Source: an uncultured Planctomycetota bacterium (GTDB taxonomy: Bacteria > Planctomycetota > Planctomycetia > Isosphaerales > Isosphaeraceae). Taken from it: a stretch of DNA of 64,000 nucleotides. Numbering within the stretch: the first letter of the stretch is position 1; each line of letters begins with the position of its first letter. Positions 1 through 64,000 of the stretch are shown in pieces. The stretch is from assembly GCA_963737655.1 (NCBI GenBank), contig CAVTTN010000002.1, forward strand, positions 4,032,001 to 4,096,000, given 5' to 3'. The notes under the pieces were generated by a model, which did no database searches, was not told the origin of the DNA, and worked only from the letters and a program-made list of their open reading frames with translations. The translations under genes were made by a program, and so were the position numbers.

Positions 1-2
1 CC

Positions 3-2012
3 TCCCTGGACGACTCGCGGGTCACGCCCGCCCATGCGCTCAACGACGGCCAGAATTATCACCCCACGAATCGCTGGGTCCTGTTCGGCCACCACTTCGC
101 GGCGATCTCGGGCGCGGGGCCGTTGATCGGCCCGGTCCTGGCGATCCAGTTCGGCTATCTCCCCGGGCTGATCTGGCTGGTCGTCGGCGTCTGCCTGGCG
201 GGGGCGGTCCAGGACATGATGGTCCTCGCCCTCTCGACCCGCCGGGGCGGCAAGAGCCTCGCCGGGATCGCCCGGGACGTCCTCGGCCCGGTCGCCGGGA
301 GGGCCACGGCCGTGGCCATCCTCTACGTGATCGTGATCGCCCTGGCCGGGCTGGGGATCGTGGTCGTCAAGGCCCTCGGGGGCGAGGAAGTCGCCATCGC
401 CGGGGGGACCGAACTCACGCTCCCCACCGACGCCCCCATCCTCAGGTCGTTCAAGGCCGGCTCGCCCGACACCGTCTATCAGATCCCCGCCGGGTCGCTC
501 TACCGATTCGGGAAAGCCGCCGACGACACCCTGAGGTTCGCCGAGCCGTTCGCGATGGCCGTCCCCGCGAAGACCCCGCCGAAATTCCTCAAGGAAGGCG
601 GGATCGTGGTCCCTTCCGGGAGCCGGAGGCTCGTCCCCGGGAGCTCCTGGGGCACCTTCACCATCTTCTGCACGATCCCGATCGCCCTGGTCGTCGGCCT
701 CTACATGTATCGGCTCCGCAAGGGGAAGGTCCTCGAGGCGTCCTTCCTCGGCGCGGTCGGAGTGCTCGGGGCGACGGTCGCCGGCGCGTGGATCCCGGGC
801 TCGGCTTTGGAATCGACGTTCTCCCTGGGCCGCGACCAAACGATCCTGATGATCGCCGCGTATGGCTTCGTCGCGAGCGTCCTGCCGGTCTGGCTCCTGC
901 TCTGCCCGAGGGATTATCTCTCCAGTTTCCTCAAGATCGGCACGATTGCGCTCCTGGTGGTCGGCGTGATCCTCGCCAATCCGAAGCTCCAGGCCCCGGC
1001 GATCAACGCGCATTTCGCCTCGGGGGGCGGGCCGTACTTCAAGGGCGGGATCTTCCCCTACGTCTTCATCTGCATCATGTGCGGGGCGATTTCCGGGTTC
1101 CACGCCCTGGTCTCGTCCGGGACCACGCCGAAGATGATCGACCGGGAGAGCGACGTCCGGGCGATCGGCTACGGGGCGATGCTGATCGAAGGTCTCGTGG
1201 GCGTGGTGGCGCTGATCGCCGCGGCGAGCCTGCCGAGCTCGATGTACTATGACATCAACATCGACCTGGCCCGCCGCCCCGAGTTCGCCAAGACCCTGGC
1301 CGTGATGGAGTTCGACGGCGACGGCGGGCATGCCGAGCTGGTGGACATGGAGCGCAAGGTCGGCGAGTCGCTCCAGGGACGGACCGGGGGCGCCGTGACG
1401 TTGGCCGTCGGGATGGCGCGGATCTTCACCCGGGCCCTGCCCTGGGCCGATCGCCTGATCGGGTTCTGGTACCACTTCGCCATCATGTTCGAAGCCCTGT
1501 TCATCCTCACCACGATCGACACCGGGACCCGGATCGGCCGGTTTTTGGTCCAGGAGTTCCTCGGGAAGATCTGGAAGCCCCTGGGCGACCTGGACTGGCT
1601 CCCCGCGTCGTTCCTGGCCACGGGCCTGGTCGTCTTCGGCTGGTCGTATTTCATCTACACCGGCACCGTGGCGACGATCTGGCCGATGTTCGGGATGGCG
1701 AATCAGCTCCTCGCCCTGATCGCCCTGACGATCGTGACCTCGGCCCTGGTGAACGAGGGCAAGGCCCGATACGCCCCCTTGACGCTCGTCCCCGCCCTCT
1801 TCGTCGCGACCACCACGCTCTCGGCCGCGTATCTGGAAGTCACCGGGACCTACTGGGGATGGATCCAGAAAGGAGACGTCGCCAAGGGCTGGTTGAATAT
1901 CGGCCTGACCGGCCTCCTCGTCGCCTGCGTGGCCGTGATCGCGACCTCGGCGATCGTCCGATGCCTCCGAAAGCCGGCTCCAGGGCCTCTGGAATCGATC
2001 GTCAAGGCTTGA
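3..2012 (+). CDS. cstA: Carbon starvation protein A (CstA/YjiY peptide/pyruvate transporter), 5' partial
   Basis: Frame open from window start. Motifs TPAH..NDG..Y.PTNRWVLFGHHFAAISGAGPLIGPV, CGAISGFHALVSSGTTPKMI, GYGAMLIEG and IWPMFGMANQLL; many TM helices. Confidence 0.93.
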   Translation, partial: SLDDSRVTPAHALNDGQNYHPTNRWVLFGHHFAAISGAGPLIGPVLAIQFGYLPGLIWLVVGVCLAGAVQDMMVLALSTRRGGKSLAGIARDVLGPVAGRATAVAILYVIVIALAGLGIVVVKALGGEEVAIAGGTELTLPTDAPILRSFKAGSPDTVYQIPAGSLYRFGKAADDTLRFAEPFAMAVPAKTPPKFLKEGGIVVPSGSRRLVPGSSWGTFTIFCTIPIALVVGLYMYRLRKGKVLEASFLGAVGVLGATVAGAWIPGSALESTFSLGRDQTILMIAAYGFVASVLPVWLLLCPRDYLSSFLKIGTIALLVVGVILANPKLQAPAINAHFASGGGPYFKGGIFPYVFICIMCGAISGFHALVSSGTTPKMIDRESDVRAIGYGAMLIEGLVGVVALIAAASLPSSMYYDINIDLARRPEFAKTLAVMEFDGDGGHAELVDMERKVGESLQGRTGGAVTLAVGMARIFTRALPWADRLIGFWYHFAIMFEALFILTTIDTGTRIGRFLVQEFLGKIWKPLGDLDWLPASFLATGLVVFGWSYFIYTGTVATIWPMFGMANQLLALIALTIVTSALVNEGKARYAPLTLVPALFVATTTLSAAYLEVTGTYWGWIQKGDVAKGWLNIGLTGLLVACVAVIATSAIVRCLRKPAPGPLESIVKA

Positions 2013-2047
2013 GGGCGAAGACAGCCCCATTCGTTGAGGGCATTCCT

Positions 2048-2119
2048 TGTAGGGTCCGCTATTGCGGACCTCGTCGCGACGACGCGAAATCGAAGAGGTC
2101 CGCAATAGCGGACCCTACA
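2048..2119. repeat. REPIN-like doublet of GTAG-family REP palindromes
   Basis: Perfect 25-bp inverted repeat TGTAGGGTCCGCTATTGCGGACCTC at 2048-2072 and 2095-2119. Each arm is GTAG plus the internal palindrome GGTCCGC-TATT-GCGGACC. It lies between convergent genes. Confidence 0.8.
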
Positions 2120-2156
2120 GGCGATCGTCTCTTCTCCCGAGCGGCGCGAACGTCCC

Positions 2157-3770
2157 TCATCCGGCCGCGACCGCCCCGGTCGCCACCGACTTCTTCATGA
2201 GGAAGACCAGGAGCAGCGCGGCAAGGGCCATCAAGGTGTAAATGGCGAAAATATCGAGATACGCCATCTCGCGGGCCTGGCGGCCGACCATCCCCCGGAG
2301 GATGCCCATCGCCTGATCCTGGGCGGTCGCGGAGGTCACCCCTCCCCGGAGCATCCGGGCCTGGACGATCGGTTGCAGGGTCCTGGAGACCGCCGGGTTG
2401 GTCGGCGTCACGTGCTCGGCCAGCCTCAGATGGTGGAACTGGGCCCGGCGATCGACCATCACCGTGACGATCGCGATGCCCAGGCTCCCGCCCTCGTTGC
2501 GGAGCATGTTGAAGATGCCCGCCGCGTTGTTGATCTGGTCCTTCGGCAAGTAAACGTACGCCGCATTGTTCAGGGGGACGAACAGGAGCCCCACGCCCGT
2601 CATCTGGACGCATCGCGGCAGGACCAGGGCGATCGGCGAGACGTCCAGATTCAGGTGGGCCTGCCAGTAGCTCGCCCCGGCCAGGGCGACCAGGCCGAAC
2701 GGGATGATGAACCGCGCGTCGATCCTCTTGCCCAGCAGGAACCCGACCACCGGCATCATCGCCATCGTGCAGAAGGCCGCCGGCGAGAGGATCAGGCCGG
2801 CGTGGAAGGCGTCGTACCCGAACAGCTCCTGGAGCATCTGCGGTGTGTCCACGTTCGCCCCATAGAGCACGGCGAACGCCAGGTAGATGAGGACCCCGCA
2901 CGCCAGGAAGTTCCTCTCGCCCAGCAGGCGAAGGTTGACGATCGGCCGGGGGTGGCGAAGCTCCCAGACGACGAAGACCGTGAGCGCCACGGCCATGATC
3001 GCGAAGAACGCCTGGACCCGGCCGAACGGGTCGCCGAACCAGTCCCACTCCTGCCCCTTCGCGTACAGGACCTCCAGGGAGCCCAGGCCCAGCGAGACCA
3101 GCCCCAGGCCGATGTAGTCGATGCTCAGGCCCTTCTTCCACGCCTGCTTCCGCTCCTCCTCCATCCCGGGAGGGTCCTGGACGATCAGGTGGGTCAGGAA
3201 CAGGGACAGGACGCCGATCGGGATATTGATATAAAAAATCCACCGCCAGGAATAGTTGTCGCTGATATATCCGCCCAGGACCGGCCCGAGGATCGGCGCG
3301 ACGACGACCGCCACTCCATAAAGGGCCATCGCCATCCCCCGGAGGTTCGCCGGGAACGTGTCGATCAGGATGCCCTGCTCCGACGGCTGGAGGCCGCCCC
3401 CGCCGATCCCCTGGAGGATCCGGAAGAAGATCAACATCTCGATATTTGGCGCCGCCCCGCAGAGGGCCGAGCTCACCGTGAACAAAAACACGCACGTCAT
3501 GTAGAACCGCTTCCGGCCGATCAGCCCGATCAGCCATCCCGAGAGCGGCAACACGATGGCATTGGCCACGAGGTAGCTCGTGAGGACCCAGGTCGCCTGG
3601 CTCCGGCCGACCGAGAGGCCGCCGGAGATGTAGGGCAACGCCACGTTGGCGATCGAGGTATCGAGGACCTCCATGAACGTCGCCAGGGTGACGGTCAACG
3701 CCACGATCCAGTGATTGACCGGGGCGCGGACCTTCGGCGCGTCGCCCTGGGCGTTCTTCGGCTCGCTCAT
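2157..3770 (-). CDS. DHA2 family MFS efflux permease (EmrB/QacA)
   Basis: Motifs FMEVLDTSIANVALP, WVLTSYLVANAIVLPLSGWL, FRILQGIGGG and WRWIFYINIPIG. Confidence 0.93.
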   Translation of the reverse strand: MSEPKNAQGDAPKVRAPVNHWIVALTVTLATFMEVLDTSIANVALPYISGGLSVGRSQATWVLTSYLVANAIVLPLSGWLIGLIGRKRFYMTCVFLFTVSSALCGAAPNIEMLIFFRILQGIGGGGLQPSEQGILIDTFPANLRGMAMALYGVAVVVAPILGPVLGGYISDNYSWRWIFYINIPIGVLSLFLTHLIVQDPPGMEEERKQAWKKGLSIDYIGLGLVSLGLGSLEVLYAKGQEWDWFGDPFGRVQAFFAIMAVALTVFVVWELRHPRPIVNLRLLGERNFLACGVLIYLAFAVLYGANVDTPQMLQELFGYDAFHAGLILSPAAFCTMAMMPVVGFLLGKRIDARFIIPFGLVALAGASYWQAHLNLDVSPIALVLPRCVQMTGVGLLFVPLNNAAYVYLPKDQINNAAGIFNMLRNEGGSLGIAIVTVMVDRRAQFHHLRLAEHVTPTNPAVSRTLQPIVQARMLRGGVTSATAQDQAMGILRGMVGRQAREMAYLDIFAIYTLMALAALLLVFLMKKSVATGAVAAG

Positions 3771-5440
3771 GGCGGACCCGCCCCGGCCTCGGGGTCGCGG
3801 TTTTCCCGGAGGCTGCCCGCCGGCCCATCCCCCACGTCGATCGGCCTCCGACTTCCGAACGCATGGAGCCGTTGCCCGGCCCCCGGGCCGGTCGGCGCCT
3901 CCTTGAACCTCACGTGAGGGACCACCGAAAGCCCGGCGAAGAGCGGCGTCTCCTCCGGGATCGGCCCGGACAGCTCGATCCTCACCGGAAGCCTCTGAGT
4001 GACCTTCACGTAATTCCCCGTCGCGTTCTCGGGCGGCAAGAGCGACTGGGACAGGCCCGTCCCCGGGCTGAACCCGGCGACCCGGCCCCGGAACACCCTG
4101 TCGGGATAGGCGTCCACGTGGAGATCCACGGGCATGCCGATCCGGATGTCCTGGATCTGGGTCTCCTTGTAGTTCGCCGAGATCCAGACGTACGAGGGCC
4201 GGATCGACACGAGCGATTGGCCCGGCTCCACGCGGTTTCCCGGGTGGACCTGGCGATCCTGGACGTACCCCGCCACTTCCGAGCGGACCTCGGTCCAGCT
4301 CAGGCGGAGGAGGGCGTCTTCCCTCTGGCGGTCGGCCCGTTCGACGGCCGCCAGCGCCACCCGGACGGCCGGGGCCTGTTCGATCACCGCTTCCAACCCC
4401 TCCCCGGCCGATTTCCCGCCCCCGGGGCGGAGGAAGTCCTCGAACGCCTTCGCCTGGTCGGCCTCTTTCGGGTCGAACGGGATGCCGAGCTCCGCCAGGC
4501 TCGACGCGATGTCCGAGACCGCCGTCTGGACCGTCGATTGGCTCGTTTCGAGGTCCGGCGGGACGTTCAGCGGGTCCTCATAATTCGGCGCCAGGCCGAG
4601 CGCCGATCGGATCTCCTGAATCTCGGCCCAGGCCACCTTCACCTGCTCGTCGGCGTTCTTGAGCGTGTTGTTCCTGGTGTCGAGTTCGGCCTGGGTCGCC
4701 GACCCCCGGGCCACGAGGTTGGCGAGCCTCTTCTGGTCGATGTCGGCCAGGGCCCGGCTCGATTCCCGGGCCCGGAGCTCGGCGACCCGGGCCTTGAGGC
4801 TGGCGATCTGCTGACGGAGCCTCTCCTGGGCATTCTTCCGGCGGTAGTAGCTCGCCCGGGCCCCCGCCAGTTGCGACCGGACCCGGGCCCGGGCCTGGAT
4901 CAGGTTCGCCCCGGACTCCCGGACCGACGCCTCGGCCTGCGCCAGCGCCACCTCGAACGGCTGGCGGTCGAGCCGGACGAGGAGCATCCCGGGCTCGACC
5001 CGGTCGTTCTGATCGACGAGGACCTCGGTCACCACGCCATCGACCCGGGGGCTCACGTAGGTGATATGCCCCGCCACGAACGCATCGTCGGTCGAGACCG
5101 TGTCGAGCATCTCCCGGACCATCGGCACGCCCCAGTGGACGGCCGCCGCCACGATCGCCACGGCCGCCCCGCCGATCAGGAGCCATCGCAGCCAGTGCCG
5201 TCTCGGGCGTTCGGGAGGCTCGGGAAAGGCCGGATGCCCCTTCTCCGCCAGCCGGGTCCCCTGGGCGTCGGCGATCACGAACGAATCGACGGGCGCGGGG
5301 ATGTCGTCCTTCTCGCGATCCTCGGGCGTCCCCGGGACGCGGACCGTCTCGGCGAGGGCCGGGCCCGCCGTGGCCGTCGCCGTCGCCGTCTGAAACCGGT
5401 ACGCCTGGCCGTTCCCCGGAGTGTTCATCCTCGCGGTCAC
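3767..5440 (-). CDS. HlyD/EmrA family membrane fusion protein
   Basis: TM anchor followed by STDDAFV, a coiled coil, ANYKETQI and LLPPENATGNYVKVTQRLPVRI; 4-bp overlap with the MFS gene. Confidence 0.92.
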   Translation of the reverse strand: MTARMNTPGNGQAYRFQTATATATAGPALAETVRVPGTPEDREKDDIPAPVDSFVIADAQGTRLAEKGHPAFPEPPERPRRHWLRWLLIGGAAVAIVAAAVHWGVPMVREMLDTVSTDDAFVAGHITYVSPRVDGVVTEVLVDQNDRVEPGMLLVRLDRQPFEVALAQAEASVRESGANLIQARARVRSQLAGARASYYRRKNAQERLRQQIASLKARVAELRARESSRALADIDQKRLANLVARGSATQAELDTRNNTLKNADEQVKVAWAEIQEIRSALGLAPNYEDPLNVPPDLETSQSTVQTAVSDIASSLAELGIPFDPKEADQAKAFEDFLRPGGGKSAGEGLEAVIEQAPAVRVALAAVERADRQREDALLRLSWTEVRSEVAGYVQDRQVHPGNRVEPGQSLVSIRPSYVWISANYKETQIQDIRIGMPVDLHVDAYPDRVFRGRVAGFSPGTGLSQSLLPPENATGNYVKVTQRLPVRIELSGPIPEETPLFAGLSVVPHVRFKEAPTGPGAGQRLHAFGSRRPIDVGDGPAGSLRENRDPEAGAGPP

Positions 5441-5548
5441 CTTCGCCCCGACCGTCGCGGAGGGAGGGCGGTCTCCCTCGGCGGTCTGTTCGCGAGGATT
5501 CCGGGTGCAACTGCGATGCCATCGGCCCGGTCGGGCGATCCGTCCTCC

Positions 5549-6978
5549 TCAAAGGTCGCCCACGGCCCTCCTCAGGCGGAACATCGCCAGGGCCTCGTCG
5601 TAGACCGCATCATAATAGTTCGTGAAGCTCTGCACCCGCCGTTCCTCGGCGTCGAGGACTTCGGTGTAAATGCTCAAGCCCTGATTGTATCGATCGATCA
5701 CGACCTTCACGTTCTCCTCGGCCGAGGCCACCGAGGCGGACGCGACGACCACCCTCTGGCGGGCCTCGTTCACGTCGAGCCATCGCGAGCGGACCTGCAA
5801 GGCGATGTCGGCGGCGAGGTCGGCCTTCTGCCGGAGGATCGCCCGTTCCTGGTGCCGGAGGGCGTCGGCCCTCTTGCGGGTCTGGCCGCCGTCGAAGGCC
5901 GTCCAGTTCAGCACGAATGACCCGGTGAAGATGTTGGGATTCACGATGTTGTCGTTGCCCGGATACAAATAGGCGCCGACCGCCGCGACCTGGGGCCGGA
6001 TGTTGGCGAGGGTGGCCTCCGCCTGGTCGCCGGTCGCCCTCGCCCGTTCGGACAGGTTGGCGAGCTCGGGGCGACCGCGAAGGGCCCGGCCGGTCAACTC
6101 GTCCACCTGAGCCTCGTTCAGCCCGGCGAACTCGGGCGAGGAGCGGACCGCCGAGGCCGCCAGGTCGTCCAGGCCGACCCCGAGGGCGCGGTCGTGAGCT
6201 CGTCGAGCGGCACCACCGTCGTCAGGGGACGACACAGATAGCGATTATAGGTGGCCCAGGCGGTGTCGAGGTTCTTGATCGCGGTGATCTCGCGGAGTCG
6301 GGCGTTGGCCAGCGAGACCTCGGCGGCCAGCTGCTCGTTCCGGGTCGCGAGCTGCTGATCCTTGCGATTGGTGACGTCCCGGGCGAACGAGGCGAGCCGG
6401 GCGACGTCGCTTTGGGCCACGTCCAGGTCTTTCCTCGCGCGGAGGATGCCCACATACGCCTCGGCCACCGTCAACTTCAGGTCCAGGGCGGCGCGGAACT
6501 CCTCGGACCTCTGCGCGTTGAGCTGATGCCCGGAGGAATCGATGGTCCTGCGAATCCGGCCGCCGCTGTAGAGCGGGATCGTGATGTAACTGAACGAAAA
6601 CGGGACGTCATGCTGATTCGGTCCCAGGATCGGGATCGGCTGGCCCGCGAACCCGGAGGGAGTCCCGCCGATGGTCGGCGACGAACCGGCCGCCGTCCCG
6701 GGGACGCCCAGGTTCGGCTGAAAGTTGGTGCGGATTCGCGGCGACTGGCTCAGGAAGGTGTTCGCATCCAGGGTGCGAATGCTGGGCAGGCGGGCCGCCC
6801 GGGCCGCGCCGAGGTTCAGCCCGGCGGCCTGCGACTCAAGCTGGCGGGCCTGGAGCTGGCCGTTGACTCGCAGGGCGATCCCCCACGCGTCGTCCAGGCT
6901 CTCGGCCCGGCCGTCGGTGACGAGGGCGCCGAGAGCGATCGCGATTGCGAGGCCGGCGACGAATGGACGTAAGATCAT
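5549..6978 (-). CDS. TolC-family outer membrane efflux protein (split by a frameshift near 6180)
   Basis: ORFs 6118-6978 (signal peptide, TIPLYSGG, VAEAY) and 5549-6235 (RPEL, FDGG, RYNQGLS..EVLDAE) join if one G is restored in a GGGG run. Probable sequencing indel. Confidence 0.82.
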
Positions 6979-7322
6979 CCTTCGGGTCTCCCCTCCGTGG
7001 GAGCCGGGCGGGCGGGCGTGCCCTGTCGATCGCGAGATCGAGGCGAGGTTCGTCCCGGCGGAGGGCCGAACTCGTCCAGGATCGAGGATCGGCGAATCGT
7101 CCGCGCAGAATCATCCGAAGGCAAGTCCGACCGTGCCGGAAATCGCGGAAGCGCCGGCCGCGAGGTTCGCGCCGGCGCCCCGCGGACGAACCCGGTTTCG
7201 GGAGTTGTCTTGTCGGCGGCCTCCATCCTGGGTTCCGCCGGTCCTTGAACCGGAAACATCCTGGAGGGAGATCCCGCGAGCCTCGGGCCGCCCAGGTCGG
7301 CGGACGGCCCGAGGGGGATGGC

Positions 7323-8876
7323 TCAAACCTTCGTCGGCACCGAGGCACCGCTGGCTTCGGCCCCTCCGAAGCGGTCGGCGCCGCCCCGGGCGAGGACGCT
7401 GTGCGCTTTCCCATATCCGAAGTAGATGGCGAACCCGATGGCGAGCCACACGAACAGACGGAGCCAGTTCTCGCCCGGCAGGGAGAACATCAGGAGGAGA
7501 CAGGTCGCAATCCCGAGGATCGGCGTGAGCGGCACCAGAGGGGCGCGGAACGGGCGCTCGGCGTCGGGATTGGTCTTTCTCATGATCAGGACGGCCGCAC
7601 AAACGATCACGAACGCCATCAACGTGCCGATGTTGACCAGCTCGGCCAGGACGCGAAGCGGCAGGAACGCCGCCATCAGGCCGACGAAGACGCCGGTCAG
7701 GATCGTGGATTTCCACGGCGTGCGGAACTTCTCGTGGACCGCCCCGAAGAAGCTCGGAGGGACCAGCCCGTCCCGGGCCATCGCCAGGAAGATCCGGGGC
7801 TGGCTGAGCATCATCACCAGCAAGACCGACGTGATGCCGGTCAGCGCCCCCACCGAGATCAAGAAGTTCGCCCAGGGCATCCCCCGGCTCTGGAACGCGG
7901 CCGAGATCGGCGCCTTGATATCGATCTGTTCGGAGGGGACCATCCCGGTCAGGACGGCGGCCACCGCGATGTACAGCAACGTGCAGAGCACGAGCGACAC
8001 GATGATGCCGATCGGCAGGTCGCGGCGGGGATTCTTGGCCTCCTCGGAATGGGTCGAGACCGAGTCGAAGCCGATGTACGAGAAGAAGATCATCGCCGCC
8101 CCGGCAAAAATCCCCACGGGCTTGCCCCCCGCGTCCGAGGAGCCGAAGATCGTCTTGCCGAAGAACGAGATCCCGGTCCAGCCCTTGGGGGCGAACGGCG
8201 TCCAGTTCTTGGGATCGACGTAGAACGCGCCCACGATGATGACGAACGCCACGATGGCCAGCTTGACGAGGACCATCCCGGAATTGAAGCCGACCGATTC
8301 CTTGATGCCTCGCACCAGGATCACGGTGATGATCGCCGTGATGACCAGCGCGGGGAGGTCGAGATAGCTGCCGGTGAGCTGGAACTTGCCCGTGTCCGGG
8401 ACGTAGTCGAAAGGTGCCCCGGCGATGATCTTCGGTATGTCCACCCCGAAGATCAGGTGCCAGAGCTTCTGGAAATAACTCGACCAGCCACTGGCCACGG
8501 TCGAGGCCCCGACGGCGTATTCCAGGACGAGGTCCCAGCCGATGATCCAGGCGAACAGCTCGCCGAGGGTGGCATACGCATACGTATAGGCCGACCCGGC
8601 CACCGGGACCATCGAGGCGAACTCGGCGTAGCACAGCGCGGCGAACACGCAGGCGATCCCGGCGAAGACGAACGAGAGCATCAGGGCCGGTCCCGCCTTG
8701 TCGTGCGCCCCCTCGCCGATCAGGACGAAAATGCCGGTGCCGATGATCGCGCCAACGCCCAGGCTGGTCAGGCCGACCGGCCCGAGGACGCGCCTCAGCC
8801 GGTTCTCGCCCTTCTCCTCCTCCAGAAGCATGGCCAGGGGCTTCTTGGCCCAGAGTTGGCTCTTGGTCGGACCCAT
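7323..8876 (-). CDS. APC family amino acid permease (cationic amino acid type)
   Basis: Motifs LGVGAIIGTGIFV, CYAEFASMVPVAGSAYTY and FFSYIGFDSVST.SEEAKNP; start taken at MGPTKSQ. Confidence 0.92.
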   Translation of the reverse strand: MGPTKSQLWAKKPLAMLLEEEKGENRLRRVLGPVGLTSLGVGAIIGTGIFVLIGEGAHDKAGPALMLSFVFAGIACVFAALCYAEFASMVPVAGSAYTYAYATLGELFAWIIGWDLVLEYAVGASTVASGWSSYFQKLWHLIFGVDIPKIIAGAPFDYVPDTGKFQLTGSYLDLPALVITAIITVILVRGIKESVGFNSGMVLVKLAIVAFVIIVGAFYVDPKNWTPFAPKGWTGISFFGKTIFGSSDAGGKPVGIFAGAAMIFFSYIGFDSVSTHSEEAKNPRRDLPIGIIVSLVLCTLLYIAVAAVLTGMVPSEQIDIKAPISAAFQSRGMPWANFLISVGALTGITSVLLVMMLSQPRIFLAMARDGLVPPSFFGAVHEKFRTPWKSTILTGVFVGLMAAFLPLRVLAELVNIGTLMAFVIVCAAVLIMRKTNPDAERPFRAPLVPLTPILGIATCLLLMFSLPGENWLRLFVWLAIGFAIYFGYGKAHSVLARGGADRFGGAEASGASVPTKV

Positions 8877-9042
8877 TCGAAATCTCCGCGGACAGATCGA
8901 TGGACGGGGATGAGCTCGGAAATGAGCATGGCAGCGGCGCGCGGGAACGGCCGGGCCGGCCCGGGAGAGGAGGACGCAATAGTCTGCCGAGTCACCGTCC
9001 GCGATTCCAGCCCTAACCCCCCATTCCGGGCGGATTATCGGT

Positions 9043-10575
9043 TCAACGAAGGCTCGAAACGGGCCGACGCCTCCCCAGGGCATAAACCGGCAGACCCAGG
9101 AGCACCAGCCCCAGCCCCGGCCAGGTCGTCGCCGGTTGGTACACGAAGAGGACGACCAGGATCGCCGCCGCCCCGGCGATGTATAGGGCCGGGACGAACG
9201 GATAGCCCCAGGCCCGATACGGCCGCTCCGCCCCCGGGCGGAGGATTCGGAGCCGGAAGATCCCGGCGATCGTCAGGATGTAGAAGATCAGCGCGGCCGA
9301 GATCACGTAATTGAGCAGGTCGCCGTAGAGGTTCCCGTATTCATGTTGATCATTCACCGTCTTGAACGTCCGAGGCAACACCAGGGCCGCCGCCCAGAGG
9401 CCCTGGATCGCCAGGCCCCAGGCCGGCACCTTCTCCGCATTCAGGCGTCCGGCGGGCGCCGGGAACAGGCCGTCGCGGGCCATCGAGTAATACGCCCTGG
9501 CCCCCGCAAGGATCAATCCGTTCACGCATCCGAGGGTTGAGATCATGATCGCCCCGGCCATGATCCGCCCGCCTCGCCCGGGGAAGATCGCGTCCATCGT
9601 GGCCGAGGCCACGCGGTCCTTGTCGGCGTGCTGGATCGCCGGGAACGGCAGGGTCACGAAGTAGGCGAGGTTCGCCAGCAGATACAGGCCGATCACCACG
9701 GCCGTCCCGGCGGCCAGGCTGATCGGGATCGTCCGCCTCGGGTCCTTCACCTCGCCCGCGGTGAACGTGATGTTGTTCCAGGCGTCCGAGGAGAACAGCG
9801 AGCCCGTCTGCGCCAGGCAGATCGCCACGAACAGGCCGAAGGCGGTCGCCGCCGTGAGGCCGGGGGACAGGTCGATCACGCCCCGGGCGGCCCAGAAGTC
9901 GCCGAAATTCGCCTTCACGGCCGACTGGTTCCAGCCCCAGATCAGCCCGACGACGATCAGAGCGATCAGGGCGCCGGTCTTCGCCGTCGTGAAGACGTTC
10001 TGAATCAATTTTCCGTAATCCAGCCCCCGGGTGTTCGTCCACGTGAGCGCGGCGATCAGGACGAGGGCGACGGCCTGGACTCGCGAGAGGGACACCGCGT
10101 AGCCCGGCGCCAGGTGGATCGGCGAGATCAGATAGGCCCCCTCGTCAATCCAGGGGATCAACACGCCGGCATATCGGGCGAAGGCCACGGCCACCGCCGC
10201 GATCGTCCCGGTCTGGATCACGGTGAAGAGCGTCCAGCCGTAGAGGAACCCCCAGAGCGGCGAGTACGCCTCGCGGAGATAGACATATTGGCCGCCGGCC
10301 CGGGGCATCATCGCGGCGAGCTCGCCATAGGAGAGCGCCCCGGCGATCGTCAGGACTCCCGTGAGCACCCAGGCCATCAGCAGCCATCCCGGGCTGCCGA
10401 TCATCCGGCCCATCTCGGCCGAGACGATGAAGATCCCCGAGCCGATCATCGACCCGATCACCACCATCGTCGAATCATACAGGCCCAGACCCCGACGGAA
10501 CTCGGTGTCGAGGGCGGAGGAGGGATCGCCCGGGGGCCCCGAGGGCGAGGAGGCCGGAACGTCGGTCGAGGCCAT
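9043..10575 (-). CDS. APC family amino acid permease (LAT/SteT-like)
   Basis: Motifs GSMIGSGIF, YGELAAMMPRAGGQYVYLREAY, AGEVKDPRRTIP and RPYRAWGYP. Confidence 0.92.
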   Translation of the reverse strand: MASTDVPASSPSGPPGDPSSALDTEFRRGLGLYDSTMVVIGSMIGSGIFIVSAEMGRMIGSPGWLLMAWVLTGVLTIAGALSYGELAAMMPRAGGQYVYLREAYSPLWGFLYGWTLFTVIQTGTIAAVAVAFARYAGVLIPWIDEGAYLISPIHLAPGYAVSLSRVQAVALVLIAALTWTNTRGLDYGKLIQNVFTTAKTGALIALIVVGLIWGWNQSAVKANFGDFWAARGVIDLSPGLTAATAFGLFVAICLAQTGSLFSSDAWNNITFTAGEVKDPRRTIPISLAAGTAVVIGLYLLANLAYFVTLPFPAIQHADKDRVASATMDAIFPGRGGRIMAGAIMISTLGCVNGLILAGARAYYSMARDGLFPAPAGRLNAEKVPAWGLAIQGLWAAALVLPRTFKTVNDQHEYGNLYGDLLNYVISAALIFYILTIAGIFRLRILRPGAERPYRAWGYPFVPALYIAGAAAILVVLFVYQPATTWPGLGLVLLGLPVYALGRRRPVSSLR

Positions 10576-11355
10576 TCGGGGAAGGCTCCGCGGGGCGATC
10601 GGGTCGGATGGGCAAGCGAGGGGTCGGGAGAGGATCGAGGCAATCTATCCGACCGGGGCGCCCTCGGACAAGGGCCGGGTCGGCGGAGGCATCGCCCTCG
10701 GCCGTCGGGTCGGAAGACCGGGCGGGATGGACGACCTGCGTGAATCCTGAGGTTGAGGCACGATCTAGATTTTCATGTTCGTCGTTTCAGCTCTTGAGTC
10801 CGTCAAAGGTCTGGAAACCATTTTCGCGGCGAAGTTGACTACACTTTTTGTCGGAAAAGCGCGAAAAGGGCGAGAATCAGGCTGGATTCGCGTGCGCAGT
10901 CACTCGTGCGCGAGCAGGAATCCTCACGTCGGCATTTTCCCAAATCCAGGTCGCAAGACCATTTTCTCAAAGGGGATGCGGCGCGGCCCTCCGCGAGCCG
11001 ATTCGCCCGCTCGGCGCGAAAATGCGCGCCTCTTCGGCGCGCCCGCGATTCATCCACGCTGTTGCAAGCGATGTCATGAACTCGTGCGGAATCGGCTTTC
11101 AAGAAATCCGAAGGGGACGGATTGTGTGATCGCCGGTGGCCCGGGTCGCGATGATCCAGGGACAGCGTCCCGCGTCGAGGCGCCGTCTCGATCCCGGCCG
11201 AGATCCCGGCAAGGGCTTGCGGACGGCCCCGGGTCGGGCGATCCTGAAGAGTGCATGGATTTCCCGTCACGGGGTGCCGCCCCACCCGTTATCAGAGAAG
11301 AATCCTCCCGGAGCCGACCCTCCTCATGGAATGCCTCGGACCCCAGTGCGCCTCG

Positions 11356-12148
11356 ATGATCCTGGAATGGCTGAAGGCACGGACCGAGGCGGCCCCGTCG
11401 GCCCCGGCCTCGCCCTCAACGGCCCCGTCCCAGGCGTCTCTTTGGAAGGCGGCGCCGTACCAGGAAGACGCCCCGACCCTGCGGACTCCGGCCGAGCTCG
11501 AAGGGGCCCTGGAACACCTCGAATACGCCATCTTTCGTCGATACGAGAATCAATTGACCCGCGCCGAGCGAGCGCGCCTGGATAATACGATCGAAAATGC
11601 GCTTTACAAGGTTGATCGCTATCGGTCCCGGCTCGAACCGGCCGAAAAAACGGCGCTGGAGCCGCGCTGCCGGGCCCTCCGCGAGACGGTGATCGAGGGC
11701 CGGGAACGCGCCGAGAGGATGAGGACCCAGGCCCGCCGGGCCGAGCTGAAGCTCGCGCGAGCTGGGGACGCTCACGCCCGAAGGGTTCGAGGAATTCGTG
11801 GCCGAGGTGTTCGAGGCGATCGGCTACCGGGTCGATCGGGTCGGCGGGACCGGGGACGAGGGGGCCGACCTCCGCGTGTCTCGGGGCGGCCTGCTCGGGG
11901 TGGTCCAGTGCAAGTATCACACGAGGGGCGTCGTCGGCTCGCCGGAGATCCAGAAGTTCCTGGGGACCATCCATCACACCAAGAGCCATAAAGGGTTCTT
12001 CGTCACGACGCGCACCTATTCCCTCTCGGCCGAGAAGTTCGCCGCCGATCACCCGATCGAATTGATCGACGGCCCGAGGCTCGTCGAGCTGGTCCAGGAG
12101 GCGATGGGCCCGGGGGCGAAGAAGGAGCCCGAGCCGACCTGGTTCTGA
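11356..12148 (+). CDS. Mrr-family (Mrr_cat) restriction endonuclease domain protein, frameshifted near 11757
   Basis: The C-terminal frame reads LTPEGFEEFVAEVFEAIGY..GGTGDEGADL..VVQCK..GFFVTT..IELIDG. The N-terminal helical part is in another frame. Confidence 0.8.
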
Positions 12149-12332
12149 TCGCCCGGGATTTCCGATCCACGGGCGCGACGTTTGCTTTCTCCTATCGAAT
12201 GTGACCTAAGGTTGGATCAGCGTTCTCATCGGAGATACGAGGCACTTGACTGGGGTTTGGCACGCGGCTAGCCTGACGATCGCACGACAGGATTCGTGCC
12301 GCCGTCTCCATCCCCAGCCAAGGAGGGTTCGC

Positions 12333-12572
12333 ATGGCCACCGTCGAGCGCAAGGCGGAGTTCGTCCCCCTGGAACTCCCCGAGGAATTCGAGGACCTGGA
12401 GGGCCTCCTCCGGTCGGACCTCCAGGCGATCATCGGGATGTTCGCCCAGCGCGCCCACGACCGCCTGTTCCTCACCCGCCGCGAGTTCCGCGAGCTCCAG
12501 GCCGAGCTGTGGAACGGGATGACCGAGGCGATCCGCACCGCCGTGGCGCCGCTGTCGGTCGAGAACCGCTGA
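12333..12572 (+). CDS. Hypothetical protein (79 aa)
   Basis: AGGAGG RBS, protein-like composition, first gene of an apparent operon with the flavoprotein. Confidence 0.7.
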   Translation: MATVERKAEFVPLELPEEFEDLEGLLRSDLQAIIGMFAQRAHDRLFLTRREFRELQAELWNGMTEAIRTAVAPLSVENR

Positions 12573-12603
12573 GGCGGCCGGTCTCCGGACGGGCGGGACG
12601 CTC

Positions 12604-13260
12604 ATGGCCAGAATCCTGCTCGGCGTGACCGGCTCGGTCGCCGCGATCCGAACCCCCGCCCTGTTCGCCGCCCTGATCGCGGCCGGGCACGAGGTCCGGG
12701 TGATCGCGACCGAGCCGGCCCTCCACTTCTTCGACCCCAACGACCTGGGACCGCCCGCCGAAGCCGGCGGGCCCGTCTTCCGGGACGCCGACGAATGGAC
12801 CCAGGGCGGCTGGAACCGGGGCGATCCGGTCCTCCACATCGCCTTCCGCGACTGGGCGGAGCTGCTGGTCATCGCCCCGCTCGATGCCAACTCCCTGGGC
12901 AAAATTGCCCTCGGCTTGTGCGACAACTTCCTCACCTGCGTCGTCCGCGCCTGGGATTTCGACCGGCCCGTGATCCTGGCGCCCGCCATGAACACGAAAA
13001 TGTGGGAAAGCCCCGCGACCTTGAGGCACCTCCGCCTCCTTCTTGACGATCGCGGCGACGGCCGACAGCCCGCCGGATGGACGCTCGCCGAAGCCGACTC
13101 GGTGTTCGCGGCCCATGCTCCGGGGATCATCCTGGTCCCGCCGATGAGCAAACGCCTCGCGTGCGGCGACGTGGGCGTCGGCGCGATGGCCGAGGTGGTC
13201 ACGATCGCCGAGACGGTCCGCCGATCGGCCGAGGACGAGCCTCAGCGGCGGGTCCGGTAA
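12604..13260 (+). CDS. coaC: HFCD flavoprotein, phosphopantothenoylcysteine decarboxylase-like
   Basis: Motifs ILLGVTGSVAA, VLHI..RDWAELLVIAPLDANSLGKIALGLCDN, APAMNTKMW and KRLACGDVGVGAMAE. Confidence 0.85.
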   Translation: MARILLGVTGSVAAIRTPALFAALIAAGHEVRVIATEPALHFFDPNDLGPPAEAGGPVFRDADEWTQGGWNRGDPVLHIAFRDWAELLVIAPLDANSLGKIALGLCDNFLTCVVRAWDFDRPVILAPAMNTKMWESPATLRHLRLLLDDRGDGRQPAGWTLAEADSVFAAHAPGIILVPPMSKRLACGDVGVGAMAEVVTIAETVRRSAEDEPQRRVR

Positions 13261-13592
13261 CCCAGGGACTTGAGGATCGTCTCGACCTCATCCCGGTGGT
13301 CCCCCTGGATGGCAATCTCGCCGTCCTTGACGGCCCCCCCGGCCCCGCACCGGGCCTTCAGCCGGGCGGCGAGCTCGTCGAGATGGCCGCCGACGTCCTC
13401 CAGCCCCCGGACGACCGTCACCAGCTTCCCCTTCGCCCGCTTCTCCGTGAGGACGCGGGCGGTTTGCTTCTCGGGAGGCGTCCGGACCGGCTCGACGACC
13501 GGAGGGGGGCAGGCGCACTCCGATTCGAGCTTCCCGCAGAGGTCGCAGGCCGGCGGTCGGTCCCAGGGCGTTCCGGCGAAGAGACGGCCCAC
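13242..13592 (-). CDS. yciH: SUI1/eIF1 family translation initiation factor
   Basis: Motif EKRAKGKLVTVVRGL..LKARCGAGGAVKDGEIAIQGDHR. Confidence 0.9.
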   Translation of the reverse strand: MGRLFAGTPWDRPPACDLCGKLESECACPPPVVEPVRTPPEKQTARVLTEKRAKGKLVTVVRGLEDVGGHLDELAARLKARCGAGGAVKDGEIAIQGDHRDEVETILKSLGYRTRR

Positions 13593-13617
13593 GGCTCGGG
13601 TCCTCGAAAACCTCGGG

Positions 13618-14112
13618 TCACTCGTCCGAATAGCGGGGGAACAGCGACACGCCGAGGCTCGCCCTCTTGGCGTAGAGGTATTTCAGGTGATAATCCAGGT
13701 GAGAGACGTAGCCGACCAGGAGTTTGGCGAGCGACTTCGGGCCGTCCTCGGTATGCAGGCCCGATCGGGCGAAGTCCGCCTCGGGACACTTGCGGAGGAT
13801 TCGGACCATCCATCGGCGATTGGCGGCGAACAGGGCCAGCGCCTCGTCGACGGGCATGGATTGGGAGACGAGCCGGTCGATCCAGGCATCCTGGTCGTAG
13901 GCCTGGAGGGTGGGGTTGTCCTCGGCGATCACCCGTTTCATCCGCTCGATGCCGACGGAGTCGGAATCGACCATGTGGGCGACGAGCTCGGCGATGCTCC
14001 AGGCCCCCGGTCCGGGCCGGGCGGCCTGCTGATCGGGCGAGAGGCCCTGGGCCGCGTAGGCCAGCAATTCGGGGCCGGCGGCGTAGCGATCGATCACCAG
14101 ACTCGCATTCAT
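13618..14112 (-). CDS. DinB/YfiT family protein
   Basis: Motifs PGAWSIAELVAHMVD, AYDQDAW and HLDYHL. Confidence 0.85.
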   Translation of the reverse strand: MNASLVIDRYAAGPELLAYAAQGLSPDQQAARPGPGAWSIAELVAHMVDSDSVGIERMKRVIAEDNPTLQAYDQDAWIDRLVSQSMPVDEALALFAANRRWMVRILRKCPEADFARSGLHTEDGPKSLAKLLVGYVSHLDYHLKYLYAKRASLGVSLFPRYSDE

Positions 14113-14618
14113 CTCGAAGCCTCCGGACCGCTCCCGGTCTTCCGCCAGATGGCCAGTTGGGGGTTGTTGTATTCGAGGAACCAGATTTCCTCCTCCACCC
14201 CGAGCTCCTCGGCGAACCGGTGGGCGACCAGGTGATTGACGACCTCCAGGGAGGCCGCCAGGAAGTCGGTCCTCGGCGGCCCGCCGACGCTCCTCGGGTT
14301 GTGGAAGATGAACCGGATCACCAGGACCCGTTCGTCCACGGGGCCGGACGGCGAGAGATACCGGCCGTCCATCTCGTAGATCGAGTAGCCCCGAGACGCC
14401 TGGCAGAGGGTCTGGACCCAGAGTTCGTCGTCGAAGTTCGGGTCTTTTCGGCGGTTGGCCTCGATGGCGGCGATCACGAACGGGACTTGACGGATCGCGT
14501 CCTCGCGGAACAGGTCTTCCAGGACCTCCTGGACCTTGCCGAAATAGCCGAGCTTCTTGGGCAGGAGGACCTCGTACATCCGGGCGGGCTTGGGCCCCTC
14601 CAGCTCATAATCGGGCAT
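14109..14618 (-). CDS. Hypothetical protein
   Basis: Protein-like composition; 4-bp overlap with the DinB gene. Confidence 0.7.
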   Translation of the reverse strand: MPDYELEGPKPARMYEVLLPKKLGYFGKVQEVLEDLFREDAIRQVPFVIAAIEANRRKDPNFDDELWVQTLCQASRGYSIYEMDGRYLSPSGPVDERVLVIRFIFHNPRSVGGPPRTDFLAASLEVVNHLVAHRFAEELGVEEEIWFLEYNNPQLAIWRKTGSGPEASR

Positions 14619-14816
14619 GAACGTCCTCCCGCCGGCCCCGGATCGCCTCTTCCCTCGACTCTACCGATCGGCCGCCCGCCTTCCCAGGGCAACGCCCGGT
14701 CGTGCTCCCGATTGATCGGACCGGGCCGTCCCGGTATACTTTCCTGACCATCTTCATGGGGATACGAAACATTCATGGGGCGGGCCCCGCCCGTCCCTCC
14801 AAGAAGGTAATTGGTG

Positions 14817-16589
14817 ATGGCCTCGAAGGACGCGAAGCCCAGCAAGGTCGAGGGGATCAAGCTGGAGAGCGGCTATCTGCGGGGGCCTCTGGAGACTGAG
14901 GTCCTTGACCTCGCCACCAACCACATCAGCGAGGAGGCCGGGGTCGTCCTCAAATTCCACGGCTCCTACCAGCAAGACGACCGCGATTTGCGGACCCAGC
15001 TCAAGAGGGAGGGGAAGGACAAGGCGTTCTCGTTCATGGTCCGCACCCGAATCCCCGGCGGCAAGCTGACTTCGGCGCAGTACCTGGCCCACGACGAGCT
15101 CGCCCGGACCGTCGGCAACGGGACGCTTCGGATCACGACCCGCCAGGAATTCCAGATGCACGGCGTCCTCAAGGAGGACCTGAAGGCCGTCGTCCGCCGG
15201 ATCAACGAGTCGCTCCTCTCGACCCTGGCCGCCTGCGGCGACGTGGAGCGGAACGTCCTGGCCTGCCCCGCGCCGATCCACGACGGCATCCGCGCCGAGA
15301 TGCAGGCCGATTGCGATCGGTTCGCCTCGCACTTCGCCCCCCGGGCCTCGACGTACTGGGACATCTGGCTCGACGGCGAGAAGATCGACAACCCCCTGCT
15401 GCCTCCGGCCGGGCCGATCCTCGTGCCGTCGGCCGGAGACGACCCGGTCGAGCCGATTTACGGCCGGGCCTATCTCCCCCGCAAGTTCAAGACGGCCTTC
15501 GCCTTCCCGTTCGACAACTGCACGGACGTCTTCGCCAACGACCTGGGTTACCTCGCCGTGATCGAGGCCGGCCGGATCGTCGGCTATAACGTGCTGGTCG
15601 GCGGAGGACTTGGGACGACCCCCAGCGCCGGCAAGACCTTCCCGGCCCTGGGCCAGCCCCTGGCGTTCGTCGATCGCGAGGAGTTCCTGGCCGTCGGCGA
15701 GGCGGTCGTGAAGGTCTATCGAGACCTCGGCAGCCGCTCCGACCGCAAGCGGGCGCGATTGAAATATGTGATCCACGACATGGGACTACCCGCGTTCCGG
15801 GAGACCGTCGAACAGTACCTCGGCCGCCCCCTCGCCGACCCCCGGCCGAACCCGGTCACCGAGGTCCACGACCACCTCGGCTGGCACGAGCAGGGAGACG
15901 GCCGGCTGTTCCTCGGCCTGCCGATCGAGAACGGTCGGATCAAGGACGAGGGCCCCGTCCGGATCGCCTCGGGCCTCCGCGAATTCTTCGCCCGGTTCGA
16001 GACGCCCGCCCGGCTGACGTGCGGCCAGAAAATCCTCCTGATCGACATCGAACCAGGGCGCAAGTCGGACGTCGAGCAGCTTTTGCGTTCGTTCGGCGTC
16101 CCGATGGCGGAGGAGGTCTCGACGAGCCGCCGATGGTCGATGGCCTGCCCGGCCCTGCCGACCTGCGGCCTGGCCGTGACCGAGGCGGAGCGGGCCTTGC
16201 CCTCCCTGATGGACCAGCTCGAATCGGGCCTCGCCGAGATCGGCCTGGGCGACGAGCGGTTCACCGTGCGAATGACCGGCTGCCCCAACGGATGCGCCCG
16301 CCCGTACAACGCCGACGTGGGACTCGTCGGCCGATCCGCCGTGAAGACCGATCACGGCGGCAACGAGGCCGGGACTTATACGATCTTCCTCGGAGGAAGC
16401 ACGCTCGGAGGCCGGCTCAACCGCGTCTTCAAGGATTACGTGCCGTTCGATCAGGTCGCGCCGGAGTTGCTCGCCGTCCTGACCCGATTCCGGGACGAAC
16501 GGAACCCCGGCGAGCCGTTCGGCGACTTCTGCCACCGGCTGGGGAACGAGGCGCTGGGAGGCGGTGCCGAGGCGTCAGGCGAAGAGTGA
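14817..16589 (+). CDS. cysI: Sulfite/nitrite reductase hemoprotein subunit (siroheme, 4Fe-4S)
   Basis: Motifs LKFHGSYQQDDRD, LRITTRQ, ACGDVERNV, YLPRKFK, ACPALPTCGLA and RMTGCPNGCARPY. Confidence 0.92.
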   Translation: MASKDAKPSKVEGIKLESGYLRGPLETEVLDLATNHISEEAGVVLKFHGSYQQDDRDLRTQLKREGKDKAFSFMVRTRIPGGKLTSAQYLAHDELARTVGNGTLRITTRQEFQMHGVLKEDLKAVVRRINESLLSTLAACGDVERNVLACPAPIHDGIRAEMQADCDRFASHFAPRASTYWDIWLDGEKIDNPLLPPAGPILVPSAGDDPVEPIYGRAYLPRKFKTAFAFPFDNCTDVFANDLGYLAVIEAGRIVGYNVLVGGGLGTTPSAGKTFPALGQPLAFVDREEFLAVGEAVVKVYRDLGSRSDRKRARLKYVIHDMGLPAFRETVEQYLGRPLADPRPNPVTEVHDHLGWHEQGDGRLFLGLPIENGRIKDEGPVRIASGLREFFARFETPARLTCGQKILLIDIEPGRKSDVEQLLRSFGVPMAEEVSTSRRWSMACPALPTCGLAVTEAERALPSLMDQLESGLAEIGLGDERFTVRMTGCPNGCARPYNADVGLVGRSAVKTDHGGNEAGTYTIFLGGSTLGGRLNRVFKDYVPFDQVAPELLAVLTRFRDERNPGEPFGDFCHRLGNEALGGGAEASGEE

Positions 16590-16786
16590 ATCGACCGCCA
16601 GACGCCAGCCCGGAACGGCCGGCTCGGCCTCGGCCACCTGACCCCGGCCGTAGACGAGGGGGTAGGAAGCGTCCGGGGATCGCCGCTCGGCCCGGCCCGG
16701 ATGATCCTCCCGGCGATCAACTCGGCCTTGCCCTCGACCCGGGAGGGGTCGTCGAGCGTCGCGGATGTGTTGGTCGCGGTGGCCAT
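16575..16786 (-). pseudogene. Internally deleted Uma2/DUF820 endonuclease remnant
   Basis: N-terminus ATLDD..RVEGKAELIAGRII and C-terminus YGRGQVAEAEPAVPGWRLAVDSLF lie in different frames only about 200 bp apart. Confidence 0.6.
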
Positions 16787-17096
16787 GCGGCCTCTCCCCC
16801 TCGATCGGGTGTTTTCTACGATCGAAGATCGCACGATCTTCGATCCTCATACCATGCGGAGCGTGTGTCCCGCATGGGGGAATCCCCCTCGGGTGGCTGG
16901 GGTCGAGGGGTATCGCTCTGGAATCTGGAACTTCTGGGGTGCCCCCGGTTCGAGAACCGGAGGCACCCGAAAAAACTCCAGATTCGGGAGCTACACCCGG
17001 GGTCAAGCCTCGGAGCGCCTCCGGCTTGACTCAGGGCTCGGCCCGCGATCAGAATCCTCGGGTCGGCGCCCGGCAACTCGGTGGGAGCGAAGCTAG

Positions 17097-17840
17097 ATGG
17101 GTCCGTTCGCCGTGATCTTGCCCGCCGCCGGCCGCTCGTCTCGGTTCGGCGACCCGACTCAGAAGAAAATTTATGCCGATCTCGATGGCCGGGCCGTCTG
17201 GCTCCGGGCCGTCGAGCCGTTCGTGAATCGGGACGATGTGGCCCAGATCCTGGTGGCGATCGCGGCCGAGGATCGCGAGCTTTTCGAGAGGCGTTATCGG
17301 GCCAACGTGGCGTTCCTGGGAATCCAGGTGATCGAAGGCGGCGCCGAACGTCATGAAACGGTGGCCAAAGCGCTCGAACATGTCGATCCGAAGTGCGAAT
17401 TCGTGGCGGTCCACGACGCGGCCCGGCCTTGCGTGCCGATCGCGCTGGTCGATGCGGTCTTCGCCTCGGCCAGAGAGCACGGAGCGGCGATCCCGGGTCT
17501 TGCCGTGGCCGACACCCTGAAGCGAGTCGGGGACGACGGACGGGTCTCCGAAACCGTGCCCCGGGCCGGCCTGGTGGCGGTCCAGACGCCCCAGGCATTC
17601 CGCAAGGATTGGCTGGTGGCGGCCTATGCGAATCGGTCGCGAGTGGCCGGGATCACCGACGATGCCCAGCTGGTCGAGGCCCTGGGGCATCCGTGCCACG
17701 TGGTCCCCGGCTCGCCGTTCAATCGGAAGATCACCGAGGCGGCTGACCTGACGATCGCCTCGGCGTTGCTCGGCGCGATGCCGAGTCCGAAGCCGGCGAG
17801 GTCTGTTCATCCGTTCGCGGATGAACGTGCGATGTGGTAA
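17097..17840 (+). CDS. ispD: 2-C-methyl-D-erythritol 4-phosphate cytidylyltransferase
   Basis: Motifs ILPAAGRSSRFG, GGAERHETV, VHDAARP, VQTPQAF, TDDAQLVE and NRKIT. Confidence 0.95.
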   Translation: MGPFAVILPAAGRSSRFGDPTQKKIYADLDGRAVWLRAVEPFVNRDDVAQILVAIAAEDRELFERRYRANVAFLGIQVIEGGAERHETVAKALEHVDPKCEFVAVHDAARPCVPIALVDAVFASAREHGAAIPGLAVADTLKRVGDDGRVSETVPRAGLVAVQTPQAFRKDWLVAAYANRSRVAGITDDAQLVEALGHPCHVVPGSPFNRKITEAADLTIASALLGAMPSPKPARSVHPFADERAMW

Positions 17841-17929
17841 CAAAGTTGGCCTTCGGGCCTTGATTCCTCGCGGTCGAATCGCTACGTTGCCCCGAGATCC
17901 GCCGCCCGCGGCCCGGAGACCTCCCGGCG

Positions 17930-18922
17930 ATGCCGGCCAACCTGCCTCCACAATACCTTAAGGTTGAGGAGGAGTATCGCCGCGCGGGTTCCGCGGCGGA
18001 ACGGCTGGAATCGCTCCGCGAATTGTTCAAGCTCCTGCCCAAGCACAAGGGGACGGAGAAGCTCCAGTCGGACCTGAAGCAGAAGATCAGCCGGGCCCGC
18101 GACGAGATCGACGGGGCCCGGGCCGGCGGCAAGAAGGCGGGGATCAGCCACCGGGTTCCCCGCGAAGGGGCCGGCCAGGTCGTCCTGATCGGGCCTCCGA
18201 ACTCCGGCAAGAGCTCGATCCTGGCGGCGATCACCAATGCCAGGCCCGAGATCGCGGCCTATCCGTTCACCACCCGGGCGCCTCAGCCGGGAATCCTGAC
18301 CCATCGCGAGGTCCGTCTCCAGGTCGTCGACCTGCCTTCGGCGTCCCCGGAGTTCTTCGAGCCCTGGGTGCCCGGCCTGGTCCGCTCGGCCGATGCGGCG
18401 TTGCTCGTGGCCGACCTTTCCGACGATGACGGGATCGACGCGACCGAGGCCGCCGTCCGCCGCCTGGCCGAGGCGCGGACCGAGCTCGTGGGCGACCTGC
18501 CCTTCGACGTGGACGATGAGGCCCTCCAGCACGTCAAGACGGTGATGGTGGCGAACAAGGCCGACGCCGACGGGGCCGCCGATCGCCTGGAGCTGCTCCG
18601 CGAGTGGTTCGGCCCGCGATTCCCGATCCTCCCGACCTCGGCGAAGGCCGGATCGGGCCTGGACGACGTCCGCGATGCGGCGTACGATTTGCTAGGCGTC
18701 ATACGGGTTTACACCAAGGTCCCCGGCAAGCCGGCGGACCGTTCCAGCCCGTTCGCAATCCCCGAGGGCAGCACGGTGGCGGACCTGGCTCGGGCGGTTC
18801 ATCGCGATCTGGAGCAGTCCCTGAAGTTCGCCCGGGTCTGGGGCTCGGGCGTCTTCGAGGGCCAGACGGTCAAGAGGGATCACGAGCTCCAAGACGGTGA
18901 TGTCGTGGAGCTCCACGCATGA
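17930..18922 (+). CDS. DRG/OBG-like GTPase with TGS domain
   Basis: Motifs MPANLPPQY, PKHKGTEKL, GPPNSGKSS, YPFTT, NKAD and a C-terminal TGS domain (DHELQDGDVVELH). Confidence 0.9.
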   Translation: MPANLPPQYLKVEEEYRRAGSAAERLESLRELFKLLPKHKGTEKLQSDLKQKISRARDEIDGARAGGKKAGISHRVPREGAGQVVLIGPPNSGKSSILAAITNARPEIAAYPFTTRAPQPGILTHREVRLQVVDLPSASPEFFEPWVPGLVRSADAALLVADLSDDDGIDATEAAVRRLAEARTELVGDLPFDVDDEALQHVKTVMVANKADADGAADRLELLREWFGPRFPILPTSAKAGSGLDDVRDAAYDLLGVIRVYTKVPGKPADRSSPFAIPEGSTVADLARAVHRDLEQSLKFARVWGSGVFEGQTVKRDHELQDGDVVELHA

Positions 18923-18951
18923 GCCGCCCGGTCTCGGGTGGGGAGGCGCGG

Positions 18952-19800
18952 ATGGATGGGGCCCTGATCGTCGAGGACGACCCGGATCAGGCGAACTTGA
19001 TGGCCGGGCTCGTCTCGCTCTGCAATCTCCACCCCACGATCGTCGGATGCGGCCGGGAGGGCGTCTCCCTGGCCCGGCGACTCGCCCCGTCGATGGTCTT
19101 CCTCGATATCATGCTCCCGGATACCGACGGCTTCGAGGTCTGCCGCCGGCTCCGCTCCGACCCGGCGACGCGAAATACCCCGATCGTGATGGTCACGGCG
19201 ATGAACGAGCCGCTCTATCGCCAGAAGGGCTATCGGGTCGGGGCGAACGCCTACGTCACCAAGCCCTTCGCCGCCGAGGACCTCTTCGCGGCGATCGACT
19301 CGGCACGCTCCTGGAGGGACCGCCTGGACCGCGGCCGCGTCCAGGGGGAGATCCACGTCGAGCTCAACAGCGAGACCCCGCTGCTCCAGGAAGTCAACGA
19401 GTTCCTGACCGGCCTCTGCCGCGAGACGCCCATGTCGGGCGACCAGATCGCCCAGCTTCGCCAGTCGATCATGGAGATGGGCCAGAACGCCATCGAGTGG
19501 GGCAATCGCCACCGGTCGGACCTGCTGGTCACGATCACCTACCGGGTCTACGACGATCGGGTCGAGGTCGTGATCCGCGACGAGGGCACGGGATTCGATC
19601 CCAGGACCCTGCCTCACGCCGCCTCGCCCGAAGACCCGGTCGCCCACATGGACGTCCGCGAGAAGCTCGGCCTCCGCGAAGGCGGCTTCGGGCTGCTGAT
19701 CTCGCGAGGGATGCTCGACGAGTTGCGATACAATGCTCGGGGCAACGAGGTCACCCTCCTCAAGAGGTTTTCCTCGTCCCTTCCGGTCGCGCGCCGATGA
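18952..19800 (+). CDS. Response regulator fused to RsbW-type HATPase (anti-sigma factor kinase-like)
   Basis: REC domain (IVEDD, LDIMLP, VTKPF) followed by EMGQNAIEWGN, IRDEGTGFDP, GGFGL and YNARGNEV; GGAGG RBS. Confidence 0.87.
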   Translation: MDGALIVEDDPDQANLMAGLVSLCNLHPTIVGCGREGVSLARRLAPSMVFLDIMLPDTDGFEVCRRLRSDPATRNTPIVMVTAMNEPLYRQKGYRVGANAYVTKPFAAEDLFAAIDSARSWRDRLDRGRVQGEIHVELNSETPLLQEVNEFLTGLCRETPMSGDQIAQLRQSIMEMGQNAIEWGNRHRSDLLVTITYRVYDDRVEVVIRDEGTGFDPRTLPHAASPEDPVAHMDVREKLGLREGGFGLLISRGMLDELRYNARGNEVTLLKRFSSSLPVARR

Positions 19801-21008
19801 GCCTGAGGGCCGTACCCCCCATGAAACGGTCCCAATTGCCCGCGTTCATGGTCGTCGATGACGAGGCCCATGTCCTCGAATCGATCCATGACCAGTTTCG
19901 CCTCCAGTATCGCGTCAGCACCTTCGAGACGCCGAGGGAGGCGCTGGCCGCCCTGGATGCGGTCGATCCGGCCGTGGTGCTCTCGGACCAGAGGATGCCC
20001 GGGATGACCGGGGTGAACTTCCTGCGGGAGGTCAAGCTCCGCCGGCCCGACGCCTCCCGCCTCCTGTTCACCGGCTACGCCGACATCAACGCCGTGATCG
20101 ACGCGATCAACGAGGGCAATGTCTACCGATATATCAACAAACCGTGGAACTCCGAGGAGATGGACGCCACGATCCGCCAGGCCGTCGAGAGGCACCGGCT
20201 CCTGGTGGAACGGCGATCGCTCATGGAGGAGCTCCAGGCGACCAACGCCCGGTTGAGGGAGGCCGACGACCTCAAGAAGGCGTTCATCGAGGTCGCCAGC
20301 CACGAATTGAACACCCCGGTCGCCGTGATCCTCGGCATGGCCGACCTCTGGAAGATGATGAGGGAATCCACCCAGACCGCCCCGGAGCGCGCCTGGCTCG
20401 ATCGCATCCATGGCGCCGGGCGGAGGCTGGCGCAGACGGTGGAGCGGATGCTCAAGTTCCTCCGGGCCGACCATTTCGACGAACCGCTCGCCGCCGAGCC
20501 CACGGACCTGGAAACCCTGGTCCGGAACGCCGTCGCCGACGTGGCCCCGTTCCTGGAAGCGAGGCACCAGGAAGCCCGGATCGAGATCGCCGAGGGCCTG
20601 GGGCACGCGGAGCTGGACCCGGCGAAGATCGGCGACGTCCTGACCAACTTGCTGGTCAACGCCATCAAGTTCACGCCCGACGGCGGCCGGATCACCGTGA
20701 TCGCGGGCCCGCAGGACGACGACCGCGTGCGGTTCCAGATCGTCGACACCGGCATGGGGATCTCCCCGGCCGATCACGCCCACCTCTTCGAACCGTTCTT
20801 CACCGGCTACGACACGCTCCACCATTCCTCGGGCGAATACCAGTTCGGCAAGAAGGGGATCGGCCTGGGCCTCAGCCTGGTCAAGTCGTTCGTCGAGCTC
20901 CACGGCGGCTCGGTCGAATTCGTGAGCTCGCCGGCCTCCGGGTCCACCTTCGGATTCACCTTGCCCCGGAGGCTGCCCGGCCGGATTCCGACGAACGGAC
21001 GGCCCTGA
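19797..21008 (+). CDS. Hybrid REC-HisKA-HATPase sensor kinase
   Basis: Motifs VVDDE, SDQRMPGMTG, ASHELNTP, NLLVNAIKFT, DTGMGI and GIGLGL; ATGA overlap with the upstream gene. Confidence 0.92.
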   Translation: MSLRAVPPMKRSQLPAFMVVDDEAHVLESIHDQFRLQYRVSTFETPREALAALDAVDPAVVLSDQRMPGMTGVNFLREVKLRRPDASRLLFTGYADINAVIDAINEGNVYRYINKPWNSEEMDATIRQAVERHRLLVERRSLMEELQATNARLREADDLKKAFIEVASHELNTPVAVILGMADLWKMMRESTQTAPERAWLDRIHGAGRRLAQTVERMLKFLRADHFDEPLAAEPTDLETLVRNAVADVAPFLEARHQEARIEIAEGLGHAELDPAKIGDVLTNLLVNAIKFTPDGGRITVIAGPQDDDRVRFQIVDTGMGISPADHAHLFEPFFTGYDTLHHSSGEYQFGKKGIGLGLSLVKSFVELHGGSVEFVSSPASGSTFGFTLPRRLPGRIPTNGRP

Positions 21009-21219
21009 TCGAGCCGAGGGCCGGTCATGCGCCAGGGCCGCTTGGTTTTCGAGTCCGCCCAGAGACTTTGCGGTCGAAGCCGCGAGAAGAAGGAAACGGC
21101 CCTGGGTCTTTCTCGCCTCCGCTTGGACCGGCGCCGGGAATCGAGTACGATTCGGGTGGGGCGCTCGACCCTTCGCGCTCGGAGAGGAGCCGGGGCCGGG
21201 GCCGTCCCGATCGAGGAGG

Positions 21220-21504
21220 ATGCCCTGGATGGATCAGCCGCCGTTCCATTTCGAGCCGATGTGTTCCGCCCCGGAGTGCGGACGCTCCGGCGTCTTCAAG
21301 GTCGCGGCCCCGTGGAGCTACGGCTCCAGCCGCGAGCTGAAAAACTACGGGCTCTGTTGCGAGCTGCACAAGGACGAGCTCCTCGCCCGTTCCCTGCAAA
21401 AGGCCGACGGCCTGATCCTGGCCGAAGGGGAAGACGTCGGGCCGATCGGCGTCTACCAGATCCTTCCCGGGGTCCGCGACACCGAGTTGTCCCGCGTCGA
21501 GTGA
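21220..21504 (+). CDS. Small Cys-rich hypothetical protein
   Basis: GAGGAGG RBS; CxxxxC and CCxxH motifs suggest metal binding. Confidence 0.7.
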   Translation: MPWMDQPPFHFEPMCSAPECGRSGVFKVAAPWSYGSSRELKNYGLCCELHKDELLARSLQKADGLILAEGEDVGPIGVYQILPGVRDTELSRVE

Positions 21505-21547
21505 CCTCGTCCGGCCGTCGACGATCGATTCCTCGGGAGGGAACCCG

Positions 21548-24259
21548 ATGCTCGCCTGGTCATGGATGGCGTTCGCCCCCGTCCTGTTCGGGGCGGACCC
21601 GGCCGGCGCTCTCCCCGCCGACCCGTTCGCCCGGTTCGCCCTGCCTCCGGCCTGGCAGGCCCGGTTCTGGGACTCGGAGGATGCCCGGGCCCTCCGCGAC
21701 CTGACCCCTCGCCAGGTCGCCGACCTCGTGCCCGTCCAGTCCGGCCTCTGCCACGTCCGCTGCCCGTCCTGCGAACCCTCGACGGGCGAGGACTCGCTGC
21801 GATGGTCCCCGGCCCGACCCGACGTCCTGACCTGCCGACTCTGCCAGGCGACGTTCCCGAACGACCAGGTCCCGGCCAAGGTCGATGGGAAGGTGCCCGA
21901 GGAAGTGGTCGAGGTCGCCCCCCGACGTCTTCATCATTATCCCTATCATCCCGTCCCCCCCGACCATCAGCGATTCGCCGACGAACGCCTGTACCTCGCC
22001 GCGAAGAAGGACCACGAACGCCGCGAATTCCTCGCCAAGACCGCCCTTTACGCCGCGATCCGGCACCGCGACCGGAAGGCCGAGGGCGGCGACCCCCAGG
22101 CGGCCACGATCGCGGCGGTGATCCTCGTCCGATTCGCCCAGGTCTATCCCGACTACGCGACCCACTTCGATCCGCCGGACCAGCCCCCCCTGCTCGGGCC
22201 CGCCGACCCGGGCCCGACGCTCCGCCCCGGGTTCGCGATCGGCAAATGGGATTCCTCGGGCGCCCGAGACGTGCCGTTGAATCTCGTCGTCGCCTATTCG
22301 GCCCTGAGAGACGACCCGGCGCTCGTCGAGGCGGGCCAACTGCTCAACGAACCCGACCCGAAACGGGCCATCGAGGAGAACTTCCTCCGCAAGACGGCGG
22401 AATTCGTCGATCGACGGCCGTTCGAGGCCACGGAGTCCGGGTTGCTCGCCTGCCGGGGCGTGCTCGCCGTCGGTCGCGCCCTGAACGACCCGGGCCTGAT
22501 GCATCGGGGGGTCGCGAGGCTCGAATCGCTGATGACCCGGGGCTTCTACCACGACGGCTTCTGGCACGCGGGCGATCCCTCGTCGCATCGACGGGTGCTT
22601 GACCAGATCGACGGCTGGCTCGACCTCCTGCTGACCGGATATTCCGACCCTCCGGGCTTCCACCCCCCCGATGGCTCCCGACGCTTCGAGACGCTCGCCG
22701 GATCGAAGAGCCTGGCGATGATCGGACCCATCCGGTCGGCCAGCCCGACGATCGGGCCGAAGGGCACGAGCGAGGAGGCCCAGCTCGCCTCGTGGCCGGC
22801 GCCCCCGCGGACGTCCCCGCCTCGCCGCCCGAGCTTGCTGGGAGGCGCCGGGATCGCCCGGCTCGGCGTGGGCTCGGGCGAGGATGCCCTGGACGTCGAC
22901 CTGATGGGCCTGGGAGACGGCGGGCCGATCCCTCCGGGACGGCTGGGCCTCAAGCTAACCGTCGGCGGGAGGACGGTGCTCGACGACCTCGACGGCACGT
23001 CGCCCGCCACCGAGTGGGGCTTCGAACGCGCCTCGGCCAGCCGGAACACGATGCTCGTCGATGGCCTGAATCAACGAGAAACGCTGGATGAAGCTCGCAA
23101 GCCGGCGCCGGGGGCCGACGTCCTGTTCTTCGCGGCGGACCCGGATTTCCAGGTCGTGGTCATGGAGGACCGATTCGCCTATCCGCGATCGACGTCCCGT
23201 TATCGCGAGACGCTCGTCGTGTGCTCCGGGGGACGGACCCGGTTCGCGGTCTCGGTGTTCGAGGTCCGCGGCGGCCTCCAGCACGAGGAACTCTTCCACG
23301 GGTGCCCCGAGCCGGCCGCCCGGTGGCGACCGACGGTCCCCCTGGATGCCGGACCGACGAGCCTCTTGCCGCCGAAATTCGTCCTCGTCCCGACGGCCCG
23401 GCCCGAGGACGGCCGCTGGTTCCTCCAGGCGATGGGCGGGTTCACGGACCTCTCCTCGGGCCGGGCCGAACGGCCCTTCCAGGCGGAGCTCCAGGGCGAA
23501 GGGCCGCCGGGAGTCCGCCTCCATGTCCTGAATGAGTTCGCGACGACCCTTTACGTCGGCGCCTCGCCCGGGTCCTCCGGCCTGAAACGATCGAGCCTGG
23601 TCCTTCGGCGGAGGTCCGAGGATGGGGCGAGCCTTTCCTCCGCGTTCGTCACGGTGTTCGAGCCGATCGGCACCTCGGCGCCGCTTCGGAGGGTGGGTCG
23701 AGTCGAGCTCCGAGGCGGATGCCGTGGTCCTGGCGGTGGAGACGGCCGAAGGCCCGGAGACGCTGGTCGTGAACCTCAGCGGCGGACCCTCGCGACAGGT
23801 CAGCCTGGCGGATGGGCGGCCCCTGAAGACCGACGGGGTCGCCGTCCGGCTCCGAACCGACGGGATCACCCTGGCCGGCGGCACGTTCGCCGAGGCCGAC
23901 GGCCGAAAGGCCGAGCAGACCCGGGCCGGAGGCAGCATCGTGGCCGCGGGCCGATCCGAATCGAAGGCCGGCCTGGGTTGGTTTTCCACTCGGGAGGCGC
24001 TCCCCGATCCCGATTCGCTGGCCGGGCGGGCCCTCCTGATCCGCCACGGAGACGGCACCGTCCGGGGCTGGACGATCGTTTCGGCCCAGAACCGCGCCGA
24101 GGGAGGCGCCGGATCGTCGTCCGCGAGCCGCCCGGATTTCACATCGACGCCCGGACCGGCTCGGCCCAGTATGACTCCTTCCCCGGCTTCACCGTGCCCG
24201 GGCCCCACCGGTTCGGGATCTCCCGGATCGCCCGGAGTCCGGGAGCGGCCCTTCGTTGA
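21548..24259 (+). CDS. Secreted heparinase II/III-like (polysaccharide lyase fold) protein
   Basis: Signal-like N-terminus, CxxC pairs, helical domain (GFYHDGFW) and beta domain (SRNTMLVDGLNQ). The segment at about 23710-24110 reads sensibly only in the alternative frame (two compensating frameshifts). Confidence 0.6.
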   Translation: MLAWSWMAFAPVLFGADPAGALPADPFARFALPPAWQARFWDSEDARALRDLTPRQVADLVPVQSGLCHVRCPSCEPSTGEDSLRWSPARPDVLTCRLCQATFPNDQVPAKVDGKVPEEVVEVAPRRLHHYPYHPVPPDHQRFADERLYLAAKKDHERREFLAKTALYAAIRHRDRKAEGGDPQAATIAAVILVRFAQVYPDYATHFDPPDQPPLLGPADPGPTLRPGFAIGKWDSSGARDVPLNLVVAYSALRDDPALVEAGQLLNEPDPKRAIEENFLRKTAEFVDRRPFEATESGLLACRGVLAVGRALNDPGLMHRGVARLESLMTRGFYHDGFWHAGDPSSHRRVLDQIDGWLDLLLTGYSDPPGFHPPDGSRRFETLAGSKSLAMIGPIRSASPTIGPKGTSEEAQLASWPAPPRTSPPRRPSLLGGAGIARLGVGSGEDALDVDLMGLGDGGPIPPGRLGLKLTVGGRTVLDDLDGTSPATEWGFERASASRNTMLVDGLNQRETLDEARKPAPGADVLFFAADPDFQVVVMEDRFAYPRSTSRYRETLVVCSGGRTRFAVSVFEVRGGLQHEELFHGCPEPAARWRPTVPLDAGPTSLLPPKFVLVPTARPEDGRWFLQAMGGFTDLSSGRAERPFQAELQGEGPPGVRLHVLNEFATTLYVGASPGSSGLKRSSLVLRRRSEDGASLSSAFVTVFEPIGTSAPLRRVGRVELRGGCRGPGGGDGRRPGDAGREPQRRTLATGQPGGWAAPEDRRGRRPAPNRRDHPGRRHVRRGRRPKGRADPGRRQHRGRGPIRIEGRPGLVFHSGGAPRSRFAGRAGPPDPPRRRHRPGLDDRFGPEPRRGRRRIVVREPPGFHIDARTGSAQYDSFPGFTVPGPHRFGISRIARSPGAALR

Positions 24260-24363
24260 CGGGGCCGTCGCGGCGATTAGGATGGAGGGCCGCGAAGGTC
24301 CGCGAGCGTCTCGCTCCCGCGGTCCCGCGATCGGGCCGACATCTCCGAGGTCGCAAGCCGCCA

Positions 24364-25125
24364 ATGATCCGACGATGGGAAGGCTCCGGGACGTCGTATC
24401 GCATCGAGTGGGGCGGGGCGCCGTGGCAACTCCTCCTCGATGCGCCCCAACCCGGCCTGATCGGCCCGGGGCTGGGTCCGGTCCTGGCATTGGAGGGCCT
24501 CGCCAGGCCGGGCCGGTGGGATCGCCAGGCGCTGTCGGGGTCATCGTTGATCCAATCTCATGTTCACTACAATGGCGTGGAGGCCATCTATCGCCCGGAC
24601 GGCTGGGGCGAAACGACCGTGACGGCCACCTGGCGGCCGAGAGATGAGGAAGGGATGGATCTCCAGGTGGAGATCCAGGCCCGGTCCGTCGGCGAGCTCC
24701 AGGCCGTCGAGGTCAAGCTCTTGAGCGCCCTGGAGCCTCTTCCTCCGCTGGGCTCCCATCGCTCCGTGGAGCCTCGCGACGCCGCCTCGGCCGCCCTGAG
24801 CTACGACGGCCGCGAGGACGACCTGGCCCGCCTCGTCACCGGGCCTCCCGGCGAACCGAGGGGGCCGTGGTTCGTCCCCAGGAAAGGCATCCCGGGACGG
24901 ACCTACGTCGAGATCGCCCATCCCGAGGACGCCAGCCGACGGATCTCCGAGGGCCGCCTCCCGTTCGGCGCCTGCCGCGTCGCCCTGTTCGGCCACGACC
25001 TGGAACGAGGCGTCGCGTTGCGAGGCCGGGTCCGCGCGTTCTGGTGCCCGGACGCCTCGGCCTTCGAGGATGCCGAGCGACATCTCCACGAATTCCTGGC
25101 CGAGCCTCCTCCGCTGTCCCACTAA
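24364..25125 (+). CDS. Hypothetical protein
   Basis: Protein-like ORF co-oriented with its neighbours. Confidence 0.65.
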   Translation: MIRRWEGSGTSYRIEWGGAPWQLLLDAPQPGLIGPGLGPVLALEGLARPGRWDRQALSGSSLIQSHVHYNGVEAIYRPDGWGETTVTATWRPRDEEGMDLQVEIQARSVGELQAVEVKLLSALEPLPPLGSHRSVEPRDAASAALSYDGREDDLARLVTGPPGEPRGPWFVPRKGIPGRTYVEIAHPEDASRRISEGRLPFGACRVALFGHDLERGVALRGRVRAFWCPDASAFEDAERHLHEFLAEPPPLSH

Positions 25126-25520
25126 ATCCCGGGCGGGTCGGGCTCCGCCTGGGAGGCGATGGGGACGACCGATGATGCCATTGGGGACCGCTGGATCCGG
25201 CCGCTTGCACGCATTGATCGCTCGACATCCCGTCATTTTTTGATTCGGGCCGGCGCTCCCTTGTGATGCCCGTAGGCTCGGGTTAGAATCCACCTTCACA
25301 AGTCAAATCCGAGGCTCGCCCAGCGGTCACGAATCCCCGCCATCCTCTTCACCCTGGCGGGGTCGGGTTCGAGCCTCTCCAACGCATTTGCGAATCGAAT
25401 CAGTCCGGGGCATGGTTTCTCGTCGCCGGGGCGTCGCGCCGGGACGGGCCGTCATGCCATCCCGCCACCGATCCGCCCCACGGCGGCCCCTGGCGGCTTC
25501 ACCCTCGGGGGGAGGAGACC

Positions 25521-26879
25521 ATGAGGCGAGGGACCGGCCGGACATCGCGGGTCGCCATTCACGCCGGGATCGTCGCCGGGGTGTTCGGGCTGGCGGCCTC
25601 GGCCGTCGCGGGGGACCCGAAGCCGGTCCCGACGTTCTCGAAAAACGTCGCGCCGATCCTCCAGGCGAAATGCCAGACCTGCCATCGCAAGCACGAGGTC
25701 GGTCCGTTCGCCCTGGAGACCTACGAGCAGGCGAGGAAGCGGGCCGACGACATCGCATCGGTCACCGAGGGGCGGTCGATGCCGCCCTGGAAGCCGTCGC
25801 CGGGCGTCGGCCCCAAGCTCAAGCATGACCAGTCCCTGACCAAGGCCGAGATCGGCATCCTGGCCGCCTGGGCCGAGGGAGGTGCCCCTCAGGGCGATCC
25901 CAAGGACCTCCCGCCCCCTCCGGAATTCATCCAGGGCTGGAAGCTCGGCCCGCCCGACCTGATCCTCGAGCCCTCCGAGGATTTCGAGGTCCCCGCCTCC
26001 GGCCCCGACACCTACCGATGCTTCGTCCTGCCGACGAACCTGACGCAGGACATGTCCCTGGAGGCGATCGACTACAAGGCCGGCTTCCGCGAGGCGGTCC
26101 ATCACGTGATCAGCTACATCGACACCAGCGGCTTGGCCCGGACCCTGGACGCCGCCGAGCCCGGGCCCGGCTACTCCTCGTCCACAGGGGGCGGCAACGT
26201 CGGGGCCGACGAGCTGGGCTTCTGGACCACCGGAAGCGTCCCCCACCGCCTGCCCGAGGGAGTCGGGATCCGCCTGCCCCGCCAGTCGGACATCATCCTC
26301 CAGGTGCACTACCACCCCAACGGCAAGCCGGGCGCCGACCGCACCCGGATCGGCCTCTACTTCGCCCGCAAGCCGATCAAGCAGGCTCTGCACTGGAACA
26401 ATGCCTCCTGCTACAACTTCCGCCTCCCGGCCGGGATCGACCGGATCGAGGTCAAGGCAAGCTGGTTCGTCCCCGTGGCGCTGGACGCCCTGGCCGTGGC
26501 GCCCCACATGCACCAGCTCGGCCGGGACATTCACATGTTCGTCGTCTACCCCGACGGCAAGACGAAGGACCTGATACACATCGCCGACTGGGACCCGTCC
26601 TGGCAAAGTGCCTACTACTTCGAGAAGCCCGTGCCGCTGCCCGCCGGGTCGGTCGTCAAGGTCGTCGCCCACTTCGACAACTCCGGTCACCCCCGCAACC
26701 CCAACAGCCCGCCGAAGCTGGTCACCTATGGCTCCAATGCCGACGACGAGATGTGCGTCGGATACATCGCCGTGGTCAAGAAGGGCCAGGACCTCACCGT
26801 CCCCCGGGCGGTCGATGACCTCTACGAGATCTTCCAGAAACAGCGGGTGCGCAACGCCGGGAAGCGCCCCTCGAAGTGA
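25521..26879 (+). CDS. Secreted c-type heme (CxxCH) + copper type II ascorbate-dependent monooxygenase-like protein
   Basis: Signal peptide, CQTCH, MPPWK, HHV, QVHYH, PHMHQLG, DWDPSWQ and DEMC. Confidence 0.85.
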   Translation: MRRGTGRTSRVAIHAGIVAGVFGLAASAVAGDPKPVPTFSKNVAPILQAKCQTCHRKHEVGPFALETYEQARKRADDIASVTEGRSMPPWKPSPGVGPKLKHDQSLTKAEIGILAAWAEGGAPQGDPKDLPPPPEFIQGWKLGPPDLILEPSEDFEVPASGPDTYRCFVLPTNLTQDMSLEAIDYKAGFREAVHHVISYIDTSGLARTLDAAEPGPGYSSSTGGGNVGADELGFWTTGSVPHRLPEGVGIRLPRQSDIILQVHYHPNGKPGADRTRIGLYFARKPIKQALHWNNASCYNFRLPAGIDRIEVKASWFVPVALDALAVAPHMHQLGRDIHMFVVYPDGKTKDLIHIADWDPSWQSAYYFEKPVPLPAGSVVKVVAHFDNSGHPRNPNSPPKLVTYGSNADDEMCVGYIAVVKKGQDLTVPRAVDDLYEIFQKQRVRNAGKRPSK

Positions 26880-26993
26880 CCGGACCGGGCGAATCGGGCG
26901 AACCTGGGCGGCCGCGCCCTTCCCGACGTTGCGGCGATTGTCGTAGACTGGGGCGAGTGGGCCTCGCTGTCAATGGCGACCGAGGGTAGACGC

Positions 26994-28484
26994 ATGACCG
27001 AACTCCGCGCCGCGATCCTGCTCTCCGCGTTCGCCACGACGGGCCTCGCCGCGCCCGCCCCGGACGGGGACTCGAAGCCGGTGACCTTCAACAAGGACGT
27101 GGCCCCCATCCTGTTCCGCCAGTGCGCCGGATGCCACCGGCCGGGCGAGGTCGCCCCGTTCTCCCTTCTGAGCTTCCGCGACGCCTCCAAGCGCGCGGGG
27201 CTGATCGCCGAGCTGACCTCGGATCGCCGGATGCCGCCGTGGAAGGCGGAGCACGGGGCCGGCCACTTCGCCGGCGAGCGTCGGCTGACCGACGACCAGA
27301 TCGGCGTCCTCCGTCGCTGGGCCGAGTCGGGCGCCGTCGAGGGCGACGCGGCCGACCTCCCGCCCACCCCGGTGTTCACCTCGGGCTGGCAGTTGGGCGA
27401 GCCCGACCTGATTTTGAAGATGTCCGAGCCGTACACCCTCGCCGCCTCCGGGCCCGACGAGTACCGCTGCTTCGTCCTGCCGATCCAGATCCCGGCCGGC
27501 AAGTCGATCCGGTCCATCGAGTACCGGCCCGGCAACCGCAAGGTGGTCCATCACGCCGTGATGACCTCGATGCCCCACGACGAGGCGGTCGCCCGGCTGT
27601 CGGAGGCCGACGGCAAGAGCTTCCTCTCGGGGCTGGCCCCTCCGGGCAGGCTCCTGTCGGGCCCCCTGTCGATCTGGACCCCGGGCATGGAGCCTCACCT
27701 GATGCCGGTCGAGCTCGCCGCCCCCTGGCCCGAGAAGACCGACCTGGTCCTCCAGCTCCACCTCCACCCCAGCGGCAAGCCCGAGGTGGAGCAATCGGTG
27801 CTCGGCATCCACCTGACCGACGAGAAGCCCAAGGCCCGCCTCCAGATGAACGTCTTCTCCAGCAACCGGATCGACATCCCCGCCGGCAAGGAAGACTTCG
27901 AGCTGACGGCCTCCAAGACCCTCCGCGGCGAGTCCGTGATCTTCGGCATCTTCCCCCACATGCACCTGATCGGCAAGTCGGTTCGCGCCGAGGCCACGCT
28001 GCCCGATGCCACCAAGCTCCCCTTGATCTCCATCGCCGACTGGGACTTCAACTGGCAGTATTATTACCAGTACGCCGAGCCCCTTCGCCTCCCGGCCGGG
28101 ACGAAGATCGACGTGCGCTGGACCTACGACAACTCGGCCTCGAACCCCGCCAATCCCAGCAAGCCGCCGAAACGGGTGACCTTCGGCGAGCAGACGACCG
28201 ACGAGATGGCGTTCCTGATCTTCGACATGATCGCCACCGGCCCCGCCGCCGAGCGAAAGCCGCCCTCGCCCGAGGAGATGGCCCGTCGCGCCTCCGCGGC
28301 GATGAAGATGCTCGACAAGAACGGAGACGGGTTCGTGGACGAGGCGGAGATCACCTCGTCCCCGCTCGGGCCCCTGCCCGCCTCGGAGGTCAAGAGGCGG
28401 ATCGCCCAGGCGGACAAGGACGGCGACTCCAAGCTCAACGCCGACGAATTCCTCCAGCTCCTCAAGTCGATCATGCGGCCCTGA
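26994..28484 (+). CDS. Paralogous heme-c/copper monooxygenase-like protein with C-terminal EF-hands
   Basis: CAGCH, HHA, LHLH, PHMHLIG, DWDFNWQ and DEMA; EF-hand loops DKNGDGFVDEAE and DKDGDSKLNADE. Confidence 0.85.
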   Translation: MTELRAAILLSAFATTGLAAPAPDGDSKPVTFNKDVAPILFRQCAGCHRPGEVAPFSLLSFRDASKRAGLIAELTSDRRMPPWKAEHGAGHFAGERRLTDDQIGVLRRWAESGAVEGDAADLPPTPVFTSGWQLGEPDLILKMSEPYTLAASGPDEYRCFVLPIQIPAGKSIRSIEYRPGNRKVVHHAVMTSMPHDEAVARLSEADGKSFLSGLAPPGRLLSGPLSIWTPGMEPHLMPVELAAPWPEKTDLVLQLHLHPSGKPEVEQSVLGIHLTDEKPKARLQMNVFSSNRIDIPAGKEDFELTASKTLRGESVIFGIFPHMHLIGKSVRAEATLPDATKLPLISIADWDFNWQYYYQYAEPLRLPAGTKIDVRWTYDNSASNPANPSKPPKRVTFGEQTTDEMAFLIFDMIATGPAAERKPPSPEEMARRASAAMKMLDKNGDGFVDEAEITSSPLGPLPASEVKRRIAQADKDGDSKLNADEFLQLLKSIMRP

Positions 28485-28491
28485 CGGCGCG

Positions 28492-28533
28492 AAAAAGCTC
28501 GCCGTCCCGATGACCCAATCGCGGACGGCGAGC
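28492..28533 (-). terminator. Rho-independent terminator between convergent genes
   Basis: GCTCGCCGTCC/GGACGGCGAGC 11-bp stem (28497-28533) followed on the minus strand by TTTTT. Confidence 0.65.
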
Positions 28534-28615
28534 CTCATGAGTCGGCCCGACTCGAGGCCCAACACTCTCAGGGGTTTGCAACCGTGCATGCCCGTCCCCC
28601 TTTGGTGGGACGCCC

Positions 28616-29434
28616 TTATGAGATCGACTTGAGGGTCACGACGAAGATCAGGGTCGAGTTGGCCGGGATCGGCCCGTTCGCCGTCGCCCCGTATCCTTCG
28701 GCCGGCGGGATCACGATGATCCGCGCCTCCCCGACCCGCATCCCGGCCACTCCCGAGTCGAAACCCGGGACGACCTGCCCGGCGCCCACCGAGAAGCCCA
28801 GGGTCGATCCCCCGTCGTTGATCGAATCGTCGAAGATCCGGCCATTCCTGGCGAGATAGCCGGTGTAGAGGACGTTCGCGGTTTGTCCCGATTGGATCGC
28901 CGGGCCCGATCCGTCGGCGGTCGTGGCGACCTCCACGCCTCCGGTCAGGGACGTGTAGGACGGTTGGCCGACCGTGAACGCCCGGGCCGCCTTGCTCCTG
29001 GCGAAGGAGCCCGCGGGGACGAACACGGCAGTCAGCGAATGCCGGCCGAAGTAGTAGGCCGCGCCTCCCGGAGGCTGTTCCAGGGTCGCGGACGCGGAAC
29101 TGGATGCGAACCTCGGATTCGTCGAGGCCGAGGGAGAGACCGAGAGCGAGGCGATCACCTGGCCGTGGTCCAGGATGTTCACCGTCCCAACCGGGGACCC
29201 CGCCGAGGCGGCGGCGGAGACCGTCACGCCCAGGCCGATCGGCTGACCCAGGGTCCCCGCGCTGACGGTCAGCGTCGTCCGGGTCGCCGCGTTGCGGGCG
29301 GCGAGTGCCGAGACATCAGCCGCCGCCCGGGGCAGCTCGCTCGCCGAGGCGACCCCGGAAAGGGCCAGTCGCCGTTCCAGGGTCGAATCGTGATCGGAGA
29401 ACGCCGGAACGAAATGGGATCGTTTCTTGTTCAT
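28616..29434 (-). CDS. FKBP-type peptidyl-prolyl isomerase with planctomycete-type leader and Ig-like domain
   Basis: LERRLALS leader, Ser/Thr/Ala-rich beta domain, then YTGYL..GRIFDDS..GQVVPGFDSGVAGMRVGE..IPPAEGYG..IPANSTLIFVV. Confidence 0.88.
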   Translation of the reverse strand: MNKKRSHFVPAFSDHDSTLERRLALSGVASASELPRAAADVSALAARNAATRTTLTVSAGTLGQPIGLGVTVSAAASAGSPVGTVNILDHGQVIASLSVSPSASTNPRFASSSASATLEQPPGGAAYYFGRHSLTAVFVPAGSFARSKAARAFTVGQPSYTSLTGGVEVATTADGSGPAIQSGQTANVLYTGYLARNGRIFDDSINDGGSTLGFSVGAGQVVPGFDSGVAGMRVGEARIIVIPPAEGYGATANGPIPANSTLIFVVTLKSIS

Positions 29435-29831
29435 GATACCATCCATGAGAACGTCTTGCTCAGCAAGCCGAAAGGCTGCCCGCCGGACCGATCGAACCGG
29501 CCGCCGGCCGCTCCTTGGCCCCAGGGACGGACAGGATACGGACCATCCGCCGGCCTGTAAACGAGGATTCGCCACGACGGCAGGCCAGCTCCTTCACAGG
29601 AGGCCAGCGAAGTCTCGAATCCCGAGATAACGACGCCCGACCGGGTCCTCTCGACCGACCCCCGACCGAGCCGATCGAATCCGGCCGATCGACCCAACAC
29701 CGCGATCCGCCCGTCAGGCAGGCGACGCGTGGAACGAGCACGAGCCATCCCATTTCGGGACCTTGCAGGAGCAGGAAGGAGTTCCATCCACCCTTCCGCC
29801 ACCCATCAAGCCCGGGGATCGCCTGGAAGAA

Positions 29832-29853
29832 GCTGGGGATCCAGGATTCGAAC
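29832..29853 (-). other. att site: 3' fragment of tRNA-Gln (T-loop + acceptor strand)
   Basis: Minus strand reads GTTCGAATCCTGG-ATCCCCA-G-C: TTCGAA T-loop, 3' T-stem, a tRNA-Gln-type acceptor strand and G discriminator. The 5' half of the tRNA is absent. Confidence 0.72.
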
Positions 29854-29960
29854 TCGATCCTCCGCACCGACGCAACCCCTCTTCACAGAACACAAACCGT
29901 TTTGAATAAGGATTTTACATCTAGCGTCGGAGTACCCGTCATTCCCCCTCATTCGGCCTG

Positions 29961-30006
29961 AATCTCCCTCATTTCGCCTCACTCGTGGGGAGATTTGAGG
30001 GAGATT
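29961..30006. repeat. Putative integrase arm-type repeats
   Basis: AATCTCCCTCA (29961-29971) is the exact inverse of TGAGGGAGATT (29996-30006). TGGGGAGATT (29986-29995) is a tandem near-copy. About 110 bp inside the att site. Confidence 0.5.
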
Positions 30007-30152
30007 CTTGTATCGACGATATCGAGTTCATTGATGCTTAATTCGCACCAGCTAGGTCCGTTGGGAGCCTCGAAACTGCATCCTTCGATGTCTCTTTCGG
30101 ACGGCCAAGACAACGAGCGACCATACCGACCTCCCAGCAAGGATTTCGGTGA

Positions 30153-30668
30153 TCAATCAGCCGGGTTCTCGGCGTGGGCGGCGTCCTTCCAGTATCGGAA
30201 CGTGTCCGAGGTGATCCCGGACTCGCCGCCGTCCCGGTACGACTCCAGGAACTCGAAGAAGGCCCGGCTCGGCCCGTCCAGCCCGAGAATTCGGGTGCTG
30301 GCCAGGACACGGGTGATCCGCAGCCAGTTGTGGTTGGGGTGCAGCCAGACAACCTTCTTCTGGTCGAAATCCCGGACCTTCACGACCCGTCCGTCCTCGA
30401 AGCGAAGTCCCACGAAGGCCAGGAAGACCTCCAACGACCGCAGCAGGTTCTCTCGCAGCTTGGGGTCGGCGTGGAACTCGGCGATGTCGGCGTCGGTCAG
30501 GAGCGGGGCCTGGGAGTTGAACTGGCTCGGCTCACGCAGCGGGAACATCCACTGGATGAAATCGTGGACGTCCTCCAACTGCCCATCGGAGAAGGCCCAC
30601 ATCCCGGCCAGGGTGCGGCCTCGGTTGTCGGTGCCGGCTCCCAGATAGAACTCGGTGAGTCGGGACAT
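30153..30668 (-). CDS. Opioid growth factor receptor (OGFr_N) domain protein
   Basis: Motifs LEDVHDFIQWMFPL..S.FN..AP and NHNWLRITRVL.S..ILGL; AGGAG RBS. Confidence 0.85.
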   Translation of the reverse strand: MSRLTEFYLGAGTDNRGRTLAGMWAFSDGQLEDVHDFIQWMFPLREPSQFNSQAPLLTDADIAEFHADPKLRENLLRSLEVFLAFVGLRFEDGRVVKVRDFDQKKVVWLHPNHNWLRITRVLASTRILGLDGPSRAFFEFLESYRDGGESGITSDTFRYWKDAAHAENPAD

Positions 30669-30744
30669 CTCAACGCTCCTCGGGATGCCGGGAAGGCTCG
30701 GATTGTCGATGTCATCGAATCGATGATGTCCTCGGGAGGGGCGG

Positions 30745-31404
30745 TCAGCGACGACGCATCCTCCCTTCCCGATCAACTTGCCAAACATCCCCGGCGTTGA
30801 CCTCCAGGGCCGTCTGCCAGCCTCCCCCGTGGCAATGGGTGTCTATGCACTTGAGGTGGCCCAGATCGAGGATCTCGCCAGACTTCTGCGAGCTGTGCTC
30901 GACGATGACGATCTTGCCCGAGTCGTGCGGGCCGGGCGTCATGTCCCGCAGCGATTCCCACCGGAGCATCGAGACGCTCTGCTCGGCCATCGGCAGTTCG
31001 GGATCGTAGTTGGCGTGTACGAAGATGTGGGTCTCGGTCTCGTGATGATCGAGGCAGCCTTCGAGGAAGGCGAAATGCTCGTCGGGGATCAGGGCAAGGT
31101 CACGGTCGGTGCCATACGAGTCGAGCGTGGCGATTCCGCCCATGCCGAGCCAGGTCGTCGGGTGGAGCCCGGAGCGGGCCTCCAGGAGCATCTGGTCGTG
31201 GTTGCCCAGGATCGGGACCAGGCGGCAGCGACGACCCAGGTCGATGAGCCTGTCGAGGACGTCCCGGCTGTCGAGGCCACGGTTGATGTAGTCGCCCAGG
31301 GTGACCATCACGTCGTCGGGCTGGGGATGGATAGCCTCGATCAGGGCGTGGAAGGCCGCCGAGCAGCCGTGGATGTCGCCGATGGCGATGGTGCGGGCGT
31401 CCAT
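30745..31404 (-). CDS. Calcineurin-like metallophosphoesterase (PrpA/PPP Ser/Thr phosphatase-like)
   Basis: Motifs IGDIHG, GDYINRG, LGNHD, FVHA and CIDT. The GDYxDRG and GHT motifs are altered (N; EHS). Confidence 0.85.
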   Translation of the reverse strand: MDARTIAIGDIHGCSAAFHALIEAIHPQPDDVMVTLGDYINRGLDSRDVLDRLIDLGRRCRLVPILGNHDQMLLEARSGLHPTTWLGMGGIATLDSYGTDRDLALIPDEHFAFLEGCLDHHETETHIFVHANYDPELPMAEQSVSMLRWESLRDMTPGPHDSGKIVIVEHSSQKSGEILDLGHLKCIDTHCHGGGWQTALEVNAGDVWQVDREGRMRRR

Positions 31405-31417
31405 GGGCTCGACATCC

Positions 31418-32191
31418 TCACGGGCAACCGTATTCCTGCATGAACTTGCGGGTGATGCCGCCCAGATGGTCGCCCAGGATCTCGTAGACCCGCAGGGCGA
31501 TCGCCTCGGGGACGCCGCCGTAGAACGCCTGGGCGATCCCGCCCGCCATGCAGGCGATCGTGTCGCTGTCGCCGCCGATGGAGATCGCCAGCCGCACCGC
31601 ATCCTCGAAGCCGTCGGACTCCAGGAACGCCCGGATCGCCTGCGGCACGCACTTCTGGCAGGACACCTCGAACCCATACGTCGGGCGGATCTCGTCCAGG
31701 GACGTGTCGAGGTCGTAGCCGAAGGCCGTCTCGACGTGGTTCTTGATCTGCTCCTTGGTCTGCCCCGTGCGGGACAGGAAGATCGCCGAGGCGACGGCCC
31801 GTGCCCCCTTGATCCCCTCGGGGTGGTCGTGCGTCACCTCGGCGCTCCGCTTCGCCTACTCCAGCACTTCGGTGAGCGAGTTGAAGGCGAAGCCGACCGG
31901 GCTGACCCGCATGGCCGAGCCGTTGCCGTAGCTGTTGTCGGGCTGCGAGTCCTCGGACTGAGCCCAGCGATGGAACATGCCGCCGTACCCGGCCTTCGGG
32001 TAGGCACGGTAGTACCCCTTCAGGTCGTCCACGAAGGGGGTGCCGTGGAGCAGGCTGTCGGTCAGGGCGACGGTCAGCACAGTGTCGTCGGTGAACCGGG
32101 CGTGCTCTTGGAAGAGCGGGAAGTCGGTGGTCTTGACGTTCACCATCTCGTAGATCGAGCCGATGATGTCCCCGGCGATGGCACCGAGCAT
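31418..32191 (-). pseudogene. ADP-ribosylglycohydrolase (DraG/ARH family) with in-frame TAG at 31856-31858
   Basis: MLGAIAGDIIGS, FTDDT, SYGNGSAMR, then TAG, continuing in the same frame as AKRSAEVTHDHPEG..GGDSDTIA. Confidence 0.88.
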
Positions 32192-32415
32192 GGGATGCGT
32201 CCCACTTTCATTTGTGTTGGGGGTTCGAGCAGAGATGACCCGGCGGGGCGTCCGAGCCCGAGGACCTACCGGACCCGCCGGGGCGATCAGTCATTTGGCC
32301 GGACGGAGATGCGAATCGTCCGACACGGGACGACGGCCTGGACTCGGCACCGGCACGCTCCGGGGAGGCGAACCGACCTCGGATTCGGGCGAGCAGGGCG
32401 GTCGCCGTGCCGACG

Positions 32416-32538
32416 AGTGCTGGAGGGGCGGAAACCGTTGTTGGTGTTACGGTTCGACGGGGCGTTCCTGTTACGGTTCGCCGAGCGGACGTTCGACGGT
32501 TGGTTGTTGAACGTCCCGCCCCGGAGGAGGCGAGGGTT
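32416..32538 (-). ncRNA. DGR template repeat (TR)
   Basis: 123-bp copy of the target gene 3' end with 11 AAC codons (NPRLLRGGTFNNQPSNVRSANRNRNAPSNRNTNNGFRPSST). Differs from VR almost only at adenines. Confidence 0.95.
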
Positions 32539-32983
32539 TGGCCGTCGCCCTCTGGAACGGCATCCTACGAAATAGGTCGCACCGCAGTCGATAGGTGTCG
32601 GCATGGCGGGCGTGCGCCAGCCAACTCCTGATCCGGGGGCGGATCACGTCGAGGTCGATTCGCCCGGCGGCGAATTCCCGCTGCATCCAGCGTAGGCGTC
32701 GGAGGAAGCGGTGGACGTTCTCCTTGACCAGGAGCCGGTGCCTGGGGAAGACCCGGTAGCCCAGGAAGCGGATGCCCTGATCGCACGGGAAGACGACGCT
32801 CTTGTCCCGGTGGATCTGGAGCCGCAAGCCCTCCAGGAATCGCTCGACCTCGGCCCGGACCTCGTGCAGATGCCCCTTGTCGTCGGCGAAGACGAGGAAG
32901 TCATCGACGTAGCGGACGTAATTCAGCCCGAGCTTGTCGGTGAGGAACTGGTCGAGCGGGTCGAGGTAGACGTTGGCGAAGAA
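32471..32983 (-). pseudogene. DGR reverse transcriptase, C-terminal remnant
   Basis: FFANVYLDPLDQF..YVRYVDDFLVF (YVDD at 32900-32911)..GIRFLGYRVF..SWLAHARHADTYRLR. The N-terminal part is missing. Confidence 0.92.
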
Positions 32984-32986
32984 CTA

Positions 32987-33168
32987 CCTCGGCGGTTCTT
33001 CGAGTACCTGGCCCGGATCAGCGTCTCCAGCAGCCTGTAGAGGTTCCGCTCGATCCGGTCGCCGAGCACGAAGCGGTGGTTGCGGGGGAACTTGCTCGTG
33101 TGGTGGCAGGACCAGAGGATCAGGTCGTAAGCCTTGGTGATGATGATCAATTCGTCGTTGTTTTTCAT
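32987..33168 (-). pseudogene. avd: DGR accessory variability determinant (Avd), truncated
   Basis: ELIIITKAYDLILW..SKFPRNHRFVLGDRIERNLYRLLETLIRARYSK; abuts RT sequence after about 60 codons. Confidence 0.88.
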
Positions 33169-33291
33169 GGACTTTCGCAGGTGAATCCGATATAATCAAG
33201 TGTAGGAGATGTCAATTGGCTTGAGATCGTCGCCGGAGACCCGATCACCGTGCCCGAGATCCAGCACCCGTTGCCGTCACAACCGATCCCT

Positions 33292-33346
33292 GACTGCCAT
33301 TCTGGCAGTCGTCCGCCATTTTTCGATGCCGTCCGGCTTCGCCGGA
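33292..33346 (-). promoter_or_regulatory. DGR cis-acting hairpins downstream of VR
   Basis: Minus strand TCCGGC-GAA-GCCGGA (33332-33346) and GACTGCCA-GAA-TGGCAGTC (33292-33310), 40 and 76 nt past the target stop. Confidence 0.78.
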
Positions 33347-33385
33347 ATCAAATAAATACATGAAAGAGTAAATACGTAAAAGAGA

Positions 33386-36300
33386 TCAGGGATAAGTCCT
33401 GGAGGGGCGGAAACCGACGTTGGTGAGACGGAGCGACGGGGCGCCCCTGCCACGGCTCGCCGAGCGGACGTACGACGGACGGCCGGGGAACGACCCGCCC
33501 AGGAGGAGGCGAGGGTTTTCGTTTATATGTTCGCTTGTATTTATATTGTCTTCCGCTGATTTCCCGGCGTTCACCCGGTAAGACTCGAATCGGCCCTGGG
33601 TCCACTCTAAGGCGTTGCCCAGCATGTCGAAACCGCCCAGGTCGCTCGGTAGGAGGCCCCCGCCGGGCCAGGCATGCTCGCCGCTGTTCTTGTTATACCA
33701 GGAATATCGGCCGAGGAGGTCGAGCGATCGCCCGTAGTACCGGCTCGTCGTCGCCCCCGCCCGGCAAGCGTACTCCCATTCCGCCTCCGTCGGCAACCGA
33801 TAGCCCGTGCGTCGCAGCACGTCGGCGGGGATCGTCATCCCCGGGCCATAAACCCTTTCGCCGTTCGGCTCGTAACACCACTGGCCCTTCGGGATCCCTT
33901 CCCGCTCGCTCAGCCAGTTGCAGTAGGCGGCGGCACCGTACCAGGAGACGGCGACCATCGGGCCGCTCGGGTCGGGGCTGTATCTGTCCAGGAAGCTTTG
34001 TGCAATCCCGTAATCGGGGTTGGTTCGCACGAACTCCAGGTATTGCTCGACCGTCACCTCCGTGGCGGCGATGGCGAATCGCCTGGGGATGGCGACCTGA
34101 TGGGGGACTTCGTCACTATCTCGATCGGTCTCGGTCGATGGCGAGCCCATCGAGAACTCGACCGGCCCCTCGATCAGGGTGAAGGTCTGGCCCTGGCCGT
34201 TCACGTACCAGCGTCGGTCGCCCCGGCCCTCGTCCCCCAGCTTCCTCAACTCGGCGTCGGCGATCTTGATTTTCTCGCCCTGCCCCCACTGGCGTAAGGT
34301 CCATTGCGCCGAGCCGTGGATGCCGGCGTCGGGGTCGTCCCTGTACAGTGCGAGTAATCTGGCAGCCCGCGGCTCACGCTCCCCAAGCGAGAGCCCGTCG
34401 GACCCATACGTCCCGAGCGCCAGGATCAAGGCACGACGCATTGAGGTCTCGGGGTGGAAGAGGATGGCGTCCATCTTCGGCTGCCCCTGGTCGGGCGTCG
34501 GGCTGGTCCCAGGTCCGATGCGACCGACTTCCATGGCGATGACTTTCGGGTCGGCCCCCAACGGGTTGAGCCAGTTGACGATGAAGCTGCGGAGCCGGGG
34601 GTCGGCGCTATGTCGCAGCAGGGGCCAGACCGCCTCGGCCTTGCCCATGCGGACCAGGGCGACGGCCGCCCGTGCCTGACGTTCCGCCAGGCGATCCTTC
34701 GCCTCCTCCGCAACCACGGGGCGATGCCAGACGGAGGCCGCCACGAGGGGGCCGTCGGGCGTGGTCCGGGCGACCGAGACGGACACGGGCCGGTAGCCCC
34801 GGACGGTCAGGTCCCGGCACCGCTCGGCATGGGCGGCGGGATCGAGGCCGTGGACCGAAATCGCTTCACGCCCGGCCTCGGCGACCCAAACGGCGGCGTA
34901 GCGGCGATCGAGGTGGCCGCCCTTCGTGGCGTCGGCGAAGGCGGGAGACTCCCGGATCGGGTCGAGGTCGGCGTCTTCGAGGATGTGCCCGTAATCGGAG
35001 TAGCCGTGGCGGATCGCTCGATCGAGCAGGGTCGAGGCCCTCTCGGCGTAGGCCCGGCCCCGGCCCGCATCCCTGGTAGCGACGGCTCGTGACGCCAGGG
35101 CGAAGGCGCAGGCGGCGTCATAGAGCAGGGCCGAATCGTCGGGCTTGCTCCTTAGGGCGTCCTCCAGGGCGTCGAAGGCGGGGCCTCCGCCTTCACTGAG
35201 TTCCGCCGCCACGACCACGGCGAGGTAGAGTTTGGAGGAGGGCGTCCCGTCCCCCTTCTGGTATCTCGCAAGGTCGGCCGCAGCCTCGTCCTTGTGGTGA
35301 AGCCGAGCGTGGGCGATCGAGCGGTACTGGAGGGCGGCGGCGAACGTCGGAGCCTTCTCGACCACGGCATCGAGGTCGTCGAGCGAGGCTTGCGTCTCGC
35401 CCAGGTCGAAGCGGGCCGTGGCCCTGGCGAAGCGGGCGTTCAGGTCGCCCGGTTTCGCTTTCAGGCTCTCCTCGGCGGCCTTCAGGCGGAGTTCGGCACG
35501 TTGCCGGCTCGATGGCATCCGGCCCGCACCGGTGACGGCCAGGTCGATGAGGGACTTTTGACCTTGATCGGCAACGCCCTGACCCAGCGCTGCTTCCGTC
35601 GAGTCCCACGAGATGTTCCATGGCAAGTCCTTCGTCGAGGACCGTCCCCAGACCCCGCTATGGGTGGGCTTCTCCCCCGCCGCCTTCATGACGTGCTGGG
35701 TCCGGGGGAACAATCCCTGGCCTTTCAGCAAATCCTGGGCTGCTGCAAGGTGATCGGGAGAGACTCCGGCGTAGAGCCGGGCGTCATCGTCGCCGGCTTT
35801 CTCCGACCAGAGGGCGGCATAGCGATCGGTGGGTTCCCCGCCCCCCACGGTCGCCGTGTATCCGGCGACATCGACCGGGACGTAATTCGCCGAACGGTTC
35901 TGCTCATCTTGCGCCCGGACCGTTTCCGCCGCCAGCGCCGAGGCCAACCGCCAGCCTCGCCCGTCTCGTGTCCAGAGTGCCGCCACCCGAACCCCCGTCC
36001 CATCGTCGTAGGGGCGGAACCGCACGGGGCGATACCCCGACCTTCGAAGAGCCTCGGCGGTCGTGAGGAACTCGTCCAGGGGCATCGTCTGGCAGGAAGC
36101 GAACCGCTCGGCGAAGAGACCGCCGTTCGCCTCGACCCGGCCGACGAGGGTCGGGTCGGGTTCGGTCCATCTCCGATCGATCGGCGGGTCGTTCCACGGG
36201 TGCGTGGCCTTCTTCCGGATCTCGGCCTGGAGCAAAGGCAAGGTCTTCGCCGCCTTCCGTTCGACGACCGGGAAGAGGGTCGAATACGCTTTGGGGTCGG

Positions 36301-39300
36301 CATCCATCAGCAGGTCGGCCAGCACTCCAGGATCCTCGGCGGCGTAGTCCGCCAGGACGTTCGTCGCCAGGTTGCGCTCGGTCTCGGAACGGCCCTTGTC
36401 CCGGAACACCGACGCCAGGGGGGCCAGGAGCCTGCGACGGATGGGCCGCAGGGACTCGATGAGCGGCGTGTAGTCGGCGGGGTTCTTGATGACGGCCGCC
36501 AGGGTTCGGTCGGTGAGGAACGGGGCCGGGGCGTCCCAGAGCCCGTCGGCCTGGGCGGCGTCGGAGTGCGCCAGGGCGCAGGCGGCCCGGAATCGCTTTT
36601 CCGGATCCGCCTTGTCCTCTTCGAGCACCCGTCGCAGCCGCCCTTCCGCTCCCGGATCGTGCGTCCGCAGGACACCCCAGATGACCGGCACCTCGACGGG
36701 AGAGGCCGCAAGGAGCCGGGCTTCGAGATGCTCGGCCTGCTTCCGGTCGCCCGGCCGCAGGGCGACGCTGGCAAGGCTCGCCCGGAGATGGGGGCCGCCG
36801 TTCTCCTCGGTGCTCGCCAGCAGGCGGTCGAGCGGGCGGGCGGCCCAGCGGCGGTAGGCCCCGAGTTGCTCGATGATCGCCGGGGCCTCGGTCGTGGCGG
36901 CGGTCTCCAGCTTCTCGACGATCGCCGAGGCCCGCATGTTGCCGAAGCCCTCGACCCCGCCCCAGGTCAGCAGGGCGAGGAGTGCGGCGAGGCCCGAGGC
37001 ACGCAGGGCGTGGATTCGCCCGGCCCTCTTCATCATGGAACGCTGAGGCCCGCTCCAGGTCTTCCGTTGGCTCATCGTACGGATCGTGGCCCACTCGACG
37101 AGGGATGGCAGTTGGCGATTCTCCGGCCTGGCGTTCCAGGTCGCCGACCGCTCGGCCAGCCGCAGTTCGGCACGCCCACGGCGGGTCTCCCGCTGCTTGC
37201 GGGTGAGCCATTCCCGCAGCGACGGGACGAGGTAGTCGTGGGTGAACTGGTAGTACCGGCCCCCGATGGGTTTGCCCGCCTGGCTGTCCTCCGTGGAACC
37301 CTGGGGGTCGGTGGGCGTGATCAGGCGTAGCTCGGCGTCGAGGATGCGGATCAGGTCGTCGAAGTCTCTGGGACGGTCCCCGTACCCCGAGGCTTCCCGC
37401 AGTTCGGTCTCCGACCTCATCTCGCCCTTGATGTCGGTGCCGGTGGCGGGCAGGAGGGTCTTCAGCACCGCCTGGGCCGCTTTCTGGTGGAGGCGGTGCT
37501 CGGGGGGTGCCGTGGAGGCGCTGAAGGTCTCTTCCAGGAACGTTACGCCCACGCCCTGAGTACCACCCACTTCCCTCAGATTCGCCGGGGTCCAGGGCTT
37601 CGCCTTGACCATCTCGGCGAACAGGGCCAGACGCACAGGGATGATCTTGCCGCCCTGGGCCAGGCCCGTAACCGATTGATCCAGGAATGCCTGCTGCCCG
37701 GAAGTGAGGTCCGAGGCCCTCTCGGGTAAGATCCCGTACGCCTGGCCGAACGCCATCAGGACTTTTCGTGCGTGTCGGGGGTCGAACAGGTCCATGAGGG
37801 CGCTGTTCTCGCCGACGATCGAGCGGACTTCGAGGTCTCTCATCAGCCGGTTGGCGGCCCCCCAGAAATCCTCCCGCACCATCAGGAGAACCTGGGAGTG
37901 CTCGCCGTCGCACTGCCGCAGGGCTCCGACCAGTTCCGGGTTGATCTCGCCGTGATTTGCGAAGAGCCACTGCTCGAACTGGTCGATGACGATCAGGATC
38001 TTCTGCCCGGATCGAAGGCAACGGCCACGCCGCAGGTCCGCCAGGGAATCGGCGAGGTTTCGATCGGTGGGGAGGTCCGGGCACGCCTTCCGCAGCCCAC
38101 GCAGCAAGCGGACCTCCGTGTCCCCGGCGGTCGCCTCGACGTAAACCGTCTGAACATACTTCCCCAGCCGAGGGATGAGCCCAGCCTTGACCAGCGAGGA
38201 CTTGCCGCAGCCGGAGGGTCCGTAGATCAGGCCAACCTTGAAGGTCTTGTCAGGGTCGGTCTCCTCGATCCTGGTCTTCCAGAATCGCAGGCTCTCGGGC
38301 AGCCCGTCTCGGTCACGGGCGCCGGGCAGGAGTTCGAGGAAGAAGTCGGCGTCGTGCTCGTCGAACGAACGCAGGCCCTTCGGAACGACCTTGACAGGTC
38401 GGCTGTCCGAGTCGGTTCGACCCGACGTGGGCGGGACAGGCGTCGCTGCTTGCGTTGGGTCGAGCGGCAAGGACAAATGGGTCGGCGTCACCGGCTCGGA
38501 TGACACGCCCCGAGGGTCGGCGGTCTTGAGGAATACCCGCAAATCCTCGGCGAGGTCCATCGCCGTCGTGTACCGCTCGGTCGCCCGCTTCGAGAGGGCC
38601 TTGAGGCAGATCCGCTCCATCTCTTTGGGGATTGCCTCCACGACCTGGCGTGGTGGCCGTGCCTCGGTGATGGCGATCTGATCCAGCAGTTCGTTCCTCG
38701 TGTCGCCCCGGAAAGGGCGTTTCCCCGTCAACAACTCGTAGTAGACGACCCCCAGGCTGAAGATGTCCGAGCGACCATCGACCCGGTGCCCCTCGCCCCG
38801 AGCCTGCTCGGGGCTCATGTACGAGGGTGTCCCGGCGAAGCCCGACCCTTTGCCGAAATCCTCGTCCTTCAAGGCTAGGCCGAAGTCGGCGAGGATCGCC
38901 CTCCCCGAGGCGTCGATCAGGATGTTGGCGGGCTTCACGTCCCGATGGACCAGGCCCCGTGTGTGGGCATAGTGCAGGGCTTCCGCCACCGTCGCCACGA
39001 GGTCCGCCGCATCACGATGAGAGAGAGCCACTCCCTTGGGCCTCGCCGCCAGGTCGATCCCTTCGATGTACTTCGAGACGACGTAGCAGAGGCCGTCGCT
39101 CGTGCGACCGACATCGTGGACCGGGACGATCGAGGGGTGGTCGAGCCTGGCGACCGTCCGGGCCTCGGCGAGGTACGCCTCGATGTCCTCGGGGCTGGCG
39201 ATCCGCTCGGCGTTGGGCACCTTGATCGCCACGGGGCGGTCGAGTTCGTCGTCGTGCGCCAGGTAGACCCGCCCGAACCCGCCCTGGCCGAGACGACGGA

Positions 39301-39406
39301 CGATCCGGTAGCGGCCGATCGTCGCCGGGTCGGTCAACACGACCTGCGGAGTCGTGGCCGAGGCGTGGGCCGTGACGGTCTCGGCTTCATCGAGTGGTTC
39401 GCCCAT
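33386..39406 (-). CDS. DGR target: Ser/Thr kinase - STAND-type NTPase - TM - BTRD1-like repeats - TPR - FGE-sulfatase/CLec domain (2006 aa)
   Basis: Kinase motifs GQGGFGRV, HRDVKPAN, DFG, YMSPEQ; NTPase motifs GPSGCGKSS, IVIDQFEQ, THDYL; GYRPV..YAAxW repeats; TPR and YDAAC; FGE motifs FSMGSP, EVTVEQY, YRLPTEAEWEYACRAG, DMLGN..EW, GFRPSRT. Confidence 0.93.
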   Translation of the reverse strand: MGEPLDEAETVTAHASATTPQVVLTDPATIGRYRIVRRLGQGGFGRVYLAHDDELDRPVAIKVPNAERIASPEDIEAYLAEARTVARLDHPSIVPVHDVGRTSDGLCYVVSKYIEGIDLAARPKGVALSHRDAADLVATVAEALHYAHTRGLVHRDVKPANILIDASGRAILADFGLALKDEDFGKGSGFAGTPSYMSPEQARGEGHRVDGRSDIFSLGVVYYELLTGKRPFRGDTRNELLDQIAITEARPPRQVVEAIPKEMERICLKALSKRATERYTTAMDLAEDLRVFLKTADPRGVSSEPVTPTHLSLPLDPTQAATPVPPTSGRTDSDSRPVKVVPKGLRSFDEHDADFFLELLPGARDRDGLPESLRFWKTRIEETDPDKTFKVGLIYGPSGCGKSSLVKAGLIPRLGKYVQTVYVEATAGDTEVRLLRGLRKACPDLPTDRNLADSLADLRRGRCLRSGQKILIVIDQFEQWLFANHGEINPELVGALRQCDGEHSQVLLMVREDFWGAANRLMRDLEVRSIVGENSALMDLFDPRHARKVLMAFGQAYGILPERASDLTSGQQAFLDQSVTGLAQGGKIIPVRLALFAEMVKAKPWTPANLREVGGTQGVGVTFLEETFSASTAPPEHRLHQKAAQAVLKTLLPATGTDIKGEMRSETELREASGYGDRPRDFDDLIRILDAELRLITPTDPQGSTEDSQAGKPIGGRYYQFTHDYLVPSLREWLTRKQRETRRGRAELRLAERSATWNARPENRQLPSLVEWATIRTMSQRKTWSGPQRSMMKRAGRIHALRASGLAALLALLTWGGVEGFGNMRASAIVEKLETAATTEAPAIIEQLGAYRRWAARPLDRLLASTEENGGPHLRASLASVALRPGDRKQAEHLEARLLAASPVEVPVIWGVLRTHDPGAEGRLRRVLEEDKADPEKRFRAACALAHSDAAQADGLWDAPAPFLTDRTLAAVIKNPADYTPLIESLRPIRRRLLAPLASVFRDKGRSETERNLATNVLADYAAEDPGVLADLLMDADPKAYSTLFPVVERKAAKTLPLLQAEIRKKATHPWNDPPIDRRWTEPDPTLVGRVEANGGLFAERFASCQTMPLDEFLTTAEALRRSGYRPVRFRPYDDGTGVRVAALWTRDGRGWRLASALAAETVRAQDEQNRSANYVPVDVAGYTATVGGGEPTDRYAALWSEKAGDDDARLYAGVSPDHLAAAQDLLKGQGLFPRTQHVMKAAGEKPTHSGVWGRSSTKDLPWNISWDSTEAALGQGVADQGQKSLIDLAVTGAGRMPSSRQRAELRLKAAEESLKAKPGDLNARFARATARFDLGETQASLDDLDAVVEKAPTFAAALQYRSIAHARLHHKDEAAADLARYQKGDGTPSSKLYLAVVVAAELSEGGGPAFDALEDALRSKPDDSALLYDAACAFALASRAVATRDAGRGRAYAERASTLLDRAIRHGYSDYGHILEDADLDPIRESPAFADATKGGHLDRRYAAVWVAEAGREAISVHGLDPAAHAERCRDLTVRGYRPVSVSVARTTPDGPLVAASVWHRPVVAEEAKDRLAERQARAAVALVRMGKAEAVWPLLRHSADPRLRSFIVNWLNPLGADPKVIAMEVGRIGPGTSPTPDQGQPKMDAILFHPETSMRRALILALGTYGSDGLSLGEREPRAARLLALYRDDPDAGIHGSAQWTLRQWGQGEKIKIADAELRKLGDEGRGDRRWYVNGQGQTFTLIEGPVEFSMGSPSTETDRDSDEVPHQVAIPRRFAIAATEVTVEQYLEFVRTNPDYGIAQSFLDRYSPDPSGPMVAVSWYGAAAYCNWLSEREGIPKGQWCYEPNGERVYGPGMTIPADVLRRTGYRLPTEAEWEYACRAGATTSRYYGRSLDLLGRYSWYNKNSGEHAWPGGGLLPSDLGGFDMLGNALEWTQGRFESYRVNAGKSAEDNINTSEHINENPRLLLGGSFPGRPSYVRSASRGRGAPSLRLTNVGFRPSRTYP
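33395..33517 (-). repeat. DGR variable repeat (VR)
   Basis: Ungapped 123-bp alignment to TR with 21 mismatches, 19 of them opposite TR adenines. Confidence 0.95.
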
Positions 39407-39530
39407 CGAACGTCACTCCCGTCTTTAGACGAGCCTCCGGTGCTCGCATCCGATCGGATTGTCCCAGAAGGAATGGCAGCAGGCCAGCGGATTACGAGCA
39501 AACCCGGACCGGCAGCCACGCCGCAACGTC

Positions 39531-39985
39531 CTAGCTGCCGATTCCTGTCGCCTGATTCCCCCAGATGATCGCCGTGGTCTTGGCCAGGACATCGCCCCGG
39601 TCGCTCCGCTCGTTGAGGTGGAGGTCGAGGTGACCTTTCCTGCCTGACCGCAATTCGCTGATCTCCGCACGCACCCAGACCGCATCGGGGAGGCCAAGGT
39701 TGACGATGCCCTTGATCTGGTTGAGAAGGTCGGTGAGGGTGAAGCCCTCCTGGTCGAGAGTCGGTCCATCGGGGCGGGCGTACATTGCTTCGGAGCGACG
39801 AAAGAGTCCGAGGCTGATGATTTCGGTTGAAGTGCGGTCGGCAGCCAGCGTTTGAGGGGTTCGAGGTTCGTACCGGGCGGGGCATACCACCGCTTCTTGT
39901 CCCAATCGAACCACGCTCCGAGGGCCTTTGCGTCCTCCTTTTCGGAGAACGGGACGTTCAGGTCGGTCCGGGTTTCGGAGATCAT
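39531..39985 (-). pseudogene. xseA: DUF5710 + exonuclease VII large subunit (XseA OB-fold) remnant
   Basis: DLNVPFSEKEDAKALGAWFD..KRWYAP, then in another frame LTDLLNQIK..VWVRAEISEL..GHLDL; truncated. Confidence 0.7.
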
Positions 39986-40072
39986 TCATCTCGCTCAACG
40001 ACGGCTGGCTGCATCGCCTTGGACATCGACATCATCCCATCACAGGCCGCCGATAGAGTCCACTCCAATCCC

Positions 40073-40810
40073 TCAAGTGCCAGCAAACCCTGCCACGACG
40101 GGGTTGCGATCGCTCATCACGTCCCACTCGGGCGAAGAGACGACCTCGCAAGATCGCAGGTGTGGCAGCCAGGATCGGGGGACGAAGAGCCCGTCGCAGT
40201 GGTAGGGGATGGTCGGGGCGTTCGACCAGCGTAGGGTCTGGTCCAGGGGCCGGTCGGGGTTGGCCTCCCGCCAGCAATTCACCAGCCCGAATTCGTCCTG
40301 GAGCGTCACCTGGATCGCCCGATCGGCGGCGGACGTGGTGCGATCCTCCGAGCGATGCCGCTCGCCGATCCCGATGTTGAAGTCGCCTCCGATCACGAGG
40401 TCGCCCCGACCGGCGTGGGCGGCGATCATGTCGAGGATGGCTTTGACGGCACGGTGATAGCTGCCCCGGATCTGGGCGTGGACGCTGAAGACCCTCAGAG
40501 GCACGTCCTTGCGATCGGGCCGTTCCGCCCCGACGACCCTCGCACCGACGACGTGGCCGTGGAAGTCGGGGAGTCCGATCGGTCGGGCCTCGCCTCGTCC
40601 GACATAGACGGCACTGCCCCAACGCCGACCTTCGACCTGCCTCCAAACGGCCCTTCGCCGCAAGTCGCCGTGAAGGGATGGCGGGAGGTGTTCCTCGGGG
40701 GCGAGGGTCTCTTGCACGAGGAAGATGTCGGGACGGAACTCGCCCAAGACCTTCGACCAGTGAGTTCGCCCCGCCCCGCCCGATCGGATGTTGTAGGTGG
40801 CGAGCAGCAT
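40073..40810 (-). CDS. Endonuclease/exonuclease/phosphatase family protein
   Basis: Motifs TYNI, PDIFLVQE, GGDFN, YHCDGLF and SDRNPV (the usual SDH is altered). Confidence 0.85.
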   Translation of the reverse strand: MLLATYNIRSGGAGRTHWSKVLGEFRPDIFLVQETLAPEEHLPPSLHGDLRRRAVWRQVEGRRWGSAVYVGRGEARPIGLPDFHGHVVGARVVGAERPDRKDVPLRVFSVHAQIRGSYHRAVKAILDMIAAHAGRGDLVIGGDFNIGIGERHRSEDRTTSAADRAIQVTLQDEFGLVNCWREANPDRPLDQTLRWSNAPTIPYHCDGLFVPRSWLPHLRSCEVVSSPEWDVMSDRNPVVAGFAGT

Positions 40811-40893
40811 GGTGTCGATGCTCGAAGTCTCCGATCATCATACCGCTGTTCGCTCGTCTAGTTGTTCGATGCCTCCCACGAATTGAGGATCGG

Positions 40894-41313
40894 TCATTCC
40901 TCCATCGCCCTCGGGCCATGCATCACGTCCACGGCGACCGATTGCGGTGCCAATCCCAGGTAGGCCAGCCATCGTTCGCCAAGTCCCGGCTCCGAGTCGA
41001 TCAACTGTTCGGCCCGCCGCCCCTCGACTCCATGCTCTTCCAGCCTCGTCAGGGCCACAAGTCGCAAGGCTCGATCCACTCGTCTGGCCCCACCCTCGGC
41101 ATCTCCCATTCGGGCGAGGAGGGACCGGACCACGACCCGGAAGGCCCGATTGACCATCCCGGCCTCCGATCCAGGCCCACCGGGATGGGCGTCGATGCCG
41201 ACGCTGAACTCCTCCCGCAACGCCTTGGCGATGGCGATGATCGTCCGGCCCTCGTCGGCTTCCTCGAACCTGCCTTCCACCGGCCAGTCTTCACCGCCTC
41301 CCTTGCCGTCCAT
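40894..41313 (-). CDS. Hypothetical protein
   Basis: GGAGGA RBS before MDGKGG; preceded by a copy of the ACACCGCCCA + hairpin motif. Confidence 0.55.
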   Translation of the reverse strand: MDGKGGGEDWPVEGRFEEADEGRTIIAIAKALREEFSVGIDAHPGGPGSEAGMVNRAFRVVVRSLLARMGDAEGGARRVDRALRLVALTRLEEHGVEGRRAEQLIDSEPGLGERWLAYLGLAPQSVAVDVMHGPRAMEE

Positions 41314-41458
41314 ATCGAGTCCTCCCGGATCACCCATCATGGGCGACCCGAGCATCCCGATCGAGGCCCGCTTCAGGTCGCTAGACGACCTTGGGCGGTG
41401 TTTCTGCGTTGAACGGTGAAGGGAAGCGGGGTCCGTCAGCGAGGACCACTCTCGGCCA

Positions 41459-41695
41459 TCACGACTTCTGCGGCATGTCGGTGAACGGCTCGAATAGCGG
41501 AGCCAGGGACACCGCCAACGTCGTCGCAACCCGCTCGATGTTCACGAGGCTGAGGTTCTGCTCGACCCGTTCGATGGCACCGATATAGGTACGATGCAGG
41601 CCGCACAGGTCGGCGACCTCCTCCTGCGACCAGCCCCGCTCATTGCGACGCTGTCGGACCCTCGCCCCGAAGCGTTTTCGGATGTCGTTTCCCAT
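41459..41695 (-). CDS. XRE family HTH regulator (C-protein-like)
   Basis: FGARVRQRR..GWSQEEVADLCGLHRTYIGAIER..NLSLVNIERVA. Confidence 0.9.
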   Translation of the reverse strand: MGNDIRKRFGARVRQRRNERGWSQEEVADLCGLHRTYIGAIERVEQNLSLVNIERVATTLAVSLAPLFEPFTDMPQKS

Positions 41696-41879
41696 CCGAG
41701 CGACGGTACGGACGTGAATCCGATAGATCGACCGACAATGACTAGACAGTCAATAACCAGCGTACGAGAATCCGCCGCCTTATGATCCGAGCCCGGGAAT
41801 TCCGCCAGGCGACGTGGCCGTGGCGGGGCCGATCGTCGTGAGCTTCCCGAACCCGCCGCCCCACCTCGGAGCCGAAGTC

Positions 41880-43076
41880 ATGTCCTGCGCCCGGCCCCTC
41901 CTCCTCGTGTGGCTCATGAGCCTCTCGGCCCCCATGCTCCTCCCGATTGTGCGTGCCGCCGACCCGGTGCAAGCCAGCGGCATCCTCCGGGCCATCGATG
42001 CGAGAGAGGGCACGGTCATCCTCAAGAAAACCACGGGCGAGTTGCTGGAACTCCGGGTCGGGGACTCGGCGAAGATGACGCTGGACGGCAAGGCGGCGGG
42101 CCTGGACGCCCTGAAGCCGGGCATGAAAGTCGCCGTCAGCTACGATCCCGGCACCGGGACGATCCTCACGCTCAAAACCGATCGAGTCCCGGTGACTCTG
42201 AGGATCGTGATCTCGAAGGACGGCGATTGCCGGGTCTCACTCAGGAAATCGACGGACCCCGACCCGCTCAAGGCGGGAGAGCGCACGCCGCCCGTCCTTC
42301 CAGTCGTCACCGATTGCTACATCGCCCACCTGGACGATCGGCCGCTCAAGTCGAGGCACGTCGCCGGGTCCGACGATTCGGGCGGCTCGCTCGTCTTCCG
42401 GCCCACCGACCCGAAACTCCTGAAGTCCTCGGCCTCGATCTATTATCCCCGGACGTTCCGAACGCCCTGCGATCTGTCGCCGGACATCGTGGAGCTTGGG
42501 CGGAACTCCTCCATCGGCGTCCAATTCTGGACGCCGAGGTTCAACTTCCTGGTCTACGTCTGCTCGGACGACGACCTCCGTGAAAATGCGAGCGTCAGGG
42601 TGAGCCTCGACATGCGGGAGGAGGCGAAGGGGATGGTTCGGAAGCTGTTGATCGAGAAGCCCGTCGAGATCGACCATCCCGAAGAACTCGCCTTCCGGCT
42701 CCCCCAGGTCGGCCGGGAACTCGGGAAGCCCCTGACCTTGTGCATTGTCGTGCGTGCCAACAACGGCAAGAAGCCAGCAGAGACGCTCCAGGACACGGCG
42801 GTTGCCCTCAAGGGCATCGTCCTCCGTGCGGCCAAGGAGAAGGCCCTCGGACTGACCCTGGAGTCCAGGCGTGACGCCGTGTTTGTGAAGAAGGTCGAGT
42901 CGGATGGATTGGCGGCTCGGGCCGGGATGTTGACCGGGGACGAGATCACGGCAGTGGAGGGCCGGAAGGTCGGGCATCCCTGCGATGTTGGGATGAGCCT
43001 GGGATTTCCGACCGAAGCGAACCTCACCGTCCGGCGAGGAGGGAAGGAACAGCCCATCAAGCTCAAATTGGACTGA
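41880..43076 (+). CDS. Secreted protein with C-terminal PDZ domain
   Basis: Signal peptide; OB-like LKPGMKVAVSY; LGLTL..VFVKKVESDGLAARAGMLTGDEITAVEG..LTVRRGG. Confidence 0.75.
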   Translation: MSCARPLLLVWLMSLSAPMLLPIVRAADPVQASGILRAIDAREGTVILKKTTGELLELRVGDSAKMTLDGKAAGLDALKPGMKVAVSYDPGTGTILTLKTDRVPVTLRIVISKDGDCRVSLRKSTDPDPLKAGERTPPVLPVVTDCYIAHLDDRPLKSRHVAGSDDSGGSLVFRPTDPKLLKSSASIYYPRTFRTPCDLSPDIVELGRNSSIGVQFWTPRFNFLVYVCSDDDLRENASVRVSLDMREEAKGMVRKLLIEKPVEIDHPEELAFRLPQVGRELGKPLTLCIVVRANNGKKPAETLQDTAVALKGIVLRAAKEKALGLTLESRRDAVFVKKVESDGLAARAGMLTGDEITAVEGRKVGHPCDVGMSLGFPTEANLTVRRGGKEQPIKLKLD

Positions 43077-43284
43077 ACCGCCGAAGGCCGTTCGATCCGA
43101 CGAGGCTTGCGGTGATGACGATCAGTTTGGGTCCGAGCCGGAACTGGCCCTGTCGCTGAGCCGTAGGGGCAAGTAGAGGTCGCTCACCATCCCTTGTTAT
43201 TGAGGTGGCTGGACAGAATCGAGGACACCGCCCAGGTCGGTCATGTTGTTCCGACGGCGATGAAGACCCAGCGAGGAGAGACTC

Positions 43285-44145
43285 GTGGCACAAGAGTGGT
43301 TCTACGCACGAGAAGGCCAGAAGACCGGCCCCGTCTCAGCGAAGCTACTGCGGGAACTCGCAGTCTCGGCCGATCTCCGGCCCGACGATCTCGTGTGGTT
43401 GGAGGGCATGCCCGAGTGCAGGAAGGCGGGGACCCTCCAGGGGCTGTTCCCTGTGGCTAGCGCCGTCGAGCGACCGAAATCGCCTCCGCTCCCGACCTAC
43501 TCGCCATCGCTGCCGCAGGTCGCCACGTCGACCGTCGCCGGGTTGGACAGGTCCGAACCAGCCTCCAAGACGAGGGGGCGCTGGAACGGCGTCCTGGGAC
43601 TCGTGTCGATCCTGGTCGTGTGCGGCATGATCCAGCGAGGATACGTCTGGTTGTCTGGGCCGAAGGATAACTCCCAGGACGGGGCCGAGGAGAAGCTCGG
43701 CTCACCGGAGCGACAGGCAGGCCCGAATCTGAGCCAATCGTCCCAATCCGGCCCACCCACCGGCTCCAGCACGCCCCAGCAGGGCCAGTCGGGCAGCCTC
43801 GACACCGAAGCCGCACGAAACGCCCGGTTGTTCGTTACCCAACTCCCGTCGAGCGCAGCTAATTCACGTTTTGCGGGGACGGCGATGCAGGTCAGGGGCG
43901 AATGGGATGAAGCAGGAGGCACAGACCCATATTACGTTTACGTGAGACATCCATTGGAGCCAATAAGTAAAACTGTTATTTCCGTGGATCGAACATTTCC
44001 AAGCGATGAACAAGACGAGAGGTGGCGCAATCCTTACGGTGTCGGGGAAGTACAGAAGCTCCGAGAAGCTCCCACAAATCTGGATTGTTCAATTGGAAGA
44101 ATGCATGCTCGTCGATCTAAAAGGTTCAAAGATCTCGACTTCTAA
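43285..44145 (+). CDS. GYF_2 (DUF4339) domain membrane protein
   Basis: EWFYAREGQKTGPVS..LRPDDLVWLEGM, followed by a TM segment. The 3' end may be degenerate. Confidence 0.75.
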   Translation: MAQEWFYAREGQKTGPVSAKLLRELAVSADLRPDDLVWLEGMPECRKAGTLQGLFPVASAVERPKSPPLPTYSPSLPQVATSTVAGLDRSEPASKTRGRWNGVLGLVSILVVCGMIQRGYVWLSGPKDNSQDGAEEKLGSPERQAGPNLSQSSQSGPPTGSSTPQQGQSGSLDTEAARNARLFVTQLPSSAANSRFAGTAMQVRGEWDEAGGTDPYYVYVRHPLEPISKTVISVDRTFPSDEQDERWRNPYGVGEVQKLREAPTNLDCSIGRMHARRSKRFKDLDF

Positions 44146-44382
44146 CGACCGATCACGAGCTTCGAGCCGACGATTCCTCGATCGGGCCTTGTCGCTGAGT
44201 CGATACTATGATCTCAAGAATACGCAATTCTTACACGCCGAGGCCGGAAGTCGGCTCGACGTGATTCAAGCGGTCTTGGTCCTGGTGGTGAGTTCCCAGG
44301 AGGCCCCGTCGAAAAACCAAGTGCCAGTCACGGAAGAGGCCCGGAGTCGCTGGCTCCAGGGGCAAATAACAACGCTTTCCGC

Positions 44383-45147
44383 ATCTTCATCGACGAGATC
44401 GACAAGATCGCACGCCGCCCGACGAATGGCAGGGACGTTGGCGGACAGGCGGTCCAGCAAGCCCTCTTCAAGATGATCGAGGGGCTCGATAGTGAATGTG
44501 CCGCCTCATGGGGGCAAGAAGCACGCCGAGCAGATCGGGATACCCGTAGACACAACCAACATCCTGTCCTTTTTCGGGGGTGCCTTTGTCGGATTGGATG
44601 ACATCGTCTCCCGTGGAAGGGGGAGTGGACGAGTCTCGTTCGGTTTTGGACAGTCACCGAGAGCGACAGAGGACGAAGGGGACGGGCTCCTGAAGCACAT
44701 CTTGCCTGGAGACCTGGAGGCGTTCGGGCTGATCCCGGAATTCGTCGGTCGCATCCCGGTCCTTGCCACGCTTGATCGCTCGACGAGGAGATGCTGGCCC
44801 GCATCTTGACCGAGCCGAGGGACGGGCTGATCAGGCGATTCAGGAAGTTGTTCCAGATGCTCGGCAGCGACATGGAGTTGATGACCACGGCAATCCGGGA
44901 GACGGCCAAGCTCGCCCTCCAACGGGGCACCGGGGCCAGGGGTTTGCGGGCCATAGTGGAGGAAATCCTGGAAGAGCCGCTCTTCGAGATTTCCGATGGG
45001 CAAACACGCAAAATATTCATCATCAGCCCCGCGAAGGTGCGAGGTGAGGAGACGGCGATCTCGATCGGCCTCCCGGCGATCGAATCCCGTAAGCCTGACC
45101 AGTCAACCGATTTGCAATCTCGGTCTCGGAGGTCGTTCCGTCGCTAG
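44383..45147 (+). pseudogene. clpX: ClpX C-terminal remnant
   Basis: [28 protein letters not shown] / [37 protein letters not shown] / ILTEP..TGARGLRAIVE spread over three frames; no N-terminus or Walker A. Confidence 0.85.
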
Positions 45148-45552
45148 AGTTGACAACGATTGTCAATCGACTTCGATACGAGGGAATCCTGCCCGGTATG
45201 GGAGTTCGGCCGAGACTCAGATCGTGAGATGGTCCCTCCTCGAAGGCCGGATGATCCTGCTGCTGGCGTAGCGAGCATGGACCGACCGAGGGCCGTTTTC
45301 TCGCAGGAGACGGGGGATCACGATGATTGGCGAGTTCGCAGGCTAGCTTGATCACGATGGCTCGATCAGCCGGTCATCCTTTACAAGAATTCTAAAGGAT
45401 GACCGGCGTCTCCTCGTTTCGTCGGGGTTTGGTGCCGAAATCGCCTCCCGGCCTGAAGCCAGGAGACACCGCTTCTCATGGCCTACCGAATCGGCCGTGA
45501 ATTTGGGCACTGAGCCACTTCCCGACGCCTTCTTGGTCAATGGCGTCGATCC

Positions 45553-46209
45553 TCACCACAACCCCGGCACGAGCCGATACCGCACCCGTGCGGCATACCC
45601 GTCGTAGCCGTCGAGATCCGCACGCAGCGTCCGGTCCTCCACCGCCGTGCGCCGCAGGAACAGGGCGGCGAAGGGGGCCAGCGGCACCAGCGACCACAAC
45701 GAGCCCAAAGCGAATCCGCCGCAGGTCGAGGCGAGGATCGCCCCGACGTAGCCGGGGTGCCGCACGAAGCGATAGGGGCCGGACGTGACCAGCCTGTGAC
45801 CCCGCTCGTGCTGGATGCGGGCCACCGGCGAGAAGTAGCGGTTGTTGGGCATGGCGGCCACCGACAGGGCCATGCCGAGGGCGTAGCCGATCAGGGCGAG
45901 GGCCTGGATGCCGGATGGCAGGGGCCGGGACCAGTGGAAGCGGCCGACATCCAGCCCGGCGACGATCAGGTGGGCGAGGAGGAACGGCATGGCGATGAGC
46001 CGCAGATACCGATCCCGCCCCCCCGGCCCAGGCTCCAGTCGTTCCCGCCGCCGGTCCGGGTCGATGGAGGACATGCCGATTGTCAGGAGGCCGGAGTGGA
46101 CGGCGAGGACGGCCCAGAACCAGGTCAGGTCGATGCGGCCCGCCGAGGCGAACAGGGTCGCCGCCAGGACGCCTTCCACGATCAGGACTCGGAGGATCAT
46201 CGCCATCAT
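45553..46209 (-). CDS. Isoprenylcysteine carboxyl methyltransferase (ICMT/PEMT) family membrane protein
   Basis: Motif NRYFS..RIQHERGHRLVTSGPYRFVRHPGY..EDRTL..GYDGYAARVRYRLVPGLW. Confidence 0.9.
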   Translation of the reverse strand: MMAMILRVLIVEGVLAATLFASAGRIDLTWFWAVLAVHSGLLTIGMSSIDPDRRRERLEPGPGGRDRYLRLIAMPFLLAHLIVAGLDVGRFHWSRPLPSGIQALALIGYALGMALSVAAMPNNRYFSPVARIQHERGHRLVTSGPYRFVRHPGYVGAILASTCGGFALGSLWSLVPLAPFAALFLRRTAVEDRTLRADLDGYDGYAARVRYRLVPGLW

Positions 46210-46422
46210 TCGCTCCCCGTGGTTCCACGCCGAACCGTTAATCTCGGCGTCATTCTAGGCGCAATTTCGACTGAGTCAATCATTTATTTTGGAATACCAA
46301 AATCCCGTGTCTCATGTCGCCCGACTGACGGTCGATGACCGGATGAGGCCGGTCAGGCGTGGCCAATCACCCTCAGCACCTACAATTCTCCGGGGCGAAG
46401 TAGGACCGTTCGGAGGGCGGGG

Positions 46423-46937
46423 ATGCGATATCTCATGGGGGCTCGGGTACGGCCCGGTCGTCGTGCCGAGCTGCTAAGGCGTTGGAGGACGGGAGCTTCG
46501 GCCGGGGCTTCCCCTACGGCGACCTGGGCGAGTTGCTCCGCACGGGCCGGGTGGACGCCATGGCCACGATCCGCTGGGTCGAGGTCTGCTACTGCCGGGA
46601 ATACTACGGCGTGGCGATGCACGAGGAACTCCCCTACCTGGAGGAGTACCTCACCGACATCGAGGTCGCCGACGCCCGCAGCCCGCTCCACGGCGAGGGC
46701 TATCCGGCCTGCAACGACTGCGACTTCACCCGCAAGGTGCGTTTCCACGGCGAGCCGCTCATGGACCACCTCCGCCGCAACCCGGTCGGGGAGGATTCCA
46801 ATAATCCCGAGATTCGCCCGACCCGATGGACGGGCTGGCTCGGGGTGGTGATCCCGGAGGAGATGGACCGGAATCGGGCGGCGGTGGAAGGGGGTGGGCC
46901 TCGGGACGCATCGGAGGAACAGGACGACGCCGGGTGA
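46423..46937 (+). CDS. Cys-containing hypothetical protein (frameshift near 46475)
   Basis: MRYLMGARVRPGRRAELL joins LEDGSFGRGFPYG..WVEVCYC..CNDCD if one base is restored. Confidence 0.55.
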
Positions 46938-47016
46938 CGACGGACTCGCTATCATCTAGCTGAGTCGGCCCCGGTCGGGGTCGTGACCGATCCGTCGTCC
47001 GAGCGAGGCGTGCCCG

Positions 47017-47883
47017 ATGAGAATCCTCGTGTGTGTCCTCGGTGTCCTCTCCGCCTGCTCGTCGGCCCAGGCCGATGATCCCAGTCCCTTCCCCGGCAAG
47101 TCGAGCCGGTGGGAGGGCTTCGTCCGGCACGACTTCCGGGTGGACGGGGCCGACGTGATCGTCGTCGAGCCCGACAAGGCCCTGCCGGGGCGACCCTGGG
47201 CCTGGCGGGGCGAGTTCTTCGGGGCCTTCCCGAACGCAGACATGGCTCTCGTGAAGGCGGGCTGGCACCTGGCCTACATCGGCGTCCCCGATCAGTTCGG
47301 CTCTCCGAGGGCGATGGCCCGCTGGGAGAGGTTCTCCGACGTGCTGGTCAAGGACCATCAACTGAGCCCGAGGCCCGCCCTGATCGGGTTGAGCCGGGGT
47401 GCCCTCTACTGCCTGGCGTGGGCCTCCGCACACCCCGACAGGACGTTGCTCGTCTACCTCGACAACGGCGTGTGCGACTTCCGAAGCTGGCCGGGGGGCA
47501 GGCCCAAGGGGCTCGGCACGGGCAAGGGCTCGCCCGAGGAGTGGGCGAAGCTCCTGAAAGCCTACGACTTCAAGGATGACCAGGAAGCCAGAACATCCAG
47601 ACTCAACCCGGTGGAGCGCCTGGGGCCGATCGCCGGGGCGAAGCTCCCGGTCCTGCTGGTCTACGGCGACAGCGATCAGGTCGTCCCGCACGGGGAGAAC
47701 TCGGAGGTCGTGTTCGACCGCATCAAGGCCCTCGGCGGCCCGGTGGAGCGGATCGTCAAGCCGGGACAGGACCACCACCCGCACGGCCTGACCGACCCTA
47801 CGCCGATCCTTGAGTTCTTCGAGAAGGCGAGGAAAGCGAGCGGGACGGCCTCGTCGGCTCGTGAGGAGGCGTCTCGGCGGTGA
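47017..47883 (+). CDS. Secreted alpha/beta hydrolase
   Basis: Signal peptide; GLSRGA nucleophile elbow, GDSDQVVP and HHPHG. Confidence 0.85.
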   Translation: MRILVCVLGVLSACSSAQADDPSPFPGKSSRWEGFVRHDFRVDGADVIVVEPDKALPGRPWAWRGEFFGAFPNADMALVKAGWHLAYIGVPDQFGSPRAMARWERFSDVLVKDHQLSPRPALIGLSRGALYCLAWASAHPDRTLLVYLDNGVCDFRSWPGGRPKGLGTGKGSPEEWAKLLKAYDFKDDQEARTSRLNPVERLGPIAGAKLPVLLVYGDSDQVVPHGENSEVVFDRIKALGGPVERIVKPGQDHHPHGLTDPTPILEFFEKARKASGTASSAREEASRR

Positions 47884-48323
47884 CCGGGCGAGCCAGGGGG
47901 AATCTGCGTGTACTCGCCGACACGAGCGTCATCCAGGATACCGGCTCTCGCCCGGCTCAGGGGCCTGCTGGATCGGGTGCGGCTCGATCTGCCGCTCCTC
48001 CCGATACCAGACGACCCCGGCCTCCCGGCCCATCTCGACGGCCCATTCCATCACCGACTGCCCGACGAGGCGAGGGACACCCTAGTCGTCGGGCTTCACC
48101 GGGTCGCCCACGACCGGGACGCTGACGTAGGCGTACTCGACGGTCGTCCTCATGAGTCGAACGCCGATGGAAAAGGTCGCCTCGCCTTCGGGGATTCTCA
48201 TCGAGGATTCCCTCAAGAATGTCGCCGTCCGGGATTCGGCTCCCAACCGCTTCTCCGGTTCACCTCCACGGCTCCGATCCGGTTACCTCGCGGCCTGGCG
48301 TCTGAATCCCGCCCCGCCTGCGA

Positions 48324-48575
48324 TTACTTCCGTCGCCTGGACCGGGATCGTGGGGTGGCCGGGAAGGCGGGCGTCGCCGCCGGGCCCGGGCGGTGGGGCT
48401 CGTAGCGGCGAGGCCCGCTCCCCTCGCTGATCACGTCCAGGGCCACGAAGTCCTCGCCCCCGAGCCGCAGCACCTCGATCTGGCCCTGTGCCATCATGTC
48501 GAGGATCTGCTCCGGCCTCATGCGGAGGTAGCGGGCCGCCTCCGTGACCGAATTGTGCCTGATCGAGATGCCCAT
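48324..48575 (-). CDS. Excisionase-like (HTH_17) DNA-binding protein
   Basis: GGAGG RBS; SVTEAARYLRMRPEQILDMMAQGQI. In frame with an upstream ORF starting at 48824. Confidence 0.55.
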   Translation of the reverse strand: MGISIRHNSVTEAARYLRMRPEQILDMMAQGQIEVLRLGGEDFVALDVISEGSGPRRYEPHRPGPAATPAFPATPRSRSRRRK

Positions 48576-48820
48576 GATCGCCCTCCGGTGAAATTGTGGG
48601 AGGGTCATCGTAACACGAACCCGATCGCCCTTGCTCGGCTTCCCGTCGGCGCCCTCGATCGGTACGTATTGATTAACGAGCCAGGATTCGATCTGGGGCG
48701 TTTTCGGGCGATCCGGCCCTTGGAGGTCAACCGAGGGCCGTGGACCTCGTGGCGAGCCTTGCAGACGCCTTATTTCGATTCCTAAATGCTTGAGTCTCGC
48801 CTTCATGGAAATTCGGCCAC

Positions 48821-49418
48821 TCATTTGTCCCTGATCGTCGGGATGTGGCCCGTCTTGACGAACTCGGCCTCCATCACCGCCCTCGCATAGTCGGCCTGGT
48901 CCTTGGTGACCACGACGGCATCGTGGATGGTCCCGAGGAAGATCTGGGGCCGTTCGAGTGCGATGCGGCGACAGATCCGCTCGTAGGAAGTGGGACTCCA
49001 CCTTCTGCATCAACCGGGCCGCACGCTGGTACTGGCCGTGCTTGAGACCCAAGAGCATGTCGAAGACGGTCGGGAAGAGCCTCTCGAAGACCTTCCCCTC
49101 GGGGGAGTGCCTCTGGGCGGGGATCGTCCCGTAGAAGACGCTTTGGAAGAGGCGTTTCTTGAAAGCCTCTCGATCGACTGGTTGTCCGAGTTCTTCCATC
49201 TTGGTCTCGTAGAATTCCCCCGATTTCACAAGGGAGAGGTAGCTCTCCACGTCGCTATTGTCTCGTTCCTCTGGAGCCTCATCTCTTAATTGTTTCGTTT
49301 TATTGTCTATCTTATTAGCTTTTTGGAAGTTACGTTTATTCTCTCCTTGAAAGCGGGATCGTATTGGACCTGTCCCCGCCCCTCTCCCCCCCTCTTTCTT
49401 CAATTTTTGATTCTTCAA
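48821..49418 (-). pseudogene. C-terminal remnant of a family-A polymerase-like protein
   Basis: GEFYE..REAFKKRLFQSVFYG (motif-B-like), LMQKVES, then after a frameshift FLGTIHDAVVV (motif-C-like). 5' part cut off by IS66. Confidence 0.55.
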
Positions 49419-49434
49419 TGGGAGAAAAGGGAAG

Positions 49435-50971
49435 GTAGCCGTTCACAGCCTGGGGGTTGTCAAATCCGCATGAGACCACTATCTTCGAGCGATGGCACCG
49501 ATGCCTCCGCTCCCAGAATCGTTGTGGAAGGCGGCCTCGCCTGAGTTGCAGGCGGGGGGCATCGCGCTCGTCGAGTCCTACGAGGAGCGGATCGCCGGCC
49601 TGGAGAACCGGCTCGGTGATCTTGAAGCCCGGCTCAAGCTCAACTCCACCAACTCGTCCAACCCCCCCTCGTCCGATCCGATCGGGATGAAGCGGAAGCC
49701 CCCGGCCCCTCCCACCGGGAAGAAACGCGGCGGCCAGCCCGGACATCGTAAAGCTCAGCGCATCTTGGTCCCGCCCGAGCAGGTCCGCGAGACGTTCGAC
49801 TGCAAGCCCGACGCCTGCCGTCGGTGCGGTCAGGAACTCGCTGGCGACGACCCCCAGCCCGTGATCCATCAAGTCGCCGAACTGCCCAAAATCGAGCCGA
49901 TCGTCGATGAGTATCGGCTCCATCGCCTGACCTGTCCCGCCTGTCGCGCGACGACCTGCGGCTCGTTGCCGGCGGGTGTCCCGACCGGGTGTTTCGGCCC
50001 ATACCTCCGGGCCGTGCTGGCGATGTTCGCGGGGGCCTATCGCCTGAGCAAACGGCAGATCCGCCGGGTCGTCGCCGACGTGTTTACGCTCTCGATCTCC
50101 ACCGGCATGATCTCCAAGCTGGAACGGCAGTCGGCCGCCGTCCTGGAGGCCCCCTACAACGAACTCGCCGTCGCGATTTATCACGCCGCGGCGACGAACA
50201 TCGACGAGACGTCGTGGCGCCAGCGGCTCAAGAAGGTCTGGTTGTGGGCGACGGTCAGCCCCCTCTTCACCGTCTTTACCATCGCCCGGAACCGCAGCGG
50301 CGAGGTCGCCAAGGCGCTCTTGGGGAGCCAAGACGGTCAGGTCGTCGGTAGCGACCGCTTCAGCGTGTATGACTGGATCATGGCGCGGTGGCGGCAGATC
50401 TGCTGGGCGCACCTCCGCCGGGATTTCCAGGCGATGATCGACCGGGGGGGCGCTGGCGAAACGGTCGCCCGGCGGTTGCTCTCGTTGTCGAACCGGTTGT
50501 TTCATCACTGGAACCGGGTGCGCGACGGGACGCTGGAGTGGGGCCCGTTCCAGGAGCGGATGAGCCGCCTTCGTCGGGAGGTCAAGCGAGCACTCGAGGA
50601 CGGTTCGCGGTGCCCGTGCGCGAGGACGACGGCGACGTGCTTCGAGATCCTCAAGGTGGAGGAGGGTTTGTGGACGTTCGCGCGTCAAGGGTGTCGAGCC
50701 CACGAACAACGCGGTCGAACGTGCGTTGCGCCACGCGGTGATCTGGCGTCGGATCAGCGGCGGGACCGACAGCGCGGACGGGAGCCGGTTCGTGGAGCGC
50801 ATGCTGACCGTGGTCGCGACCTGTAGGCAACAGGGGCGCAACGTCCTGGATTACCTGACCAGGTGCTTTGAAGCGGACTGTCGTGGCCAAGTTTTCCCCT
50901 CTCTTCTGCCGGTCACCACGGCCAAATCCGACGCCGTGTAATCCCACTTATCCCACCCTGTAAATGACATC
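49435..50971 (+). mobile_element. IS66 family (single-ORF, ISBst12-like) element; transposase 49492-50941 frameshifted near 50685
   Basis: Left end GTAGCCGTTCAC; NSTNSSNPPSSD, GGQPGH, IDETSW, SDRF, QICWAHLRRDF, VEPTNNAVERALRHAVIWR. The right end is degenerate and its position approximate. Confidence 0.88.
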
Positions 50972-51090
50972 TCTGGGTCAAACACAGCGCGGCCTGTATT
51001 AACAAGTCGTGAAAGGCAGTTAACCGCTGGAGGGACCCCGCCTTCGACAGCTCGGATCCTCTGATCAACACCGACGGAGAGGGACCGGCA

Positions 51091-52200
51091 ATGAGAGAGA
51101 TGCTTGTGGCGGTGGTCGCTGTGAACCTGGCGGCCGTGACGAACGCCGGACGCGCGGACGAACCGCCCGCGCCGGTCGTGCTCAAGGGGAACACGAAAGA
51201 CGTACTGACGGTGGCATGGGCCGCCGATGGGAAGTCCCTGGCGACCGGCAGTTACGACCGGACGGCCCGGGTGTGGGACCCGGCCACCGGCCAGCAGACC
51301 GCGCTCCTGCCTGGTCTCGCCCCCGAGGGAGTCAACGTGCTGGTCCTCGCGTTCAGCCCGGACCTCAAGGTCGTGGCGACGGCTTACCGGGGCGATGTCA
51401 CGCTCCGCGCCGTGCCCGATGGCAAGGTCCTGGTCAAGTTTGACGCGATCCTCGACCGCAAGGTTGAGCCTGCGTTCCCGGAGGACGTGTATGCGATGGA
51501 GTACAGCCCGGATGGGAAGAGACTTGTCACGGGCGGGTCGGTCGCCCCGCCTGTCAGGGGTGGCACGATCGGAGGAATCGCGATCGTCTGGGACGCGGAG
51601 ACCGGTAAGCTCATCCACAAGTCCAAAACGCTCCAGACGGCCGTCTGTTCGGTGGCGTGGGGACCGGACGGGAAGCGGTTCGCGGCCGGGACGAACGGGA
51701 CAGGCGGGGAGGGCGAAGAGGAGGGCGAACTGGGTGTCTGGGACGCCGATACGGGTAAAAATCTCGACACATTCAAGCTCAAGCAAAACGAGAATCCGAT
51801 CTGGTTGTCGGCCGGCGACGTGGCCCTGGGCCCGGACAGTAAGCGGATCGCGGTCCCGCTCACCGTCAGCAGTCGGGGCAATCCGTTCGGGGCCGGGCTC
51901 GAAGACAGGGGTGGACCGATTCGGATCTGGGACCTGGGAGCCGGCAAGCCCGCCAAGCTGGTGAAGGAACTCAAGACGTCGATGAAGTGGGTGGTGTTCA
52001 GCCCGGACGGCAAGTCCCTGGCGGGGGGAGGCGAAGGCAATTTCGTGAAGGTGTGGGACGTGGAGACGGGGGACGAACTCGCTGCCCTGCCGTCTCCCGG
52101 CGGGATCAGCGCGATCGCGTTCAGCCCGGACGGCAAGTCCCTGGCGGGGGGAGGCGGTGACGGATCGGTCCGGATCTGGGCGATGCCGACAGCGAAGTGA
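51091..52200 (+). CDS. Secreted WD40-repeat protein
   Basis: Signal peptide; repeated (A/V)FSPDGK.LA.G..D..VRVWD units. Confidence 0.92.
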   Translation: MREMLVAVVAVNLAAVTNAGRADEPPAPVVLKGNTKDVLTVAWAADGKSLATGSYDRTARVWDPATGQQTALLPGLAPEGVNVLVLAFSPDLKVVATAYRGDVTLRAVPDGKVLVKFDAILDRKVEPAFPEDVYAMEYSPDGKRLVTGGSVAPPVRGGTIGGIAIVWDAETGKLIHKSKTLQTAVCSVAWGPDGKRFAAGTNGTGGEGEEEGELGVWDADTGKNLDTFKLKQNENPIWLSAGDVALGPDSKRIAVPLTVSSRGNPFGAGLEDRGGPIRIWDLGAGKPAKLVKELKTSMKWVVFSPDGKSLAGGGEGNFVKVWDVETGDELAALPSPGGISAIAFSPDGKSLAGGGGDGSVRIWAMPTAK

Positions 52201-52517
52201 TCGGCACGGGCTGAGGAGATCGACGCCCTGATTCATGGTGCCTCGCTTCCACCACGGAGCGAGTCTCCGTTGATTCAGCAGGAGCCCGAGCCCGGCGGCG
52301 AGGCAGACAGGACTCATCGAGTTGTGACGTTCGGTGGCGCGATTCGGTGTGATCGACCGAGTTATCCGTTAGCCCTTGCGCTGCCGGAGCGGTGCCATGG
52401 TTTCGATTCCACTGTACTATTGTCGCCCTCGGGACGTGAACGGCTACGGCATTTTTCGACTTCGACTTCTTCGAGGTATCCTGCGCACACGGCGGAAAAT
52501 CCGGGATCGAAGAATAA

Positions 52518-53801
52518 GGGCCTGGGATGAAATAAGCTTTACAACCGACCGTGGCCCTCGATAATCGGGTCATGGACACCGATCAGGAATTGGAACGCAA
52601 GTTTGTCACACTCTTCCCCTGCCTCGACGAGAGGCAGCGTCGCCTCTTCGCTGCCGCAGAGGCCCGAGCCTTCGGCTACGGCGGGATCAGCCGCGTTAGC
52701 CGGGCCTGCGGCCTCTCTCGCGTCACGATCCAGGGGGCGTTGGAGGAACTGGATTGCCCGAGTCCGCACCCCGGCCGAGTTCGCCGTCCCGGTGGCGGCC
52801 GCAAGAAGCTCCGCGACTCCTCGCCACAACTGCTCAAGGCCTTGGAGGAGTTGATCGCCCCCGAGACCCGCGGCGATCCGATGTCCCCATTGCGATGGAC
52901 CTGCAAGAGCACCCGCCAGTTGTCCGAGGCCCTGCAGAAGCGGGGTCTGACCGCGAGCTATCACGTCGTCGGGCAGATGCTCCATCATTTGGGCTATCGC
53001 CTGCAAGCCCCCGCCAAGACTCTCGAAGGCAAGCGGCATCCCGACCGCGACGCCCAGTTCCGCGACATCAACGCGACCAGCGGAAGCTATATCGCCGCCG
53101 GGCAACCGGTCATCTCGGTGGATACGAAGAAGAAGGAGTTGGTCGGCCAGTACGCCAACGGGGGCCGAGGGTGGCAGCCGGCCGGCGAGCCGGAGCGGGT
53201 CCACGTCCACGACTTCCCGGACCCGGGCGTCGGCAAGGCCATCCCCTACGGCGTGTACGACGTGGGCTGGGATCTCGGCTGGGTCAATGTCGGATGCGAT
53301 CACGACACGGCGGCCTTCGCCGTCGAGAGCATCCGCCAGTGGTGGCGATCGATGGGCGAGCAGTCGTACCCGGAGGCCGGCCGCCTGCTGATCTGTGCCG
53401 ACGGCGGGGGGAGCAACGGCTATCGGCTGCGGTTGTGGAAGGTGGAACTCCAGCGTTGGGCCGATGAGACGGGCTTGGAGGTGACGGTCTGCCACCTGCC
53501 GCCGGGGACCAGCAAGTGGAACAAGATCGAGCACCGCCTCTTCTCGCATATCACGATGAACTGGCGTGGACGGCCGTTGGTAAGCCATCGAGTGGTCGTG
53601 GAACTGATCGCGGCGACCAAGACGGCGACCGGCTTGGAGGTCGAGGCTCGGCTCGATTCGGGGAGCTATCCGACCAAGGTGAAGGTCTCGAAGGAGCAGA
53701 TGGAGCAAGTCCGATTGAAGCCTCATGAGTTTCACGGCGAGTGGAACTACACCATCGAGCCGGGGGACTCTGAGTTGTAAACTTTATTTCGTCCCAGGCC
53801 C
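52518..53801 (+). mobile_element. ISAzo13 family insertion sequence, apparently intact
   Basis: 28-bp terminal inverted repeats (52518-52545 and 53774-53801, 3 mismatches) and a TAA target duplication on both sides. Confidence 0.93.
52572..53780 (+). CDS. ISAzo13 family transposase
   Basis: Motifs RGDPMSPLRWTCKSTRQL, HPDRDAQF, SVDTKKKELVG, ADGGGSNG, PPGTSKWNKIEHRLFS and FHGEWNYTI. Confidence 0.95.
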   Translation: MDTDQELERKFVTLFPCLDERQRRLFAAAEARAFGYGGISRVSRACGLSRVTIQGALEELDCPSPHPGRVRRPGGGRKKLRDSSPQLLKALEELIAPETRGDPMSPLRWTCKSTRQLSEALQKRGLTASYHVVGQMLHHLGYRLQAPAKTLEGKRHPDRDAQFRDINATSGSYIAAGQPVISVDTKKKELVGQYANGGRGWQPAGEPERVHVHDFPDPGVGKAIPYGVYDVGWDLGWVNVGCDHDTAAFAVESIRQWWRSMGEQSYPEAGRLLICADGGGSNGYRLRLWKVELQRWADETGLEVTVCHLPPGTSKWNKIEHRLFSHITMNWRGRPLVSHRVVVELIAATKTATGLEVEARLDSGSYPTKVKVSKEQMEQVRLKPHEFHGEWNYTIEPGDSEL

Positions 53802-54088
53802 TAACAATAAGACAAACAGCGGAGTGATCCATCCGCCGGGGGCAGGGAACCAAGTCTTACACTTTTCGCCGGAAATACCTGGATTGATAGCTTTGAAACC
53901 GGCTCGTCCTCACAACCGCTTGGGCGGTGTCCGAGCAATCCAACACCGGAATCTCCGGTGTTGGCTTTCGATGAGAGCCGAGGATCGGGAGTGTCGTCGT
54001 TCGGGACGATGATCCGTGACAACTTTTGTAACCTCGGAGACGGTCCGGGTGGGCGTCCCTTCCCACCCGATCGGCCGTTGGTCTGGCC

Positions 54089-54336
54089 CTATTTGTGGGG
54101 CTGGAAGCCGTAGTAGATCCTCGGCGAGTGGGTGAAGCAGAGCGAGCCCTTCACCCGGTCGCTCTTCCTCACGGCGACGACGAGGGGCGCGGCGAACCCG
54201 ATCACCTCGAAGTCCTCCTGAAGCTCGTCCGTCGTCCAGACCTGGCCTGCTTCGCCTCCAGGTACTCACGGCTGCCGGGCTGGGCGTTGACCTCGACGAG
54301 CATCTGGCGACGGGCGTCCTCGGTTGCGTTGGGCAT
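54089..54336 (-). CDS. Small hypothetical protein (frameshift near 54250)
   Basis: GGAGG RBS; MPNATEDARRQMLVEVN..LEAK joins GQVWTTDELQEDFEVIGFAAPLVV..KGSLCFTHSPRIYYGF if one base is restored. Confidence 0.65.
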
Positions 54337-54423
54337 GACGATCCTCCGTTGTTCTGGGGCTGTGATCTCAACGTCGAATTGGGCGGTGTCCCGTGATTGG
54401 CTCCACGGGACACCGGGAGGGGC

Positions 54424-54732
54424 TCAGTATTCAGCCGGGGTGAGGATGCAGGTCGAGGCCCGGCGACCGTCATCCCCCACGGCCTCGGTGATCACCCAGA
54501 GCTTGACGCCCCGAGTCGTCTTGTAGGCCGACAGGAGCCTGCTCCCGTCGATCAGGGCCTCGTCGTTGAGCGACTTGTCCTCGGAATCCAGGTCGCCCCA
54601 ATCCCCCTCCAGGTGGCGATCCAGGAAGTCGGAAGGCTGCTGACCGCTGGCCTCCATCGCCTCGATCGCTCCGGGTGTGGCCACGACCTGGCCGGGGAGG
54701 AACTTGGGGCGGGAAGTCTCGATCGCACTCAT
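54424..54732 (-). CDS. Conserved plasmid/ICE-associated small protein
   Basis: F.PGQVVATPGA..FLDRH..GDWGDL..ED...N..AL..GSRLLSAY..KLWVITEA..TCIL.P.EY, a family I recognise from mobile elements. Confidence 0.8.
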   Translation of the reverse strand: MSAIETSRPKFLPGQVVATPGAIEAMEASGQQPSDFLDRHLEGDWGDLDSEDKSLNDEALIDGSRLLSAYKTTRGVKLWVITEAVGDDGRRASTCILTPAEY

Positions 54733-54832
54733 CGATTCGCTCCGATACGGGACGAGGGTTTGGTCACAACCTGTTGGGCGGTGTTCTCCGAGCCGGTCGA
54801 TTGACCGGCTCGGACCCATGCCGTTGACGACC

Positions 54833-55267
54833 TCACCAGTCTTCCGGCTCGTCAGGCTCCGTCATGCCGTGCCAGGAATCGGCCTCGTCCTCGGCGTCGA
54901 TCTCCGACCAGTAGTCTGCCAGTTCGATGGCCTCGTTGCGGGCACGGGCGTCGTCGCATCCGATCAGCAACTCGCCCCGGAATAGCATGCCGTCGTCGCC
55001 CAGGGCGTAGCCGACGAGGAACCGGCCCCGAGGGAGCCGGATCATCAGGGCAACCGAGCCGTCGTGGTATCGCCGGACCACCTCCGACCGGCACAGGAGC
55101 TTGACCTTGCCGCCCCACGACAGCAGGGCCGTCCTGCCCTCGTGCCTGCCGGTGTAGGCCGTGATGTTATGCCCGTAGACCGATGCCCCGAAGGCGGTGA
55201 AGACCCGGCCCTGGTGGTCAATGACCCCGATCTCCCCCTGGCCCCGTCGCACACAAAAAGTCGTCAT
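54833..55267 (-). CDS. Hypothetical protein with acidic C-terminus
   Basis: GGGAGG RBS; one unit of the motif-delimited array. Confidence 0.7.
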   Translation of the reverse strand: MTTFCVRRGQGEIGVIDHQGRVFTAFGASVYGHNITAYTGRHEGRTALLSWGGKVKLLCRSEVVRRYHDGSVALMIRLPRGRFLVGYALGDDGMLFRGELLIGCDDARARNEAIELADYWSEIDAEDEADSWHGMTEPDEPEDW

Positions 55268-55339
55268 CGCTTGCCTCCCGTCGAGTGAGTTTGGTCGTCT
55301 CAACGGGTTCTTGGGCGGTGTTCACGGACCGGGGTCCAT

Positions 55340-56295
55340 TCATTCGGCGGACTTATAACGAGCCAGGACACGGAAGAAGCTCGCCCGGCTCTTCTTCGTG
55401 AGCCTCCTCCAATAGTTCTGCTGATCACCCACCGAATCGGGATGGCGATCGAGGGCTTGCTGGAGGCAGCGGAGATCCTTGTCCCTGGAGTCGATCCGGC
55501 GGGACGTGTCCGGCTTCCTCCCGAGAGTTTGAAGTAGGCTCTGGACGAGCGGACGCCAGTCGAGGCCCTCGGATCGGGCATACTGGACCTTGCGAAATGA
55601 CGGCTCCAGCAGCCTCATCGAGATCAGGCGGTCGTCGCCGTTCACCTGGATGTAGTCCACGACCTCCAGGCAGTCGTCGGGGCTCAGGGAGTGATATCCG
55701 CCCCGTGCGATCGACCTCATGAGTGCGAGGACTTCCTCCTGGCTGGCGTCCAACTCGAAGATGTCGCATCGGCTCAACACGGCGTTGAAGGCCGCATTCT
55801 TGCGGGGATCACATTGGCGGCGAAGATGATCCGGCTCTCGAACACGAAGGATGGCGGGAGGTCATCCAACCGGCTCGAACCGTAGCAGACGACCCGAGGG
55901 TCGCCCCAGAGGGCCGAGCGCAGGAGGCCGACGTGGGCCATCGAGCCGAACATGGAATCCACATCATCGAAGAACACGACCTCTTCCCGGCGATGGCGAT
56001 ATAGTGCCGCATAGAGGGCGAGGGGCGTGACGTGGCTGTTCACGAGGATCGGCGAAATCTCCCCCTCGGCGAGCGTCTTGAGGATCGTCCTCGACTTGCC
56101 CAGCCCCCCCTGCGACCCGTAGCAGAAGACGGCCGTAATGAGCCCTCGGGCCACGAGCCGGACATGGTGGCCGAGGAGGGCCTGCCGCTCCTCCAGGGCC
56201 GTCCTGGGCGGCTCGTCCGCCATCCCCGGCAGGACCAGGGACAGGTCGCCGGTTCGACGCTCCAGGTTCTCGCCAGTCGTGTTCGCCGATCGCAT
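55340..56295 (-). CDS. P-loop (AAA+-like) ATPase with C-terminal HTH-like tail, frameshift near 55805
   Basis: YGSQGGLGKS, VFFDDVD and RIIFAAN; restoring one C in a CCCC run gives PRKNAAFNAVLSRC and joins ORF 55340-55780. Confidence 0.72.
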
Positions 56296-56397
56296 CTGCG
56301 ACCCCCGTTTACAAATATTGGAAATCCCCGAGCCCTTGGGCGGTGTTCCCTGGACGGCCCCGGAACCGATTCGATTTCGGGGCCGTCCCTCACTGGT

Positions 56398-56979
56398 TCA
56401 GGCGACCGATTGGATAGCCGCCGCCTCGCCGGTCCTGCGATCGATGAGGCAGCACGACTCGCCAGGTTCGCTATCGAGGAACGCCCTGGCCTGGTCGAGA
56501 TGCGTGAACCCTCGGTAAAGGCGGCGAGTGGCCGTCTGGCCGTCGATCGTGGCCTCGCCCTTCCAGGAGACCTGATAGCAGGGGATACGAGCCTCGACCT
56601 TCCGCACCCACTCCCGGCAATCCCGCTCGAAGTCGCGGTCGTCCTCACGACCGGCCCCGTAAACGATATCGAGCCGGACCCGGCCGAGGACGTTGTAGGA
56701 CTCGGCAGCGACCTCCAGGGCGTAATCGGCGTGGTAGACGTAGAGGCTGGGGGCGCACTTGAGCCTGCGGCTGCGGAGGTACTGGCTCTGCTCGGTGCCG
56801 AACATGTGCCCGTCCCGCCACATCCTCTTCTTGAGCAGGTCGAAGCCCCGCCCGTTGAGGATCTCCCAGACGTTGTAGAGCAGGCGGGACTCGGCCCCGT
56901 ACCAGCCCGGAGCCGACCACGACTTCCTGCTCCGGTTGGGCCGGAACCTGGGGTCGCCCGGCTCCCGATAGACGATCAT
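56398..56979 (-). CDS. Hypothetical protein
   Basis: GGGAGG RBS; aromatic-rich, protein-like ORF in the array. Confidence 0.7.
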   Translation of the reverse strand: MIVYREPGDPRFRPNRSRKSWSAPGWYGAESRLLYNVWEILNGRGFDLLKKRMWRDGHMFGTEQSQYLRSRRLKCAPSLYVYHADYALEVAAESYNVLGRVRLDIVYGAGREDDRDFERDCREWVRKVEARIPCYQVSWKGEATIDGQTATRRLYRGFTHLDQARAFLDSEPGESCCLIDRRTGEAAAIQSVA

Positions 56980-57105
56980 GACTTCCTCCCGAGGGGTGTT
57001 TCTCACATCCCCATGGGCGGTGTTTTCGAGATGCGGCCTATCGAGGGAGCAGGGCTGACCTGAAGGGAGAGGATGGAGCGGCGGACATGCCGCCCCATCC
57101 TCGTC

Positions 57106-57516
57106 TCACTCGTCTTCCGACTCCGTGAACTTCCGAGGATCGACCCCCTCGTCGGGAAGGCCGTCGCCGTGATATGTCATAGGGAACGGCAGGTCGGTCC
57201 GCTCCTGGCCGTGGATCATGAGGTGATCGAGGTCGATGACCCTTCCCGACCCGTCGTGGTGGCGATCGTCCTCGGGATAATCGCCGAGGTCGGAGTCGGG
57301 GACGTGGATCCGATGGCCGTAGGTCTTGTCGTCGCTGAGTTCGTCGATGGCGTCCGAAACCGTGCCGGCCTCGACGACCAGGAAGATCGGGGAATAGCTC
57401 CCGCCGAGTTCGATCAGCCACGCCTTGCCGAACCACCCACCGGGATACAACACGGGGATGTCGGTCAGGTCATGATCGTGCATGCGGAACCGGGCTGTGA
57501 TTGTCTTCTCGCTCAT
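57106..57516 (-). CDS. Acidic hypothetical protein
   Basis: Starts MSEKTIT just after a motif copy; Asp/Glu-rich. Confidence 0.72.
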   Translation of the reverse strand: MSEKTITARFRMHDHDLTDIPVLYPGGWFGKAWLIELGGSYSPIFLVVEAGTVSDAIDELSDDKTYGHRIHVPDSDLGDYPEDDRHHDGSGRVIDLDHLMIHGQERTDLPFPMTYHGDGLPDEGVDPRKFTESEDE

Positions 57517-57710
57517 GACATCGCTCCCTGGGGTGTCTCGATCACCCCCCCCTGGGCGGTGTCCGGCGAAATCGGGGACTTGCACCGGGCGAAGTAGGTT
57601 CCCATGCCGGGGACGAGGCAAACGTCGTGGTCCTCGGCATCGCCGCCGCACTCGGAGCAGGTCTCGAACTCGAACAGGTTTTCCAGCCACTCCTCGGGCG
57701 TCTCGCTCAT
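57513..57710 (-). CDS. Small Cys-rich (CxxC) hypothetical protein
   Basis: MSETPEEWLENLFEFETCSECGGDAEDH..C; its 3' end reads through a motif copy (DTAQGG). Confidence 0.65.
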   Translation of the reverse strand: MSETPEEWLENLFEFETCSECGGDAEDHDVCLVPGMGTYFARCKSPISPDTAQGGVIETPQGAMS

Positions 57711-57764
57711 TTTCGCCACTCCGAAGGGGGTGTTGTTCACACCCCCTTGGGCGGTGTGCGGCCC

Positions 57765-58487
57765 TCATCCGGCGATGGGCAGGAGTTGCTGGATCGAGTC
57801 GTAGCGAGGGATATCGGAGCAGGCGTTCTCGACGAACTGGAAGGCCGCATGATTCTCGACCTCGGAGGACGCCTGCTCCGGCGTCCAGTCGTGGCCCAGC
57901 ATCACGACGAGGGCGTACAGCTTGCGGAGGGTCGGATAGCCCATCGTGGGGTAGGTCCGATCCCAATCGAGCCAGGCATCCGTGCCGTCCCTGTAGGGAT
58001 TGCCCCGGAAGACCTCATGCCAGTAGTCCCGCCTCTCGTCCTTCGAGAAGTCGAACCCCTCGAACTTGAGGATGCCGAGGTAGCCGCCCTAGCGGCCCAT
58101 CCAGGTGTATGCGACCTCCACCTTGGTGCCGTCATACAGGTGGTCGTAGCAGTCCGAATCGGTGACGAGGTGGCAGGCGTCCTCCACACCCCACTCGAAC
58201 AGCTTGTCCCGGACCGCTTCGTACTTGGCCTCGTCCTTCCCCAGCCACTCGGGGTTGTCGAGCCAGGTCTCGCCGTCGCCGTAATAGCCGCCGCTGCGGT
58301 ACACCTCGACGAGATGCTCGAAGTCCAGATCGACGCCGTAGCACTTGACGTTGAAGGCGAAGTAGCTCCGGCCGTTGTGCCCGTAGGCCGAGTCATACCC
58401 GCCGACCGAGGCGAGGTAGGCGGCGATGTCGTTTCGTGACCGGAGCGGCGTCCGGTAGTGGGCGGGTTTCTTCGGTCGGTGATGCAT
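57765..58487 (-). pseudogene. Hypothetical protein with in-frame TAG at 58089-58091
   Basis: ..YTWMGR*GGYLGILKFEGFDF.. continues open in the same frame to the TGA at 57765. Confidence 0.7.
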
Positions 58488-58554
58488 GCTGGGGCTCCGA
58501 AGGGGGTGTTCTTCGCACCCCCTTGGGCGGTGTCCGGCCCTCGGCCCTGCGGGG

Positions 58555-59463
58555 TCAGCCCGTCAACCGCTGCTCGGCGGGCTCGGCGAAGGCCCGGTCC
58601 CAATACCTGTCCAGGTTCTCATCCGACCTCTTGCCCGCCAGGTAGTCGAGCAGGTAGGAGGCGAGCTTGTGGCCGGGGTCGGCGGGTCCGGGCTTGCCCT
58701 CCAGGAAGGCCCTCAGTTGCTTGAGGTTGCGGGGGACAGGCCCTCCCGTCCCCGTCGCCTCGTGGACCTCCTGACGCTTCTCCTTGACCTTGGCGGCGGT
58801 GATCTTGCCGCCCCCCTCGGCGACGGAATTGAACACGCCGATCCGCTTCTCAGGCGGGAGCTTGACCAGTTCCAGGGCGGCGGCGACCGGCGTCTTCCCG
58901 TGGGCCACGCTCTCCTGGATCACGGCGGGGAGCATCACGAGGTTGAGCAGATTGGCGATCCACGCCTCCGACCGTCTGAGGCGTCCCGCCACCTGCTTCA
59001 GCGTCAGGCCGTAGTCTTCGGTCAGCGAGCGGACGGCGTGGGCCAACTGGATCGGCCTGGGATCTTCCCGCTGGATGTTCTCGCTGAGATTGACGAGTGC
59101 CGCCTCGGCGTCACTGAGGCGGCTGACGACATATTTGACCTTGAAATCGGGGCACGTCCCCGACTCGATCAGCCAGAGTGCGGCCCGCATGCGGCGGAAA
59201 CCACCCACAACTTCCAGGCGGCGGTCGGGCATGGGTCGGGTGAGGATCGGGTTCAACTGCCCCGAAGTGCCCTCCTCGGCGTCCCCCTGGCCCTTCTTGG
59301 GCATCATGTCCCTGGCGAGTTCCATCAGGGCCTCATCGACGGGCGGTTCTTCACCGTTGCGGGAGAGGTTCTTGCGCCAGTCCACGATCAGGGCGGTCGG
59401 ATCGACCATGAAAACGTCGCTGCGGCTGACCTTGTGGTCGCCCGTCTCTGCGGTGAAGGCCAT
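58555..59463 (-). CDS. ParB/Srx family protein with HTH
   Basis: GQLNPIL, VVGGFRRMRA, NLSENIQRED, YGLTLKQVAGRLRRSEAWIANLLNL..LP. Confidence 0.88.
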   Translation of the reverse strand: MAFTAETGDHKVSRSDVFMVDPTALIVDWRKNLSRNGEEPPVDEALMELARDMMPKKGQGDAEEGTSGQLNPILTRPMPDRRLEVVGGFRRMRAALWLIESGTCPDFKVKYVVSRLSDAEAALVNLSENIQREDPRPIQLAHAVRSLTEDYGLTLKQVAGRLRRSEAWIANLLNLVMLPAVIQESVAHGKTPVAAALELVKLPPEKRIGVFNSVAEGGGKITAAKVKEKRQEVHEATGTGGPVPRNLKQLRAFLEGKPGPADPGHKLASYLLDYLAGKRSDENLDRYWDRAFAEPAEQRLTG

Positions 59464-59526
59464 CGTCGTCTCCTCTGAGTAAAGTTGTCGGGGGTGTTGT
59501 TCACACCCCCTTGGGCGGTGTCTCGC

Positions 59527-60222
59527 TCAATCCAGCGGTTCGCATTCGTCGGCATCGACGAGGACGGCCCGACCCGAGTAGGACCACGGACCGATCGCCT
59601 CCGACTCGTCGATGGCGACGATGACGGCCTCCTCGGCGTTGCTTTCCTCTCCGGACGGGCAGCACCGGATGACCTTGCCGGTGCCCTTGAGCCGGTCACC
59701 GCTCGGCATCCTCGCCTCGACTCGCACGGGGCCGCCGGGCCGGAAGGCGTCATCGTCGTCGGGATCGTCGTCCGGTTTGCGGGCCTCGGACTCGACCACC
59801 TCGTAAGCCAGTTGGGCGAACTCGGTGAATTCGGAATGGAAGGGCGAAGATTCGATGTCGATACCGAGCTTGGCCTCGGCGATCTCAATGTTCTCGTCGT
59901 AGTCGTCGGCGAGTCCGACCCCGTGGCCCCGGCATCCCATCAGGATGGAGTAGAGGGCGTCGGCCCACTCGTCCTCATCGATCTCCATCAGGGTGAACAT
60001 CTCGCCGACGCTTCGGCCCCAGGCTCGGGCCAGGTCGGCGACGTAGGGCCGGATCAATTCGAGGAGCTTGTCCGAATCCTGGTCCGGGCACACATCCGTG
60101 ATTTCGGTCCCGGCTGCGAAGGAGAAGCCCGCCTCCTCCCGTGCCGACGCCCACTCGGAAGCAAAGAAGCTCTGTGCGGCCTCGGCCAGCACGTCGTCGG
60201 ACAGTTCGATCGTCTCGCTCAT
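59527..60222 (-). CDS. Highly acidic hypothetical protein
   Basis: GGAGG RBS; very Asp/Glu-rich; GHGVG motif. Confidence 0.75.
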   Translation of the reverse strand: MSETIELSDDVLAEAAQSFFASEWASAREEAGFSFAAGTEITDVCPDQDSDKLLELIRPYVADLARAWGRSVGEMFTLMEIDEDEWADALYSILMGCRGHGVGLADDYDENIEIAEAKLGIDIESSPFHSEFTEFAQLAYEVVESEARKPDDDPDDDDAFRPGGPVRVEARMPSGDRLKGTGKVIRCCPSGEESNAEEAVIVAIDESEAIGPWSYSGRAVLVDADECEPLD

Positions 60223-60273
60223 GGTCACCTCCAGGGGGATGTTGTTCGCATCCCCCTGGGCGGTGTCCCCGGA

Positions 60274-60879
60274 TCACTCCTCGATCGGCGTGAATCCGAG
60301 ACCGACGAAGGCGTCCCGCATGTCGCTTTCTTCCGGGTATCCTTCCCGATCGTCCCGGTTCTCGACGGCCCGCTGGTTGTGTTCCCAGAACCACGAGAAG
60401 ACGGCGGATTCCCAGCCTTCGGGAAGTTCGTACTCTCGCTTCAATCGCCATGCAGCCTCGCCAATGTTCTCGATCGTGGCGTCATGCTCCTTCCGGGAAG
60501 ACGCCTCTTCGTCGAGGATCGGGTCGTCGGCCATTCGTTCGGCGAGTCCGTGGTAGGTCTTGAACGCTTCGGTGATCTCGCCGTCCCTGAAGACCCGGAT
60601 TGGGACGCCATCGACATGGCCGACCGCCCAATGCCCGTGACTCTCGAAAACCACGTCGGGGTCGTCGTCCTCGCTGAAGGAACTCATAACTCCGGCGATG
60701 GTCTCGGCGTTGCTCGTGTCGAGGAGGTCGCTGTCCCGGTAATGCGTGTAGAGGACGGCCCACGAGTCGGGGTCGTCGATATCTCTGGCTCGTTCCCAAT
60801 AGAAGCAATCGAACCCCCGCCAGTTCCCCGCCGCTCCCTTTGCGGCGTCCTCGACCGTCATCTCGCCAACCATGTACAT
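60274..60879 (-). CDS. Acidic hypothetical protein
   Basis: GAGG RBS; RDSDLLD.SN..GHWAVG..PILDEE. Confidence 0.75.
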   Translation of the reverse strand: MYMVGEMTVEDAAKGAAGNWRGFDCFYWERARDIDDPDSWAVLYTHYRDSDLLDTSNAETIAGVMSSFSEDDDPDVVFESHGHWAVGHVDGVPIRVFRDGEITEAFKTYHGLAERMADDPILDEEASSRKEHDATIENIGEAAWRLKREYELPEGWESAVFSWFWEHNQRAVENRDDREGYPEESDMRDAFVGLGFTPIEE

Positions 60880-61008
60880 GGTCACCTCGCGTTGGGTCGT
60901 GTTTTCACATCCCCTTGGGCGGTGTCCGTTGGTCGGACGGTGGACGCCGGTTGAATTGCCTGCTATGGTCGCCGCTTCGCCACTCCCCGCCCCCTGCGGA
61001 GCCCGACG

Positions 61009-61662
61009 ATGGAGATGATGGCCGAGCGGCTCGACCGCCTCGAACGAAGCTGCCGCCGCTGGAGGTGGGCGGGGATTGTCTTCGCCCTCCTGGTCGGCAC
61101 CCCGATCGCACTACTCTTCGTCGCCTTGCTGATGAGCGACGGGATCAACGAGACGAAGGGCCTCATCGTCCGGGACAAGGACGGGATGGCTCGCATCGAT
61201 TTCGGGACGTATCCGAGCGGCTCGCCCAGGATGGGACTCCGGGGCCGGGACGGGAAAGTCCGTCTTGAGTTGAGCCTGAACGATGCGGATTCCCCGACGA
61301 TCAGGCTCAACGACAAGGACGGGAAGGGTCGCCTCTCGATGAACATCGATGATGACGGGCCGACCGTGAGGTTGAACGACAAGGCCGAGGTTTCCCGGCT
61401 ATTGCTGTCCGTCGCCGAGGACGACTCGCCCGTCATCGGCCTGAAGGGCGGGAACGGAGACTTCCATCTCTGGATGCGTGCCGACCCCGATGGCACGTCG
61501 AGGATCGATATCCTGGACAAGAACGGGAAGCATCGCCTGGCGATCGCACAAGGCAAGGACGGCGAACCGGCGATCGGGCTGATGGACATGGACGAGAAGC
61601 TCCGGTTCGGGATCAGTCTCGACAAGGACGGCAAGCCGGTAATCACACCGTCACGGCCCTGA
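61009..61662 (+). CDS. Membrane-anchored beta-repeat protein
   Basis: RLDRLER followed by a TM helix, then about six ~22-aa repeats of the form L.DKDGK.R..L....DG.P. Confidence 0.75.
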   Translation: MEMMAERLDRLERSCRRWRWAGIVFALLVGTPIALLFVALLMSDGINETKGLIVRDKDGMARIDFGTYPSGSPRMGLRGRDGKVRLELSLNDADSPTIRLNDKDGKGRLSMNIDDDGPTVRLNDKAEVSRLLLSVAEDDSPVIGLKGGNGDFHLWMRADPDGTSRIDILDKNGKHRLAIAQGKDGEPAIGLMDMDEKLRFGISLDKDGKPVITPSRP

Positions 61663-61753
61663 GATCCATGTCCTCGATAACCTGGGCGGTGTCCGTTGGT
61701 CATCTCGACGGAAGGCCGGGGCGGCATCGATGCCGCCCCGGCCTCGCTATCGA

Positions 61754-62699
61754 TCATCGGGCCAGTGCGGGCTCCGCCCCCTCCTCCGCTTCGGTCACTG
61801 CGGTTCGGCTGAAGGACAGGAGGTAGTCGGCAGCCTTCGACGCTTGCGACGAGGCGGTGAAGATGAATCTCGGGTCGTCCTTCAACGCCCGGAGCCAATT
61901 TGCCAAGTAAGAAACGTGGTTGCCCAAATTCTCCGAGGCCGGGACGCCCAAATCTCGCCAGGTAGCAGGCCCCGACTTCGGCGACGAGTTCCCCCATCGC
62001 ATACGTGTGGCCCGCTTCCTTGCGGGACCAGTTCAACCGAGCGGGATGCTCCGTGGCGTGGATCAACTCGTGGAAGATCGTCTCGCAATACTCGTCGGCT
62101 TCGGTGAACGTGGCCTTCGGGGGAACCTGGATGTGGTCGTGGAGCGGGCTGTAGTATGCCCGACCACCTCCATACCGGATGCTGATCCCCGTGGCGGCGA
62201 TGGCCTCCTCGGCGGGTTCGTAGTCGATGACGGGAGGGTCGTTGACCGCCCCGCACCGACCGGCCCGGAGGTGATCGAGGTGACTTCCCTCGACCTGATC
62301 GACGTTGAACACGGTATACGCCTTCATGACGAAGAACCGATCCGCCTTATCCTCGCCGGTGTCGCTCTTGGTCACCTTCGTGATCGGGCTCCAGAAGACG
62401 ACCTGGCAGCCCCACTGGCCCTCGGGCACACCCTCGGGCCGTCGCATGACCTTGCCTCCGAGGCCCTTCCACTGATTGAACGTGGCCCACCACCTCGACG
62501 AGAGGTTATGTCGTGCCGACGACATCTCCAACAGGATCGGATTGATGCCCCTGTAGGGCTTCCTGGAGACGATGTTGGCGGGGAACCCGGCGTCCTTGTC
62601 GGCCCGCCACGGGCGTCTCCAGGGCGGGATGTTGCCGGATTCCAGGGCGACGACGATCTGGTTGGTGATCGACTGTCGAAGTTGCTGCTGGCTTGCCAT
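61754..62699 (-). CDS. ardC: ArdC-like antirestriction protein (ssDNA-binding DUF1738 + zincin domain), frameshift near 61955
   Basis: ITNQIV..LE.G..PW.RPW, PYRGIN, WATFNQW..LGG.V, YTVFNVDQ, AYYSP..DHI..P, FHELIHAT, YA..ELVAE, then SYL..WL..LK.D.RFIF.A.SQA.KAADY in the second frame. Confidence 0.9.
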
Positions 62700-63095
62700 G
62701 TCCGCTCTCCGCTCGGGCCGTGGTTGGTTAACCTGACGACCCGTTGGGCGGTGTTCATGGCTGCGGTAGCGGCGACACGGCGATATCGCACGAGAGTTGA
62801 GACGAGGAGCGATCGTCCCGTACGATCGGCAGGTTCTCCGTCGTCTCAACGGCGGCTTGAGACCGGCAAGCTGAGCCCAGGATCGGATGGAAATTATTGA
62901 CCGAAATGACTTAGGGGCGGGCCGTTTCGAGGGATCGGCGTCGGCAAAGTCTCAGTCTCAGATGAGACCGGGACCGGGCCGAGGATTTGCAATTTTTGTA
63001 AACGGCCCGATGTCCCAGGATCGAGCCCCGGACACCGCCCAAAGGATCGAAGCGGGAGGTCGATCGTCGGGAAGAGAGACCGCAGGAGGATTCGA

Positions 63096-63689
63096 TCAGT
63101 CCGTCCCGGTCGCCGCCCGGTCGGCCGCCTCGACGGAGTAGGTCGGGTCGGCCTCGTCCCACGAAACGTCCCCGGACGGGCCGTAGATGGCCGGGACGTG
63201 GCGGCCCGCCAGCCGCAGCCAGGTCTGGACCTGGGTCCGGTGGTGGCAGGTGTGGAGCATACGCCTCCAGAACGTCCAGATCCGCTGCCGCTTCAGGCCG
63301 CCGAAGAAGGGCCGCTCCTCCAGCCACCATGCGGAGGTCGCCGAGGCCAGTTGCGGCAGCCTGCCCCTCGCCAGGGCCACGTACCTGTCGTGGTACTCCC
63401 GGAGAGTGGGCCGCTCCCCGTCCGGCAACAACCCTGGAACGGGAGGCTCCTCTGTGCCGACGAATTGGGCGAAGAAGCGGCGCTCGGAGAGGATCTGGTG
63501 GGTCAGGATCGCCCGGATCGTGTTGGTCCGCTCGTGGGGCCTGTAGTCGAGGAGGTCGTCGGGCACGGCCCGCCACAGGCTCGCCGTCTTGTTGGTCTCG
63601 CTGGCGTAGGTCAGGACGAGGTGCAGGAAGTGTGGATCACGTGCCGTGCGGATTTCCTCGTCGGGGATGGCGATCAACTCGTATCGCAT
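63096..63689 (-). CDS. DinB family protein
   Basis: LDYRPH..TIRAILTHQILSERRFF..HTCHHRTQ..LRLAG..VPAIYGPS. Confidence 0.85.
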   Translation of the reverse strand: MRYELIAIPDEEIRTARDPHFLHLVLTYASETNKTASLWRAVPDDLLDYRPHERTNTIRAILTHQILSERRFFAQFVGTEEPPVPGLLPDGERPTLREYHDRYVALARGRLPQLASATSAWWLEERPFFGGLKRQRIWTFWRRMLHTCHHRTQVQTWLRLAGRHVPAIYGPSGDVSWDEADPTYSVEAADRAATGTD

Positions 63690-63898
63690 GGCATGGCTCC
63701 GGCCGCTTGTCGCAATCCGCCGCCGCCCACGATCGGAGAAAGTCACGGCCTGACTCCCCGAGCGTGGTCACGTGCTCTGGTTATAACACACCTTGACCGA
63801 GTCCACTGCTTCATGACTACACGGCACACTCAGGGATTCTCCCATCGACGACAAGGAGGACGAACATCACTCGGACGACAAGAAGTGGAGACGCAGAC

Positions 63899-64000
63899 AT
63901 GGTGGCATCGACCGAATCGAAGCCCAACAAGACGGCCTTCATCACCGACCAGTTTTCCAAGAACCCCAAATCGAATTCCAAGGCCGTGAACGAGGCGTGG
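63899..64000 (+). CDS. Hypothetical protein, 5' part only
   Basis: GGAG RBS then MVASTESKPNKTAFITDQFSKNPKSNSKAVNEAW, open to the window end. Confidence 0.5.
   Translation, partial: MVASTESKPNKTAFITDQFSKNPKSNSKAVNEAW

Follow-up and report, generated by a model that had tools for sequence, protein, structure and literature searches.

The ardC/parB array and its repeated 10-mer

The window analyzed here, a 64,000-nt stretch of an uncultured planctomycete genome, carries at 53921-63041 an array of minus-strand genes in which the asymmetric 10-mer ACACCGCCCA, named box 1, recurs from gene to gene. The designation ardC/parB array, given in the preliminary description of this DNA, is confirmed by Pfam for both the ArdC and the ParB-like domain; no other array protein had a Pfam match except for XRE and one GIY-YIG. 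The features of the array are the following, listed from the ardC end, where a unit comprises box 1 and the sequence down to the start codon. Labels beginning with L or G denote related islands or genomes.

63032-63041, plus: box 1 in inverted orientation, within the non-coding leader that precedes ardC; same arrangement in L002, L003, L006 and L008
62790-63005, minus: array leader with an AT-rich element (62984-63004), GAGACT direct repeats (62947-62960) and inverted GTCTCA copies; conserved in L002, L003 and L008
62697-62754, minus: unit 1, with box 1 (62745-62754), leader and ardC ATG; 45 nt from motif end to ATG
61757-62699, minus: ardC (Pfam ArdcN and zincin peptidase), frameshifted near residue 250, its C-terminal part in another frame and ending at about 61757
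61683-61692, minus: orphan box 1, ~70 nt past the true ardC stop; followed by no minus-strand gene but by a plus-strand ORF (61012-61662)
60877-60925, minus: unit with box 1 at 60916, a weak hairpin and the ATG of an acidic 201-aa protein
60220-60266, minus: unit with box 1 at 60257, a 10-bp hairpin (z -7.3) and the ATG of an acidic 231-aa protein
59461-59521, minus: unit with box 1 at 59512 and hairpin, joined to a native ParB-type leader; ATG of the ParB-like gene (58555-59463)
58485-58533, minus: unit with box 1 at 58524, hairpin and the ATG of a 132-aa protein; its box 1 and hairpin (32 nt) form the second of the two copies flanking the ParB cassette
57708-57757, minus: unit with box 1 at 57748, a hairpin identical to that of the 59512 unit and the ATG of a 65-aa Cys-rich protein
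57514-57562, minus: unit with box 1 at 57553, within the 3' end of the 65-aa ORF, whose stop is overlapped by the ATG of a 136-aa protein
56977-57023, minus: unit with box 1 at 57014, hairpin and the ATG of a basic 193-aa protein
56293-56346, minus: unit with box 1 at 56337, an AT-rich 21-nt element in place of the hairpin and the ATG of a P-loop-like 173-aa protein
55265-55321, minus: unit with box 1 at 55312, a long hairpin with the Shine-Dalgarno sequence (SD) in its 3' arm and the ATG of a 144-aa protein
54730-54784, minus: unit with box 1 at 54775, a strong hairpin upstream, not downstream, of box 1 and the ATG of a 102-aa protein
54334-54389, minus: unit with box 1 at 54380 and the ATG of a gene cut to 44 aa (homologues of 83 aa, matched by two frames)
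53921-53930, minus: last box 1, an orphan; end of the array against the IS
52551-53780, plus: ISAZ013-family DDE transposase bordering the array (E 2.7e-142)

The repeated motif is confirmed. An exact-match search of the window returned all 14 co-oriented copies reported previously, on the minus strand across 53921-62754 and each at its reported position, as well as the inverted copy at 63032 (plus strand), and it agreed that the first 41 kb hold none. It also found two copies that had escaped the earlier list, at 41392 (minus) and 43225 (plus), 10-12 kb from the array. The resulting 17 exact matches compare with a mean of 0.20 (s.d. 0.43, maximum 2) in 100 dinucleotide-preserving shuffles, in line with the earlier estimate of well under one per window. 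For 12 of the 14 array copies, the distance from the motif end to an ATG with GGAG or GAGG before it as SD is 34-48 nt, and hairpins are found in most units, as expected from the proposed chain of motif, hairpin, ribosome-binding site and ORF. The remaining two copies (61683 and 53921) are the orphans, which adjoin a rearrangement or an IS element. First genes have units too, as ardC does after a non-coding leader of ~300 nt, and the two additional copies precede genes of, or near, a distal module of the island:

43225-43234, plus: box 1 copy; a GYF_2-domain gene (43285-44145) begins with GTG 50 nt downstream
41459-41695, minus: XRE-family HTH protein (78 aa) of the distal module, candidate regulator
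41392-41401, minus: box 1 copy between XRE, which ends 57 nt upstream, and p137, whose ATG lies 87 nt downstream
40894-41304, minus: p137, partner gene of XRE, without family match

The signal is island-specific, with relatives in one planctomycete family

In the complete genome (7.63 Mb), the exact 10-mer occurs 34 times, 17 inside the window and 17 outside, one of the latter 12.5 kb past the window end (window coordinate 76483, plus strand) and 16 scattered. About 33 copies per genome are expected by chance, by arithmetic from the 68.7% G+C content, so the copies outside the island are at or below chance and the motif is an island-specific rather than a genome-wide word. All seven covariance-model matches at E<=0.01 in this genome lie inside the array, and the bipartite pattern described below, with its 12-nt spacer, has 46 matches genome-wide, no commoner than spacers of 6, 9, 15 or 18 nt (37-43). 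The unit signal is not host-wide. Of 121 genomes of the family, 16 have units by the covariance model; of 150 other genomes of the phylum, none has. The related arrays are planctomycete islands. Orientation relative to the genes is non-random: the sense strand of the arrays carries 75 of the 81 covariance-model matches (14 sources).

A role of the array as the establishment module of a conjugative element is not supported: neither a relaxase, a coupling protein nor a type IV secretion gene turned up within ~10 kb of four annotated arrays. This result also speaks against the possibility that the units are priming sites or mini single-strand promoters on incoming single-stranded DNA, through which anti-defence genes would become double-stranded or be transcribed early. 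In size, the unit hairpins fall far below the known single-strand promoters of plasmids, and the fixed distance to the ATG would be left unexplained. We consider such a role highly unlikely, even though the hairpins are selected without strand bias (see below) and ArdC-led co-oriented arrays resemble plasmid leading regions (PMC11541004).

Anatomy and conservation of the bipartite unit

Across the family, the unit is composed of box 1 (GACACC-nCC-G/C), box 2 (GTGAnnAAC) located 12 nt downstream, then the SD and ATG, usually with a G/C-rich hairpin that carries box 2 at its tip. An alignment of 23 units shows ACACC, C11, G21, G23 and A24 without variation. Within one island the variants of box 1 are fairly uniform, but they differ between islands: ACACCGCCCA is present 17 times in the window, TGACACCACC 11 times in L009, TGACACCGCC nine times in L002, GACACCGGCC seven times in L004 and GACACCGCCG 13 times in G058. 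Judging from these comparisons, ACACCGCCCA is not the element itself but a local, homogenised version of a family-wide bipartite unit, which has a GACACC core and in which the hairpin is optional. In keeping with the earlier view of an undescribed cis-element, there was no Rfam match at E<=1 in 40000-64000, and literature searches returned no description of the motif.

Box 1 occurs without a hairpin in the ParB-gene units of eight loci. In 36 hairpin-less units, G still occupies position 17 in 72%, A position 20 in 64% and C or T position 16 in 87%; box 2 is hence a sequence signal rather than just a loop. Where present, the hairpin is mostly downstream and rarely upstream of box 1; its stems are built of G-runs and C-runs without conserved bulges, and its conserved bases lie at the tip, not at the base, in a 5-nt GAnnA loop closed by T-A and then G-C. 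In an alignment fitted to the model, the stems co-vary, with 118 double-sided changes versus 49.6 +/- 5.5 in shuffles, and stem positions are paired in 70.9% of cases versus 44-51% when slid. This covariation implies selection at the single-strand level, which a pure duplex-DNA site leaves unaccounted for. The sense strand is not favored in folding energy, which is lower for the sense strand in 35 units and for the antisense strand in 41 (p = 0.52).

A repeat without function, spread and homogenised by gene conversion, would account for the near-identical 32-40 nt leader common to three units of the window. This explanation is already disfavoured and scarcely credible in view of the compensatory stem changes, the strict placement before start codons and the position-specific conservation of the unit in 11 arrays whose DNA has diverged by 20-35% elsewhere.

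Units are joints of cassette rearrangement

The units are demonstrably the joints at which cassettes have been rearranged, in agreement with the shuffling role suggested earlier. The ParB cassette of the window is flanked by two copies of the 32-nt box 1 and hairpin, and the same-genus genome G003 has a single junction, which combines the first copy's left flank with the second copy's right flank. Across 13 arrays, the cassettes form a mosaic in both order and content, and permutations, indels and one duplication of cassettes end at units.

Such a pattern could also be produced by an integron-like cassette-exchange system, with box 1 and the hairpin as attachment site and a small Xer-like tyrosine recombinase as its enzyme. 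As with integron attC sites, co-oriented small ORFs that move individually are parted by hairpins of conserved structure and variable sequence, with short conserved flanks, and a 244-aa Xer-like tyrosine recombinase with its own unit is encoded inside the arrays of G058, L002, L003 and L008 (truncated). However, this protein was not found in the island of the present genome, is found in only four of the 13 arrays examined and falls below every NCBIfam cut-off, with 130 bits versus 220 for the XerA/integron model and 74.6 bits versus 265 for the integron integrase model, the latter over residues 54-147 only; no integron-type integrase was found by these cut-offs. In contrast to attC, the conserved bases of the unit are at the loop and not at the stem base, conserved bulges are lacking, and the unit belongs to the 5' side of its own gene, a tie to the start codon that points to expression. 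Ordinary homologous recombination between 10-32 nt repeats would explain the joints, and a dedicated site-specific system seems very unlikely.

A putative per-gene transcription-control cassette

Our preferred reading, to which we assign a probability of roughly 40%, sees the unit as a cassette that controls transcription gene by gene and is recognised by an element-specific factor; in logic, its nearest parallels are the PeSLs of T4-type phages and stoperators. Box 1 and box 2, 12 nt apart, would form a bipartite signal on duplex DNA for an island-family-specific protein, either an activator or sigma-like protein or a repressor of stoperator type with an asymmetric site, that would set the transcription of the gene starting 34-48 nt past the 10-mer. 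The stem-loop overlapping box 2, or occasionally upstream of box 1, would be transcribed and may attenuate or insulate against transcription from upstream, serve as a stabilising stem-loop at the 5' end, or do both. With the same unit in front of every gene, the units could double as portable homology for the insertion, loss, duplication and permutation of unit-plus-ORF cassettes. Box-1 variants that are uniform within and different between islands are as expected for a co-evolving specific reader; Pfam identified no sigma factor or other plausible reader among the array proteins. A host sigma-A promoter was considered and rejected: the pattern upstream of tRNA genes in this genome is TTGACA-N17-TAnnnT, and the units have no TAnnnT at the right distance, those of the window lacking even the TTG of the -35.

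In 10 of 91 candidate units (11 sources), the upstream ORF terminates with the TGA of TGACACC, several units sit within the 3' end of the ORF before them, and AT-rich promoter-like boxes are found only upstream of the first gene, in the ardC leader. The stop overlap and the restricted boxes both fit one long transcript, which counts against transcription control at each unit. They favor instead an RNA-level leader, in which single-stranded box 1 and the hairpin, with its GAnnA loop closed by U-A, would be a protein-binding site on the mRNA before every cistron, whether of the nut type (boxA/boxB) or a translational operator, through which each cistron would be licensed for read-through, translation, or processing and stability. 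The covarying stems, the conserved tip, the pairing of the SD with the hairpin or box 1 in several units (e.g. orthologues of the 55312 unit) and a simple sigma-70 scan that gave no minus-strand site within the array are consistent with this proposal. Lambdoid nut sites likewise place, a few nt after a linear box, a short hairpin whose purine-rich 5-nt loop is closed by U-A, and the loop of the unit is presumably of boxB type in form, although box 1 has no evident resemblance to boxA. Units also differ in standing before every gene, whereas nut occurs once per operon, and no N-like protein was found. On the other side, the linear distance between the boxes is fixed even without a hairpin, and ParB-gene units lack one in eight loci; folding is unbiased between strands; units also head p137, the GYF gene and, inverted, a divergent gene in L002 and L003; and no arginine-rich or other RNA-binding candidate was identified. 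An RNA-level leader is a strong rival, though in our estimate less probable than the per-gene cassette.

Transcription control by the unit could also take the form of pure silencing, an island repressor bound to box 1 blocking elongating RNA polymerase at every junction, with the array silent in the resident state and the hairpins as unrelated mRNA features. In cluster A mycobacteriophages, stoperators are described as more than 20 asymmetric 13-mers that follow the direction of transcription and lie in promoters and short gaps between genes (PMC9283540). The units share these properties, being short, asymmetric, many-copy sites in a single orientation in short intergenic spaces and the promoter region, with a specificity that diverges between related elements, and a gene of repressor type, XRE, is a conserved distal module in at least five islands (window, L003, L004, L006/L013 and G058). 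But the recognition helix of XRE is identical in four islands with differing box-1 3' halves, which argues against XRE reading that half, and XRE was not found with the window query in the genomes of L002 and L009. A roadblock would need neither the fixed 34-48 nt to the ATG nor a conserved box 2, and strict silencing thus seems improbable. The likeness to stoperators lies in arrangement, and there are differences: the unit site is shorter (10-12 nt), has a second box and a hairpin at a fixed distance as well as a fixed start-codon distance, and no repressor with two DNA-binding domains was identified for it.

The per-gene cassette has its other counterpart in the PeSLs (promoter-early stem-loops), described as cassettes of a promoter and a polyG/polyC stem-loop immediately upstream of ORFans, the stem-loop lying between, over, upstream or downstream of the promoter boxes, and recombination between them leading to indels, replacements and gene shuffling in hyperplastic regions (PMC2839356; PMC4122927). 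The units are similarly short composite motifs before small genes, with G-run/C-run stems, a variable hairpin side and cassette joints. They differ in mismatching the host consensus seen upstream of tRNA genes, whereas PeSLs carry the host sigma-70 consensus, and in residing in chromosomal islands of planctomycetes and not in phage genomes; any promoter or terminator activity of the units is putative.

A further comparison is with the CUP repeats of IncN plasmids, which lie upstream of ard genes, and with the establishment-gene regulatory sequences (EGeRS) of pLS20-family plasmids. In the latter, repeated regulatory sequences before ardC and other establishment operons define a regulon; EGeRS1 is 420-750 bp long and precedes five operons, and EGeRS2 contains dual TTATCCC heptamers bound by a ribbon-helix-helix repressor at four promoters (PMC8708921; PMC6294495). 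The units resemble EGeRS1 and EGeRS2 as repeated conserved sequences upstream of ardC and further genes, and are distinguished from them by a length of ~30-45 nt and by their presence before every single gene.

Occurrence of the 10-mer in the window and in the host genome

In the 64-kb window, ACACCGCCCA has 17 exact copies, where shuffling predicts 0.20 (S.D. 0.43, maximum 2, 100 shuffles). An exact word search recovered all 14 array copies of the preliminary description at their correct positions, every one on the minus strand, together with the inverted copy reported at 63032, and added two that had been missed. Individual copies, with box 1 denoting the 10-mer as found in the array, are the following.

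41392, minus strand, exact copy missing from the preliminary description
43225, plus strand, exact copy missing from the preliminary description
53921, minus strand, orphan box 1 where the array abuts the ISAZ013 transposase gene
61683, minus strand, orphan box 1 beyond the true end of the frameshifted ardC and ahead of an inserted plus-strand ORF
63032, plus strand, inverted copy

The genes of the region lie on the minus strand, the same as the 14 copies, and the placement claimed for the motif shortly before start codons holds: the distance from its end to the ATG is 34–48 nt in 12 of these 14 copies, with GGAG or GAGG before the ATG. Genome-wide counting, which had been suggested as a check, gives 34 copies in 7.63 Mb, including the 17 of the window and one more 12.5 kb beyond it. 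At 68.7% G+C, about 33 copies are expected from base composition, so the genome outside the island is at or below chance for this word; in 40 relatives, its counts are likewise at background level. A Chi-like, uptake-sequence-like or translocase-guiding polar word was rejected, since the host genome shows no enrichment of the 10-mer and the copies keep to start codons. The idea that box 1 pairs with a presumed stretch of the 16S rRNA was dropped, as the duplex energy (−18.4) is within the values for shuffled motifs, which average −15.6 and go down to −23.3. No Rfam family matches positions 40000–64000 of the window on either strand at E≤1, in keeping with the earlier view of an uncatalogued element.

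A two-box unit with a hairpin is shared by related islands

With the ParB-like protein as query, we retrieved 10 related loci (L001–L010) from planctomycete assemblies at 77–86% identity. The exact 10-mer is rare there, with six matches in four of the 10 loci, but eight carry an over-represented word of their own with the core GACACC, as in these examples.

L002, TGACACCGCC, nine copies
L004, GACACCGGCC, seven copies
L009, TGACACCACC, 11 copies

GACACC is strongly strand-biased, as in L007 (27:1) and L009 (28:3), and no bias is seen in L001 (5/5) and L005 (2/9). Compared in this way, the sequences identify the 10-mer as the local form of a wider family unit, about 30–45 nt long. Alignment of the units on ACACC reveals a common second box, G17 T18 G19 A20 n n A23 A24 C25. 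Most units form a G-run/C-run hairpin, and box 2 coincides exactly with its tip. The loop reads GAnnA with closing pairs T-A and G-C (T22, G23, A24, A27 and A28 in alignment A1). In the unit alignment, the invariant bases are located in box 1 and at the loop, not in the stems, which are near-perfect and vary freely between units while pairing is kept. In an alignment of 81 hits, which is model-fitted and leans towards the structure, 70.9% of cells are paired versus 59.0% in shuffles and 44–51% with the partner slid, and two-sided changes amount to 118 cells versus 49.6 ± 5.5, a value reached in none of 500 shuffles. An unfitted alignment of 23 sequences gives 21 two-sided changes versus 11.6 (0/500).

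Box 2 is also seen where the hairpin is missing. Among 36 units that lack a hairpin, 72% have G at position 17 and 64% have A at position 20, and the units ahead of the ParB-like gene have no hairpin in eight loci. Within a loosely defined set of 124 units, 54 have a strong leader hairpin and 14 a strong hairpin upstream of box 1. A dyad symmetry of boxes 1 and 2, or an Xer/dif-type layout, was dismissed by eye, since no mirror image of box 1 is seen in the right arm.

A covariance model of the unit finds 81 matches at E≤1 in the 306,907 bases of the window and loci, 75 of them on the sense strand of the arrays. In the own genome, all seven matches at E≤0.01 fall in the array. Within the same family, matches at E≤0.001 occur in 16 of 121 genomes and 10 of 53 genera, and where a genome has several, they mostly lie together on a single contig and strand; 150 other genomes sampled from the phylum yielded none. 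A genome-wide regulon was rejected: [GA]ACACC-N12-GTGA has 46 matches, in coding-like sequence, versus 37–43 at spacings of 6, 9, 15 and 18, and the excess of N12 over N10, N11, N13 and N14 (3–7 matches) reflects codon periodicity. The unit thus marks a patchily distributed island and is not a host signal.

The unit as a proposed control element for the downstream gene

Three features, namely the fixed distance to the ATG, the presence of units before first and divergent genes, and the spacing of box 2 in units without a hairpin, argue for a signal that would be read at fixed linear geometry and govern the gene just downstream. Box 1 keeps much the same form throughout an island and changes from one island to another, and there is no host regulon, which argues that a specific reader may act on the unit. 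Taken together, these facts lead us to favour, tentatively and with a probability of roughly 0.4, the unit as a per-gene transcription-control cassette, in which the stem-loop would act as an attenuator or insulator, as a 5′ stabiliser, or as both.

An ordinary host sigma-A promoter was considered and rejected. The consensus upstream of host tRNA genes is TTGACA-N17-TAnnnT; the units start TGACA-like in most islands and have no TAnnnT. A sigma-70 scan of positions 53500–63400 found no minus-strand site, and a terminator scan gave seven sites versus 5.1 expected. Upstream of a tRNA-Asp gene (genome C2, near 1941128), a host promoter has the sequence CTTGACACCGCCCGCC, in which a −35 hexamer precedes a G+C-rich spacer. 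This is almost the 10-mer of the window, and the resemblance shows that a −35 element can give rise to a word of this kind.

The main rival to a transcription-control cassette is an RNA leader acting within a long transcript. The hairpin covariation and the boxB-like loop speak for it, as do a stop codon fused to box 1 in 10 of 91 candidate units examined and the occurrence of AT-rich promoter-like boxes only before ardC; weighed with the fixed geometry seen also in hairpin-less units, we judge it rather unlikely. In form only, the unit resembles a lambdoid nut site, with a boxB-type hairpin (5-nt loop, U-A closing pair) a few nucleotides after a linear box. Nut sites also have a boxA consensus and an N-type arginine-rich protein, and none of the small array proteins has a family match. 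Sense and antisense hairpins have indistinguishable folding energies, and a signal in single-stranded DNA is a lesser rival.

The closest known system appears, by analogy, to be the PeSL of T4-type phages, a promoter with a polyG/polyC stem-loop of variable position before ORFans, where recombination shuffles genes (PMC2839356, as far as described there). The unit likewise stands directly upstream of small ORFs without known function in variable regions, has a G/C-rich stem-loop whose position relative to the boxes varies, and is a joint at which the flanked genes are shuffled. PeSLs, however, carry a host sigma-70 consensus and reside in T4-type phage genomes, whereas the unit lies in chromosomal islands and has no second promoter element; lacking this element of the host promoter, it is not a member of the PeSL family.

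Candidate readers of the unit

Pure roadblock sites, which would halt transcription at each junction, are another lesser rival. Their model is the stoperator, described as an asymmetric, many-copy site oriented with transcription (PMC9283540). The unit is similar in being a short asymmetric site, present in many copies, oriented with transcription and found in promoters and short intergenic gaps. With stoperators an immunity repressor blocks elongation; here, there is a conserved distal XRE gene, whose recognition helix is constant despite box 1 variation. The copy at 41392 lies 57 nt after this 78-aa XRE-family gene and ahead of a 137-aa gene, and the same XRE-unit-137-aa module stands at the end of the array in L003, in L004, in L006 (2.4 kb outside the locus) and in the near-complete carrier genome G058. 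The recognition helix is identical in four islands with differing box 1 3′ halves. This constancy makes it more likely, as far as sequence can tell, that the XRE protein reads a conserved site, perhaps the GAGAC repeats, rather than the variable half of box 1. The ParB-like protein and ArdC were rejected as readers, since both also occur in L001 and L005 (ParB at 78–81% identity), loci without GACACC units.

The non-coding leader upstream of ardC, about 300 nt long, contains a box 1 in inverted orientation, an AT-rich element, and direct repeats of GAGACT with GTCTCA as inverted copies. L002, L003, L006 and L008 likewise have an inverted box 1 upstream of ardC, which in L002 and L003 heads a divergent gene. 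The direct repeats and inverted copies lie at 62796–62960 (minus strand), with GAGAC-type repeats also in L002, L003 and L008; they look like an operator, to which the conserved XRE protein might bind. A pair of AT-rich 21-nt elements, almost identical in sequence, stands 6.6 kb apart in opposite orientation, one inside the unit of the P-loop gene (56307–56327, minus strand) and one in the ardC leader (62984–63004, plus strand), and L006, L007, L009 and L010 have similar AT-rich words in their arrays. One possible role is that of a centromere-like site for the ParB-like protein, another that of a promoter.

Cassette rearrangement and a Xer-like recombinase

Across 13 arrays, both the set of cassettes and their order form a mosaic; the 136-aa gene, for instance, follows ParB in the window and precedes it in seven loci. 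The ParB cassette of the window is flanked by a duplicated 32-nt box 1 plus hairpin, one at each junction. In G003, a genome of the same genus, a single junction separates the 231-aa and 132-aa genes; its left flank equals that of the junction before ParB in the window, and its right flank that of the junction after ParB. Box 1 is also where further indels and the tandem duplication of a cassette end, although HSPs would in part be expected to start at a conserved box anyway. Judged from these comparisons, the units are joints of rearrangement, the G003 junction being the clearest case.

A 244-aa Xer-like tyrosine recombinase with a unit of its own is present inside four of the 13 arrays, those of G058, L002, L003 and, truncated, L008.

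L020:9140-9871 (G058), Xer-like recombinase gene
L002:16675-17403, Xer-like recombinase gene
L003:15094-15825, Xer-like recombinase gene

It scores below all curated cut-offs, reaching 74.6 bits with the integron-integrase model (cut-off 265) over residues 54–147 only; on these profile scores, it is not an integron integrase. The arrays also differ from integrons in having no integron-type integrase next to them. In an attC site, the hairpin is imperfect, has extrahelical bases and carries conserved inverse core sites at its base, whereas the invariant bases of the unit are in box 1 and the loop, and its stems are near-perfect. Recombination sites for the Xer-like enzyme are a lesser rival, with the joints in their favour. 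A combined role, in which the unit would be both expression signal and attachment site and modules of box 1, hairpin and ORF would be excised, captured and reordered by this enzyme, strikes us as very improbable; if true, the islands would be an integron-like, rapidly re-sortable anti-defence arsenal, independently invented in one planctomycete family.

Novelty and use of the unit

No description of the unit was found in the literature on planctomycete promoters or on planctomycetes with ArdC, nor by term search in a planctomycete plasmidome preprint. Elsewhere, ardC and further establishment genes are already known to be preceded by repeated regulatory sequences, as reported for the pLS20 family (PMC8708921, PMC6294495). 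As described there, EGeRS1 is a structured region of 420–750 bp, and EGeRS2 is a dual TTATCCC operator bound by a ribbon-helix-helix repressor (PMC8708921, PMC6294495); the unit differs from both in length and sequence.

The unit tags a regulon of dark-matter genes, with more than 100 unit-preceded ORFs in 11 arrays. They are mostly small, many strongly acidic, stand beside ArdC and belong almost never to a known family. Scanning for the unit would offer a direct route to candidate anti-defence and establishment genes in a phylum whose mobile-element biology is nearly unexplored, and a compact, portable expression signal would serve planctomycete genetics. The unit would also carry a design principle, one short regulatory cassette per gene doubling as a recombination joint, beyond the phages and plasmids of model bacteria.

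Gene content and setting of the islands

Pfam confirms ArdC (N-domain and zincin peptidase) and the ParB-like protein in the window array, the other array proteins having no Pfam match; across arrays, the families are limited to ArdC, ParB-like and one GIY-YIG. Several loci from metagenome-assembled genomes are frameshifted, which limits gene calls. In the window, ardC (61757–62699, minus strand) has a frameshift near residue 250 that cuts the peptidase domain; the conserved C-terminal part continues in another frame, homologues have 312–317 aa, and the frameshift is either a sequencing error or a pseudogene. The gene after the unit at 54380 is cut to 44 aa (54202–54336, minus strand, and downstream), by a frameshift as judged from the two frames, both of which match 83-aa homologues. 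Directly after the orphan box 1 at 61683, an inserted 216-aa ORF (61012–61662, plus strand) has high third-position G+C and internal DKDGK-type repeats, no Pfam match, and no second copy in the genome or related arrays. Among the 10 unnamed proteins between ardC and the IS, the ParB-like protein left out (54427–60879, minus strand), seven have a pI of 4.1–5.4, which is the charge pattern of DNA-mimic anti-restriction proteins.

The setting is that of chromosomal islands. Among the neighbours of the arrays are ordinary chromosomal genes as well as IS elements, genes for methylases and helicases, and a Gabija-like OLD/UvrD pair; no conjugation genes were seen near annotated arrays. A plasmid context was rejected, as the best plasmid matches to the ParB-like protein are below 31% identity, and so was a phage context, as a search of a viral contig collection with it found no relative. 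In L004 (2839–6448), an OLD-family ATPase/TOPRIM and a UvrD-type helicase, the Gabija-like pair, stand with an SNF2 helicase directly upstream of ardC. In L001 (3900–4050), four to five tandem copies of an iteron-like 34–35 bp repeat stand upstream of the ArdC/ParB island without GACACC units. Elsewhere in the window, a 2006-aa kinase/STAND NTPase protein (32926–39406, minus strand) has an FGE-sulfatase-type domain at its end, and a bAvd-like gene comes next, a pairing typical of the targets of diversity-generating retroelements.
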